Positions 1 through 64,000 of a stretch of 64,000 bases of DNA are shown piece by piece. How positions within the stretch are numbered: the first letter of the stretch is position 1; each line of letters begins with the position of its first letter. Origin of the DNA: Macrostomum lignano. Its lineage: Eukaryota. The position numbers were made by a program, and so were the translations under genes. The notes below the pieces were generated by a model. The model did no database searches. It was given only the letters and a program-made list of their open reading frames with translations, and was not told the DNA's origin. The stretch lies in assembly GCA_002269645.1 (NCBI GenBank), contig NIVC01000868.1:248001-312000 (forward strand), read 5' to 3'.

Positions 1-274
1 TCCTCACCGGCCTGGTGAGGCATGGGTTCGAGGCTTGCTGAGCAACGGTTGCCTCATAAAAATAATGCCATTTGATCTCTGAATCGTAACCTTCTCAGTT
101 ATCGTATCTACTTAAAGTTCAAGCGTACAGTGGAAAACATCTGTAAGTTCCTTTTGTGAAAGATTCATCGCTTTATATTTATAAAACAGGCAAGCTGAGT
201 GACTGCAGTGGACAGTTGACGGTCAAATTAGTTGATTTTCAAGGGGGTGGAGTGTGCGGCTGAAAACAGAGGTA

Positions 275-3200
275 AGATTGAAGAGCCAATCAGAAGGCAG
301 CGAGAGGGAGGAAGATTGAAGAGCCAATCAGAAGGCAGCGAGAGGGAGGGAGATTGAAGAGCCAATCAGAAGGCAGCGACTACAAAGGAAAGACCTCGGC
401 GCCGTGGTGGAACCCGGAGCTGGGGAAACTCAGGCGGAAGGCCAAAAGCCTTCATCGCCGTGCCATGAAGACCGGAAACCCGGAGGACATGGAGCTTTTC
501 CGGCAAGCCTCCCGCAATTTCAAATCTGAAGTGCGCAAGGCCAAGGAATGTAAGTGGCGCTAATTCTGCAATGAATTGGATCAAGACAGACCTACTTCTA
601 GGCTTGTCAAGGCCCTTACAATGGACAAAATGTCCAAATTAGCCATGATCAAAAAAGATGATGGCTCTCTTACTAAAGACCCTGAAGAAGTGCTTCAGCA
701 TATGCTCAGCACATTCTTCCCGAGGGTACCTACTGCTAGACCGGAGCCCAACCATTCGATGGATGGAGCCACCCTAGCGGCGGGCATTGTCACTGAAGAC
801 CTAATCGCTCGTGCAGTCAGAACCTTCAAACCCTTCAAATCTCCTGGACCTGATGGTATCTACCCTGTTCTCCTTCGTGAAGCAGCCAAGATACCCTCGT
901 TCCTGAGACTCACCCGCAATCTTATGCGGGCCTCTATCCAGCTGGGATACGTTCCCAAATGCTGGACTGAAGCTCGGGTAGTCTTTATTCCCAAACCTGG
1001 GAAGGGTGACTACCAAAGCGTCAAGGCCTTTCGGCCTATTAGCTTAACGTCAGCAATGCTTAAGCTCACTGAGAGGCTTATTCTCTGGCGGCTGCTGTCC
1101 TGCGAGCTGACAGCGATGCCCCTCAGCAATAATCAGCACGCCTTCCGTACCGGGAGGTCGACTGACAGCGCCCTGCATGCGATTGTCGAGAAGATTGAAA
1201 GGGCGGTACTGGGTGACGGTTACGCTCTGGCTCTCTTTCTTGACATTGTTGGCGCCTTCGACAACGTTATCTTTGAAGCGTTTCAGAGGGCCCTTCAAAA
1301 TCGCAAAGCTCATGCTACCCTCATACGGTGGATCATGTACATGATCTCAAACCGTACGGTCACTGCCCAACTTCTTGGGCAAACTGCCTCCACCAGAGTC
1401 TGTAAGGGTGGACCCCAAGGCGGAGTCCTCACCCCGACGCTCTGGAACCTGGTCATGGACGCTCTTTTGAGTGACTCCCGACCCGACCCCGTCTTCAAAG
1501 TCGGGTATGCTGATGACGTCACGGCCATTGTGGCAGGACCGTCTCCCAGCACGCTCAGGGATCTGATGCAGAGCTTTATCCGCAAAGCAGAATCCTGGGC
1601 CAATGACAATGGTCTGGAACTCTCTGAGCCCAAAACCGTTGCCATTATGTTTACCAGCAGACTACGCTGGAACATACGTCCTCTGCAGCTCTACGGCAGA
1701 GATATTGCCTTCGCGCACCAGACCAGATGTCTCGGGGTCATACTTGACCACCGGCTCAACTGGTCCTCCCACGTGAAAGCAAAAGCCAAGCGTGCCTCAG
1801 CCATCCTGGCCCAGCTCCGACGAGCACTTGGCACTTCTTGGGGTCTATCCCCAAAGCGGCTTTGGTGGATCTATACTTCCGTAGTTAGACCTGCCATTAC
1901 GTACGCCTCTGTTGTCTGGGTTAGCGCTACCCAGGTCAAAAGCCATGCAGACCTGCTCAACACGATCCAAGGCAGAGCGTGTAGGCTCATCTGCAACGCC
2001 ACCAGGTCCACGCCCTTTGCTGGCATGGGGGCCTTCCTTAATCTTCCGCCTCTTGACCTCTTCATCAGGGGTGAGGCGGCTAGAACGACGCGGCGTCTAA
2101 TTGATGCCGGCGTCAAATTCATTTACATGAGAGCACCTGCTAAGCGGAACCTTGTCCCGCATAGCGATCTGTGCCTCAACTTTCTCAACGAGTGTCAGGC
2201 CAATCGCGTCTTCACCGATGGCATTGCCTCAACGCTCAACCTGAGACAGCGCTACTCCGTAGCTATCGACTCGCGCGATAACATCAATGACCAATGGAAC
2301 CCTGGTGAGCTTCATTGCTACACCGACGGTTCTAAGCAGTCAGCCAACACCGGCTTTGGTGTTGGAATCTTTCTGAACGGGAGGGTCATCGCTACCCACG
2401 CTCAATACACTGGGGTCAACTCCAGTGTTTTCCAAAATGAAGTTCTGGCCATCAGCTCCTGCACTGCAGAGCTTCTCGCCACTGGCGTTACGGTAAGAAC
2501 ATCATTTTCCATTCGGACAGCCAAGCTGCCTTGCACGCCATCAGTGGCTGCAGCACCAACTCTGCTACAGTCCTCGACTGTATCAAACTCCTCAACGTGT
2601 TGGGTTCCGCCAACAAAATTACCCTTAAGTGGGTTCCGGGGCATGTGGGGATCCGAGGAAATGAGTTGGCTGACACCCTTGCAAAAGTTGGTGCCTCCGG
2701 CTCCTCTCTCGGCCCCGAACCTCTTGTCCCGATTCCTGGCTGTGTCATCGACTCGCGCATCAAAGCGTGGATCAGGACTCAGCACCGCTCGACTTGGGCG
2801 AACCGCACGAACTGCAGGCAATCCAGAGGCGCTGTCCCTCAGCCCTCTCACCAGCTCCGGAAGCTTCTTGCGCCTCTCGCGCAGAGACATCCGGGCTGCC
2901 ACCATGACCCTCTCTGGTCACGGCTGCTTCTCCAGGCACCAGTACCTGCAGGGCAACGCCACCAACGCCACCTGTAGTTTCTGCAACTCAGGTGACGAAA
3001 CCGCTGAGCATTTCGTCAGCATCTGTCCCGCCTTCACGCGGGCCAGACTCACTTACCTCGGGCCACACACATCTATTACTGAAGCGCGCAAACCCGAAAA
3101 CTTTAATCAGCTCATGCGCTACCTTCGGGCCACCCGCGCGCAGGGCTGAAGGGCTCTCCTTTCCAGAGAGCACTATAGCTGCTGGCGACACTGGGGGACC

Positions 3201-3746
3201 TCCCTGGGCGGCGCCAACCCTCCATCCATAGCGACGCGTCGGCCGTTCAGGGACTAGCGGAATGGGCGCCCGCGCCTTCCCGCTGTGTCCCCTCCGGGAC
3301 AGCCCTGCAGCTAAGTCAAGTCAAGGCAGCGAGAGGGAGGGAGATTGAAGAGCCAATCAGAAGGCAGCGAGAGGGAGGGAGATTGAAGAGCCAATCAGAA
3401 AGCAGCGAGAGGGAGGCAGATTGAAGAGCCAATAAGAAGGCAGCGAGAGGGAGGGAGATTGAAGAGCCAATCAGAAGGCAGCGAGGAGGGAGATTGAAGA
3501 GCCAATCAGAAGGCAGTGAGAGGGAGGCAGATTGAAGAGCCAATCAGAAGGCAGCGAGAGGGAGGGAGATTGAAGAGCCAATCAGAAGGCAGCGAGAGGG
3601 AGGGAGATTGAAGAGCCAATTAGAAGGCAGCGAGAGGGAGGGAGATTGAAGAGCCAATCAGAAGGCAGCGAGAGGGAGGGAGATTGAAGAGCCAATCAGA
3701 AGGCAGCGAGAGGGAAGGAGATTGAAGAGCCAATCAGAAGGCAGCG
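275..3746 (+). repeat. 38-bp minisatellite (GAGATTGAAGAGCCAATCAGAAGGCAGCGAGAGGGAGG), about 14 copies, split by a LINE insertion
   Basis: About 3 copies at 275-379 and about 11 copies at 3323-3746; the array resumes in register after the LINE. Confidence 0.95.
380..3322 (+). mobile_element. 5'-truncated non-LTR retrotransposon (RT + RNase H + C-terminal Cys/His motif; I-group/LOA-like), defective
   Basis: RT motifs PGPDG, FRPISL, QHAFR, GPQGG and YADD; RNase H motifs YTDGSK, QNE, HSDSQAA and WVPGH; CSFC..ETAEHFVSIC. (AAGTC)2 tail. 10-bp TSD AAGGCAGCGA at 370-379 and 3323-3332. In-frame TAA at 561-563; frameshifts near 2490 and 2870. Confidence 0.93.
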
Positions 3747-3773
3747 TTGTTAATTAAATCAACAGCGACACAC

Positions 3774-6700
3774 CTGCTCCGCCCGCTCGTGCAGCTGCTG
3801 CTCCTGCAGCTTCGCCTCCGCCGCCCGCTCGGCCGCCGACTTCTCGGCCTCCACCGTGGAGCGCATCGACCGCAGTGCCTGCCGCAGCCTGGCGTTCTCC
3901 GCTGCAGCCGCCTCGGCTGCCGCCGCCGCCCGTGCCCGCTCGGCTCGCAGCTCCTGCAGCTGCCGCCGCAGCTCCGCGGCCTCCTCCGAGCGCCGCTCCT
4001 CCGTCGAGCCGCGCGCCGCCAGCCGCTCGAGGTCGGCCTGAAGTTCCGTGGTGCGAGCCCGCAGCCCGGCTTCTGAGCGCTGTAGGTCGGCAAGTTCCGT
4101 CTCCCGGCGCCCGAGGTCCGCCTGCACCGCCTCCAGCTGAGCCTCCAGGGCCGACACCTGCGATAGGGCACCGGCCGCCTGCGGCACCGCGGATTGAGTG
4201 GCTTAGGATTAAGGTAATATCTCTGTTACTCTTCCTCGTTCTCGTGTTTCAACATCTCAGCATCTTTCATCCTCACCTGCTCCTGCATCCCCAGCTTTCC
4301 TCAACCTCACCTGTTCCTGAGCCCGCCTAGCAGCTTCCCTCGCCTCAGCGACCAGCGTCTCAGCCGCCGTGACGCGGCGCCTTTCCCGCTCCTCCACGGC
4401 TGCGCAGTGCGCCAGCAGCCGCGCCGCTTCCGTGACGGCCTCCTCGCGCCCAGCGCCGGCGTCATCCAGCAGGTTGCGCTGACGACCCTCGGAGTCGCGC
4501 AGCTGCCGCACCTGAGATGGACCGATTGGCGGGCAAGTAGGCGTTAAACTTGAAGCAAAATTCTCTTCTGAGTCAACTGCAGACAGTTTCGTGTGACCTC
4601 ACCTGACCCCGTAGGTCGGCCACCTCCGCCCTCAGCCGGGCACCGGCCTCACCCGCCTCGCGCGCTTGCGCCTCCGCAGCCGCAAGCTGCACCCGCAGAG
4701 AGGCGGCCGCAGCCTCCGCGTTGCCGGCCCGGTCCAGCCGCTCCTGGAGCTGCTCCACCTGCGTCTGCAGGCGGCCCCGCTCGAAGGCCAGCCGCTGTCG
4801 GCCCTCCGTGAGCTCGCGCAGCCGGCCCTCGACGTCCGAGCCGCCGCCGCCTCCGCCAGCGTCGCCTCCGCAGGCCCGCAGGCGCTCGAGGAGGCCGGCG
4901 TTTTCCGCCTCCAGCTGGTCGCGGGCGGCCTCCGCCTCGGCCAGGCGGGTCTGCAGGCGGCCCACGGCCGAGTCCAGGCGGTCCCGTTCCGAGGTCATGT
5001 CGCCCAGGGCCGAGGACACCCGGTCCTGCGGATGCGAGTTTGCCGGTCAGTGCCGCGGTTGAAGCATTCGGGCATCACCAGCTTAGGCCTGCGTAACTGA
5101 CTGAACTAGCTGGAGCTCAAACGCAGAGTTTTTTCTAAAATCGAGCCCATAAATAGACGCGTTGAGCAACTCCGCTAACGCTAACCCGCAAAAATTGGAA
5201 CACCCTGAAGACTCAGCTCGGCAGTAGGGTTAGTATGGGTGCCCAGCTACCAGCTGCTCAGCAATGCTGCCCACCACCTTTCCCCAGTCGGCATTTCACC
5301 TGCTTTCCCGACTACCCGACCAGAAAGTGCTTCAAACCGGTTACCTGCAGCCCCCGCTTGTCCGCCTGCAGCTGCTGGGCGCTTCTCTCCAGGCCTCTCG
5401 CCCGCTCCCTCTCCGCCTCCAATTGTGCAGCCGTCTCCGCCAGGCGCCTCTCCGCCGCTCCAGCCTCTGACCTGGCTTCATCCAGCTGCGCCTCCAGCTG
5501 GTCGGCCAGCCGCTCCTGCCGCCTCAGCGCCTCGCGCAGCTCGATCAGCCGCCCGTCCCGCTCGTGGCCTTCGCGCAGAGCTCGAACCTCGGCCTGCAGG
5601 CCGGCCGCCTCCTCCGCCGCCTCCGCGACCGCCCGCTGCAGCCGCGCCTCCGTCGAGCGTCGCGTCGCTTCCGCCTCCGCAGCCGAGCGCTCCGCCGCCT
5701 CCTTGGCCTCGCGGGCCTGCGCCGCCTCCTCGGTCAGACGGCGCCGCTCCGCCTCCCAGTCGGCTGCTGAGGAGGCGGCCGCTGACTGCAGCCGCTGCCG
5801 CTCGGCCTCCAGCGCTGCCTGGCGGGTCTCCAGGCGGGACACCTCGGCGCGGCTCCGCTCCGCTTCTGCGCTGGCCTGCGCTCGCTGATGGATTTATTGA
5901 CGGCGGCAGTTGAGGATTCGAGTGGGAAGGTGCACCGGATTCCAGGTTGGAACTAATGTTTCAGGTTCCCAGGTTCCAGTTTCCAACCGGGTTCCAGGTT
6001 CCATCCAGGTCCCAGGTATCAATCAGGTTCCATTCAGGTCACAGGTATCAATCAGGTTCCATTCAGGTCACAGGTATCAATCAGGATCCATTCAGGTCAC
6101 AGGTATCAATCAGGATCCATTCAGGTCACAGGTATCAATCAGGTTTCATTCAGGTTCCAAGTATCAGTCAGGTCCTTGGTATCAATCAGGTCCCAGGTAT
6201 CAATCAGGTCCCAGGTATCAATCAGGTCCCAGGTATCAATCAGGTCCCAGGTATCAATCAGGTTCTAGGTATCAATCAGGTTCCAGGTATCAATCAGGTT
6301 CCAGGTATCAATCAGGTCCCAGGTATCAATCAGGTTCTAGGTATCAATCAGGTTCCAGGTATCAATCAGGTCCCAGGTATCAATCAGGTTCCAGGTATCA
6401 ATCAGGTTCCAGGTATCAATCAGGTCCCAGGTATCAATCAGGTTCTAGGTATCAATCAGGTTCCAGGTATCAATCAGGTCCCAGGTATCAATCAGGTTCC
6501 AGGTATCAATCAGGTTCCAGGTATCAATCAGGTCACAGGTCCCAAGGTATCAATCAATCAGGTTCCATCCCGATCAAAGTTATCGATCGGGTTCTATTCA
6601 AGTCACAGGTATCAATCAGGTCCCAGGTATCAATCAGGTCCCAGGTATCAATTAGGTCACAGGTATCAATCAGGTCACAGGTCCCAAGGTATTAATCAGG

Positions 6701-9700
6701 TTCCATCCAGGTCCCAAGGTATCAATCAGGTTCCATCCAGGTCCCAAGGTATCAATCAGGTTCCATCCAGGTCCCAAGGTATCAATCAGGTTCCATCCAG
6801 GTCCCAAGGTATCTGTGGCGGAAAGTGCAATTCATTATTTTCAATCAATTACTCCATCTCAATCTGCGCCGACTCTATTATGCCCGCACATTGATTTTCT
6901 CCAAATACGCCCGTATCGATTTAATGTACGCAAATGCGATGTACGCAAGCCAGGTGAACTTACTCTTTTTTACACGGCCTTCATTAACTATTTAATAAAT
7001 AAACTGTAGCCCAGTGAGGCTCGGATCGTGTTTTTTTGTGCATAGCGCAGCGTCGCTAAAAGTTCAATCCAAATTGACTACAATTCAACTACATGGCGCC
7101 CGAACAGTGAAATTCTACTAGCTATGATTCAGCAAACCGCGCTTTGAGGTTCAGGCTTGGGATCGGAGCTACAGGAATCGTCTGAATCTGCTCAACAGTT
7201 CCTACGTCTTCAAGGCTCCTGTCGGCATCCGTTTCTGGGTCCTGAGGTTCATCAACAAGAGCATCTTCGTGAAACTCCTTCGGCTGCGCGGACTTGTTGA
7301 GAAATTTTCTGTTTTTTGCTAATTCATTTGACTTATAATCAAATTTCCCGTTTGTGTTTTTAAGCGAAGATTAGTTTTTTGTTAGATTATACCCACTGTC
7401 TTTTTTGCTCTTCTCGTGCCTCATATCTGCTCGGCTTTTGCTTCCTTCTTTCTTTCATCTGTCCTCTCGCCTGTCTCTGCTCTGTTTTTCTCAGCCTTTG
7501 ATGGAGGAGTTCAAGAAAGACCGCGCTGTGCTGCGTCGTTCGGCTACGTTGCTGGTGGAAAAGATTCAGGCGGTTTTGGCTGGAGCAGAGAAATCAGAGG
7601 ATGAGGTAAATGGTTTGCTGCGCTTGGTGGTGACGAAGAAAACTGAGCTGGAAAAAGTCGACAAGCAGATTTTGCGCGAATTTGTTACAGACGATGGTGA
7701 GCCAACTGACAAGCTGCAGGAAGAGACGGAAAAATGTGACGAGTATATGCTCAAATTAGAAAGAGCGGCTGCAGGTCTAGAGCGGATTCAGGAGAAAAGA
7801 TTTAAACCGGTGGCTGCCCCATCTTCAATTGGTTCAGGAAGCCCAGCGTCAGCTGTCGGTTCCAAAGTAATACCAGAGACGGCTGATCGCAAGTGCAATG
7901 TGAAGCTGCCGAAGATGAGTCTGCCTATTTTTGACGGGAGCGATCCAACTCAGTGGCCCAACTTTAGTTCGCAGTTCAACTCATCAATCCACCAGAATTT
8001 GCATCTGTCAGATGTCGAAAAATTTTCATATCTTCAGAGCTGTCTAAAGGGTGAAGCACGACGATGCATCGAGAACTTTAAACTTACGACGGGTGACTAC
8101 CACAACGCCTGGGAGTTGCTGGAAGATAGGTATGGGTCTCCAGATAACCTCATTCAACACTTCATGAAGAGGCTCGAGACAGTCCGATGCGCGTGCGATT
8201 CCACTGTAGCTCTACGCTCATTCTTAGACGTCGTGAGATCCAGCGTCCGAGCCCTAGAAACTTTAGGAGTGGCTACAAACAACTACGAAGTGCTACTTCT
8301 GCCGAATCTGGAAGCTAAGCTGCCCGGATCAATTCGCGCTGACGTCATGCGCCCAATTCTGACTAGAACTTATAGAAAACCGTCAAATCTGGAAAACTTC
8401 TTAGATGCACTCGACGACGAAATTAAACTCCGTGATCGATGTGCCCTGGGCTCAGGCAGATCAGGCGACCAAAGCCGACACACGCCAGAGATACGTTGTT
8501 CTGTAGCAGGACCTACTCAGAAGTTTTCATGCGACCAAGATTCGCATCCCTCTTCGTTCGTCACGCATCATCCGGCGTCAAAGGAGCAGAACAAAGCAGC
8601 AGAGAGTCAGCAATCGGATTCAGCGCAAAATTCCGTTTCGTGCACTTACTGTCGTCAGGGTCACTATTCCGATTCTTGCACGGTTGTTCCCACAGCAAAG
8701 GAGAGGATAGAGATTCTGAAAAAGGAGAGACGCTGCTTTTGCTGCCTACGACCGAACCATCCTTCCAGTCAGTGTCGATCGAAGAGAGCTTGTCGCCATT
8801 GCGGTAAAATGCATCACCCGAGCGTCTGCCTGACTTCCCATCCTGGCGAAGCGCATCCTGCGATGACGAAAGTGGGAGCTGGGCACGTAGATCAGCAGAA
8901 AATAGTAACTCCACCGAACTGCAGTAGCACAACAGCCGTGACCATACCATGCGAGGACAAGACAATCTCTGAGAGTCAATCCCTTGTCGTGCACTCCAAT
9001 CCTGCAGTGATCATGCCGACTGCTAAGTGTCTCATCATCAGTTCGGATGGCAAAACCGAAGTTCTGGTCCGTGCGCTCTTTGACACCGCCAGCAATAAAA
9101 CTTATATCAGACAAGATTTAAGTCTGCAGCTGGACCTTGCAGTTGAGGCAACGGAAATTTTGCGGGTCAACACATTTGGATCCAGCAGCACTGAATTCAC
9201 ATCAAGCATCGTCAGATTTAGCATTCGCAAAGCCAACTCTCTGGACGAAGATTATGTGACTCTGAGAGGCTACACGACTCCTCGGATCTGCGAACCTCAG
9301 GCATCGGCGATGTGCGACGCTCATCCAGAACTCCAGCGTCTTGATCTGGCGGATCCATTTGACCCTCGCGATGCTAATGAGCCGATATCTATCTTGATTG
9401 GTGCCGATTGCTACTATGATTTGGTGGACGGCGACATCATTAGAACAGTGAGCGGCAATGGTCCAGTCGCCGTTAAGAGCAAACTTGGCTATCTGGTCAC
9501 CGGCAGATTGAGAATTGCTGACACGCTTTGTGCTTCCTCGTCCGCATGCGCGATGCACTGTTCCGGAGAATCCCTAATGGAGGGTATGCTGGCAGATTCC
9601 ACAAGCAGTGAACTAGATCCGGTGAGGGCGAAACGGCCATTCCCTCCAAGTCTGGAATTTGAGCAAGGTAGATACTCCATCGGTCTGCCATTCAGGGATG

Positions 9701-12700
9701 GATGTCGAAAACTTCTCAGTGACAATTTTGGTCTCGCCTACCGACGGCTAAGATCAACTGCGGAAAAGCTGCGTCAGACAGGAACAATCGACGAGTATGA
9801 CAGGATCCTGCAGGAACAGCTGAACAGTGGCGTCATAGAGCCTGTGCCATCTGACAGTGATCCCGAATCAATCCAGCACTATCTGCCGCATTTGCCGATT
9901 GTCAAAAAGGACAGTTCGACGACGCGACTTCGTATCGTCTTTGATGCGAGCGCCAAGTCTGCAGCCGGCTGTTCGTTGAACGACGTATTGGAACAGGGTC
10001 CTTGCCGCTTGCCGTCTGTGGCTTCTTTGCTGCTTCGGTTCAGGACTCATCCTGTCGCGATGATAAGCGATGTTGAGAAAGCATTCCTGCAAGTTGTCAT
10101 TCGGGAGAAGGACCGCGACGCGGTTCGGTTCCTGTGGCTTACACATCCTCATCAGAAAGAGTCCACGATTCGAGTACTTCGCTACGTACGTCTCGTGTTC
10201 GGCTTGGTGAGCAGTCCGGCCATTCTCCAAGAGGTGCTTCTCTATCACTTTCGAAACACGCAAAAGGCTTCGCCGGACACCATTAAACGGCTGGCGATGG
10301 ACACGTACGTGGACAATCTCGTGACTGGGTCTGATTCGGCCGGCTCAGCGATTTTGATCTACAAACAGACCAGAGAAGTATTCGAAGAAGCTTCAATGAA
10401 TATCCGAGGATGGATATCCAATTCAGCAGAGCTAAACAAAGTTTTCGATAAGGATGGCACTGGTGTTCAAAACTCTTCTACGGTCAAGGTTCTGGGCATG
10501 CTTTGGGATCCGAAAGAGGACAGTTTCGTGCTTTCAATCCACGATCATCCTACTCTAAACATTCGGAATGCAGAACTAACAAAGCGCTCGACGTTGTCGG
10601 CATTCTCAAAGACTTTCGACCCCTTGGGTCTACTCAGTCCTCTTCTGACACGTCCTCGATTGCTGTTTCAGCAGAGTTGTCGCTTGAACTTGGGCTGGGA
10701 CATGCCGCTTCCGGAACCGCTCAGGAGTCAATGGCACGAGTGTTTCAGCGAGTTGGAAGGCTGGAATTGTTGCATCGACAGGCCTCTTGCTACATCAACA
10801 CCAATCGCTTCCGAAATTCATGGTTTCTGCGACGCCTCCAAGGTGGCGCACGCAGCCTGCGTCTTCCTGAGGTCTACTTTCGAGTCTGGTGAGGTTAGGG
10901 TGTCGCTGCTCATGGCCAAGTCGCGTGTCGCTCCCATCGCTGAGACGACCATCCCTCGACTAGAACTGATGGCAGCCAGAGAACTGGCTCACATGATCAT
11001 TGAGGTTCGTAAAGAATTTCCTGATGCCGCCGTAATCTGCTGGAGTGACAGCATGGACGCGTTGTGGTGGATAAAGTCGGAACACAAAACTTGGAAGATG
11101 TTCATCCAGAACCGCGTTGTGTTCATTCGGTCAGTGGTTCCACCGGACAGTTGGAGACATTGCCCTGGGAAAGAAAATCCTGCTGACATTGCGACTCGTC
11201 CCATCACTACGGAATTGCTCGACAATCGCTCCTGCTGGTTTTGTGGACCTACTTGGCTGTGGTCCGACTCTTCAACATGGCCGGTTCAGCCAGATTTTTC
11301 TGACAAGTCTAGCCTGGATGACAGCTCCACTCATTGTGTGACTCTGGAAGTCGTCGACCCTCCGGAACCTCGTATTCGAATAGACGAAGTGATAGACTTG
11401 CCGAAGTTCAGCAGTTTAGAGAGACTTCTCCGAGTGACAGCGTGGGTCCTCCGCTTCGTCACATCGCTGAGGAATCGCACCCGTGCCTTGTCGGCTACCT
11501 TAACTGCTGCCGAATTGCATTCCGCTGAGAAGCTATGGATTCGTTCTCTTCAGGCAAAAGCCTTCAGTCCGGAGATACAGTGCATCACTAAAAACTCCGC
11601 GAAGACACCATTAATCCTGAATCTCCGCCTGTATCTGGACAGCGACGACGTCCTTCGCTGCTCAGGACGCCTGGGTGAATCGGATATAGCGCCGGATCAG
11701 AAGTCACCGATTTTATGTCCTACGGATGTAAACTTTCAGCAAATACTTACTGAGCATGCTCACGGGAAGGTGGCTCACGGGGGAGTTGCAGCTACGTTGG
11801 TGCAGATTCGCGAGAAGTATTGGATGCTGAAGGCTCGGCAGAAAGTTAAATCTACTCTACGGCGTTGCAACACCTGCATCCGGCTCCAGGGTTTGCCGTA
11901 CAAAGTTGGTCAGCAGTCGCAGTTACCCCTGTCAAGAATCGAATCGCTGAGAGCTTTCCAGCATGTTGGCCTGGACTACTGCGGTCCGCTTTTCTACCGC
12001 AGGGGGAGGGAGATGGCCAACAAAAAGCCTACATCCTGCTTTTTGCCTGCATGGGCACCCGAGCGGTCCATCTTGAAGTGACCACAGATTTGACTACTCA
12101 ATCTTTTCTGCAGAGTCTTCGTCGCTTCTGTGCTCGTCGCGGGATTCCGTCAATCATTTCGGACAACTTCAAGACTTTCCACGCAGCCGCGCGACTACTA
12201 GACGCCCACACGGCGCCCCTTCAAACCACAGGAGGTCAAGAGTTTTTAGCCGCCAAAAGAATCTGCTGGTCGTTTATCCCAGAAAAAGCACCATGGATGG
12301 GCGGATTCTACGAGCGATTGGTTGGTGTCGTGAAGTCGGCTTTGAAAAAGACCGTCTGCAAAGCCTTTCTCACTCTGGACGAGTTAACAACAGTTGTGTG
12401 CGAAGTGGAGGCAGTTGTGAATTCAAGACCACTCGGGTTCGTCTCGTCCGAAGCGCACGCGGAAGTGATCACGCCGAGTCATTTTCTTGTGCTGCATCGC
12501 CTGACAAAAGAACCAGAAGCGAATCCGAAAGGCCAAACAGTCCTGCCTCTTCCAGAGCGTCTGAGCAAAGTGCGGCGGATGCTGACCAAATTCTGGCGAG
12601 AATGGTTGAATGAGTACATCGTGGCTCTGCGCGAGCGTTCAGCAAGGAAGGAAGGACGAACTTCTGATCGCATAATCAAGGTCGGAGATGTCGTTTTGGT

Positions 12701-14836
12701 GATGGACGCCGGCGTGCCGAGGCTGCAATGGAAGCTGGCGGTTGTGGAAGCGGTACATCATGGCCGTGATGGCGTTGCTAGGTCGTGCCTCCTGAGGTTA
12801 GCTAGTCCGCATCGTAGTCGCGCTGCTGTGCATTTTCGGCGGCCGGTGGCGTCGCTGGTTCCTCTGGAGGTCTAAGCCTGTCTCTTTCTTTCTTTGATCT
12901 TGTCTCGTGCTGTCTCGCCGTCGATCTCTCAGTCTATCTTTGTCTGCGTTTGCGTCGTCTAAATTCTGCGAGCTATCTGTAGCCACTGCGTGATTAGTTA
13001 CTGATTCTGTTTCACTTGCATGATTTTTGCTGGCAATCAAATAATGCCTCTTGGTGTCGTAAGTACCTACGCAAATTCGACGCACTATTTTTAATCCGCA
13101 ATTAATCATAGTTTTGTTTGATTTTAATGTTCCAATTTTTGATTGTCTTTGTGTCAAGGCACTTATTTCCAATATCAAATATTTTCTCGAAGTGCATTCG
13201 CTTGTTTAGCTCGAAAATTTGTATTCGATAAAAGAACTCGCATTCGATGTCTCGTCTTTATTTTCAGTGAAAGTTAGACTTTGCAGCCCTTTCCTTTTTA
13301 GCCAGAGGTCTTGAGTTCGAACCTCTGGCGGGGGAGTGTGGCGGAAAGTGCAATTCATTATTTTCAATCAATTACTCCATCTCAATCTGCGCCGACTCTA
13401 TTATGCCCGCACATTGATTTTCTCCAAATACGCCCGTATCGATTTAATGTACGCAAATGCGATGTACGCAAGCCAGGTGAACTTACTCTTTTTTACACGG
13501 CCTTCATTAACTATTTAATAAATAAACTGTAGCCCAGTGAGGCTCGGATCGTGTTTTTTCGTGCATAGCGCAGCGTCGCTAAAAGTTCAATCCAAATTGA
13601 CTACAATTCAACTACAGTATCAATCAGGTTCCATCCAGGTCCCAAGGTATCAATCACGTTCCATCCGAACACAGTTATCAATCAGGTTCCATCTAGGCCA
13701 CAGTTATCAATCAGGTTCCATCTAGGCCACGGGTATCAATCAGGCCTCGCTCACCTGCTCCGCCTCCTGATTGGCTGCAGCCTCGGCGGCCTCGACCCGC
13801 TCCCTGACGGCCTTGGCGGATTCCTCCAGGGCGCGGCGCAGCTCCACCTCCCGCTTGGCTGCCGCGCGAAGCTCCTCGCAACTGCGCCGGAATCGCTCCA
13901 GCGAGGCCTCCTGCGAGTCCGTACGGATTGCCAGCTCGGACTGAAGTTCGGGGGGGGGAGAATCGTCAATTTCTGGTGCTGGACTCCGCCACCAACCCAC
14001 CAACTGAATCCGCGCTCACCTCGCGCTGCTTGAGCGCCTCCTCGCTGGCCAGCAGCTCCTCGACTTTCAAGCGGAGCTGCTCGGCCTCCGACTTGGCCGC
14101 GTCCCGCTCTTGAGCAGCGGCCTGAAGCTGCTTCTCCCAGGTGGCGTACTCGGCCTGGGGGTGGGCAAGCGAGCGGTTGTGAAATTTGCAAACTCTGAAC
14201 AGCCAGCAAGCGAAGGCAAAAAGTTTCTGTGCGTCAAAATGTTGGTAAAGTTTGAAGAAAAATTCTCCATTTTTCATGTGATATCGCAACTTCATCAACT
14301 GCACAGCCTCGAGCAAAACATTTGCAGGCCTAATTTGGCGATTCAGTCAGTCTGAAAGAGAACGAACTGCACTTGCTGACCTAATTTGGCGATTCAGTCA
14401 GTCTGGAAGAGAGCGAACTGCACTTGCTGACCTAATTTGGCGATTCAGCCAGTCTGAAAGAGAACGAACTGCACTTGCTGACCTGGAACAGCCGCTTGGC
14501 CTGGCCCAGCTTGCCGGTGATTTCGCTCTGCGCTCGCAGCGTCCGCTCCCGCTCCGCCTGCACGGCCAGCAGCTGCTCCCGCACGCTGCGCACGCTGCCC
14601 TCCAGCTCGCGGATTCGAGCCACGAGCACCTCCCGGGGAGTTCGCTGGCAGCGACTGCTGCTTGTCAGGCTGCTCACTGAGCCGCGCGGTGACTGGAGGC
14701 CGCTGTTGCTGCCATTGTCATGGCAACCGCTGACGCTGCCGATATCGCTAAGTTCGCCGAGAATCTTTTTGCTCTCGGCTGCAGTCATCTGCAGCTTTTT
14801 CAGCAGGTTGTCAATTGTGTGCTCGTCAACTTCCAT
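3774..14836 (-). CDS. Long coiled-coil protein, 3' end outside the window (at least 741 aa)
   Basis: Exons 14483-14836, 14020-14154, 13755-13940, 5345-5884, 4603-5025, 4311-4511 and 3774-4157. All introns are GT-AG and phase 0, giving a continuous E/A/R/L-rich heptad frame. The last exon ends at a donor (CAG|GTGTGT), so the gene continues leftward. Confidence 0.85.
5945..6813 (+). repeat. 18-bp minisatellite (CAGGTATCAATCAGGT[T/C]C), intronic; continues at 13617-13741
   Basis: Dozens of tandem copies, interrupted by the LTR element. Confidence 0.95.
6814..13616 (+). mobile_element. Full-length BEL/Pao LTR retrotransposon
   Basis: 280-bp LTRs at 6814-7093 and 13337-13616 (TG...CA), one mismatch seen. 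5-bp TSD GTATC. PBS TGGCGCCCGAACAG at 7094-7107. PPT at about 13327-13336. Confidence 0.97.
7501..12875 (+). CDS. BEL/Pao gag-pol polyprotein with one frameshift near 12001-12006
   Basis: DUF1759-like gag, three Cys/His knuckles, protease LFDTAS, RT YVDN, RNase H FCDAS, integrase HHCC, then integrase core (ISDN) and DUF5641-like tail in the -1 frame after a G5 run. Confidence 0.92.
14330..14482 (-). repeat. 3 x 51-bp tandem repeat at the start of intron 1; each unit reads GT...AG
   Basis: Units 14432-14482, 14381-14431 and 14330-14380 read GTCAGCAAG...TTCTCTTTCAG...CCAAATTAG. Confidence 0.92.
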
Positions 14837-16297
14837 GCGGATGCAGTGGAAAATGCAATTAAACTTTCACTTGGGCTCAAAATTTTATGACTTGAATTTC
14901 CAGGACGTGTTGACCATCTTAATAAAATATAAACTTGAGCACCATTTTTATTAGACAATGAGACTGGATGTAAAGTTCAGGTCACTATATCAAATTTGGT
15001 GTAAATATGCATCAGATGCACAAATTAACAAAAAATGAATGTTGAAAATAAAAAAAAACTTAATTCATTTGATTCAGTTAAATAAGACTTTAGACTAACC
15101 AAAAATGATATGAACAAAGAGGTTCAAAGTTAGAGCTTCTCAATTAATGCTGAAAAGAAGGTATTAAAAATTATAGTGCCTTATAAGCATCATTATAGTT
15201 TAGTATTGTTTGTTTTTGTTTTGTTAGAAAATGTTTTAAGAAATTCAAGCATTTTAAGTTTAAATAACTTACTTTCAGAAGCAAAACATTAAAAAATTAT
15301 AAAGCATATTTTTGTTGATTTGTAAATCAGCTGTGTTTATAGCTTATTTAATTGCAGTCTGAACCTTACATTAATTGAATAAAATCATTTGTGATAAATG
15401 GATAAAAGGATAATTGTGATAAAAGGAAACAATAAGCTAAAGAAGAATTTAATACAGAAATACTGCTCCCTATTTGTTAATTTTGCTCATTTATTGTATG
15501 GCTATAAAGAAAAGAAAAAATACATGAAAATAGACAATAAGCCTAAGATAAGACAATTATTGCCAACTGAAGAAATGACTAAATAAAAAAATATATACAA
15601 ACATTGAGATATATGCCAGCAAAATATAATCATATTGATCATTGTCATTGATCATATTGATCAGTACAATCATTTTGAACTTTGCTTAAGTAATATTGTT
15701 CCCGATTATCACATTAGCACCAGCTTAATGACTATTATTTATTTGAGTTTATTAAGGTGCACACAATGAAAAACAGATTTTAGCTCGAGATCCAGAATAA
15801 TGCCTCTACCAGGAATTAATTTGAAAACAAAATTGGAGGGAGAGCAATTTTTTAAACAATAGAGTTGAATCGATTGGTAAGCTTTATATTAGTTAAATAT
15901 TTTTATGTTAAGTGCTTCGCATCAAGCCTACTATTGACAAATGAGTGCATTCTTATTTTAAGCATGCCAACAATTTAATACAAAAAAATATTTTATAGAC
16001 TGCTGTGGTCTACTTGCATGGTCTAAAAGCCTTATGCTTAGTTTAAACGTTGTTTTAATGTCTTTAACTTCGCTATACTTCAAATTTTATTGAGCTCATA
16101 CTTAAAAATATCAATATAGGACTCGCTCGATCTGAACTGGAGTTTCACTTCACATTTCATCGATATAGCTCCCCTGTACGTACACATCACAGCTATATAA
16201 TAAAAAAGCACAATATATATATTAGATAAACATTAAAAATTTGATTAGCGTACTAATAGCAGTGGTTGGAAAATCATGCATGGACATTTCGGACATG

Positions 16298-16501
16298 CAG
16301 GGACTCAAACACCGACTTGAAACTAGGATTTTTTACGAGGCTGGTCTTTTAGCAGTTGACGAGGCTGCATGGCTGGCTTATTTTTATATAGCGATGCTGT
16401 GTTTACTTTCTTGTCTAGGGGTTATTTTCTACTGCTGCTGATCGAAATACCAGCCTCGTAAAAATTCCTAGTTTCCCGTCACGGTGTTTGAGTAGTCCCT
16501 G
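16298..16501. mobile_element. MITE-like inverted-repeat element with CAGGG termini
   Basis: CAGGGACTCAAACACCG..GAAACTAGGATTTTTTACGAGGCTGGT pairs with ACCAGCCTCGTAAAAATTCCTAGTTTC..CGGTGTTTGAGT..CCCTG. No clean TSD. Confidence 0.7.
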
Positions 16502-17334
16502 GTTGGAATTCAGGCTCAAGCTCAAGCTCAACTCTCAGTCCTCTGAGTGTGCCCACGGCCACGGCCCACAGCCACAAGGCCCATGTCAACGCGATACTGC
16601 AGCGCGATCTGACTTACTCGAAGTTTGAAACTGGCTAATCCATATACTAAAAATGAAAATTTTGACTAATTTTAAGGCCAGAATCACGATTTTACAATAA
16701 TTATATATTTTGAGGGTACTCCTCCAAAATGGGGTACTACTCAGAGGCTTGGTACCCCAATTCGGGTACCAAACAACAACTGGCTCATACCACTTCTACA
16801 GTCTCTAAAAGTGCTTTCATAATTTCGACATCAATTTTCTTATTGTGCAGTGTAAATAAAATTGGAGCAAGGCATTTTTAGAAAGTCTAACAGGAGGGTG
16901 GGGCTGCATGGGGGAGAGGCTGAGTATGAGTGCGATGCGCACAGAGTTCCAGTGTAAATATTCGCTTTGCAAGCAGACGCAGTAATTTGCGCAACTGGTT
17001 CGAACCGCGCTGCACATAGAAACGCTGTGAACTTGATAAGGCACGGGCGGAAAATTAGATCAAGCGTTGATAGAAAGCTGGATTAAGCACAGGTAACAAT
17101 TTAAGCAAGGCCAAACAGTAAAGCGAGCGCAGACACTAGCAAAATGGAAAAAGAACTCGCAACTTGAGCACACCCGCATGTGAGTACTGGTGGTAAGGCC
17201 GGGAGAGAATCGTCACTGAAATTTGTAAACTGCATCGTGCCACCAACTTCACGTTTGAAAGTCCGTCTCTGGGTAACGTCATAAAATGTCTTTATTAATC
17301 AAATGATGCATTTAAAATCTCAATTCACAGCTTA

Positions 17335-18447
17335 TTAAGCCTTCCTAACGCGTGACAAAAAATCATTTCTAACCCAGAGACCGTCCCATTCACCAAACGT
17401 AGCGATATTCTGCACTTTAAAGGTGGCCATGGACAGCAGCGAGAAGTTTCTTGAGGTCATAAAGTGCGTCACGAATTTGTAATATTTAGACACCTGCGGT
17501 CGGTGGCCCAGCTTCCTCCAAAACTCCATCTGTAGCGCCATGATGTTGAGCTCGCTGAACAGCTTCTGGCCTGTCCGCATGAACAGGTGCTCACCGGACT
17601 CGATGTCCATCTTGATGACCACATTCTTGGTGCCGATGTGCGCTCTGAGCTCGTCCGCTCTGACAGTCATCACGGGAATCGTGTCCTCGATGAGGTTGGT
17701 GACCTGCCGCATCCAGTCAGTCGACCCGACAGAGCCGCTTCCGGCGTGGCAGCCAAAGTCGTCGGCATTGTAGCTGATCCGCTTGAGCACCACGTTGTCG
17801 CTGATGAAGCCCCAGAAGAGCTTCAGCTTGTCGTCAAGCAAGTTCAGCCGCTTCGCTGACATCTGCAGCCTGACCAACGCGCGAATGTTCGCATCGATGG
17901 CCACCACAGGATATCCGAGCTCTCTGGCCTGCAGGCTATAGATGCCGACGTTGCTGCCGACGTCGAGGAACGTCACCGAGTCTGTCGAAAACTTCTTCAA
18001 CAGGTTGAGCATGGTCCGAATGGAAGCAGTTTCCCAGTCGTGCTTCTTCAGCATCTCCGCCGAAATATAGTCCTCCACGCCGAAAGTGAACAGCGGCATT
18101 AAAGGGCCGCCCATGGCTCGGGTCACATTGGCCACCGGGGCACCCTGTCTGACGATGTTGTACATCTGCTGCGGCAGGCTCCTGCTCAGCTCGCACAGCG
18201 GAAACTTGCCGCTCACAGTCCGGTAGGCTGGCGTTCCTTGACACAGCCGCTGCTGCAGGCTGGGGTTCATGAAGTCAACATTGCTGAGCTCGTTGTAGGC
18301 TGGGCAGTTTTTTATCATCTCCACATCGCTCAGCGTTGGCAGCGGCGTCTCTAAGGCGGCCCCGCTCTTGCGCTGAGAGAGATACGCCAGTATGACGAGT
18401 GCGGCTAGTGCGCCAGCTAGCAGTATCAAATGCTTCTTGGTTCTCAT
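17335..18447 (-). CDS. Intronless FkbM-family (Methyltransf_21) SAM-dependent methyltransferase with an N-terminal signal anchor, 370 aa
   Basis: MRTKKH + LILLAGALAALVILAYL hydrophobic anchor; motif I FLDVGSNVGIYSL; VVAIDAN; VIKMDIESGE. Confidence 0.85.
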   Translation of the reverse strand: MRTKKHLILLAGALAALVILAYLSQRKSGAALETPLPTLSDVEMIKNCPAYNELSNVDFMNPSLQQRLCQGTPAYRTVSGKFPLCELSRSLPQQMYNIVRQGAPVANVTRAMGGPLMPLFTFGVEDYISAEMLKKHDWETASIRTMLNLLKKFSTDSVTFLDVGSNVGIYSLQARELGYPVVAIDANIRALVRLQMSAKRLNLLDDKLKLFWGFISDNVVLKRISYNADDFGCHAGSGSVGSTDWMRQVTNLIEDTIPVMTVRADELRAHIGTKNVVIKMDIESGEHLFMRTGQKLFSELNIMALQMEFWRKLGHRPQVSKYYKFVTHFMTSRNFSLLSMATFKVQNIATFGEWDGLWVRNDFLSRVRKA

Positions 18448-19399
18448 GGCTTGGGCCTTTTTTGTAGACTTTTCTGCTCTTGGTTCCAATTTGTGGTCCC
18501 AGCACACAACTGTAATTCAGAGTTGCCTCTGCTTCGTAGAGCCGTATAGAGCAGATTATTCAGGTAAAGTTGCTCGCTTGGCAAGTGAGATAAATAGGAA
18601 GGCGAAAATCAACATTAAATTTATAGCGACGCGTTTCGCACGAAACTGTGCATCTTCAGGCTAGGTAGATATAAAATTATAGAGCAGATTATAATTTATG
18701 CATGTAATTTTATAACTGTAAATGCAAAACTGCGCAGATGCAGGCATGCTTTGAGCTCTGCAGTGCAGCCAATGTTTTGCTGGTCAGAGTTAGGTTGCGC
18801 GTAAATCATCGGCAAAAAGCAAAGCCAAGCTTCACGGTGGGGCCTATAAGAGAAGCAGAGCAAATGGGGGTTTTGGAACACCGAGAGAGGCTGGGGGAGA
18901 GAGTGATGGAGTGAAGACGAGCGCCTACCTGACCTCTTGTTTCCTTTCAGATCAGTTGGCGAGCGAGCTTTTTCCTGCAATTGCCCTGAATGAAGGACCC
19001 CCCCCCGGTAGCAGGAGGAATGAATAATTTGGGAAGCTGGGAATTTCATTTATTAAAATTCTTACCTCGAGAATTTTTTAGGTTTCACCGACCAAGATCA
19101 TCACTATTACTGAGCTTAAATTATTCGTACTCAGCGATATAGCACGCTCGTATGTGTGTTTATTAATTAAAGTTAGCACTCAATTAAAGTTTGCTAAATT
19201 GCTGCAAAACTGCATTGGAGCCCAAAATCATGCAAATTAAATGCATTTTCAGCGCGTATTTTTGTGAAATTGAATATAAAAATGAAATGAAAGAAGGAAA
19301 TAAACTTTGGAGTGAACAGCTCGAGACTTGGGCACATCTTTTGCCACAGGGGCCAGTTCTGCCATCCTTTGCCCACCCTCTCCCTTGTCGCGCTTGCAA

Positions 19400-21017
19400 G
19401 CAGAGTAGCGCTTCCGTCCGAGCAGGTGGCCAACTCGCGAGGCGGAGGAGGCTCTGGCGGCTGTCTACCTGCAGCGGCAACAGGCCGCTGTTGACGACGC
19501 CATCAAGGCCGTCACGGACGGTGGACCCGACGCCAAAGGGCGCGTGGCCTGGTCCGCCATCAACGCTCGGACGGGGCGGAAGCAGTGCATCTCGCTCAAC
19601 CTGGCTGGCGATACTCCGGATGAGCGCAGAAATGAGCTGCGCAATTTCTTCGCCGCCATCGTTAACGCGCCGCCGCCCCCGCTGCCAAACGATCTGAGGC
19701 TGCCGCCGGGGACGAAATTGCCGGAAGAGGAAAGTTTCGGTATTTGTGGCCAGAGCAGAACGGTTTCCGACCCCATCACGGCACAGTGGCGCAGATCCAG
19801 GCTTCGCCGAATCATCCAGGACCCGACAGTCGAGCCTGACTGCTCTCTTTATTGACTTCAGAAAGGCTTTCGACTCGATCGTGAGGGCCATGCTCCCAAT
19901 GGTGCTTTGATCGTGCGTACAATGTGATTTCCGCTGTCATGGAGCTGTACCATGGCACGAGCGCTGCTGTGATAACACCGGACGGCCTATCGGATTTCTT
20001 TGAGATCCTCTGGGGTGCTTCAGAAAGATACGCTTGAGCCGTTCCTGTTCGTCCTGGTGCTTGAGTGGGTGTGTTGCGGACTGCTCTCCCTTCTAACGAC
20101 GACGGCTTCCTGCTGCAGCGATGCGTGGATCGACGCCAACCAGAGAGGCGGCTCAGCGTGCTAGGCTACGCCGACGATCTCGCCCTGCTGTCTACGACCG
20201 TCCAGGGCGCCCAGCGCCAGCTGGACCGGCTGGTGAGCGTTGCGGCGAGCGTCGGCCTGGTATTCAACACGCAGAAGATCGTCGTGCTCTGCGTGCCGGA
20301 CAACATCAAGGGTGCAATTTTCTGCCGAGGCGCTGGCGGGCAGGTGACGAAGCTTCCGCGCTGTCAGCAGTTCGTCTACCTACATCTGCGGTCTGGTGTC
20401 GCACGTTCGTGAGGATCTGCGAAATCGCCGTGGACTTGCCTGGGCTGCCTTCCGTTCCGTGAGGACAGTCCTGCAGTCCGAGGCTCTGCCTGACCGCCAG
20501 AGGGCGGCGTTGTTCCAAGCGGTGATCGAGACCGTCCTGTTGTATAACGCCGAGACCTGGACGCTGACGGATTCGCTCGAACAGCAGGTCAATGCAGCGC
20601 GCCGCCTTCAAGATCGGCTACGAGCGAGTCACCAATGCGGCACTCTATCGCCGCACCTGCCCTGGGTGTGCACTACCCTGATACAGTGCCGACCAGGGAC
20701 CTGATGACTCGCGCTGGTATTCCCGCGCTCAGCTGCACTATCCGCAAACGCCGACAGATGTTACTTGGCCATTGCCTAAGAAGCTACGGCCGCGGCGAGC
20801 AAAATCCTCTGGCGCTGGCTCTCCTGCATCAGCCCACTGAGCGCCTGCGCCGTGGCCAAGGCCGAACTGTGACGCTAAATGATACGTTTCTGACTGACTT
20901 GCAGGCCATCGGACTCAGCCCCCAGTCCGCCATGACTTGCCCTTCTCGGTTGTTCTGCGAACGCGTCCGCGCAAAGACTAGCTAGATGTCCTTTTGTCTG
21001 TGCTTCTCTCTGCGTCG

Positions 21018-21051
<34 letters not shown>

Positions 21052-21285
21052 GCCTGTCCCGTCATAGCAAACTGTCGCACTGTCGGCGACTCCAGCTGGC
21101 AGGCCACATCATCCGAGCCCGAGTCCTACTGCCCGCAACCGATGCAGGAGGTGCTGCTGCCGACGCTGCAGGCACCCTACCGGCGGGGACAGGTGCGCAC
21201 GCGGCGTTTCGTCGACTGCCTGCTGGCTGATGCGGCGCCCCGGGGACTGCCGGTGGTGCGGCCTAAGTTCACGCCCAGGCCCTGA
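19400..21285 (+). mobile_element. Degenerate non-LTR retrotransposon (RTE-related RT) plus a second 3'-end fragment
   Basis: VLGYADDLALLS..GLVFNTQK, VLLYNAETWTL and LLGHCLR in shifted frames. A second C-terminus (LAGHIIR) follows the (TA)n tract. Confidence 0.8.
21019..21048. repeat. (TA)15 microsatellite
   Basis: Seen directly. Confidence 0.98.
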
Positions 21286-22039
21286 AACGCGCTCTGTGAC
21301 GTTGTCTCACGCTTAACGTTCAATCGCGTACTCGTGTATAATTAAGTTAGGTACGCCGCAACTACTCATGGAGTTTCTCCTCATAAGCAGTCTTACAAAT
21401 ACTGAAGCGAGTTGCGTGAGTTAAGTAGGGACAACTTAAACTACCGGGACGCGAAACAAAAAGTTGGGGGCTCTTTTGAGTCTATGGGCGCCCGATTTCT
21501 CATGCATTAAATGCTTAGCTTAGCTACTGAAAAGACTAAGGCCACAGTATTATTTTTGCTTTAAAAGGTTCAGTAAGTTGTCTAAAAGGTTTTTTATTCA
21601 GTTTTAAATATGCTTTTTGTTTTTTTGAGTACAAAAACGGCCGTACAGAGCACAATGACATACAATTAGACACGCGAGATATTCACGAAGAAAAGGTTTA
21701 AACTTAGCATGGTGTATATATGGTGGAACGGAACTGAACATAACTTATTTGAGGAGGAACTTATACTGGGACCTGTATACTGTATAGGAAAAACTGGTGT
21801 ACTAAGCAAAAATTACATATATTTAAGCATGTGAGATAAGCACAAGAGAAAAAAGTTTAAAAGCATGAAATGGTGTGTGTGTACAAAAGTACAAGGCAAC
21901 TCGTACTCGTAGAATAGAACACAGAAAATCAGGACTAAACAGAACGAATTTTAGGAGAAACCCAGATAAGGAGCAGCTAGATATGAAAGACTTCGGATTG
22001 GAAAATTTGAAACTCCAAAGACAGATACTAAAAACTATA

Positions 22040-22400
22040 CCGCAAATTCACTGGCCTCCCAGTTTGCGTAGCTTTCTGTCCTGCGATGTAGTCGGCGCAG
22101 GTGCAACCTTCGATGAGCGCTTTACCAGTGCTGCAACAACCTTTTCATTGAAGACTTGGAGAGCGAGTGTTACCTTCGTTTTTCTGTATGCTTGAACTGA
22201 AGGATAGCAAGCTTCGTGGGTTAATTCCGTTCGTTTGACAACGTGATATCTTCTGATTTGTACAGTCGGATCACGTCCATCCATTTGGCCGATATAACTG
22301 TCTGCACCTGGCGGTTGAATATTTAAGGTTCCATTGGATTCAGTTTGCCAATTGTTGCAAGTCTCGAATCAAAACTGGCGTATGCATAATGAATGCGCGA
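22040..22400 (-). pseudogene. P-element/THAP9-like transposase fragment
   Basis: NNWQTE and LTHEACYPSVQAYRKTKVTLALQVFNEKVVAAL resemble the P-type GTP-binding region (Q/K-V-x-LA-x-x-F-S/N). Stops and frameshifts present. Confidence 0.55.
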
Positions 22401-23400
22401 ACGGAGAAGTTTGGGGCAATAAAAACTGTCTGTCTGTCCGTCTGTATCAAGCACGAAGAGGGAAAGCCAGAGAAGACAGAAGGCGGATCTTTCGGTCTTT
22501 CATGTCGACCATTCTTTAACATCGGGTGTCATTTGGCCAGTGCTTTTGGCAAATGTCCATGTGTTCAGTCACTTTCTAGAATGGTAAATTTTATCGCAGT
22601 GGTTATTTTTAACAATTAGTTTGTAAATAAATTCATCCACGCATACCAGCGTATGATCGCTTAGAATTAACATCCTTTTTACCTCAAAATTTTTGGTAGG
22701 GTTTGTCTCCAACGCTCCCGTTCTCGTGCATCTCAAGGAAGAGCAAATATCGTTGTTCGGCTTTCTTCTGAGTTATAGTTTGATCTGCAGTTAAAGACGC
22801 TGCACTTTCTCGACATTTTTCAGTCGCACAAGAGTTGAAGGCTTTTTATTTGCCCTCACACCTCTTTATAGACTGAAGAGTTGTAGTTGGAACGGCCATA
22901 GAACACTGCTTTCAAACGAGCCTCCAACTTTTTTCACCATGATTTGGCTTGTTTCGCGTCCCGGTAGTTTTAGTTGTCCCTGGAGTTAAGAGTTACAAGC
23001 GAATATACGCTCGTATTGGCTTGGCTGAGATCGAGGTCGCGAGACTGGGCCTGCTGGAAACTCATAAAGCCGGCTACTATTTCCTGTACCTGATATCCAG
23101 GTGTTCTCGACTTTTGCTTAAATTAGCTTAATATCCGTTGTATTTGCTGCATAATTTAACTGTGATTATAGTTTTCTGTGTCAGTGTTGAATAACGGAAG
23201 GTCTGCTGGCCCAAATTAACCTGCACTTTTAAAAAATTGTTCTGCATGTTCTGGAAAGACCTTGCAATGCGCCAGTCAAATCTGCTGCCATTTGATCGAC
23301 TTTCAGCTGTAAACTCTCCATTAAGTTGTAACACTCACTCAGTTTGACTGGGCAAGCACTGTTGTAACCCGGGCGTCTAAATTGTACGGCCCACTCCATA

Positions 23401-23530
23401 TAGGACCACTCACCTCAGCTGATATTGCAGCCAGGCCCCGCTCCCTAGGACCATTCACCTCAGCTGATATTGCAGCCAGGCCCCGCTCCCTAGGACCACT
23501 CACCTCAGCTGATATTGCAGCCAGGCCCTG
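23401..23530 (+). repeat. 45-bp tandem repeat, about 3 copies
   Basis: TAGGACCA[C/T]TCACCTCAGCTGATATTGCAGCCAGGCCC starts at 23401, 23446 and 23491. Confidence 0.92.
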
Positions 23531-24899
23531 CACCTTAGCATCATTCACCTCAGCTGATCTTGCATAGCTTGTGGTGTAAAGGAGTGACGCCACCAGTCAC
23601 CTGCGCAAAGGACTCCTGCTAATTAAACGGGACTGCCAGGCTGCTTATGGGCCTGGTTTGGAGCACAGCTCCTAGTCTACTCGTAGCCATGGCCGGGCCA
23701 AGGACCTCTATATAATGCTGCGTAATTCTACTACTATGTAATAAAACGCATCGGTTATTGCATTTTCGAACCCTCAGCTTCTCTTCCAAACTAATACAGT
23801 GATAATACCGGTATAATGAAGTACTGTGGTATTATTATAGCATTAATGCGAGCGTATCATAGTACTTCACTCTCGCAGCAGAGCATAACTCAAACTCATA
23901 ACTCAAAAGAGATACAAACTAAAAATGGTCAAAAGGATTCATGCTTCGATTAGATTAAGCTAACTTAAAGTTGAGTTTAAAAACTTGATTCGGATGAGCA
24001 AATGAGCTTTACTGAATAAATACAGGCAAATTTATGAAAATGCGCGATCAGGAAATGAGCTGAATTTTAAGTAAATAACCTGCAGAAACACGAGCGCAAA
24101 CGCATAGCTTAAACGCGGCTGGCCAGGCGAGTCACTGGCTGCTGGCGGCGATCCGGACGGTCAATGCTGTCGCCAAAAAGTGTCGAATGACGTTGCCCCG
24201 TCGAATTTGATTTGGGGAGTTTCACTGATGGGGATTGGGGCTGGGTTTGCTTTCAATCAGCAATGGGAGAGGAGAGTCATACATGTCATTTCACTTGCGG
24301 AGATCGCGGTGATCTATCTTTACGTAGGAAAAATGGTGAGGTTCCTAAATCGTCAATCAGTTACTAAGGGGATGAGGTCGGTTGAGGCTCTGGCCGGGAG
24401 ATTTACGTCCAGCACGAACCCACGATTGTTGAAAAGAAAAAAGGCTTGCTTAAATGGAGTGAAGATCGGGTATTACGCGCGCGATACGTGAAAAATGCAG
24501 CTTCGACCGGCGTCGCCAAGCAACTATGTGATGTCACCTGCCTCGCCGCGCTGTGATTGGCTTGCATAATAGGGTGCAGGTGGGAAGGGTTGCGCAATAA
24601 GTCACATGACAAAATGGGAATACGAAGATAGAGGTCAAAAATGGATGTCACTGATTTGGAATGATTTGAAACAATAGAAGGAAGGTTGTGGTGGACGCTA
24701 AAGGAGTCGTATAAAGGGTGAGTCATCGCGATGAATCAATGCAGTGGGGAAGGGGGGCTGGATCTGAGGGCCACGGGGCTTAATTTTGCGCGTACTTTGG
24801 GTACTCTTATCATTTAAAACCGATCGAGTGATTGCTGAAACCGCTGGTTACATCAATACCAAAGAAACCAATATATGTACTTTGATACTCTAGTTTTGG

Positions 24900-25345
24900 T
24901 TTTGTCAGCCTAACTGAGAATAAAGCCATCCAAAGTGAGAATCCTGCCTACGTTGACTGCGAAGGGCCTGGCTGCGTGCAGCCTTAGTCTATGGGCCATA
25001 GGCAATAAAGGACAAGCAAAGTGATAAAAAGCCATCCAATGTGAGAATCCTGCCTACGCTGAATACGAAGGGCCTAGCTGCGTCCAGCCTAGTCTATGAG
25101 CCATAGACTATAAAGGATAAGCTAGGATTGGCTAGTCATATGGCTCAGAAGCTCAGAGGGTATAAAAATAAAAGAATACGACGCATAGACCAATCGATTC
25201 TCACATTGGATGGCTTTTTATCACTTTGCTTGTCCTTTATTGTCTATGGCCCATAGACTAAGGCTGCACGCAGCCAGGCCCTTCGCAGTCAGCGTAGGCA
25301 GGATTCTCACTTTGGATGGCTTTATTCTCAGTTAGGCTGACAAAA
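24900..25345. mobile_element. Foldback/MITE with ~150-bp terminal inverted repeats
   Basis: 24900-25047 is the near-perfect reverse complement of 25196-25345. Internal sub-repeat AAAGCCATCCAA.GTGAGAATC. Confidence 0.85.
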
Positions 25346-25424
25346 GCAATACTCTGATAATGCCGTTATTCAATAACAATAAGATGGATGAAAATATATG
25401 GCTTCAATTGAATTGGCGGTTATA

Positions 25425-25487
25425 GCAGCTCTGATGAGCCTCAATGAAGGCGAAACAATATACTATACATGTAGTCATTGTATAGCA
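25425..25487 (+). ncRNA. Candidate type I hammerhead ribozyme (imperfect stem I)
   Basis: CUGAUGA (25431-37), stem II GCC/GGC, GAAA, stem III CAAU/AUUG, GUA triplet. Stem I pairs only 3 bp after one extra nucleotide. Confidence 0.4.
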
Positions 25488-25674
25488 ATCTGACGATCAT
25501 TATTTGTAGTTTTTATGCGTTACAATTCATTGTTTGTTTGCCATTCGGCATTGAACCTAGTTTTGTCTATGGTAATCCTCAATGCTAGTATCGTCAAATA
25601 GGCTAGAGAGAAGGGTATGAATACACTCTACCATAGCATACGATTTGATCGTCCAATAGCGATACAATGAAAAG

Positions 25675-25869
25675 AATCAGCGGTCCCAGTGCGTGACAAC
25701 GATTTGTCTATGGCTCGCGCCTACCGGGGCTCGCCAGACAATCGTTGTCACGCACTGGGACCGCTGGGACCTACCGGCGCTCGCCAGACAATCGTTGTCA
25801 CGCACTGGGACCGCTGGGACCTACCGGCGCTCGCCAGACAATCGTTGTCACGCACTGGGACCGCTGATT
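25675..25869. mobile_element. Small TIR element whose right TIR is tandemly triplicated (50-bp unit)
   Basis: Left AATCAGCGGTCCCAGTGCGTGACAACGATT; reverse-complement copies with period 50 (25736, 25786, 25836). Confidence 0.8.
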
Positions 25870-26536
25870 ATTTATCCATTGCACAGCGCATGTTTGTCTG
25901 ATGATTTAACTTAATTCTATTCAAGTGTGAACTAGCTAGGGCTGAAGGTAGCTGCATTACATGTAGCTGATTAGCTACTGTACAGTAATCCTCGACCTGT
26001 CAGCTCGCAGAGGCTGCCGCCCAGAAGCCACACAGGCGCTCTGTCAGTTCGGGATCATGCACGGTTGTGACCTCATCCCCAATGCGGATTCTGTACTAAA
26101 GTATAAATTTGTACCAAAATGAGTGCATGGCTCGCTGATCTTGTTATCAGTTCGCAAATTATCTGTACCTGTACATTTAGCTCATTACAGTGTAAGTGCA
26201 GCCAGCTCCAGGTACATGTACTGGGCGTGAATCCTTAGGGCTCACGAGCTCACGAGCTCATGAGCTAGGGACTGGAGTCAAGATTTCTCCTAAAATGGAA
26301 AATATTATTAATTATGCTAACATATGTGACGAATTAATCTAGCGAAGCGTAGCAGTCCTTGGCAGAACAAGACCGAACAGAACAGAATATGCAAGTTAGT
26401 CCATGAAGCGATATTTAGCTTGCTGAGTTGGCCAAGTTTTATTCTTATTGAGTAGCGACGAAAAAACGAGTCTTTAATAATAGATCAAAACGATAGATCG
26501 TACAGCGAATTATGATTGGCTGAAAGTTACGATATG

Positions 26537-26733
26537 GGGCCGTATGCAGAAAGCTAGCCTAGTCCAGACTAGCTAGTCCGGGCTTGGGTAGTTCAGTCTA
26601 TGGTCTATGGTCTAGCTACCCTAGTTCTGTCTATAGTAGACCGGTCTAACTTTGCGTTTCTGCATACCAATCCAAGTCCAGACTAGCTTTTCAAGACCGG
26701 ACTACCCTAGACAGAGCTTTCTGCATACGGCCC
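26537..26733. mobile_element. PIF/Harbinger-like MITE, 197 bp
   Basis: 19-bp TIR GGGCCGTATGCAGAAAGCT; 3-bp TSD ATG at 26534-36 and 26734-36. Confidence 0.8.
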
Positions 26734-27321
26734 ATGGGCACTGGGAAAAATTATCGATTTGTTAGAAATTTACCACTTGTGCCGATATATAAACGCCGAT
26801 GCAAGAATGTACACAGAAGTTATACAAAATATTATACATTTACGTAGTAGTCTAATGACAGTAAAAACAATGACATTTCACCGCCAAGTCAACCCCCTCA
26901 CACATAACTGACTGTCCGGTGTCCGGTCACCTCTTCATCATTCACAGAAAGAGGATCCACTGTTTAAAAAGTCTTCTGCATGGCTGCATGGTGTAGCAGA
27001 CTCCCAATGAGTCCCGTTTTCGACTTCCGGGCTTCACCAGATGGCTCAAACAACTCCCGATCATGAGGACCCCACTAAAGCAGCGTAAAAAATGATGCGA
27101 TGCGTGCTCATTAAGGGATGTGTGGCAGGGGGTCCGTACAGAAATTATTTTTAAGGCTCAGGTGGGTGACCCAGCTATATGACCAGAGCCGAATTTGTGA
27201 ACTTTCTATCCCGTCATATGTTTCCCATTAGATGAACTCCCTGAATCTTAGTAACTATCCAGACTACAGAGGCGGAAAGCGTACGCGTAAATACTGAAAT
27301 CTCGTCCAGTCTCTAATACTG

Positions 27322-28123
27322 GAATAACTCATACAGGCTTTAAGCTAGGGTGCTGATTTTTGACTTGCCAACGCATCTCGCGTGCGTCAAGAGAAAAATA
27401 AAGTTTCGTAGCTCTGCGTTGAGTAGAAGTGTCTGTCAGCGAATGTCAAGCGGGACCCCCATAATACACTACGGAGATAGGAACACAGTTTGCAGGTGAA
27501 TAACTCGTACAGGCTTTAAGCTAGGGTGCTGATTTTTGACTTGCCAACGCATCTCGCGTGCGTCAAGAGAAAAACAAAGTTTCGTAGCTCTGCGTTGAGT
27601 AGAAGTGTCTGTCAGCGAATGTCAAGCGGGACCCCCAAAATACACTACGGAGATAGGAACACAGTTTGCAGGTGAATAACTCGTACAGGCTTTAAGCTAG
27701 GGTGCTGATTTTTGACTTGCCAACGCATCTCGCGTGCGTCAAGAGAAAAATAAAGTTTCGTAGCTCTGCGTTGAGTAGAAGTGTCTGTCAGCGAATGTCA
27801 AGCTGGACCCCCATAATACACTACGGAGATAGGAACACAGTTTGCAGGTGAATAACTCGTACAGGCTTTAAGCTGGGGTGCTGATTTTTGACTTGCCAAC
27901 GCATCTCGCGTGCGTCAAGAGAAAAACAAAGTTTCGTAGCTCTGCGTTGAGTAGAAGTGTCTGTCAGCGAATGTCAAGCGGGACCCCCAAAATACACTAC
28001 GGAGATAGGAACACAGTTTGCAGGTGAATAACTCGTACAGGCTTTAAGCTAGGGTGCTGATTTTTGACTTGCCAACGCATCTCGCATGCGTCAAGAGAAA
28101 AATAAAGTTTCGTAGCTCTGCGT
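27322..28123 (+). repeat. 176-bp satellite, about 4.6 copies, alternating A/B variants
   Basis: Unit starts at 27322, 27498, 27674, 27850 and 28026. Confidence 0.95.
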
Positions 28124-28392
28124 GTATTTTAAGCCGTTTTGTTGAGTTGCATAATAATACACTAAGGAGATAGGAACAAACTTTATATGTGAAAAATTTG
28201 TACAGTCTATTTTTTAATGCTGAGATATTTTACGTAGTTTTTTTTCTTGATTGCGTCAAAGTTTTTGTAAAATTTTAAAGCGTTTCGTTCAAGTAAAGAA
28301 AAGTTACAGCGGCTTTGTTAAAATTTGAATGTGAATCTGAATGTCAATCGGGAAATGAATACGTTTTTAATTTTACTTTTTTGAAATAATAA

Positions 28393-35205
<6,813 letters not shown>

Positions 35206-36054
35206 TTGAGCTGCTGCGGTGTCCTTCGAGTTGACTTGGAGCTCGGGATTTATAAATTCACCCAAGCGAACTCGCTGTTAACTGATTTTTACCGCATCTC
35301 CCTATTTACAGTTTCCACTAATTTTTTCTCATCGATTTACCGATTATACAGACAGAGGCGGATGCTGCAGCGCATCTTTGCCGACCGCGAGCCGACCCTG
35401 CTAATTCCTTGCATAGCTTGTTGGTCTCCATTTAATTAACTAGACAGTTACCTGTAAAAAGCACCTTTTACTGTTCTTGGATTGAAAAATTAGATTTTTC
35501 TCAATGTTGTTAAACGTAGGCTAGCTGGCTGCTGAGCCCGTTTTACTCAATCAAAGCTTCGGAATTTTTGTGCCGGGTTATTTCCCTGGGTGATGGCAAG
35601 TTTTAGGGGTAATTTGTGTGTACAGCTTTTATTTAGTTGAGCTCGAGAGTCTGCAGTGCGCACTGAGATCCCCAGTTCTCTCGCTATTTACCTTTTGTAT
35701 CATAAATTAAAGGTCTAATCTGTTCGATTTCTGCTTTAATAATTATTAAAATATAATTTAACGCTATTCAACAGTAAATCGAGGCTGTGGAAGGCTGCTT
35801 TTTCAAGCTTGTTTATTTATTTATCAATAGAAAAATAGAAATATACGAGTAAATGTTAGGCTTATCGAAAATTAAAAAATCAAAAATATTTCTAATTCAA
35901 AATCAAGAACTGGAAGCGCTGCAAGCACTGGCATGGTGACTGGCTGAGTGCTAATGTGAAATGCAGCTCTGTGATCTGTGGACTGTCTGACAATCAGAGT
36001 TCGATTGCAAAACTTTTCATGTGTCTGATAGTTAAATCCTTGTGCCAAATCCCG

Positions 36055-39000
36055 CTATGCATTAACCGTTTCTGGCCCAGACTCCGCTGCCTCATCAGTT
36101 GTGCTCAGCCGCCTCTCCGAGTCTGCCGCTTTCTCGTAGCATCTCAGCCTGGGCATCGACAAACAGAACAGGACCTGCGGGTGGCAGATGGCGTGAGTTC
36201 CATGAGCAGCTCAGACACTCACCATCATGAGCAGAATGAGGGACAGCAGCAGCTAAGGCACTCGCCATCATGAGCAGAATGAGGGACAGCAGCAGCTCAG
36301 GCACTCACCATCATGAGCAGAATGAGGGACAGCAGCAGCTCAGGCACTCACCATCATGAGCAGAATGAGGGACAGCAGCAGCTCAGGCACTCACCATCAT
36401 GAGCAGAATGAGGGACAGCAGCAGCTAAGGCACTCGCCATCATGAGCAGAATGAGGGACAGCAGCAGCTCAGGCACTCACCATCATGAGCAGAATGAGGG
36501 ACAGCAGCAGCTCAGGCACTCACCATCATGAGCAGAATGAGGGACAGCAGCAGCTCAGGCACTCACCATCATGAGCAGAATGAGGGACAGCAGCAGCTAA
36601 GGCACTCGCCATCATGAGCAGAATGAGGGACAGCAGCAGCTCAGGCACTCACCATCATGAGCAGAATGAGGGACAGCAGCAGCTCAGGCACTCACCATCA
36701 TGAGCAGAATGAGGGACAGCAGCAGCTCAGGCACTAACCATCATGAGCAGAATGAGGGACAGCAGCTCAGGCACTCACCATCATGAGCAGAATGAGGGAC
36801 AGCAGCAGCTCAGGCACTCACCATCATGAGCAGAATGAGGGACAGCAGCAGCTCAGGCACTCACCATCATGAGCAGAATGAGGGACAGCAGCACGGCCAG
36901 CATGATGCTCAGTCTGGTCAGCATGGACCCGGCCCACAGAGGTCCCATGATGGTGGACAGTCCGATAACAGAGCGCCGGAGGCCCTGCGAGAAGCCTGAA
37001 ATGCATGAAATTTTGAGAGTCTGTTCAAGACTTAGAGGCCATGATTATTTTAACTGCCTGCAGGCAAATTACCCTGAGTTGCTGGCGAGGTGATTTTCGA
37101 ATAGAGCGACACAGAGCAGGTGACAAGGAAGGGCAAAGCAATCACGTCCAAGAAGACGCTGCCAATTAGCATAGGCAGGTTGAGCTCGTTGCCTGGAACG
37201 GTAATAAATAAAAGCAAATATTCAGGCGGTGACTTGGCGGTAATTAGCTCGTAGCTGTCTTTGACAATATTTTGCGAAGAAACTGAATCTGGCTGACTCA
37301 CACCCAGCATTTACAGTGCAATTTGAATGCAATTTTCATAGATAAAGACAAATTGTTTGCATTTCTACTGTAAGTAGAAGAAAAAGATGCAACAAGAAAA
37401 ATATAATCATGGAAAACAATACAAACCCGGCACTGCCAGCGGAAAGTAGACCAGCATGCCGGCGATGGCGGCAGCGGACACCGCCGAGCCTAGCAGGATC
37501 AGGCTGCTGTCGTAGAAGCGGCTGCTGGCGCAGCGGACCACCATAAAGACTAGGATGACTTCCACGCCGGCGCCGAGGTACAGCAGGCTGTTGCCCAGTT
37601 CTCCCCAGCCCAGGTAGTCCTTGGTCAGGGGTGTCAGCATGGCCTACGGGGCGCAGAGAAAGATCTGGCTGGCAGGTATGAGAACTTCATTTAACACAGC
37701 ATACAACTGGACTTACCTCAAGAGCAGTCTGGTTGAAGAAGGTGGCAAAGATGGTGGCCAAGATGGCAACCAACTCGTGACGAAGGTACTCTGCAAAAGA
37801 GGAACACAAGTTGCTTTTAAACGTTCGTGCTTTTAAGTTAGATTCTTCTTGTCTGCTGCTGTCTATCGTCCGATGGGCTGATGTGTGCTGTCTATGCCTG
37901 ACGTGTGCTGTCTATGCCTGACGTGTGCTGTCTATGGCCGGTGTGTGCTGTCTATGCCTGACGTGTGCTGTCTATGGCCGGTGTGTGCTGTCTATGGCTG
38001 ATGTGTGCTGTCTATGCCTGACGTGTGCTGTCTATGGCCGGTGTGTGCTGTCTATGGCTGACGTGTGCTGTCTATGGCTGACGTGTGCTGTCTATGTCTG
38101 ACCTGTGCTGTCTATGGCCGGTGTGTGCTGTCTATGGCTGCTGTCTATGGCTGACGTGTGCTATCTATGGCTAATTCGTGCTCTCTTTGGCTGGTGTGTG
38201 CTGTTTATAGCTGGTGTGCTGTCTATGCACAACGTGCTGTCTATGGCTCGTGTGTGCTGTCTATGGCTGACGTGTTCTGTCTATGACCTGATATAAGCTG
38301 TCTATGGCCTGATATGAGCTGCACACTACAGTCGCCCACCATTAACATAGTAGCGCCGGTCGGTGACAACCGCGGGCGGCTCTGGCTCGGGCCCCGCCGC
38401 AGCCACAGCCCCATAGCCAACCCCGTCGCCGTCAGCCACAAGTCGCCGCCGCTCGTCATCACCATCGCCGTTATCGGGCGGCACCATCCGGTGGAAGTCG
38501 GTGTACAGGCAGAGGCAGAGCAGGGTGTGCAGCAGCCACAGGCTGGCCATGAAGAGGCCCGGCACCGAGTAGGCAGTGAGCGGGTAGGGCCCGATGCTGG
38601 TGTTCACCAGGCGGAGGAACAGGTTGCAGCCGGGGCCTGCGGGGGTCACAGCGGGTATTTCGGGTTAACAGTCAGGGTTAACAAAAAATCGACTTTCCCA
38701 GCCTTACCAATGACCAGGCCGACCTGCCGGCACGCCATCAGCATCGCGATCACCCCTGTCCGCTCCCTGACGTTGGTGGCGCGGGCGATGTCCGACACGA
38801 TGGCCGCGCCAGCCCCGGCACCGACGCCTGCGGTGGGGTGGAATTTGAGATAGGGGCGAAAAATCACCTGAGCTGTCTGTTTTGGTAAAATCTAACTGTA
38901 AGCTGTATGGGATCAAGCTGTCTGGGATCAAGCTGTCTGGGATTAAGCTATCTGGGATCAAGCTGTCTGGGATCAAGCTGTCTGGGATCAAGCTGTCTGG

Positions 39001-40893
39001 GATCAAGCTGTCAGGGATCAAGCTGTCAGGGATCAAGCTGTCAGGGATCAAGCTGTCTGGGATCAAGCTGTCTGGGATCAAGCTGTCTGGGATCAAGCTG
39101 TCAGGGATCAAGCTGTCAATCACACTGTCGAAGCCACCAATCACACTGTCTAAGCCATCAATCAAACTATTCTGCCACCATCAAAGCAAAGCTGTCCACA
39201 GCGAACGTACCAGTCACAAAGCGGCTGCACAGCAGGAAGGGCAGCGAGATGCCCATAAAGTACATGATGTTGCCGCCGATCTCCCACAGGTTGGAGAAGA
39301 TCACCAGGTATTTGGTGCACCTGTACTTGTCAGATATTCTGCGGAAAACCAAGCGACATTTGCAAACAAATGTTTTAGCACAGGTTTAGTCAACCGATGT
39401 TTACTCCTTCAGGGAACCGCTGTCTACTTTAGTAAACCGCTGTCTACTCCTCAGTAAACCGCTGTCTACTCATCCAGTAAACCCCTGTCTACTCATCTAG
39501 TAAACCGCTGTCTACTCATCCAGTAAACCCCTGTCTACTCATCCAATAAACCGCTGTTCAGTGCCTACTGTCTGCTCAATTTTGAGGTAGCCTCTGTCTG
39601 TTCCACATGCACTGCACCAGAGGACCTCTATATTCACCGCTACCTCGAGACAGCAACCCAGTCTCACCTGCCATAGATGGGCGAGCAGAAAAGGTCGGAG
39701 ATGCTGAAGGCTGACAGCATGAGGCCCAAGAACGCAGAGGTGGCTCCAAAGGTCTCGTGGATGTACAGCCACATGGTGGGCAGGATCACGGCTGTGCACG
39801 AGGGTTAAAGCGAGTGTAACATGTAAAAAAGTGATGTGGAATGTACACAAGACAAGGAGAGTGCGATGCTTGTAAAATTAATTTGAAAAGTCCCAGTTTG
39901 CATTGGCCAAGAATTCCAAGCACAATGTATGCACTACTAGTTGGGTAGAATAGATATTCCTGGGTAGAATTGATTTTTTTCTGGTGCATACAGTTGAGAC
40001 TAAACTAGTTACTTGTATTAGATTTAGTGCTATTTTTTTAATAATTCAGACAATAATTTTACAAGTTTATCACTAGTAGCTTTTGGCAATTTGGCTTAAG
40101 AAATATTTTTATAAAATGCACCATAAAAATATAAAATTTGATATTACAAGTAAAACCAAGCATTTAATAATAATATATTACTTCTCTTCCTATATAAACT
40201 ATAACCACATTGGCTGTACCATAGGCCTTATTGTTTGAAATTAAAAAATAATAGACCTATATCTAATTTTCAATATAGTGGAATTTTCCTAATCCTGCAT
40301 GTTAACCAAATGGCATCTTGATTTCAGAATTAACATAAAAGTTGCAAATAAAATCAATGTTGGCCTATGACTATGGCCTCTAGCTAATTTAAATTAGTCA
40401 AATGGCATTGGTATATCTATATCAAGGTATTCTCTAAGACTATACACTAAGGCAATGCTACGGAGTATGGTAAATGAAGCAAAGCAAAAGGTTGTAAAAA
40501 TACTTAAAAATACTTTGATTGCTAAATAACATACTGTTTAATATTTGGTTTGACTATATTAAGGCTTATATAATTTAAATATAAGTAGGCCTAATTAATT
40601 TAATAGCACAAATAAATTATTAGGGCTAGGCCTAGGCCTATATTTAATTTTCTAAACAATAGCCAATCATAGTGTATAAACAACGTTTGCAATCTAATAA
40701 ACACATGTAAATAGCTAATAGTAAACAAAAATGCATTAAGTAGGATAATGAGGACATCAGCCCTGAATTTTAGTTTTAAAAGGTAGCCTACTACTGTTAC
40801 ATAGTACTAGTAGTCGTACATACCATATTCCACTCCAGAAAGGAAAAAGTAAAGTGCAATCATTAAATATGTAAGTCTCCTTTTTGTGTTCAT
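36055..40893 (-). CDS. MFS transporter, MFSD8/CLN7-like, 466 aa
   Basis: Exons 40824-40893, 39668-39791, 39211-39338, 38708-38827, 38340-38636, 37717-37790, 37427-37643, 37073-37192, 36865-36995 and 36055-36174, all with compatible phases. Motifs EYAVILPTMWLY, SPIYGRISD, SRFVTGVGAG, SQG..MGPLWAG. Confidence 0.88.
36213..36893 (-). repeat. 43-bp minisatellite, about 16 copies, each containing the exon 3' end and a 5' splice site
   Basis: Unit GCTGCTGTCCCTCATTCTGCTCATGATG|GTGAGTGCCTGAGCT; the authentic donor is at 36864. Confidence 0.95.
37865..38310 (+). repeat. ~22-bp intronic minisatellite (GTGTGCTGTCTATGGC..)
   Basis: Tandem copies seen directly. Confidence 0.9.
38905..39118 (+). repeat. 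15-bp intronic minisatellite (GGGATCAAGCTGTCT)
   Basis: About 14 copies. Confidence 0.95.
39415..39558 (+). repeat. ~23-bp intronic minisatellite (AGTAAACCGCTGTCTACTCATCC)
   Basis: About 6 copies. Confidence 0.9.
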
Positions 40894-41695
40894 ATTGAAG
40901 TAACTTCTTTTTAATAAAAGTTTAACGACGAACCGGGCTTATTGAGCAAAATTAAGCTGACTACAGTCTGTATTCACAATGCCAATGGTGTACCGTGTAT
41001 GACCAAATAAAAAATGAATTAGTATCGAATTTAGTGATCAAAAATCTTCTGTCTTTTTCCTGTCTTTTAGTTAAGGCTTTGTAACACTGCTAGCATTACC
41101 TAAAATAGAGATACAATGGCTACTTTGTATTTATTGGGTCGGTGCTGTGACGGTACAGATAATGCGCAAGACGGTGTCGAGTTAAATGGTCCAATGACGC
41201 CAAAACAGTAATCTAATTTTCACGTAGGCCTAGAATTTTTATTTACCTGGTTCTAAGCATGTATCCTGATTTTTTATCAGATCGTTTTAGAGTTCTGTAT
41301 TGGTGGAGAAAATTTTGGTTCAATTGTTTTACTTTTTATTTTTGCTGCTTAATCATTGTCTCGTACATCAGGCTGTACTACAGTACATGGTCCATGTACT
41401 ATTTCATGTTTCTCTTTTTGCTAAGTGCCTTCGCAACACCCATCAACGCAAACTGACAACTGCCTTTCAATAGAGTACTCCAAACAAGTGATTATGAAGG
41501 AACCAACTGTTTCCTAATTGCGCGACATCTCGATCAATCGTCATCCAAGCTTCTACAAGATAGGCCTAGTAAACGTATTTTCCTTATCGGGACGATTTTT
41601 TATGCGAATCTTTTCTGATAAGTTTTGACAGAAGTGCGCATTTACAAGCAACAGTCCCAAATTGGTTTACCTCTTGACTTTACGTACTTCCCAGG

Positions 41696-42415
41696 GACTT
41701 GACTTAGCTGCAGGGGGCTCCGTGCGTCCGGAAACAGCGAGGAGGCGTTGCCGCCCATTTCGCTAACCCCTGGCGACCACGGGCAGCTAGTGCTGCGGTG
41801 TCGCGCAGGGAGTTCCGGTGGTGCCGGTGTCCGCAGCGTGGTCCCCCTCCGGAGGGTCCAGGAGGTGGACTAGCTGTGGCTCGCCCGGGTAGCCCTAGGT
41901 AGCGGACGAGCTGGCAAAGATTCTCGGGCCTGAAAACGTCGGAGAGGTCCGGGTTAATTGGGCCGAGGTAGGTGAGCCTGACCTGAGTAAAGGCGGAGCA
42001 TTCACAGATGAAGTGCTCCGCATTCTCGACACCGGAGAGGCAGAATGGGCATTCCTCACTGCGGATTTTTCCCTGAAGGTAATTAGCGATGCCTGGCAAA
42101 ACAGCCATGACCCGAGAGGGCCATATGGTCACCGCCCTGATGTCCCTGCGGTTGAGTCTAAGCAGGGCCTTGCGCAGGGCGGAGGAAGGACAGGGGACAG
42201 CCGCGCGGGATTGCCGGCAGTCGGGGGCGTTAGCCCACCTCTCCCTGTGCTTTGAAGCCACCCACTGGGGATCCACCTTAGGGACACCTTGTTAGAGGCG
42301 CCTAAGCGGTTGAGCTGCCCGATGCAGTCAAGGACTGTACGCGAGCAGGTGGTGGTGCGCTCAAGGGCGTGGATAGCCGCTTGACTGTCAGAGTGGAGGG
42401 TAATCTCCTTCCCCA
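41696..42415 (-). mobile_element. 3' fragment of a LINE related to the copy at 380-3322
   Basis: [39 protein letters not shown] and [12 protein letters not shown]. Same 3' terminus CCCTGCAGCTAAGTCAAGTC. Confidence 0.9.
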
Positions 42416-43141
42416 GACGCGCTGATTACCTCCATAATGTCATTGTGCACGATGCGCATGTACGACTTCGTTATACTCGCATGTAAATTTACACCATATC
42501 TTCAGAATGCCGGTGCCGGGTTATTATATGTGCTGTAGATTGCTATAATTCTACTATTAAGTATGTTCAATCATTGCTGAGATATCTAGACTTGCGGGAT
42601 TGGGAAGGCTGAGATGCCAACAAGTCTGAGGTCAGAAACTTCATGTAGTTCATGAAAAAAATTATTCCATTGTTCGTTGGCTCCCCAACTGGGGGCGCTG
42701 ATTGCTACGAGTAGTACCTCGTACTATAGATTTACCTGACCTGGAGAATGTGAATTTTTGCGAACGTACAAGCGTATAAGCCTTCGAATAACACTTCCCC
42801 AGTAGTACTCGTCACACAGCAGCCAAAAATGAAGGATCACTTGTTGCTCTTTTTTTAGAAAACCGATTGTCCGCTAAATCTCTAGCGTAAGCTCTTTAGC
42901 GTAGCGAAGTAAGGTGTAATTAATTCTTCAGCCGAGAAAAACAGAAGAAAAACAAAAACAGCTGAAAGCAAACCGAACGGCATCAAGCAATTTTAGTTCC
43001 AGTGGTTAATTATTTATTTTTCTCACAATCTCCTCATATTACCAGATCACATTAGGAAAAAGCAACGCGTCAACAATGGCTACTGGAGTGGCGGGGAAAC
43101 AAATGGCGAAGGGGAACTCCGACTGGATAACTGAGTCTCAA

Positions 43142-43618
43142 TTAGCGCTTGCCGCCAACCCGTGGCGCGGTGGGCTTCATGACCTTGGCCGCCTTCTGCT
43201 TCTGGCCGGCGGGGCGGGACTGCTTGGCCTCTGCTTGCTTCTGCGCCTTCTTCTCGGCCTCCTTGGCCTTGGCCTTCTCCTTGGCGTTGCGGACCGCCTG
43301 CTCTCGCTGGGCCTTGCGGAACTCCGGCTTCTGGTTGCGCTTGGCCATGAGGTCGGCCATGGACAGGCCGGCCACCGCCCGGATGGCCTTGTGCGACTTG
43401 CGCGACTTCTTCTTCGCGGCCTCCTCCACCTGGCCCTTCTTGTGCTTGCGCCGGTACAGCACAGTCCAGCTGACCTCGCGCGGATTTTTCTTCTGAAAGT
43501 GGGAGCGCTCGCACTTCGAGTTTAGGAAGTGGAAGGTCTTGCCATCGGTGCGGATCAGCCAGCGGCCGCGGCCGGGGTACACCTTGAAGCCGGAGAAGCT
43601 GCACAGCTCAAGCTTCAT
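43142..43618 (-). CDS. RPL24: 60S ribosomal protein L24 (eL24), intronless CDS, 158 aa
   Basis: [48 protein letters not shown]. Acceptor CTGTTGCAG 11 nt upstream of the ATG; AATAAA at 43013-43018 (minus). Confidence 0.98.
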
Positions 43619-43723
43619 CGAGCGGCTGGCTGCAACAGAATTTGGGGGAGGCGAGACTTACTGAGATTGAACAAGTGAACATGAATAATCAATCAGGAAT
43701 TGATCCCTATCAACAAAAGCGCA

Positions 43724-43799
43724 TCAGAATCGACTGGCAATATCAGGCCAGCATTGAAGCTGGATTCATTCCGCCCGACGCCGATATTTGCCTCATCAT
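43724..43799 (-). ncRNA. Box C/D snoRNA, copy 1
   Basis: AUGAUGA (C), AUCGGCGUCGGGCGGA, AUGA (D'), CCAGC/GCUGG hairpin, UGAUAU (C'-like), UGCCAGUCGAUU, CUGA (D). Confidence 0.75.
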
Positions 43800-43872
43800 T
43801 TGAGCTTGTGAGTAACTTTGCATACATTTACAGAAAAGCAGCTTATACTTGTAGTGAATAATTCGCACAGGC

Positions 43873-43953
43873 TCAGAATCGACTGGCAATATCAGAGCAA
43901 CTTTTGAAGCTGCTGGCTTCATTCCGCCCGACGCCGATATGGGAGCTCATCAC
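43873..43953 (-). ncRNA. Box C/D snoRNA, copy 2
   Basis: GUGAUGA...CUGA with the same two guides; the internal linker differs. Confidence 0.75.
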
Positions 43954-44095
43954 GGCTGGTGCGATGCAGGAATTCAAACATTAACTCGCAGACCTACGCA
44001 GTAGAGGAAACACAAGAGTCTGAACTTAGAGAACCTGTTTGACCTGACTACTAAGTACTAACGCCAGGTTTAATCGTCTTAAAAATCACACCCGC

Positions 44096-44182
44096 TCAGA
44101 ATCGACTGGCAATATCAGGACCCGGCTGTTTTACAAGCCAGATTGAGTCATTCCGCCCGACGCCGATATGGGAGCTCATCAC
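44096..44182 (-). ncRNA. Box C/D snoRNA, copy 3
   Basis: GUGAUGA...CUGA with the same two guides. Confidence 0.75.
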
Positions 44183-44315
44183 GGCTGGTGCGATGCAGGA
44201 ATTCAAACATTAATTCGCAGACCTAAGCAGTAGAGCAAACACAAGAATCTGAACTTAGAACCTGTCTAACCTTCCCATTACCGTCAGGTTTAATCATCTA
44301 AAAAATCACACCCGC

Positions 44316-44402
44316 TCAGAATCGACTGGCAATATCAGGACCCGGCTGTTTTACAAGCCAGATTGAGTCATTCCGCCCGACGCCGATGTATGAGCTCATC
44401 AT
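44316..44402 (-). ncRNA. Box C/D snoRNA, copy 4
   Basis: AUGAUGA...CUGA with the same two guides. Confidence 0.75.
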
Positions 44403-44832
44403 AGCTGGTGTGAGTTGATGTTTTAAGGTATAAAGCCTAGGCTATCAGTAAACTCGATATCAAATAAAAAGCAAGTCGAAAAAGGACATATTAAGAGTTG
44501 AAGGCAAAGCAAGGCATGTGAATAATAGCAATGCAAACATGCTTGGCAATGAATTCTCTGTGCGAGCAGCTCAGCCCTCAATGGGCAGTGAGAACTGCTG
44601 CGGCAGTCACTGAATAGAATCTGATAGAAGCGTCACTGAACCGAAATAAAATGATTAAAAAACGCAGAACCAGTGCAATGAAATCCTGGAGACATAAAAA
44701 ATCAAAGACTAAAAAATGGCTCAAACACCTGTCCAATTACAGCCGCACATCAGGCAGAGAAAGCATCACAGAACAAAAAGGATTTGGAACAGAGAAAGCG
44801 CAGACCCTGGCCCGATGGCCGTCAGCTCACTG

Positions 44833-44905
44833 GGCGAGCATCGATCAGCGAGGCCTGGGCTTCCGACTGGGCGGCTTTGCGCCGGGCCGCTTCATTCTGG
44901 CCACC
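44833..44905 (-). promoter_or_regulatory. SECIS element candidate (form 2)
   Basis: AUGAA (44891-95), 12-nt GC-rich helix, AAA (44876-78), mini-stem CCG/CGG, UGAU (44844-47); about 520 nt downstream of the in-frame UGA. Confidence 0.6.
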
Positions 44906-44983
44906 GGCCCGGGTCCGCGATGGGGGAGACAACGGTATCATAGGGGCTGTACTTTAGATTGCCCTAGCAGTAGTATATGCCAA

Positions 44984-45055
44984 GGGGGCAAATCAACTCA
45001 GTGGATGACGCGTCTGACTTAAGCGACACAGCGCCCGAGTTCGATTCTGCGCTCG
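44984..45055 (+). other. tRNA-like Pol III A/B-box segment (possible SINE head)
   Basis: AACTCAGTGG (44995-45004) and GAGTTCGATTC (45037-47) at tRNA-like spacing; no complete cloverleaf. Confidence 0.3.
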
Positions 45056-45418
45056 CATGTGGCTCCGGTCAGCAAAATGGGCATAAGTGCTGAGGTAGTG
45101 TCAAAGCTCCCCCAAAACTTTCCAACTCAACCAACCGCTTGTCTGCCACTCGAGTCTGAATCGAATTCTTTGAAATACTTCGCGTTCAACGCTAGCATTG
45201 ACCCCCACTCGACAGTACTCACTGCTAAGGCTGTATTGTACAAGAGTTCAGTTACGCACTAATTGGGACATACAAGTTCAAAAACTCCATTTAACCGCGC
45301 CAGCCAACTGTCGAGGCCGCAACCCGGCATTCGGTCCGGGCCCGGCCTGCAGCGGAATGCCGCCCCTTTCAAAGCCTCTGGAGGGGAAGGGGCGGCCATT
45401 CCCAGCTGGGAGGCGCAG

Positions 45419-45952
45419 TTAGCTTCATCCACCACCCGCGCTGGTGCAGGGCGGCGGGCGGTAGCGGGCCGCCGCTCCCGAGTCGCCGACCAGCGGGTTG
45501 TACTCATTGCGAAGGCGTCGCTTGCCGCCGCCGCTGCCGCCTCCAGAGGCATTGCGCCGCTGCTAAGCGGCGGAGACGGCGTCGGCCTCGTCGCCAGTGT
45601 ACTTCAGCAGCGAGCGGCGATTGCGGCCAGGTTGGCCAGGCACGTAGCCGGCAGAGGCTGAGGCGCTGTTGGCAGCGGTGGCCTCCACCTGCTTGGCCTC
45701 CCGCTGCTCTGCATCCAGCTGCAGCTGGCGGAGCTGTCTCTCGCGGGCCTCGGCAACGCGGGCCTGTCTGACTGCGAACTCCTCGCTGTCAGCCGCCGAG
45801 TCCGACCGCTTGGCGGCAGCGGCGCGGGCGCGCTGGGCGGCAGCGGCTGCCGCGGGCCGAACGTAGCGCGAGTAGATGAAAGCGGCAGCGCAGACTCCGA
45901 TGAGGAGAGGCCAGCCGTAGGTGGCCAGGAAATCTGCGGCCGCGTTTAGCAT
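45419..45952 (-). CDS. SELENOS: Selenoprotein S (VIMP)-like protein with C-terminal GGG-U-S
   Basis: N-terminal TM (TYGWPLLIGVCAAAFIY), coiled coil RQARVAEARERQ, and in the same frame RLRNEYNPLVGDSG..RYRPPPCTSAGGG-TGA(45425-27)-AGC-TAA. An in-frame TAG at 45563-65 is probably the acceptor of a 126-nt intron (45563-45688). Confidence 0.8.
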
Positions 45953-46149
45953 GGCTGGATTGGACTGGGGCTGCTTCAGTAGGGAGTCGAGAGCTGCGGG
46001 TGGGTGCGCAAGTTAATATGCGCTGCGGGATCAATTGCTCTAATGACACTTGGGACAAAGTGTGCCGTTGCTAAGGCACTGGAAAGCGGATGTGTGGCTG
46101 CTAGGAATACTGGAAACAGTCTAATAGGGGTGCGGTTGCTAAGTTCATT

Positions 46150-47035
46150 AGGAGTTGCTAAGTTCAACAGGATGTGAGGTTGCTAAGGACACAAGGAACA
46201 TGATGTGGGGTTGCTAACGACACAGGGAACATGATGTGGGGTTGCTAAGGATACAGGGAACAGGATGTGGAGTTGCTAAGGATACAGGGAACAGGATGCG
46301 AGGTTGCTAAGGACACAGGGAACAGGATGTGGGGTTGCTAAGAGCACAGGGAACATGTGGTTGCTAACGACACAGGGAACATGATGTGGGGTTGCTAAGG
46401 ATACAGGGAACAGGATGCGAGGTTGCTAAGGACACAGGGAACAGGATGTGGGGTTGCTAAGAGCACAGGGAACATGTGGTTGCTAACGACACAGGGAACA
46501 TGATGTGGGGTTGCTAAGGATACAGGGAACAGGATGTGGGGTTGCTAACGGCACAGGGAACATGATGTGGGGTTGCTAACGGCACAGGGAACATGATGTG
46601 GGGTTGCTAACGGCACAGGGAACATGATGTGGGGTTGCTAAGGTCACAGGGAACATGATGTGGGGTTGCTAACGGCACAGGGAACATGATGTGGGGTTGC
46701 TAACGGCACAGGGAACATGATGTGGGGTTGCTAAGGATACAGGGAACAGGATGCGAGGTTGCTAAGGACACAGGGAACATTATGTGGGGTTGCTAACGGC
46801 ACAGGGAACATGATGTGGGGTTGCTAACGGCACAGGGAACATGATGTGGGGTTGCTAAGGATACAGGGAACAGGATGCGAGGTTGCTAAGGATACAGGGA
46901 ACAGGATGCGAGGTTGCTAAGGACACAGGGAACATTATGTGGGGTTGCTAACGGCACAGGGAACATGATGTGGGGTTGCTAACGGCACAGGGAACATGAT
47001 GTGGGGTTGCTAAGGATACAGGGAACAGGATGTGG
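46150..47035 (+). repeat. 31-bp minisatellite (GTTGCTAA[G/C]G.CACAGGGAACA.GATGTGGG)
   Basis: About 28 copies upstream of the selenoprotein gene. Confidence 0.95.
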
Positions 47036-47829
47036 GTATACAATATAGTCTGAGCAACTGAACATCTCGTGAAACAGCGGCAAGGACGACCAATTTCGGC
47101 AGCAGATTTAATAGAAGCAGTAGCAGTCAATTCCGTACATACATAATAGATTAATTTGAAAAGCTAATGTATTTATAAACACTATTACATAGGCATTTAT
47201 GTCTACAAAATGAAACAGTATATAGGGATAAAACCAACAGAAACGTACTTGCAGGTCTTGCATTAGTTTACTTATGCATTCGAATATATCATAGAACAGG
47301 GCACGCATACAATATGAGTTTCGCTAGGGATTACAGAAATTGGTAACATTATTATACAGTAGCATTGCATATGCATGTAAGTACATGGTGTCCTACTTAG
47401 CAGCGACAGGCCGGGATGGAGACTAAAAACCGGTGCCGTTAATGACAAAGAGCAGAAATATTTAGCCAGACAGGTGCGCACAAACGCTCCGGCCTCTAGC
47501 AAGAGTAAGCAGGAAATGGAGAAAAAGATGACGCAATAAATAACCGCTCTTTAATTAAAGTTCGCACTCGCGCACATGTACAAATCAACTTACACGAACC
47601 AATCGAATACCTGATAAATTTCCAACTGGTTGTAGAAGCCGCGAGTACGGGGAGACCCTAGAAACAGAGCGCACAGGTTCGCTGAATGAGCAAAATGCCA
47701 AGTGAATTACACAGACAAATGGAGTGCCAGTTGGAACTGCGAACGCATCCGGGATGCGAAGTTCAGCGCACACGAGATAATCAAGCAACAGTTGCAGGCG
47801 ATTTGACTGCGTCAAGGACAGGGGAGAAC

Positions 47830-50800
47830 TCAGTCGAACTGGGTGTTGAGCAGCTCCTGCAGAAACTCTAGCGTGATGCCCTGGCCTCCGTGCTCAACCT
47901 GCAGAGTGGAGCCGTCGGGCTTGGTGATGAGCAGCACGGTGTCATCCAGATCCTGCAGGGTCACCCCGGGGAACATGGCGCTCAGGTCGATCTGCACGGC
48001 TTCGCCCGTGTCGGCAGCCACCGCGGACGCCACCGCCGCATGCTGCCCGTCCACTGCTGCCTCCGGGGCCGCCGCCGCAGCATCACCTTCAGTCGGCTGC
48101 TCGGCATTGGCACCGGAAGCGGCGGCCTGAGCATTGTCGCCGCCGCCAACTGCCGCCTTGGCCTCCGAAGCTCCGTCCACCGCACCATTCTTGTCGGCGG
48201 CATCCTTCGCGGCTCCGGCGTCTGGCTTCGCTGCAGCAGCAACATCCGACGAAACTTCCTCAGCTGCGGTGGCGGCGGAACCCTTGCCGGCCGAAGCTTT
48301 CGAAGGCGAGGCACCAGCAACTCCAGTGACCGTTACAGCGCCAGCAGACGAGGTGGCGGCCAGGGTGACTGCGCCAGCGGGCTGCTCAGCCAAGTCTGCC
48401 GACTCCTGCATCACGGCGATCTGCTCGCCAGTGATGCGGTTGAAGAACTGTCCGGTGGCCACCTCGATCACGAAGTCTGACGGCTGGCCGTTCTCGTCCA
48501 GCACCTGTGGGCGGCGATCAACCAAGATGCTTGAGCACTGGCGGCATTCATTGAAGATATTCAATGATTCGCTCACAATAGCTCTTATCTCTTCTCCCAG
48601 TGATCCCCGCAATCAGTTCCCATATCACAAATCTTCATTTTCAGGCATTTCAAATCCAAGAGCTCTGGATCCCCGATGGTCAACTGATCTCAGCTCAATT
48701 AGTACAGCCAGCGGCTCACCTGATAGTATCGCTCAACAGCGATGTCCTTGTCGGTGATGGCCGGCTGCCTCTGCGACTGCTGGCGAATCTGGGTGGACTT
48801 CGGGCCGATCTTCATGCTGAAACTGCCGGCGCTGGTGTCCGTCTGCACACCGGAGCCGCCGACGCTGGTGACAACGTCAGGTTCAACCGGGTGCGGCTGC
48901 AGAGTGGCGAAGCGGCTGGCCTGGCCGCCAGCCAAGTCCTGCTGCGCCTGCGACACGGCGGCAGCGGCGGCGCCCGGGCTGCGGCGGGACTGCAGTGAGG
49001 CGCGGTGCCTGGGAGGCAGGTAGCCCTCGTTGAAGGTGGGCCGCACGGTGTAGCTGCCTGCCTCCACGCCAAGGATGTCGGCCTTGGCCTGGCTGTCGAT
49101 GCACACGGAGCCGAGCGGGCGCGGCTCGCCAGTCGGAATTCGCACCAGGTGCTCCTTGAGAAATTTCCGGCTGATGTCGACCAGATTCACCTGAGAATAG
49201 CGGAGAGAGCAGCTCAGTTAAGGTTGGCGGCGGGAAGCAAGATGAAGGCTTTGAGCGAGCCACAGGCCACAGACAAGAATTTCACTGCGCCTTGCGCCTT
49301 CTGTGAATTCTGACAATTTTTTACAATACTATTGGATTTGCATTTACAATACTAAGCTTTCTAATAATCTTAGAAAACGGCCCAATGCCAAGAAGCTCGA
49401 CAAGACCGTCTTAAATGTCGAGGATGTCACCGCTGACAACTTTGTGAAATTCGCTCCAAAATACGCAAGACTCACCAGGTCGTCAACCAGCATGGCCAAA
49501 TTGGGCAGCGGCGGGTCGCCGCGCTCCGACTTCACAAGAAGGAAGTCGAACGGATTAGCCAGCTTAGCCAGCCGGGGCAGGCAGATGTCCACCAGCTCCT
49601 CATCCGTGCTGGTTTTCACCGCCGCTTTCAATGCGCTGCGCTTTCGCACCGGCACGTACTGGGTGCGCCGGGCATCGCGCTGCTCGTGGCGCAGCTGCAC
49701 GTGTTTGAGCAGCGCCTGGCGCGACATGAACTGCAGGTCGCAGCGGTCGCACTGGAAGATGATGGAGTCGTCAGGGTACAGGTAGCGGCCCGGCTTGCGG
49801 CCCTCCTCCTCGGCGATGGGATCAAAGTCCGGGTCCTCCTCCTCCGGCAGGCGCTTGCCGCGGCGCCGCTTCACGCCAGCCGGGCTGGCGCCGGTGTTGT
49901 CCAGGTCGCGGAGCAGCGACTTCGAGTTTGGGCTGAGGCCGGCGCGGCCGGCGGGGGTGCCCGACGGCTTTTGCACCTCGCTCATGATGGACTGGTTGTG
50001 CAGCACCTGCGACGGGCGCAAAAACAGCTCACATCAAAACATTATAGATAAGCTTGGGGATTGCAGTCAAGAAATCACGCCAGACCATAAATTATCTGCC
50101 TATCTCGGTAACTTCATTTGCAGATTCTAAGCCACTCAGATACTACTTGGAACCTGGCTCCCAGTCCAGAGCAAGTGTCTTATTGCTTTAAAGCAGGGGT
50201 CGGCAAACTTCTTTACCCCTAGTACAGATGCAGAATTCAGCTCAGGGCTGCGGGCCAGATGAAAGTGGAAAGGCGAGAAAATAGAAGAAGGGGAGGAGAG
50301 GAGAGGGGAGAGGAGAGAAGAGAAAGAAAAGGGGAGAGCTAAGAAGAGACATACCCTGAGCGGGCCAGATTGCTATCGTGGTTTCAAAGGACCCGAGGGC
50401 CGGAGTCTGCCGATCCCTGCTTTAAACATTCAAGTATCTTCACTTGTAAGGTTAACAATTGCCATTGTATATTAGAAAAAGCGCGTCATACTTAAATAAC
50501 CAACTACTGGCTACAGTAGTGTTGAAGCGAACAAGTAGGCACTGCACATTCCATTTCCCTCGATTGCTTGGCAGTTGGCATTACAGGCAGGTCCTGGGCT
50601 CACTTTCACCTACTTTATAATTGTACTTGGGATGCCATGGACACCATGGTACATCATCATGTTTATAGACAGACAGGTGAACAGGCCAATATTTCTCACC
50701 TGGGTGATCTGGCTAAGCTGCTCCTCGCTCAGGTTCTGCGTAGTAATAAATCGATTGCCCTGCTGAATGATTCTAATAGGATTTTTATTGGATCCCAGCG

Positions 50801-50927
50801 GCGCATTGGGATCCTGCACAGGGATGGTGGCCTGAATACGGCGCAGCTTCTCCATGTTGATGGTGGCTGGGGCGCCGCCCTCTGCCATATCGGCAGTAAA
50901 ACTGCTGTCAGCTCCGCTGTAGTCCAT
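47830..50927 (-). CDS. Uncharacterised protein with a single C2H2 zinc finger, about 634 aa
   Basis: Exons 50700-50927, 49476-50006, 48720-49190 and 47830-48504, all phase 0; CDRCDLQFMSRQALLKHVQLRH. Confidence 0.75.
50194..50419. mobile_element. hAT-type MITE, 226 bp, in an intron
   Basis: TIRs CAGGGGTCGGCAAACT / AGTCTGCCGATCCCTG; 8-bp TSD CTTTAAAG / CTTTAAAC; GCGGGCCAGAT occurs twice. Confidence 0.85.
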
Positions 50928-51039
50928 GATGGCTGGCTGGTGGCTGTAAGTGCATTTGGTCAAATGATATCACAATTTCATATTTTGATCAAATCTTGAT
51001 TATTTCAAGTCTTGAAAATCTTGAAAATATGATTTTGTT

Positions 51040-51310
51040 CCTACATTGTTCCTACATTGGAAAAATGAAGCAACACCTGCACACTAAAGCTAGGGAACAT
51101 TGGCTAAAAAGCTCTGCAATTAATGACCATCTGCTTATTTGTAAAAAATGTTGTGACAATGAACCAATTCAGCTCTTTAAAGTGCTGGATGGGTGCAAAT
51201 TTGACCATAAGCTTAAGATTATTGAAGCTTCTTATATCAGAATGCACAAACCCATCTTGAATGTGCAGCTTGCTGGCAATGGGGTGGAGCGTGAGCTAAG
51301 AGTACTGTGA
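51040..51310 (+). mobile_element. Penelope-like element remnant (GIY-YIG endonuclease C-terminus)
   Basis: YIGKMKQHLHTKAREH..SSAINDH..C..FKVL..LKIIEASYIRMHKPILNVQ. Confidence 0.75.
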
Positions 51311-51456
51311 ACAGAGCCATGCCTATCTTTCTCTCTCTTTCCCTTTGTTATGTACTTGGCACTTTTGAAATTCTACCAGACTGTTTTGACCTGCCTTTGG
51401 ACTGTACAGTTTGTTTTGCTTAAATATATTGGTGCTGAAAATTAAGGTTAGTTGAA

Positions 51457-51501
51457 TTTGCCCTGACGACGTCTTGTGTTTGACGAAATGCATTGGCTAA
51501 A
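51457..51501 (+). ncRNA. Minimal type I hammerhead ribozyme of Penelope type
   Basis: GCC-CUGACGA-C-GUC(loop)GAC-GAAA-UGCA-UU-GGC; palindromic stem III AUGCAU; predicted cleavage after 51494. Confidence 0.65.
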
Positions 51502-51544
51502 AAGAAAAATTTTATTTTATGTTTTTGTTGACGTTTATTTTCCT

Positions 51545-52000
51545 ACTATGGTTTATAATCATCCAAATGTACATTTCCTATTAAAATGATTGTGAACCAA
51601 AGCTGGCTATAAGAAAGGGTGTCAAATAGTCCCGTATGTCAAGTAGCAAGTCTGAGATAATAGCTTATATATCACCTTCCATTTACAATCACCCAAATGT
51701 ATATTTCCCATTAAAATGATTGTGAACCAAAGCTAGCTATAGGAAAGTGTCAAATATAACAAATAGTCATATGCAGAAAACTGCTGCTTATTCTAGATCA
51801 AGGACATCAAAATCTCCCTTTCACCTTTGGTTTACAATCACTTCCACATATGCACTTTGCTGAAATGATTGCAAACCAAAGCTGGCAATATATCCTTTAT
51901 CATAAGTGCATATGCATGATGTACAATATTAATTTTAACCCAGCTTTGGTTCACAATCACAATCATTTGTTACATATTCAAATGATTATATACCAAAGCT
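51545..52000 (+). repeat. Degenerate dispersed sub-repeats (TTTACAATCACCCAAATG..AAAATGATTGTGAACCAAAGCT), 3-4 copies
   Basis: Copies near 51551, 51682, 51831 and 51948. Confidence 0.65.
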
Positions 52001-52789
52001 TATATATAAGCATCATCCAACAAATTGCACTTTAAATTAGGTTTTTTAGTTTTTTAGTTTTGAAGCTGCCATTATTGCATTGCCATAAGCAAAATATAGG
52101 TGATTATTAACTGAAACTAGCAAGATAAGAAGGTGATTGTAAACTGAAGGAATGCCTATATTAATTGATGACAAGGCATTTAGCTTAAATAAGAGGCTAT
52201 TTATAATTTAAAGTACTATGTAAATATTTCTAGTGTTTTTTATAATTATATAGTAACTAGAATAAATACCTTATAAATAGTAATCCCATATTATCAAGGA
52301 CTACTCAATATTTGTCCTTGTATTTTTTTTCATAATGAGTTTAAACTAACTAGAGCCAATAGACAGAGTTTAGATATGATTTATGTTTATAGCTTAGCAT
52401 CTTTTATTAGCTTATAGTATTTCTACTATAACTAATGCAAAGTATAAAGGGTTTTTCAAAAAAACAAATAAGAATATAATTTTTTGCCTTTAAAAGGATA
52501 TATTTTTAGTCAAATATAATTAGACAATAGCTATAACTAGAGTTTTTTATAGGTAAATCACATTTTTTGGTCAAAAAGTAAATTGCATAGCCAATGTAAA
52601 TCAGGAGGTTGCACGTGTATACTGGATATAACATTAAAAGTATCAATATATTACATTTTTACTATTAGAAGATAATTCTAAATAAAATATTATTGGCTTA
52701 ATGGTAGCATTTATAGAATTTCCTAGGATAGGACAGAGAGTTTTACTACAACTTTGGTAGCTTAATGATAGGATCTGATAAGGCAAAGC

Positions 52790-53720
52790 AAACCCCATCT
52801 CCCCATGGCCATCCTATCAATTTATCATAGTTATTATTAAAAATAAATAGAAAAAAAGTCTTATTGCTTAACTAAAAATATATCATATGGTATATATACA
52901 CAATCTATATACTAAAAATGAAAATCCATGTGGGGCATAGGACTAGCTGTTTTTTTCTAAATTTGGGATAGAAGTGCTTATCCCCATGGTCCCATGCCAA
53001 TATTTCTAATTTTATCCACACGAATCTATGTCAATAATTTTCAGCTTATCTTCATGGTAGCTTATTGAAATAGCTGCCACCATTCAAGTCTATAAGCCAT
53101 GTCAATCGTTCCGATTTTATCCACATGGATCAATGTTGATAATTTCTAGCTTATCCCAAAAGTAGCTTATTGGAATAAAGAGCCTTAAAATGAATCTGTT
53201 CAAAAACTGTCTTTTTGTTTTCACTGTTCTACAAATCTTCCAAATAAACTATATGTATTGAATACTGAATAGTATCAAGTACTTTGTTAAAACTTTTCAT
53301 CATTAAAATAATAAAAGGGTTAATTTTAAATATTTGCTTAGCTGCCAGCTTTACTTAGAACGACCAAACAACCCAAAGATTGAGGTGAATGAAACTTGCA
53401 ATTGCAAAATTCAACTTTTAATTTCTAGTAATAATGATAATATTACTAATAATAATAACAATATCAATTTAAGGTCAGTACACAAAACTAAACACAAACA
53501 ACTGCACAATCTTAGCCATGGGGATAAGCTGAAAATTATTGACACGGATCTGTGTGGAGAAAATTGGAATTATTGACATGGCCTATATAGACTTAAATGG
53601 TGGCAGCTATTTCAATAACTTGAATAAGCTGCCATGGGCATAAGCTAGAAATTATTGACATGGATCCATGTGGATAAAATTGGAATTATTGGCACAGGAC
53701 TGTGGGGATAAGCACATCCA
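52790..53720. mobile_element. Foldback-like element with modular inverted arms
   Basis: AATTTTATCCACA..GTCAATAATTTTCAGCTTATC (about 53010-53050 and 53115-53157) is inverted relative to GATAAGCTGAAAATTATTGAC..TGTGGA.AAAATT (about 53523-53570 and 53641-53685). Confidence 0.6.
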
Positions 53721-54754
53721 TTTGGGATTGGCTTAAAAGAAAAAGGCAAATGAAATTGGCTCCTATACAGAGGCAAAAAATAATAACTACAAGAGGCCTC
53801 CTCACAGATAACAATAATTATGTACAAAATTACACAGGGAATTAATTATAAAGATGGAGGCCTATTCACGAGCTAAGCTAAGCTAAGCGACAAGCTAATT
53901 TTTATTTTTTACCATCATTTAGACTTAGTAGACAGTCGTGCAATATCGAATATTCGAATTCGTTATAACTCTTATACTGCCCAATCCATAGGCTTATGAC
54001 TAGGCCTAGGCCTACAATGTAAGTATAATCGATGTTTTGAACAATGACTAAATTTGTTTATTATTGGTAGAATATTGGTAGATAATTGGTAGAATATTTG
54101 CTTATAGAAGAGATATTTCCAGTTCACATTACAATTTGCGAATAACTGTTAATAACCGACCATATATAAACTTTTCGCAATTTGACGAAAACTTAAAAAG
54201 CGATTGCACCATTATAACACAAGCGATCAAACAAGAAACAAATTTGTGTTCAATAGAACAGTTGCGGGTTTAAAGTAAATATGCTTATTTTAATTAAATG
54301 AACAAAAAATAGGAAAGATGAATAAAGATATTTAGGAATTCTATTGGTCAGCATTTCTGCATTTTAGTTGTTATAGCGAATAACTAACTTTATCGCTAGA
54401 CGCTAGCTAAAAGACGTGAACAGGTACGTGTAAAAAGCACAAAAAATATCGTTTGTAACTGACATCAAACTTTGCATTATACACTTTATATTTAAAAACT
54501 AAAACAAATTCTTTTGTGATTTTTACTTTCGTTTGTATTTAAAAATAAAATACTTCCTAAAATACAATTAAACAAATTTAGCAACACAAAAACAGCAATT
54601 ATATATGGTCAAAATTGTTTTCAGCGGTTTTTTTTAACTTAAGATTGAAACATCTTTATTTATATAACTGTTTGTTTTGCTTTGTTTTATCTTTACTTTT
54701 ACATATCTAGTTTTACCATATACATTATACATTAAATTTTAAGTCAGATAAACT

Positions 54755-57377
<2,623 letters not shown>

Positions 57378-57954
57378 CCGGGTCACGTGACAGACTTCCC
57401 GACTGTTAAAATGATTGCAATAGCTCGCGTGGCAGGCATCTCGTGACCCGGAGCGGAAGCAGTGCATGCTTGTAGAGAATTTTGCAGCTAACTCACATTG
57501 TGATTAGTTTTCTTTGCTCTTACTGTTTTATTTTCTAAATGATAATTATTGATATTCTTATGATGATAGCAAATTTTTACGTTGCTACTAGTAGTAGGTG
57601 AGCGCAGACATACAGTGTACATAGATATTTTTTAACCGACTCGTCCCTCAAGGCTCTGCCGAATCCGTGCTGTGTAAATTGTCCGCTCATTCCGTCCGGC
57701 AGTTCATTCTGCATTCTCTTTCTTCATCACATCACAAAGCGCCAGAAGCAGCTCAGGCTTTGGTGCTGCAGTTCCGCGTCAGGTCAGACATGATTATTTT
57801 TCCTTTGCCTTTGACCAGATTATTTTCGTGCCTTGTTATTTTGTCGATTAACTATTTTCATTTTTTGCCATTTCCTCGAAACGTTTTCTAATCATTTTTG
57901 GAGTTTTGCATGTCGCCAACTCGAAATATTTGAGCCCCATTCTCCTTCATGCCC

Positions 57955-58875
57955 GGGTGCTGTCTGTAGCTGCGGTGCTGTCAGTCTGTAGCTGCGGTGC
58001 TGTCAGTCTGTAGCTGCGGTGCTGTCAGTTCATAGCCATCATGCTGTCAGTCTGTAGCTGCGGTGCTGTCAGTTCATAGCCATCATGCTGTCAGTCTGTA
58101 GCTGCGGTGCTGTCAGTTCATAGCCATCATGCTGTCAGTCTGTAGCTGCGGTGCTGTCAGTTCATAGCCATCATGCTGTCAGTCTGTAGCTGCGGTGCTG
58201 TCAGTTCATAGCCATCATGCTGTCAGTCTGTAGCTGCGGTGCTGTCAGTTCATAGCCATCATGCTGTCAGTCTGTAGCCATCATGCTGTCAGTCTGTAGC
58301 CATCATGCTGTCAGTCTGTAGCCATAATGCTGTCAGTCTGTAGCCATCATGCTGTCAGTCTGTAGCCATCATGCTGTCAGTCTGTAGCCATCATGCTGTC
58401 AGTCTGTAGCTGCGGTGCTGTCAGTTCATAGCCATCATGCTGTCAGTCTGTAGCTGCGGTGCTGTCAGTTCATAGCCATCATGCTGTCAGTCTGTAGCTG
58501 CGGTGCTGTCAGTTCATAGCCATCATGCTGTCAGTCTGTAGCCATCATGCTGTCAGTCTGTAGCCATAATGCTGTCGGTCTGTAGCCATAATGCTGTCGG
58601 TCTGTAGCCATAATGCTGTCAGTCTGTAGCCATAATGCTGTCAGTCTGTAGCCATAATGCTGTCGGTCTGTAGCCATCATGCTGTCGGTCTGTAGCCATG
58701 ATGCTGTCAGTCTGTAGCCATGATGCTGGCAGTCTGTAGCCATCATGCTGTCAGTCTGTAGCCATGAAGCTGTCAGTCTGTAGCCATGATGCTGTCAGTC
58801 TGTAGCCATGAAGCTGTCAGTCTGTAGCCATGATGCTGTCAGTCTGTAGCCATGATGCTGTCAGTCTGTAGCCAT
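57955..58875 (+). repeat. 22-bp minisatellite (GCTGTCAGTCTGTAGCCATCAT and variants)
   Basis: About 40 copies in variant blocks. Confidence 0.95.
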
Positions 58876-59509
58876 GTGCGTCGATATATTTTGCTAGGAT
58901 GTAAAGGCAGAAAATTTCCTTTGATTTCTAATTTCGAGTTAATTATTTTCAATAGAAATGTTTAAGCCAAAAGGAGGAAGCTGGCGTCCGTACAGTCTAC
59001 TCTGTTCCTGCATCGAATAAAGCTGGCTGCATCAGAGCTCTGTTTCTGTTTTTCTTTCTTCATCCAATTTTCCAGTCGCAAGTCGGCGCAGCTTTCTTTG
59101 CTCATTTTTACTCAATCGAAGCTCCTGGCGCAGCCGCTCCAAGAAAAATTTGCGCCATCAATCACTGCTCAGCAGGAGATCGAACGGGGAACTCAACCTG
59201 CCAAAAGTTGAGATTTTGATCCCCGGGCTGGGAGCGCTGGGAAATCTGATCTGCTGAATCTCAACCTTTTGGCCTGAGCTCGCAGCTGCTACTCAGGTTT
59301 ATTAATTTCCTTGAAAGGACAGCCGCTCTTCAAGCCGCTCTTTTGAAGAAAATCCTTGAAAACGTTGCACTGCAGAAAATGCTCTGACACCGTCAAAACT
59401 GTGCTACATTTGTAGTTTTTGTACTCTAAAGCTAATGTACATGTATTGATACATGTACATCAGCTAACTGCTACCTGCCCCTGGCTGAGAACATTTGCTT
59501 TCTAGGGGC

Positions 59510-59708
59510 ACTCATCCAAGTTTGACTGTACACCCATCCCACCCGCCAAATTTCATTGCACACCCACCCCACTCGCCAAGACTGATTGCACGCCCACCCC
59601 ACCCGCAAAGACTGATTGCACACCCACCCAACTCGCTAAGTTTGATTGCGCACCCACCCCACCCGCCAAGACTGATTGCGCACCCACCCACCCGCCAAGA
59701 CTGATTGC
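59510..59708 (+). repeat. ~30-bp minisatellite (CACCCACCCCACCCGCCAAGACTGATTG)
   Basis: About 6 copies. Confidence 0.88.
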
Positions 59709-61920
59709 AATCCAAATTACTCGTATTCCTTTGTAGCTGGAGTTAAGCTAAGCCAGACAGGAGGCCAGTTGCTATGCAGCACGCAGGACTCCCATTTTCA
59801 TTCAATTCACCATGCGCCAGATTACCGGGTCCGCTTTCAGGCTACAAAAATGACTGCCCGTTTTCCTTAATTTCGTTTCTTCAGAATTAAAAACTAGCTA
59901 CATATATATATAGATTAAATTTTCTGAGGAAAATTGCGAAATGTCAGAACAGGTCCTACATGTACACCGCGGGACCGAAGGAGCCTCCATTCATGAATGA
60001 TGCAGCACTGGGCGAGTCTGAGTTCATGCTCTGAATTTCATCAATTGGCAACTCCTATTTAGCATTCAGGGCTCATTAAGGGCTCATTAACCTCGACTAC
60101 ATTTTACAATTTTCGCTGTACTACCTTGTAAAATTAGACAGTGCCCCAGAGCCTCAGTGCCCCAGTTTCTCAGTGCCCCTCTGTCCCGACAGAATTAACC
60201 GGTGTTCCCCAACAACAGAGCCAATGCCCCAAACAACAGAGCCAGTTCCTAAAAACTAAGTTAGCCAGGACCACTAACAACAAAAGCCAGTGCCCCCAAC
60301 AACAGCTAGAGCCAGTGCCCCCAACAACAAAAGCCAGTGCCCCCAACAACAGAGCCAGTGCCCCCAACAACAGAGCCAGTGTCCCCAACAACAAAGCCAG
60401 TGTCCCCAACAACAGAGCCAGTGCCCCAACAACAGAGTTAGCCAGAGCCCCAACAACAGAGCCAGTGCCCCAACAACAGAGCCAGTGCCCCAACAACAGA
60501 GTTAGCCAGAGCCCCAACAACAGAGCCAGTGCCCCAACAACAGAGTTAGCCAGTGCCCCAACAACAGAGCCAGTGTCCCCAACAACAGAGCCAGTGCCCC
60601 AACAACAGAGCCAGTGCCCCAACAACAGAGCCAGTGCCCCAACAACAGAGTTAGCCAGAGTCCCCAACAACAGAGCCAGTGCCCCAACAACAGAGCCAGT
60701 GCCCCAACAACAGAGCCAGTGTCCCCAACAACAGAGCCAGTGCCCCAACAACAGAGCCAGTGCCCCCAACAACAGAGCCAGTGCCCCAACAACAGAGTTA
60801 GCCAGAGCCAAGACTGATTGCAATCCAAATTACTCGTATTCCTTTGTAGCTGGAGTTAAGCTAAGCCAGACAGGAGGCCAGTTGCTATGCAGCACGCAGG
60901 ACTCCCATTTTCATTCAATTCACCATGCGCCAGATTACCGGGTCCGCTTTCAGGCTACAAAAATGACTGCCCGTTTTCCTTAATTTCGTTTCTTCAGAAT
61001 TAAAAACTAGCTACATATATATATAGATTAAATTTTCTGAGGAAAATTGCGAAATGTCAGAACAGGTCCTACATGTACACCGCGGGACCGAAGGAGCCTC
61101 CATTCATGAATGATGCAGCACTGGGCGAGTCTGAGTTCATGCTCTGAATTTCATCAATTGGCAACTCCTATTTAGCATTCAGGGCTCATTAAGGGCTCAT
61201 TAACCTCGACTACATTTTACAATTTTCGCTGTACTACCTTGTAAAATTAGACAGTGCCCCAGAGCCTCAGTGCCCCAGTTTCTCAGTGCCCCTCTGTCCC
61301 GACAGAATTAACCGGTGTTCCCCAACAACAGAGCCAATGCCCCAAACAACAGAGCCAGTTCCTAAAAACTAAGTTAGCCAGGACCACTAACAACAAAAGC
61401 CAGTGCCCCCAACAACAGCTAGAGCCAGTGCCCCCAACAACAAAAGCCAGTGCCCCCAACAACAGAGCCAGTGCCCCCAACAACAGAGCCAGTGTCCCCA
61501 ACAACAAAGCCAGTGTCCCCAACAACAGAGCCAGTGCCCCAACAACAGAGTTAGCCAGAGCCCCAACAACAGAGCCAGTGCCCCCAACAACAGAGCCAGT
61601 GCCCCAACAACAGAGTTAGCCAGAGCCCCAACAACAGAGCCAGTGCCCCAACAACAGAGTTAGCCAGTGCCCCAACAACAGAGCCAGTGTCCCCAACAAC
61701 AGAGCCAGTGCCCCAACAACAGAGCCAGTGCCCCAACAACAGAGCCAGTGCCCCAACAACAGAGTTAGCCAGAGTCCCCAACAACAGAGCCAGTGCCCCA
61801 ACAACAGAGCCAGTGCCCCAACAACAGAGCCAGTGTCCCCAACAACAGAGCCAGTGCCCCAACAACAGAGCCAGTGCCCCCAACAACAGAGCCAGTGCCC
61901 CAACAACAGAGTTAGCCAGA
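59695..61920 (+). repeat. Direct tandem duplication with a 1113-bp period, containing a 20/21-bp satellite (CCCCAACAACAGAGCCAGTG) that extends to about 62065
   Basis: Unique sequence GCCAAGACTGATTGCAATCC... recurs 1113 bp later; ORFs at 60141 and 61254 start identically. Confidence 0.93.
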
Positions 61921-62703
61921 GCCCCAACAACAGAGCCAGTGCCCCAACAACAGAGCCAGTGCCCCAACAACAGAGTTAGCCAGAGCCCCAACAACAGAGC
62001 CAGTGCCCCAACAACAGAGCCAGTGCCTTAACAACAGAGTTAGCCAGAGCCCCAACAACAGAGTTAGCCAGTCATTGGCAAGTTCCCAGTCGGCGGTTCC
62101 GCATTGCACAGGCCACCGACAGCCGGTAATGAAGTTGTAAAAGTCCGGATTAGCAAACCCGATTAGCTGCAGATGATGAGCTCGAGCTCATGATGGAGAA
62201 TTGCAATCAGAGGACAGAGAAGCGGAGGATTAAAGGCGGCGGCTGGGGAATCGACGAAGGCCGGACTCACATCAGCTTGGATTGAGCACCTGCGCTTCAC
62301 CTTGGGGTGGTTGGCCAGCTGATCCCATTGGTGCAGAGCAGCTGGGGGGTGAGGGGAAGCGGAGTGATAAAGAAGAACTCAGCTCTCACCTCAGCTGCCC
62401 GAATGATTCGAGCAGACAGACAGGGCGGGGCTGCTGTGGCAGATCTGCGTCTGCGCCGCGATCCAGGATTCACGTTGATTTCCGTAACTCTCTCTGTCTG
62501 AGCTGGTCTGGTCGGCAAGAGGGCTTCCGAATAGAGGCTGTTTGGAGTCGGCGTTTCCACAGGTGAGAAGTTCCATCTGGGATCTGTCAAAAGACCCATC
62601 CGTGATTCCTCTCTGAGGCCATCCGTGATCCCTCTCTGAGGCCATCCGTGATCCCTCTCTGAGGCCATCCGTGATCTCTTCCTCTTCCTCCCCAAAGCTT
62701 CAG

Positions 62704-64000
62704 ATGTCGAGCTCAGCAGCGTCGACTCAGCAGCGCCGGATGCCGCGCAACGCCTCAAAGGGCTCGGTGAACATCCCGCTGAGGCCGATGAAGCAGGCCA
62801 ACAAGATGGACACGCTGGAGCGGCTGTTCCTGGAGGCGGTGCAGCGCGGCGATCAGTCCACGGTGGCGCGCTGCCTGCGGGGACCGGCGCCCGTCAACGT
62901 CAACTGCACCGACATGGTCGGCCGCACCGCCATCCAGATCGCCGTGGACAACGAGAACATCGAGATCGTCGAGCTGCTGCTCACCGTGCCGGGCATTGTG
63001 ATCGGCGACGCCATCTTGTACGCCATCCAGGAGGGGGTGTACACCATCGCCGAGATGCTGGTGGACCACCCGTCCACTACCAAAGAGATGCTGGGCGTGG
63101 ACTGGTCCCGGCACTGCGGCCGCCACTCCGGCGAGAGCGCCGAGTTCAGCCCAGACATCAGCCCGGTGATCCTGGCGGCCACCTGCAACCAGTTCGAGAT
63201 CCTGCAGCTGCTGCTGTCCCGCGGCGCCACCATCGAGCGGCCGCACCAGCTGTCCTGCCGCTGCGACCGCTGCAAACAGCTCGTCCGCGACGACTCGCTG
63301 CGGCACTCGCTGCTGCGCATCAACACCTACCGGGCCCTGGCCAGCCCCGCCTGGATCTGCCTGACCTCCTCCGACCCCATCCTGACGGCCTTCCGGCTCT
63401 CCTGGGAGCTGCAGCGGCTCGCTAGCCGGGAGAACGAGTTCAAGGAGGCGTTCGTGGCGCTGAGCCAGCAGTGCAGGAAGTACGCCTGCGACCTGCTCGA
63501 CCAGTGCCGCAGCAGTGAGGAGGTCATCGCGGTGCTCAACAAGTCCAAGTCAGCTGACGACGACCCGCAGCTGCCGCCACAGCAACCACCTGTCGAGTCG
63601 CTGAGCCTCGACCGGCTGAAGCTGGCGCTGAAGTTCGAGCAGAAGCAGTTCGTGGCGCACTCGCACTGCCAGCAGCTGCTCACCACCATCTGGTACGACC
63701 GGCTGCCCGGCTGGAGGAAGCAGCCGCTGGCCGTGAAGGCGCTCATGTGCTTCGGCTTCGTGCTGCTGATGCCGGTGCTGGCGTTGGTCTACGTGCTGTT
63801 CCCGCGCTCCCGTCTGGGCCAGCTCATGCGCAGCCCCTTCATGAAGTTCCTCAACCACTCCGCCTCATTCGCCATCTTTCTCGTGCTGCTGCTCATCGCC
63901 TCCACCGACTGGGGCGCCTTCAAACGGCCCAAGGAGAGGTACATGGTCAGGGGGCCACCGCCAGACCTGGTGGAGACTCTCATCTTGTGGTGGGTGCTCG
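62704..64000 (+). CDS. TRPC-family (canonical TRP) cation channel, 5' part
   Basis: An open frame runs from an acceptor+ATG at 62704 to the window end. Ankyrin repeats (GRTAIQIAVDNENIEIVELLL; SPDISPVILAA), TRP_2 segment (HQLSCRCDRC..DSLRHSLLRINTYRALASP), DPILTAFRLSWEL, QKQFVAHSHCQQLL, SPFMKFLNHSAS. Confidence 0.95.
   Translation, partial: MSSSAASTQQRRMPRNASKGSVNIPLRPMKQANKMDTLERLFLEAVQRGDQSTVARCLRGPAPVNVNCTDMVGRTAIQIAVDNENIEIVELLLTVPGIVIGDAILYAIQEGVYTIAEMLVDHPSTTKEMLGVDWSRHCGRHSGESAEFSPDISPVILAATCNQFEILQLLLSRGATIERPHQLSCRCDRCKQLVRDDSLRHSLLRINTYRALASPAWICLTSSDPILTAFRLSWELQRLASRENEFKEAFVALSQQCRKYACDLLDQCRSSEEVIAVLNKSKSADDDPQLPPQQPPVESLSLDRLKLALKFEQKQFVAHSHCQQLLTTIWYDRLPGWRKQPLAVKALMCFGFVLLMPVLALVYVLFPRSRLGQLMRSPFMKFLNHSASFAIFLVLLLIASTDWGAFKRPKERYMVRGPPPDLVETLILWWVL

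Follow-up and report, generated by a model that had tools for sequence, protein, structure and literature searches.

Layout of the locus

The stretch of DNA analysed here (64,000 nt in all, 'the window') is identical to contig NIVC01000868.1 of the Macrostomum lignano assembly GCA_002269645.1, the NIVC01 records being the Mlig_3_7 assembly. On its minus strand lie, in this order, a gene for selenoprotein S (SelS), a SECIS-like hairpin, four box C/D small nucleolar RNA (snoRNA) units spanning 44413–43717 and the gene for ribosomal protein RPL24 (Table 1). A DUF4764 gene precedes SelS, which makes a same-strand run of DUF4764 gene, SelS and RPL24. The first-pass annotation had placed SelS, a snoRNA cluster and RPL24 on the minus strand within 3 kb and invoked the spliced-leader (SL) trans-splicing of flatworms, and both points hold: the three are present at 45952–43142, and the source is M. 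lignano, for which SL trans-splicing and predicted operons have been published.

In this species, roughly 30% of genes are trans-spliced to the SL CGGTCTCTTACTGCGAAGACTCAATTTATTGCATG, and the published acceptor motif is [T/C]TNCAG. Operons are predicted, and called where the repeat-adjusted spacing between genes is below 1 kb. Neither the full SL nor longer fragments of it occur in the window, which contains only five chance TTGCATG 7-mers, none of them adjoining a gene start.

Table 1 Features of the minus-strand run from SelS to RPL24, with positions in the window.
Feature	Position	Strand	Details
SelS acceptor CCCCAG	45965..45970	-	Annotated mRNA/CDS start 45964, 12 nt before ATG
SelS ORF	45419..45952	-	ATG 45952, TAG 45565-45563, Sec-UGA 45427-45425, Ser, TAA 45421-45419
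SECIS-like stem-loop	44799..44919	-	Predicted fold; ATGA 44895-44892, AAA 44878-44876, GA 44846-44845
U-rich spacer	44414..44798	-	385 nt, 41% T, poly(A) signal absent
sno1, predicted box C/D snoRNA	44306..44413	-	C 44402-44396, D 44319-44316; long external stem
sno2, predicted box C/D snoRNA	44085..44194	-	C 44182-44176, D 44099-44096; long external stem
sno3, predicted box C/D snoRNA	43863..43964	-	C 43953-43947, D 43876-43873; external stem
sno4, predicted box C/D snoRNA	43717..43807	-	C 43799-43793, D 43727-43724; weak terminal stem
Candidate branch region CAGTAAGT	43656..43663	-	Overlaps donor-like GTAAGT 43661-43656
Predicted RPL24 SL acceptor TTGCAG	43630..43635	-	Exon starts 43629; matches [T/C]TNCAG
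RPL24 (eL24) CDS	43142..43618	-	158 aa, intronless; PF01246
RPL24 poly(A) signal AATAAA	43013..43018	-	124 nt past stop

Evidence for trans-splicing of RPL24

The RPL24 protein is 62–64% identical to eL24 of flatworms and molluscs, and trans-splicing of its mRNA at 43630/43629 is strongly supported. The acceptor noticed earlier, 11 nt before the ATG, is confirmed as the TTGCAG of Table 1. Mlig_3_7 was polished by Pilon with RNA-seq reads, and duplicate copies of the locus can be compared at this junction: whereas the window and contig L004 read TGTTGCAG/CCAGCC, contig L002 reads TGTGCATG/CCAGCC, in which a run of four substitutions at −5 to −2 brings in the bases of the SL end, with only one other substitution private to L002 over the roughly 6 kb compared (minisatellite excluded). 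The paralogue RPL24-B has a junction of the same kind, TTGCAG/CTCAAAGC in contig L006 and TTGATG/CTCAAAGC in L005, where SL bases stand at −3 and −2, and its partial CDS in GenBank ('QSISSM...') starts at the TTGCAG junction. Finally, the published M. lignano RPL24 transcript RNA1509_1862, which may stem from either paralogue, is flagged TRANSSPLICED, that is, as trans-spliced. The acceptor motif, the SL bases in L002 and L005, the RPL24-B start in GenBank and the flag thus bear out the SL-capped RPL24 mRNA that had been proposed, albeit indirectly, as SL use is read here from polishing artefacts, annotation and one flagged transcript. A practical consequence for users of Mlig_3_7 is that, where trans-splice sites are highly expressed, SL bases have entered the assembled sequence through RNA-seq polishing.

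The GenBank CDS of the RPL24 copy in the window starts at 43603, within the ORF and away from the acceptor, which speaks against this assignment. Exact look-ups in the protein collection gave no match, either for the 158-aa RPL24 or for 18 versions lengthened at the N terminus by SL-derived, genomic or cis-spliced sequence.

That RPL24 has no obvious upstream exon was likewise found to stand. The only GTRAG between the SECIS-like element and the acceptor is the GTAAGT at 43661, downstream of all four snoRNAs, so no cis-spliced 5' exon encloses them; a donor between the SECIS-like element and sno4, as hosting in a cis-spliced intron would call for, is absent. This GTAAGT lies only 32 nt before the acceptor, and the TAA within the overlapping CAGTAAGT doubles as an in-frame stop upstream of the RPL24 ATG. 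We rejected a 32-nt intron from 43661 to the AG at 43630 as the main route on the SL evidence and on its length.

Four tandem copies of one snoRNA

All four units have a C box (ATGATGA or GTGATGA) and a CUGA D box, and a 22-nt 3' core occurs four times where 0.01 occurrences are expected by chance; the core common to the four is TGATATTGCCAGTCGATTCTGA. Two guide-like stretches, GGCGUCGGGCGGA and UGCCAGUCGAUU, are 100% conserved in all four copies of the window while the rest of the units diverges; in the copies of L002 and L004, guide 2 of sno3 carries a substitution. Terminal and internal stems vary in sequence with their pairing retained. The external stems of sno1–sno3, of 6–10 bp, likewise differ in sequence and keep their pairing (CACACC/GGTGTG versus CGCAC(C)AG/CTGTGCG), with changes on both strands in sno3 relative to sno1 and sno2. 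Candidate D' and C' boxes are degenerate (AUGA after guide 1, UGAUAU before guide 2) and invariant in the four copies. The first-pass count of four snoRNAs is therefore right as to box C/D units, but these are isoforms of one snoRNA and not four different ones. We predict that the snoRNAs of the array are expressed.

No Rfam family was found for the snoRNAs, at the gathering threshold or at E ≤ 10, whether the whole window, 4 kb or the 731-nt cluster alone was searched. Against approximate rRNA sequence, the guides gave partial matches only, and we therefore claim no target. By eye, no upstream motif common to the four units is visible, and a scan between sno4 and the RPL24 acceptor found no poly(A) signal, so a transcript that reached sno4 would run into RPL24.

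Human box C/D snoRNAs favour a position roughly 50 nt upstream of the branch point, a need that long external stems relieve (PMC5519232). Among the four units, only sno4 takes this position: from its 3' end it is 87 nt to the acceptor AG and roughly 55 nt to the candidate branch A (43662).

Selenoprotein S and the downstream spacer

The SelS ORF matches Pfam PF06936 (E = 5.5e-11) across an in-frame premature TAG at codon 130, so that the window copy is not intact; the copy in L004 has CAG in its place and an intact ORF. A small frame-preserving intron that would remove the TAG was considered and set aside: the sole in-frame GT..AG found by eye is a G+C-rich 69 nt with no pyrimidine tract, and L004 has CAG. 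Like Selenoprotein S (SELENOS/VIMP), the protein combines the SelS match with a Gly-rich C-terminus, a penultimate Sec and a SECIS-like element in the 3' UTR; it differs in the premature TAG of the window copy (the sister copy being intact) and in a SECIS that Rfam misses. In 45425–43000, no other minus-strand ATGA..AA..GA candidate has a paired helix II; this supports the element at the level of a pattern, and the Rfam SECIS models did not match it at the gathering threshold or at E ≤ 10 in the whole window, in 4 kb or in the feature alone. A hairpin just 3' of the SelS UGA is no more stable than shuffled sequences (z = −0.29).

The partial CDS of SelS in GenBank (P0121, 'SNPAM...') opens at the first base past the acceptor AG, and the terminal AUG of the SL would be in frame with the ORF. 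The annotated 5' end of the DUF4764 gene also directly follows an acceptor AG.

Between SelS and RPL24 there are at most 1,169 nt, or 677 nt after removal of a TRF array at 43919–44410. The reported absence of AATAAA and ATTAAA from 44833 to 44402 of the minus strand was reproduced, and 15 variant hexamers are absent there as well. A canonical poly(A) signal is missing for more than 1.1 kb after SelS and for more than 2 kb after gene X, which lies upstream of RPL24-B, whereas four other genes have one 80–275 nt past the stop, a comparison of two genes with four. The 3' end of SelS, and any internal promoter, must be located in 44798–44414. Two copies of CTTTCTCTG, at 44798–44790 and 44763–44755, stand in this spacer right after the SECIS-like element, and we take them to resemble the TCT/TOP initiator of ribosomal-protein genes. 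A scan for bacterial-type promoters and terminators was discarded as not applicable to M. lignano.

A candidate snoRNA-hosting outron

With an SL acceptor at RPL24 and no cis donor upstream of the snoRNAs, the segment excised would be an outron, and we consider it likely that RPL24 is trans-spliced and carries four tandem snoRNA isoforms in its outron. RPL24 would be matured by SL addition at 43630/43629 and the RNA upstream, with the snoRNAs in it, discarded; this RNA would be intercistronic as well as outron if transcription of SelS reads on, and would stand in for the 5' UTR intron of ribosomal-protein host genes in other animals. We infer both the route of processing and the start of the primary transcript. 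At its distance from the branch site, sno4 would be suited to splicing-dependent assembly of the box C/D snoRNP, and sno1–sno3, too distant for this, may assemble independently of splicing by virtue of their long external stems. Trans-splicing would leave a Y-branched outron, to be debranched and then cut between units, with exonucleases trimming up to the snoRNPs. Beside the GenBank start at 43603 and the absence of an Rfam family, the number of units weighs against this explanation: four snoRNAs in one excised segment are unusual in animals and require cuts between them.

Where the primary transcript begins

Two accounts of the start are each compatible with snoRNAs in an RPL24 outron. In the first, already proposed in the first-pass annotation, Pol II transcription begins at or upstream of SelS and gives one precursor for the SelS mRNA, the four snoRNAs of the intercistronic RNA and the SL-capped RPL24 mRNA; we would put this just short of an even chance. 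The DUF4764 gene, SelS and RPL24 share one strand, their 5' ends follow acceptor AGs and the 677-nt repeat-adjusted spacing from SelS to RPL24 is below the 1-kb threshold for M. lignano operons. The poly(A) contrast points the same way, with SelS and gene X lacking a canonical signal that four other genes have within 275 nt, although it covers just two genes against four, and so does the database protein P0126 (transcript- or prediction-derived), which fuses gene X to RPL24-B. Against this, the spacing of roughly 1.2 kb is some tenfold the modal M. lignano operon spacer (~100 nt), cleavage of the SelS mRNA within 44798–44414 would have to proceed with no known signal, two TCT/TOP-like motifs directly follow the SECIS-like element and a highly expressed ribosomal-protein gene sits awkwardly behind a modest one, as a strong promoter of its own would be expected. 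A look-up of GenBank locus tags for a unit shared by SelS and the downstream MFS gene had nothing to compare: the search with the MFS exon gave no match, and the L004 SelS is absent from the records.

In the second account, RPL24 and the snoRNAs form a unit of their own that starts in the U-rich spacer and has a monocistronic outron of roughly 1.1 kb, SelS ending independently. We hold this to be quite possible without favouring it; an internal promoter in the 385-nt spacer is equally compatible with all tests made as is a single SelS–RPL24 transcript. The two CTTTCTCTG motifs would fit it, as would the roughly 60% of trans-spliced M. lignano genes that lie outside operons and the standing of ribosomal-protein genes as classical snoRNA hosts. 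The locus tags of RPL24-B and its upstream gene, read as transcriptional-unit numbers, differ, which favours this account and counts against the first, yet published M. lignano transcriptional units can split in repeat-rich spacers. Further, the case for a promoter here is a motif match, and no poly(A) signal would end SelS before it.

Under a single transcript from SelS, the array might also be functional within an operon spacer, an idea to which we give little credence: the SelS mRNA would be cleaved with no canonical signal, snoRNPs on the spacer would block the 5'–3' exonuclease and protect the RPL24 pre-mRNA until SL addition, and trans-splicing would in turn drive assembly of the sno4 snoRNP. 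Output of snoRNAs, output of RPL24 and 3'-end formation upstream would then be mechanically coupled, as an animal counterpart of coupled processing in trypanosomatids.

Independent snoRNA genes or an independent cluster, with a promoter for RPL24 inside the 87 nt that separate sno4 from the acceptor, or with a 32-nt intron from the GTAAGT at 43661 after a short exon, are improbable: such genes are known in yeast, plants and trypanosomatids, the GTAAGT is perfect and ATTAAA stands just 3' of sno1 (44294) and of sno2 (44074), but the SL evidence opposes cis-splicing at this acceptor, 32 nt is very short where M. lignano introns average 1.1–1.4 kb, the units share no upstream motif, no terminator or poly(A) signal separates sno4 from RPL24 and the spacing of sno4 suits a splicing-coupled position.

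Comparison with known systems

What is understood of snoRNA hosting in animals comes from cis-spliced introns. The locus resembles the vertebrate box C/D snoRNAs encoded in introns of ribosomal-protein and other TOP genes in that the non-coding RNA which the spliceosome would remove from a ribosomal-protein pre-mRNA contains snoRNAs on the same strand, the last of them roughly 50 nt ahead of the branch site and the off-position units provided with external stems. It differs in that the segment is bounded by an SL acceptor, without a cis donor upstream of the snoRNAs, and holds four tandem copies where vertebrate hosts have one snoRNA per intron. With the SL-resolved operons of M. lignano, Caenorhabditis elegans and Ciona it shares same-strand neighbours and a downstream gene trans-spliced near its ATG, and its spacing is below the threshold published for M. 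lignano once repeats are removed; however, the spacer between SelS and RPL24 is far longer than usual, RNA genes of functional appearance lie in it, and SelS has no canonical poly(A) signal. Unlike the snoRNA clusters of trypanosomatids, the array belongs to a metazoan that trans-splices only a minority of its genes, and it repeats a single snoRNA immediately ahead of a gene for a ribosomal protein.

If snoRNAs are hosted by an outron or operon spacer, SL trans-splicing would be seen to do the work of a cis intron. The locus would then be a test case, tractable because M. lignano has transgenesis, for whether recruitment of the box C/D assembly machinery is a property that the trans-spliceosome shares with the cis-spliceosome. 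It also bears on the way in which, without a canonical signal, the 3' ends of upstream mRNAs are made in flatworm operons.

The RPL24-B locus

At the RPL24-B locus, no guide motifs of the snoRNAs were found, and only the CDS aligns with the window (92%). Separately, a marginal similarity of 28 nt to the 5' flank of sno2 and sno3 is present there.

Probable SL trans-splicing of RPL24

Addition of the spliced leader (SL) to RPL24 at 43630|43629, as proposed in the first-pass annotation, is well supported, though indirectly. The acceptor, TTGCAG|CC, agrees with the published M. lignano trans-splice motif [T/C]TNCAG, and bases of the published SL, CGGTCTCTTACTGCGAAGACTCAATTTATTGCATG, occur in the assembly itself. 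The 8 bases before the RPL24 exon read TGTGCATG in L002, a second copy of the locus, versus TGTTGCAG in the window and in a third copy, L004; the L002 change comprises four consecutive substitutions at -5 to -2 (window 43634-43631), each to the SL base, and L002 carries only one other private substitution in a comparison that spanned about 6 kb without the minisatellite. At the diverged paralogue RPL24-B (loci L005 and L006; 92% identity to RPL24-A, the copy in the window, confined to the CDS), the junction reads TTGCAG|CTCAAAGC in L006 versus TTGATG|CTCAAAGC in L005 (L005 5996-5997), and SL-base replacement appears to have happened independently there too. SL bases at the junctions of both paralogues in some contigs fit the Pilon polishing of Mlig_3_7, which drew on both DNA and RNA-seq reads; they remove the acceptor AG from the assembled sequence of those contigs. 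Mlig_3_7 is the M. lignano assembly NIVC01 (GCA_002269645.1), and the window lies on its contig NIVC01000868.1. Furthermore, the GenBank partial CDS of RPL24-B starts at its TTGCAG junction, and the 2016 M. lignano transcriptome gives the RPL24 transcript RNA1509_1862 (RPL24-A or RPL24-B) as {TRANSSPLICED}. CDS features at NCBI loci are those of GenBank (PAA46385.1 and PAA46386.1 in L005).

The AUG that ends the SL would open an upstream ORF of 5 codons in RPL24-A (43629-43613, minus) and 7 in RPL24-B (L006 5999-6021). Its UGA overlaps the RPL24 AUG as AUGA in both paralogues, even though their 5' UTRs, of 11 and 17 nt, have unrelated sequences. The GenBank CDS of RPL24-A is 5'-partial, starting at 43603 (minus), 15 nt inside the ORF ('CSFSGF...') and not after an AG; this start lies near the point where RPL24-A and RPL24-B turn identical and may be a read-assignment artefact.

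Features of the SelS-RPL24 region and its sister copies
Feature	Position	Strand	Remarks
DUF4764 gene	50942-47830	minus	upstream of SelS; begins one base past TTACAG
SelS CDS (GenBank, 5'-partial)	start 45964	minus	first base after CCCCAG
SelS ORF	start 45952	minus	Pfam Selenoprotein_S, E=5.5e-11, residues 5-175
SECIS-like stem-loop	44919-44799	minus	ATGA 44895, AAA 44878, GA 44846; ~525 nt past SelS
Spacer after SECIS	44798-44414	minus	385 nt, 41% T
sno1, box C/D	44413-44306	minus	
sno2, box C/D	44194-44085	minus	
sno3, box C/D	43964-43863	minus	
sno4, box C/D	43807-43717	minus	
RPL24 acceptor, TTGCAG	43635-43630	minus	fits published motif
RPL24 (eL24) ORF	43618-43142	minus	intronless, 158 aa
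RPL24 AATAAA	43018	minus	
L002			NIVC01004618.1; near-identical copy of locus
L004			NIVC01001360.1; near-identical copy of locus

A snoRNA cluster in the probable RPL24 outron

The four box C/D units expected upstream of RPL24 are present, but they are isoforms of one snoRNA rather than four different ones. Two stretches, AUAUCGGCGUCGGGCGGAAUGA and CUGAUAUUGCCAGUCGAUUCUGA, are invariant among them, while their terminal stems and internal hairpins diverge in sequence with pairing kept in the predicted folds. The window contains four occurrences of their 22-nt 3' core, where chance predicts 0.01, and none of the units matches an Rfam family. sno3 varies by copy: in L002 and L004, guide 2 reads TGCCAGACGATT and 43895 is T, whereas the window keeps the consensus of sno1, sno2 and sno4 at 43882 and 43895 (minus). 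ATTAAA hexamers ~15-20 nt past the 3' stems of sno1 and sno2 (44294-44289 and 44074-44069, minus) belong to a duplicated 220-nt unit, and may be poly(A) signals or chance occurrences.

The most likely source of these snoRNAs is the outron of trans-spliced RPL24, that is, the RNA cut away upstream of the SL acceptor. Scanning the minus strand after the SECIS, we found no GTRAG donor (published cis motif GT[G/A]AG) upstream of the snoRNAs, which argues against a cis intron, and a further scan found no poly(A) signal between sno4 and the acceptor, so that RNA containing sno4 would run on into RPL24. From the 3' end of sno4 it is 87 nt to the AG and ~55 nt to a candidate branch A (CUCAG, 43662); human box C/D snoRNAs precede the branch point by ~50 nt, and long external stems free their assembly from splicing (PMC5519232). 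Consistent with this rule, the distant sno1-sno3 (233-676 nt from the acceptor) have predicted external stems of 6-10 bp and sno4 lacks such a stem. Joining of the SL to RPL24 would free a Y-branched outron, which would be debranched, cut between the snoRNA units and trimmed by exonucleases as far as the snoRNPs.

Such an arrangement would work like the ribosomal-protein gene introns that host snoRNAs, but it lies outside any recognizable cis intron and holds four copies, not one. A further parallel is with the snoRNA clusters of trypanosomatids, whose trans-spliced and polyadenylated precursors are processed into snoRNAs. Our full-text literature search found no report of metazoan outrons or operon spacers that contain snoRNAs, nor of M. 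lignano snoRNA genes.

One transcript or a separate promoter

Co-transcription of SelS, the snoRNAs and RPL24 has, in our judgement, just short of an even chance. The initial observation that AATAAA and ATTAAA are missing from the minus strand between the SECIS (44833) and the first snoRNA (44402) is correct, and 15 further variant hexamers are absent as well. Neither signal occurs within 1125 nt past the SelS stop, or for >2 kb after gene X, the gene before RPL24-B, and the next AATAAA is RPL24's own in each case; a canonical signal lies 80-275 nt past the stop in RPL24-A, RPL24-B, an MFS gene and the DUF4764 gene, a comparison of two genes with four and no more than suggestive. In addition, one protein in the database, P0126, joins gene X to RPL24-B across the spacer. 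The long spacer counts against co-transcription: 1169 nt separate the SECIS end from the RPL24 acceptor, or 677 nt without the TRF-reported tandem array. Under the published M. lignano operon rule (<1 kb after repeat subtraction; mode near 100 nt), the pair formally qualifies but lies in an ambiguous zone.

An internal promoter for RPL24 is a tentative alternative, rated only slightly less likely. Strong promoters are expected for ribosomal-protein genes, and two CTTTCTCTG motifs, which we take to be of the TCT/TOP type, lie directly 3' of the SECIS. Likewise, GenBank locus-tag numbers, read as transcriptional units, differ between RPL24-B and gene X; M. lignano transcriptional units are known to be split in repeat-rich spacers.

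SelS and the surrounding sequence

SelS ends in translation as AGGG-UGA-Ser-TAA, the hallmark of this protein, with the UGA at 45427-45425 (minus). Pattern and fold searches found a single SECIS-like element after it on the minus strand, which receives no score from the Rfam SECIS models. A premature TAG breaks the ORF at codon 130 (45565-45563, minus) in the window and in L002, whereas L004 has CAG instead (around L004 position 1038), with Gly rather than Ser after Sec. L004 thus provides an intact SelS, and the other two assembled copies are nonsense alleles, or in the case of the window perhaps a paralogue. The terminal AUG of the SL is in frame with SelS (MSNPA + M...). A G+C-rich, near-perfect hairpin ~15 nt past the SelS stop (45406-45349, minus) was rejected as a stable RNA, being no more stable than shuffles; it has weak miRNA-like Rfam matches on both strands.

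Since SelS and the DUF4764 gene both begin after AGs, DUF4764, SelS and RPL24 form a same-strand run with trans-splice-type 5' ends; the 5' end of gene X follows CTACAG. No snoRNAs lie at the RPL24-B locus, where the preceding gene is gene X instead of SelS. There, 28 nt of the spacer before RPL24-B (L005 ~5062-5089) resemble the 5' flank and stem of sno2 and sno3 (window 44210-44183 and 43980-43953, minus), scoring 27-28 versus a shuffle maximum of 23-27, and may be a lost-snoRNA relic or chance.

Minisatellites are abundant in the window (57 TRF rows), and one of them, lying between SelS and the DUF4764 gene (46166-47036), repeats a 31-bp unit 28 times; the equivalent spacer at the RPL24-B locus holds two different arrays. 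The plus strand carries a retrotransposon reverse-transcriptase ORF of 857 aa (576-3149) and a BEL/Pao-type polyprotein ORF (7405-12875) with DUF1759, RVT_1, Peptidase_A17, integrase zinc-binding and DUF5641 domains.

What the first reader, a model, noticed from the sequence alone, without database searches (positions are those of the whole stretch)
44833..45952. Hidden selenoprotein: SelS-like gene with terminal GGG-UGA-S, SECIS candidate and an in-frame UAG
Seen: the ORF track stops at TAG 45563-65, but the same frame continues into the SelS-type tail (YNPL..RYRP..GGG) and ends UGA-AGC-UAA. A SECIS-like hairpin (AUGAA, 12 nt, AAA, UGAU) lies about 520 nt downstream. Established: SelS and SelK carry Sec near the C-terminus, and SECIS directs UGA recoding. 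Inference: the UAG is most simply the acceptor of a 126-nt phase-0 intron (CAG|GTGGAG..CCGCTTAG), giving 135 aa. Retaining it would yield a 129-aa Sec-less isoform, a possible splicing switch for selenium dependence. UAG readthrough (177 aa) is a less likely alternative. Automated annotation would probably miss the Sec.
Basis: partly seen in the sequence, partly recalled or inferred. Interest (0 to 1): 0.72.

Follow-up and report, generated by a model that had tools for sequence, protein, structure and literature searches.

The report
Flatworm selenoprotein S gene with a stop
This is the selenoprotein S gene of the flatworm Macrostomum lignano, ordinary in kind, but both assembled copies have a stop codon (UAG) inside the coding sequence, not in an intron, before the selenocysteine tail.

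Summary
An ORF starts at ATG 45952 and meets an in-frame TAG at 45565-45563. The same frame then runs on to GGA-TGA-AGC-TAA (TGA 45427-45425).

The protein is a clear selenoprotein S (SelS). It scores 43 bits against Pfam PF06936. Eleven relatives align with it end to end. Every relative transcript ends GG(R)-UGA-NNN-stop, just as here. The contig comes from the flatworm Macrostomum lignano.

The proposed 126-nt intron is not supported. That stretch has the base composition of coding sequence and holds a conserved SelS motif. Removing it lowers the family score from 91 to 73 bits. Every other in-frame GT-AG deletion also lowers the score. The TAG therefore sits in the coding linker, and it is present in both assembled copies.

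The SECIS-like hairpin (44905-44833) has all the required motifs and is the only candidate in the 1.8-kb 3' region. It is irregular, and neither Rfam nor my SelS-SECIS models score it above background, so it remains unproven.

Most likely this is a nonsense-interrupted SelS gene that mainly makes a 129-aa protein without Sec. UAG readthrough, an assembly error and splicing remain open.

The parts
45566..45952 (-). SelS coding sequence, codons 1-129 (ATG 45952 to GCT 45566). It holds the N-terminal membrane helix with the FLATYGW motif and the coiled-coil/VCP-interacting region (invariant R70, R72).
   Evidence: ORF list and translation; Pfam PF06936; alignment A1 with invariant W14, R70, R72
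45563..45688 (-). I read it as coding linker (codons 89-130) that ends in the TAG.
   Evidence: GC by codon position is 0.69/0.62/0.79, like the flanking CDS. G109 sits in a near-invariant column. Removing it lowers the family HMM score from 91.0 to 73.1 bits and splits the match in two.
45563..45565 (-). In-frame TAG (codon 130), followed by C (UAG-CAG-CGG). It lies in the length-variable linker of the family.
   Evidence: Also present in the second assembled copy L002.
45428..45562 (-). SelS C-terminal tail in the same frame (codons 131-175): KRRLRNEYNPLVGDSGAAARYRPPPCTSAGGG. It keeps all invariant family residues (N152, P153, L154, G156, R165, P166) and a Cys 7 residues before the UGA.
   Evidence: Alignment A1; tail-only domain scores of 23-31 bits
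45425..45427 (-). TGA at the position of the family's Sec codon (penultimate codon)
   Evidence: The relatives' predicted proteins end exactly here. Their transcripts read GG(R)-UGA-NNN-stop.
45419..45424 (-). AGC (Ser) and the final stop TAA
45342..45418 (-). Long, nearly perfect stem-loop that starts right after the stop codon. Its position matches the proximal stem-loop of mammalian SelS 3'UTRs.
   Evidence: Fold of -41.5 kcal/mol, z = -1.78, 7 of 200 shuffles as good. Similar proximal hairpins occur in L008 and L011 but not in four other relatives. PSL described in PMC3628699 and PMC6844570.
44833..44905 (-). SECIS-like element, unproven. Helix I is GGUGG/UCGCC and the core is AUGA 44895-44892. 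Helix II has 12 bp with three interruptions. AAA is unpaired 13 nt after the core, followed by a 3-bp mini-stem. The 3' core is UGAU, with GA at 44846-44845.
   Evidence: Scanner and constrained folds; shuffles. Against.
44289..44294 (-). First AUUAAA downstream of the SECIS-like element (a second lies at 44074-44069). There is no AAUAAA anywhere between the stop codon and the RPL24 gene.

Best explanation
This is the selenoprotein S (SELENOS/VIMP) orthologue of the free-living flatworm Macrostomum lignano.

Shown:
- The coding sequence is a single exon, collinear with SelS from tunicate, tick, fish and mammal across its whole length.
- It ends in the family's signature ...GGG-UGA(Sec)-X-stop.
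- The TAG at codon 130 is not intronic. It lies inside coding sequence, in the length-variable linker between the EGKGYRSK-type motif and the YNPL/RYRP tail.
- The TAG is present in both assembled copies.

Inferred:
- As assembled, ribosomes mostly stop at UAG. They would make a 129-aa, tail-less protein without Sec that keeps the membrane anchor and the VCP-interacting coiled coil.
- The Sec tail, the stem-loop just after the stop and the mediocre SECIS-like hairpin 530 nt downstream are then a very recently orphaned recoding module.
- That module could be reached only if a small fraction of ribosomes read through UAG-C.
For: - Family: Pfam PF06936 at 43.1 bits. Eleven relatives, 184-219 aa long, align in one stretch over residues 4-175. 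Several are named selenoprotein S.
- Sec position: the relatives' proteins end where the UGA is, and their mRNAs read GG(R)-UGA-NNN-stop.
- No intron: composition; conserved G109 and linker length equal to the relatives' without splicing; 91.0 bits unspliced against 65.6-75.4 for every in-frame GT-AG deletion.
- The TAG is real in the assembly: the same stop-to-stop ORF occurs on two contigs. The copies differ here only by homopolymer single-base deletions.
- Weak SECIS.
- No intact copy: the protein collection holds no longer version.
Against: - The tail keeps every invariant SelS residue and a candidate resolving Cys. Any loss of constraint must therefore be very recent, or the tail is still translated.
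- The only SECIS-shaped element in the 3' region has all the core motifs at correct spacing and beats 300 of 300 shuffles in my scanner.
- No transcript, read-level or sister-species data could be reached. Splicing, a base-call error and readthrough are argued against only indirectly.
- UAG followed by C is, from general knowledge, a leaky termination context.
Confidence: 0.5

Rival explanations
1. Dual recoding. The UAG is read through at a useful rate, and the UGA is then decoded as Sec through the downstream SECIS. One mRNA would give both a truncated Sec-less SelS and a full-length 176-aa selenoprotein.
For: The frame stays open, and all invariant tail residues, the Cys and the UGA-X-stop layout are intact. 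The UAG is followed by CAG-CGG. This is a C at +4 and 5 of 6 positions of the CARNBA readthrough context, which I recall from memory and did not test. A SECIS-shaped element and a proximal stem-loop are present.
Against: The fold around the UAG is not significant (z = -1.64). No sister-species data show that the stop is conserved. The yield would be the product of two inefficient events. The SECIS is not validated.
Confidence: 0.15
2. Assembly or strain artefact. The living gene has a sense codon (for example CAG, TGG, TAC or GAG) at codon 130 and is an ordinary intact SelS selenoprotein gene.
For: The assembly is PacBio-based and shows single-base errors between the two copies. Everything else about the gene looks intact.
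Against: The differences seen between the copies are homopolymer deletions, not substitutions. The TAG is identical on two independent contigs. A pair of compensating indels within 40 nt would be needed to fake it.
Confidence: 0.15
3. The TAG is removed by splicing, through the reader's 126-nt intron or another in-frame intron of 57-129 nt.
For: GT...AG pairs of in-frame length exist. The acceptor TCTCCGCCGCTTAG is pyrimidine-rich, and CAG|GTGGAG is a passable donor.
Against: The segment has coding composition and periodicity and holds a conserved family motif. Every such deletion lowers the family score by 16-25 bits and breaks collinearity. The donors lack G at +5.
Confidence: 0.1
4. A-to-I editing turns UAG into UIG (read as Trp) in a double-stranded context.
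For: UAG is the preferred ADAR triplet (general knowledge). The codon lies inside a GC-rich extended hairpin.
Against: In the predicted fold the A faces a G in an internal loop, and the fold is not significant. There is no data on editing in this species.
Confidence: 0.03

Closest known systems
Selenoprotein S (SELENOS/VIMP/SelS), Pfam PF06936. Named relatives were found here from Styela clava, Lepidogalaxias and Suncus, and one from Ixodes hexagonus is unnamed in its record.
   Same: A single N-terminal membrane helix with the YGW motif, a coiled coil with invariant R..R, a Gly-rich tail with YNPL and (Y/W)RP, and UGA as the penultimate codon.
   Different: An in-frame UAG at codon 130. There is no N-terminal segment before the membrane helix; relatives have 20-50 more residues. 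The Cys lies 7 residues before the Sec, against 14 in human.
SelS of the planarian Schmidtea mediterranea (PMC3828610)
   Same: A free-living flatworm with one SelS selenoprotein gene. Parasitic flatworms have lost SelS.
   Different: I could not retrieve that sequence for a direct comparison. No interrupting stop is reported there.
Human SELENOS transcript variant 1 (PMC3628699)
   Same: The same locus yields a Sec-less, truncated SelS, which is the outcome I infer here.
   Different: In human the cause is splicing that removes the SECIS from the 3'UTR. Here it would be a stop codon 46 codons upstream of the UGA.
Proximal stem-loop / SPUR region of the mammalian SelS 3'UTR (PMC6844570, PMC3628699)
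   Same: A stable stem-loop within the first ~90 nt after the UGA and stop codons.
   Different: No sequence similarity was tested. The hairpin is only marginally better than shuffles and is absent from four of seven relatives.
Eukaryotic type-2 SECIS element (Rfam RF00031)
   Same: An AUGA...GA quartet, unpaired AAA 13 nt after the core, a mini-stem above it, and a location in the 3'UTR.
   Different: Helix II has three interruptions. Helix I has 5 bp, two of them G-U. No covariance-model support.

Membership tests
Selenoprotein S (PF06936) | Profile match above the curated threshold | tested here: met
   43.1 bits against a cut-off of 29.8. 91.0 bits against an HMM of 11 relatives that excludes this protein.
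Selenoprotein S (PF06936) | N-terminal membrane anchor with the YGW motif, and a coiled coil with the conserved R-x-R of the VCP-interacting region | tested here: met
   W14, R70 and R72 are invariant and G13 and Q74 near-invariant in alignment A1.
Selenoprotein S (PF06936) | C-terminal YNPL...(Y/W)RP...GG-Sec-X-stop, with UGA as the penultimate codon | tested here: met
   N152, P153, L154, G156, R165 and P166 are invariant. The window reads GGA-UGA-AGC-UAA. The relatives' transcripts read GG(R)-UGA-NNN-stop.
Selenoprotein S (PF06936) | Uninterrupted reading frame from the start codon to the Sec codon | tested here: not met
   TAG at 45565-45563 in both assembled copies. This is a defect or peculiarity of this gene copy, not of its ancestry.
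Selenoprotein S (PF06936) | A functional SECIS in the 3'UTR and actual Sec insertion | tested here: inconclusive
   One motif-complete candidate without model support. Sec insertion itself cannot be tested in silico.
Eukaryotic SECIS element | AUGA / GA non-Watson-Crick quartet, with unpaired AA 10-13 nt above it | tested here: met
   AUGA 44895-44892, AAA 13 nt later, UGAU with GA at 44846-44845.
Eukaryotic SECIS element | Regular helix II and a stable helix I; a fold close to the minimum free energy | tested here: inconclusive
   Helix II has 12 bp with 3 interruptions. Helix I has 5 bp including 2 G-U. The constrained fold is 3.7 kcal/mol above the MFE, against -1.3 to +0.5 in five benchmark elements and +4.8 in a sixth.
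Eukaryotic SECIS element | Significant covariance-model score | tested here: not met
   No Rfam SECIS hit in a 141-nt search. R1 gives 4.3 bits and R2 under 3.6 bits. Caveat: Rfam also misses 2 of 4 relatives' SECIS in the same regime, and R2 misses the L005 element.
   Coding-like GC3 of 0.79, a conserved motif inside it, and a loss of 18 bits on removal.
   No M. lignano transcript contig carries this gene in the collections searched.
Programmed stop-codon readthrough | Leaky context and a protein-coding signal past the stop | tested here: inconclusive
   UAG-C and an intact conserved tail. There is no conservation test of the stop itself, and the local fold is not significant.

The most novel reading that the evidence does not exclude
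One flatworm mRNA undergoes two successive recoding events. UAG readthrough at codon 130 is followed by SECIS-directed Sec insertion at the penultimate UGA. UAG leakiness would then set the ratio of a Sec-less, p97-recruiting SelS to a redox-active selenoprotein form.
Probability: 0.12. Interest if true: 0.7.

Novelty: new member of a known kind. Interest (0 to 1): 0.3.

Why it matters
SelS is already known from a free-living flatworm (PMC3828610), so the gene itself mainly improves the annotation of a regeneration model organism. The stored gene call stops at the TAG and misses both the tail and the Sec codon.

The in-frame UAG is the only unusual part. If it is a true nonsense codon, this locus catches a selenoprotein gene at the moment it loses its Sec module, with the UGA, the tail and a SECIS-like hairpin still in place. 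If the UAG is read through, it would be a rare case of two recoding events on one mRNA. Public RNA-seq and genomic reads can decide between these cheaply.

Tried and rejected
- **Rfam scans.** Scans of 44000-46200 and of 44800-44940 gave no SECIS hit. I do not treat this as decisive. In the same regime Rfam found only L006 and L007 and missed the L005 and L008 elements.
- **Own covariance models.** R1 and R2 were built from relatives' SelS SECIS elements. R1 recovered the unseen L008/L009 elements (25.4 bits) and the L003 element (16.7 bits), but scored the window candidate at background. R2 also failed on the type-1 element of L005, so these models are narrow.
- **220-nt repeat copies.** Copies at 44371, 44151 and 43922 carry AUGA...AAAA...UGAU. 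I rejected them as SECIS because 2-4 unpaired bases separate the quartet from the helix and there is no internal loop (by inspection).
- **Other scanner hits.** Hits at 4998 (-) and 41194 (+) look like chance.
- **tRNA.** ARAGORN found no tRNA, so the T-arm-like stretch in the 3'UTR is not a tRNA gene.
- **Closer relatives or transcripts.** Neither the word-seeded search nor the exhaustive HMMER search found any Macrostomum relative or spliced product. An exact-pattern scan of metagenome contigs across the TAG found nothing.
- **Neighbour-gene introns as a yardstick.** Pfam could not confirm the exon order. I use them only as an illustration of lower GC.
- **Literature.** The papers gave only mean intron lengths, not a short-intron profile.

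Full report
**What is in the sequence.** The gene lies on the minus strand. An ATG at 45952 opens a frame that runs 129 codons to TAG at 45565-45563. The same frame continues for 45 codons: QRRNASGGGSGGGKRRLRNEYNPLVGDSGAAARYRPPPCTSAGGG. It then reads TGA (45427-45425), AGC and TAA (45421-45419). So is the string AUGA-A-12 nt-AAA...UGAU at 44895-44843, which is 530 nt after the UGA.

**Origin.** The stop-to-stop ORF is on record on two contigs of assembly GCA_002269645.1. Papers identify this assembly as Mlig_3_7 of the free-living flatworm Macrostomum lignano. The window is part of NIVC01000868.1. A second copy (L002, NIVC01004618.1) is about 99.6% identical over the gene, the 3' region and the neighbouring RPL24 gene. 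It carries the same TAG. In the gene and its 3' region it differs only by three single-base deletions, two of them (44926, 44525) further down the 3' region. The third removes one A of the TGA-A run at 45425; it leaves the TGA but shifts the two codons after it. These look like long-read consensus errors.

**Family.** Pfam PF06936 (Selenoprotein_S) matches above its curated cut-off, at 43.1 bits for the 177-codon conceptual product. An exhaustive HMMER search found 11 relatives of 184-219 aa. Each aligns in one stretch over residues 4-175, straight through the TAG position. Several are named selenoprotein S in their source records, from Styela clava, Lepidogalaxias and Suncus; one from Ixodes hexagonus is unnamed. 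In the alignment, W14, R70, R72, N152, P153, L154, G156, R165 and P166 are invariant. The relatives' predicted proteins all end ...GG(G) exactly where the window has UGA. At the nucleotide level, the transcripts or genes of these relatives read GGG-UGA-GGU-UAG, GGA-UGA-GGU-UAA, GGA-UGA-AAA-UAA, GGA-UGA-GGG-UAG and GGA-UGA-GGC-UAA. The window's GGA-UGA-AGC-UAA is the same arrangement, with Sec as the penultimate residue. A Cys lies 7 residues before the UGA, as in relative P0009. The identification as a SelS gene with a Sec-position UGA is secure.

**The proposed intron.** Four lines of evidence go against it.
- *Composition.* The 126 nt have 70% GC with a codon-position pattern of 0.69/0.62/0.79. 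The flanking CDS has 0.76/0.55/0.80 and the tail 0.73/0.73/0.78. The 3'UTR is flat at 0.55-0.59.
- *Conserved motif.* The segment encodes ...GQPGRNRRS.... Its G109 falls in a near-invariant column of the relatives' EGKGYRSK-type motif.
- *Linker length.* The linker between that motif and LRxxYNPL is as long as in the relatives without any splicing.
- *Family score.* I built an HMM from the 11 relatives without the window's protein. The results are in the table.

| Variant | Family HMM score |
|---|---|
| Unspliced product | 91.0 bits, one domain |
| Every other in-frame GT-AG deletion containing the TAG (57, 69, 75, 81, 84, 129 nt) | 65.6-75.4 bits, match split each time |

Pfam shows the same direction, at 43.1 against 35.9 bits. 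I conclude that the TAG sits in coding sequence, in the variable linker, and that the CDS has no intron. The neighbouring RPL24 gene (43618-43142) is also a single ORF.

**What the TAG is.** I could not resolve this.
- *Not simple noise.* It is on two contigs, and the errors seen between the contigs are homopolymer deletions, not substitutions.
- *No rescuing data.* The protein collections hold no longer or spliced version of the product and no close Macrostomum relative. There is therefore no transcript or sister-species evidence. An exact-pattern scan of metagenome contigs across the codon found nothing.
- *Tail intact.* The tail has lost none of the family's invariant residues. Either it is still translated at some level, or the stop is very young.
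- *Context.* The codon is followed by C and by CAG-CGG. From general knowledge this is a relatively leaky context and a partial match to CARNBA. The GC-rich fold around it is not significant (z = -1.64).

My best reading, at about even odds, is a genuine nonsense codon. The main product would then be a 129-aa SelS that keeps the membrane anchor and the conserved R-x-R coiled coil but lacks the redox tail. Human SELENOS variant 1 gives a comparable Sec-less outcome by removing the SECIS (PMC3628699). Readthrough, a base-call or strain artefact, and splicing are the rivals, in that order.

**The SECIS candidate.**

*For:*
- It has AUGA, unpaired AAA 13 nt later and UGAU.
- With the quartet left open, it folds into a type-2 shape. 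Helix II has 12 bp with three interruptions, and a 3-bp mini-stem sits above the AAA.
- It is the only hit of my stricter scanner in the 1.8 kb between the stop codon and RPL24. Only 13 of 300 dinucleotide shuffles gave any hit, and none gave one as good. Across the whole window, both strands, only two other hits were as good, and both look like chance.
- No AAUAAA precedes it, and the first AUUAAA is at 44294.

*Against:*
- The unconstrained fold does not form it, and the region is no more stable than shuffles (z = +0.67).
- Helix I has only 5 bp, two of them G-U, whereas the relatives have 8-14 bp.
- The full SECIS-like structure is 11 kcal/mol above the MFE. With only the upper part constrained, it is 3.7 kcal/mol above, against -1.3 to +0.5 for five benchmark elements and +4.8 for a sixth.
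- Rfam reports no SECIS.
- A covariance model built from four relatives' SelS SECIS elements recovered unseen elements at 25.4 and 16.7 bits. It gave this one 4.3 bits, which is background. A six-sequence model did no better.

*Caveats:* Rfam also misses two of four relatives' elements in the same small-search regime. My second model misses the type-1 element of L005. My scanner thresholds were set after seeing the candidate.

*Verdict:* the candidate is plausible and is the only one, but it is not validated. I put the chance that it is, or recently was, the working SECIS at roughly one half.

**Other 3'UTR feature.** A 77-nt, nearly perfect stem-loop starts right after the stop codon (45418-45342). 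It folds at -41.5 kcal/mol with z = -1.78. Two of the seven relatives' 3'UTRs folded have a comparable proximal hairpin. Mammalian SelS has a proximal stem-loop and the SPUR element in the first 91 nt of its 3'UTR, and these modulate Sec insertion (PMC6844570, PMC3628699). The resemblance is one of position only.

**Comparison and novelty.** SelS is a known selenoprotein family. It has been reported from the planarian Schmidtea mediterranea and is absent from the parasitic flatworms examined (PMC3828610). I found no paper that treats M. lignano selenoproteins; the three papers holding both words are on other subjects. The gene is thus a new member of a known kind. The automated call missed it, stopping at the TAG. 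Only the in-frame UAG is out of the ordinary, and its most likely explanations are mundane.

**Scores.** Interest is 0.3. The most novel reading still open is dual recoding of UAG and then UGA on one mRNA. I give it about 0.12 probability, and it would deserve about 0.7 interest if true.

Noticed in passing
window 46166-47036: An array of 28 tandem copies of a 31-nt unit (88% matches) lies directly upstream of the SelS start. A 19-nt two-copy repeat lies at 46135-46172.
   Followed up: no
window 43919-44410: A 220-nt tandem repeat (2.2 copies) lies in the SelS-RPL24 interval. Its copies (cores at 44371 and 44151, plus a related core at 43922) carry an AUGA...AAAA...UGAU string that superficially mimics a SECIS but lacks its geometry.
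   Followed up: partly
window ~44990-45075 (+ strand): A stretch inside the SelS 3'UTR, on the opposite strand, resembles a tRNA T-arm and D-loop (GAGTTCGATTCTGCGCTCGC, TCAGTGG). ARAGORN calls no tRNA and Rfam gives no hit. It may be a tRNA-derived SINE remnant.
   Followed up: partly
window 43142-43618 (-): An intronless ribosomal protein L24e gene lies 1.8 kb downstream on the same strand, ending in TAA. It could share a transcription unit with SelS, since polycistronic precursors are reported for this species.
   Followed up: no
window 576-3149 (+) and 7405-12875 (+): Retroelement ORFs. The first is an 857-aa reverse-transcriptase ORF. The second is a BEL/Pao-type polyprotein with DUF1759, RVT_1, Peptidase_A17 and an integrase zinc-binding domain.
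   Followed up: partly
L002 (NIVC01004618.1), position matching window 45425: The second gene copy lacks one A of TGA-AGC. It would read TGA-GCT-AAC... and run on for about 50 codons after the Sec position. This is probably a homopolymer consensus error. If it is real, that copy has lost the Sec-X-stop ending.
   Followed up: partly
L003 1064-1117: The SelS transcript of an unidentified eukaryote (Logan SRR23076776) has a SECIS-model hit (16.7 bits) whose 3' core reads UAAU instead of UGAU. This is either a non-canonical quartet or an assembly error.
   Followed up: no
L005 895-941, L008 845-894: Relatives' SelS SECIS elements that Rfam SECIS_1 misses are picked up weakly by archaeal C/D-box sRNA models, presumably through the shared kink-turn motif.
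   Followed up: no
window 47830-50021 (-): The upstream neighbour on the same strand has a C2H2 zinc finger and a weak DUF4764 match (27.5 bits). It shows a canonical-looking CAG|GTGAGC donor near 48718, followed by a stretch of lower GC (47%).
   Followed up: partly
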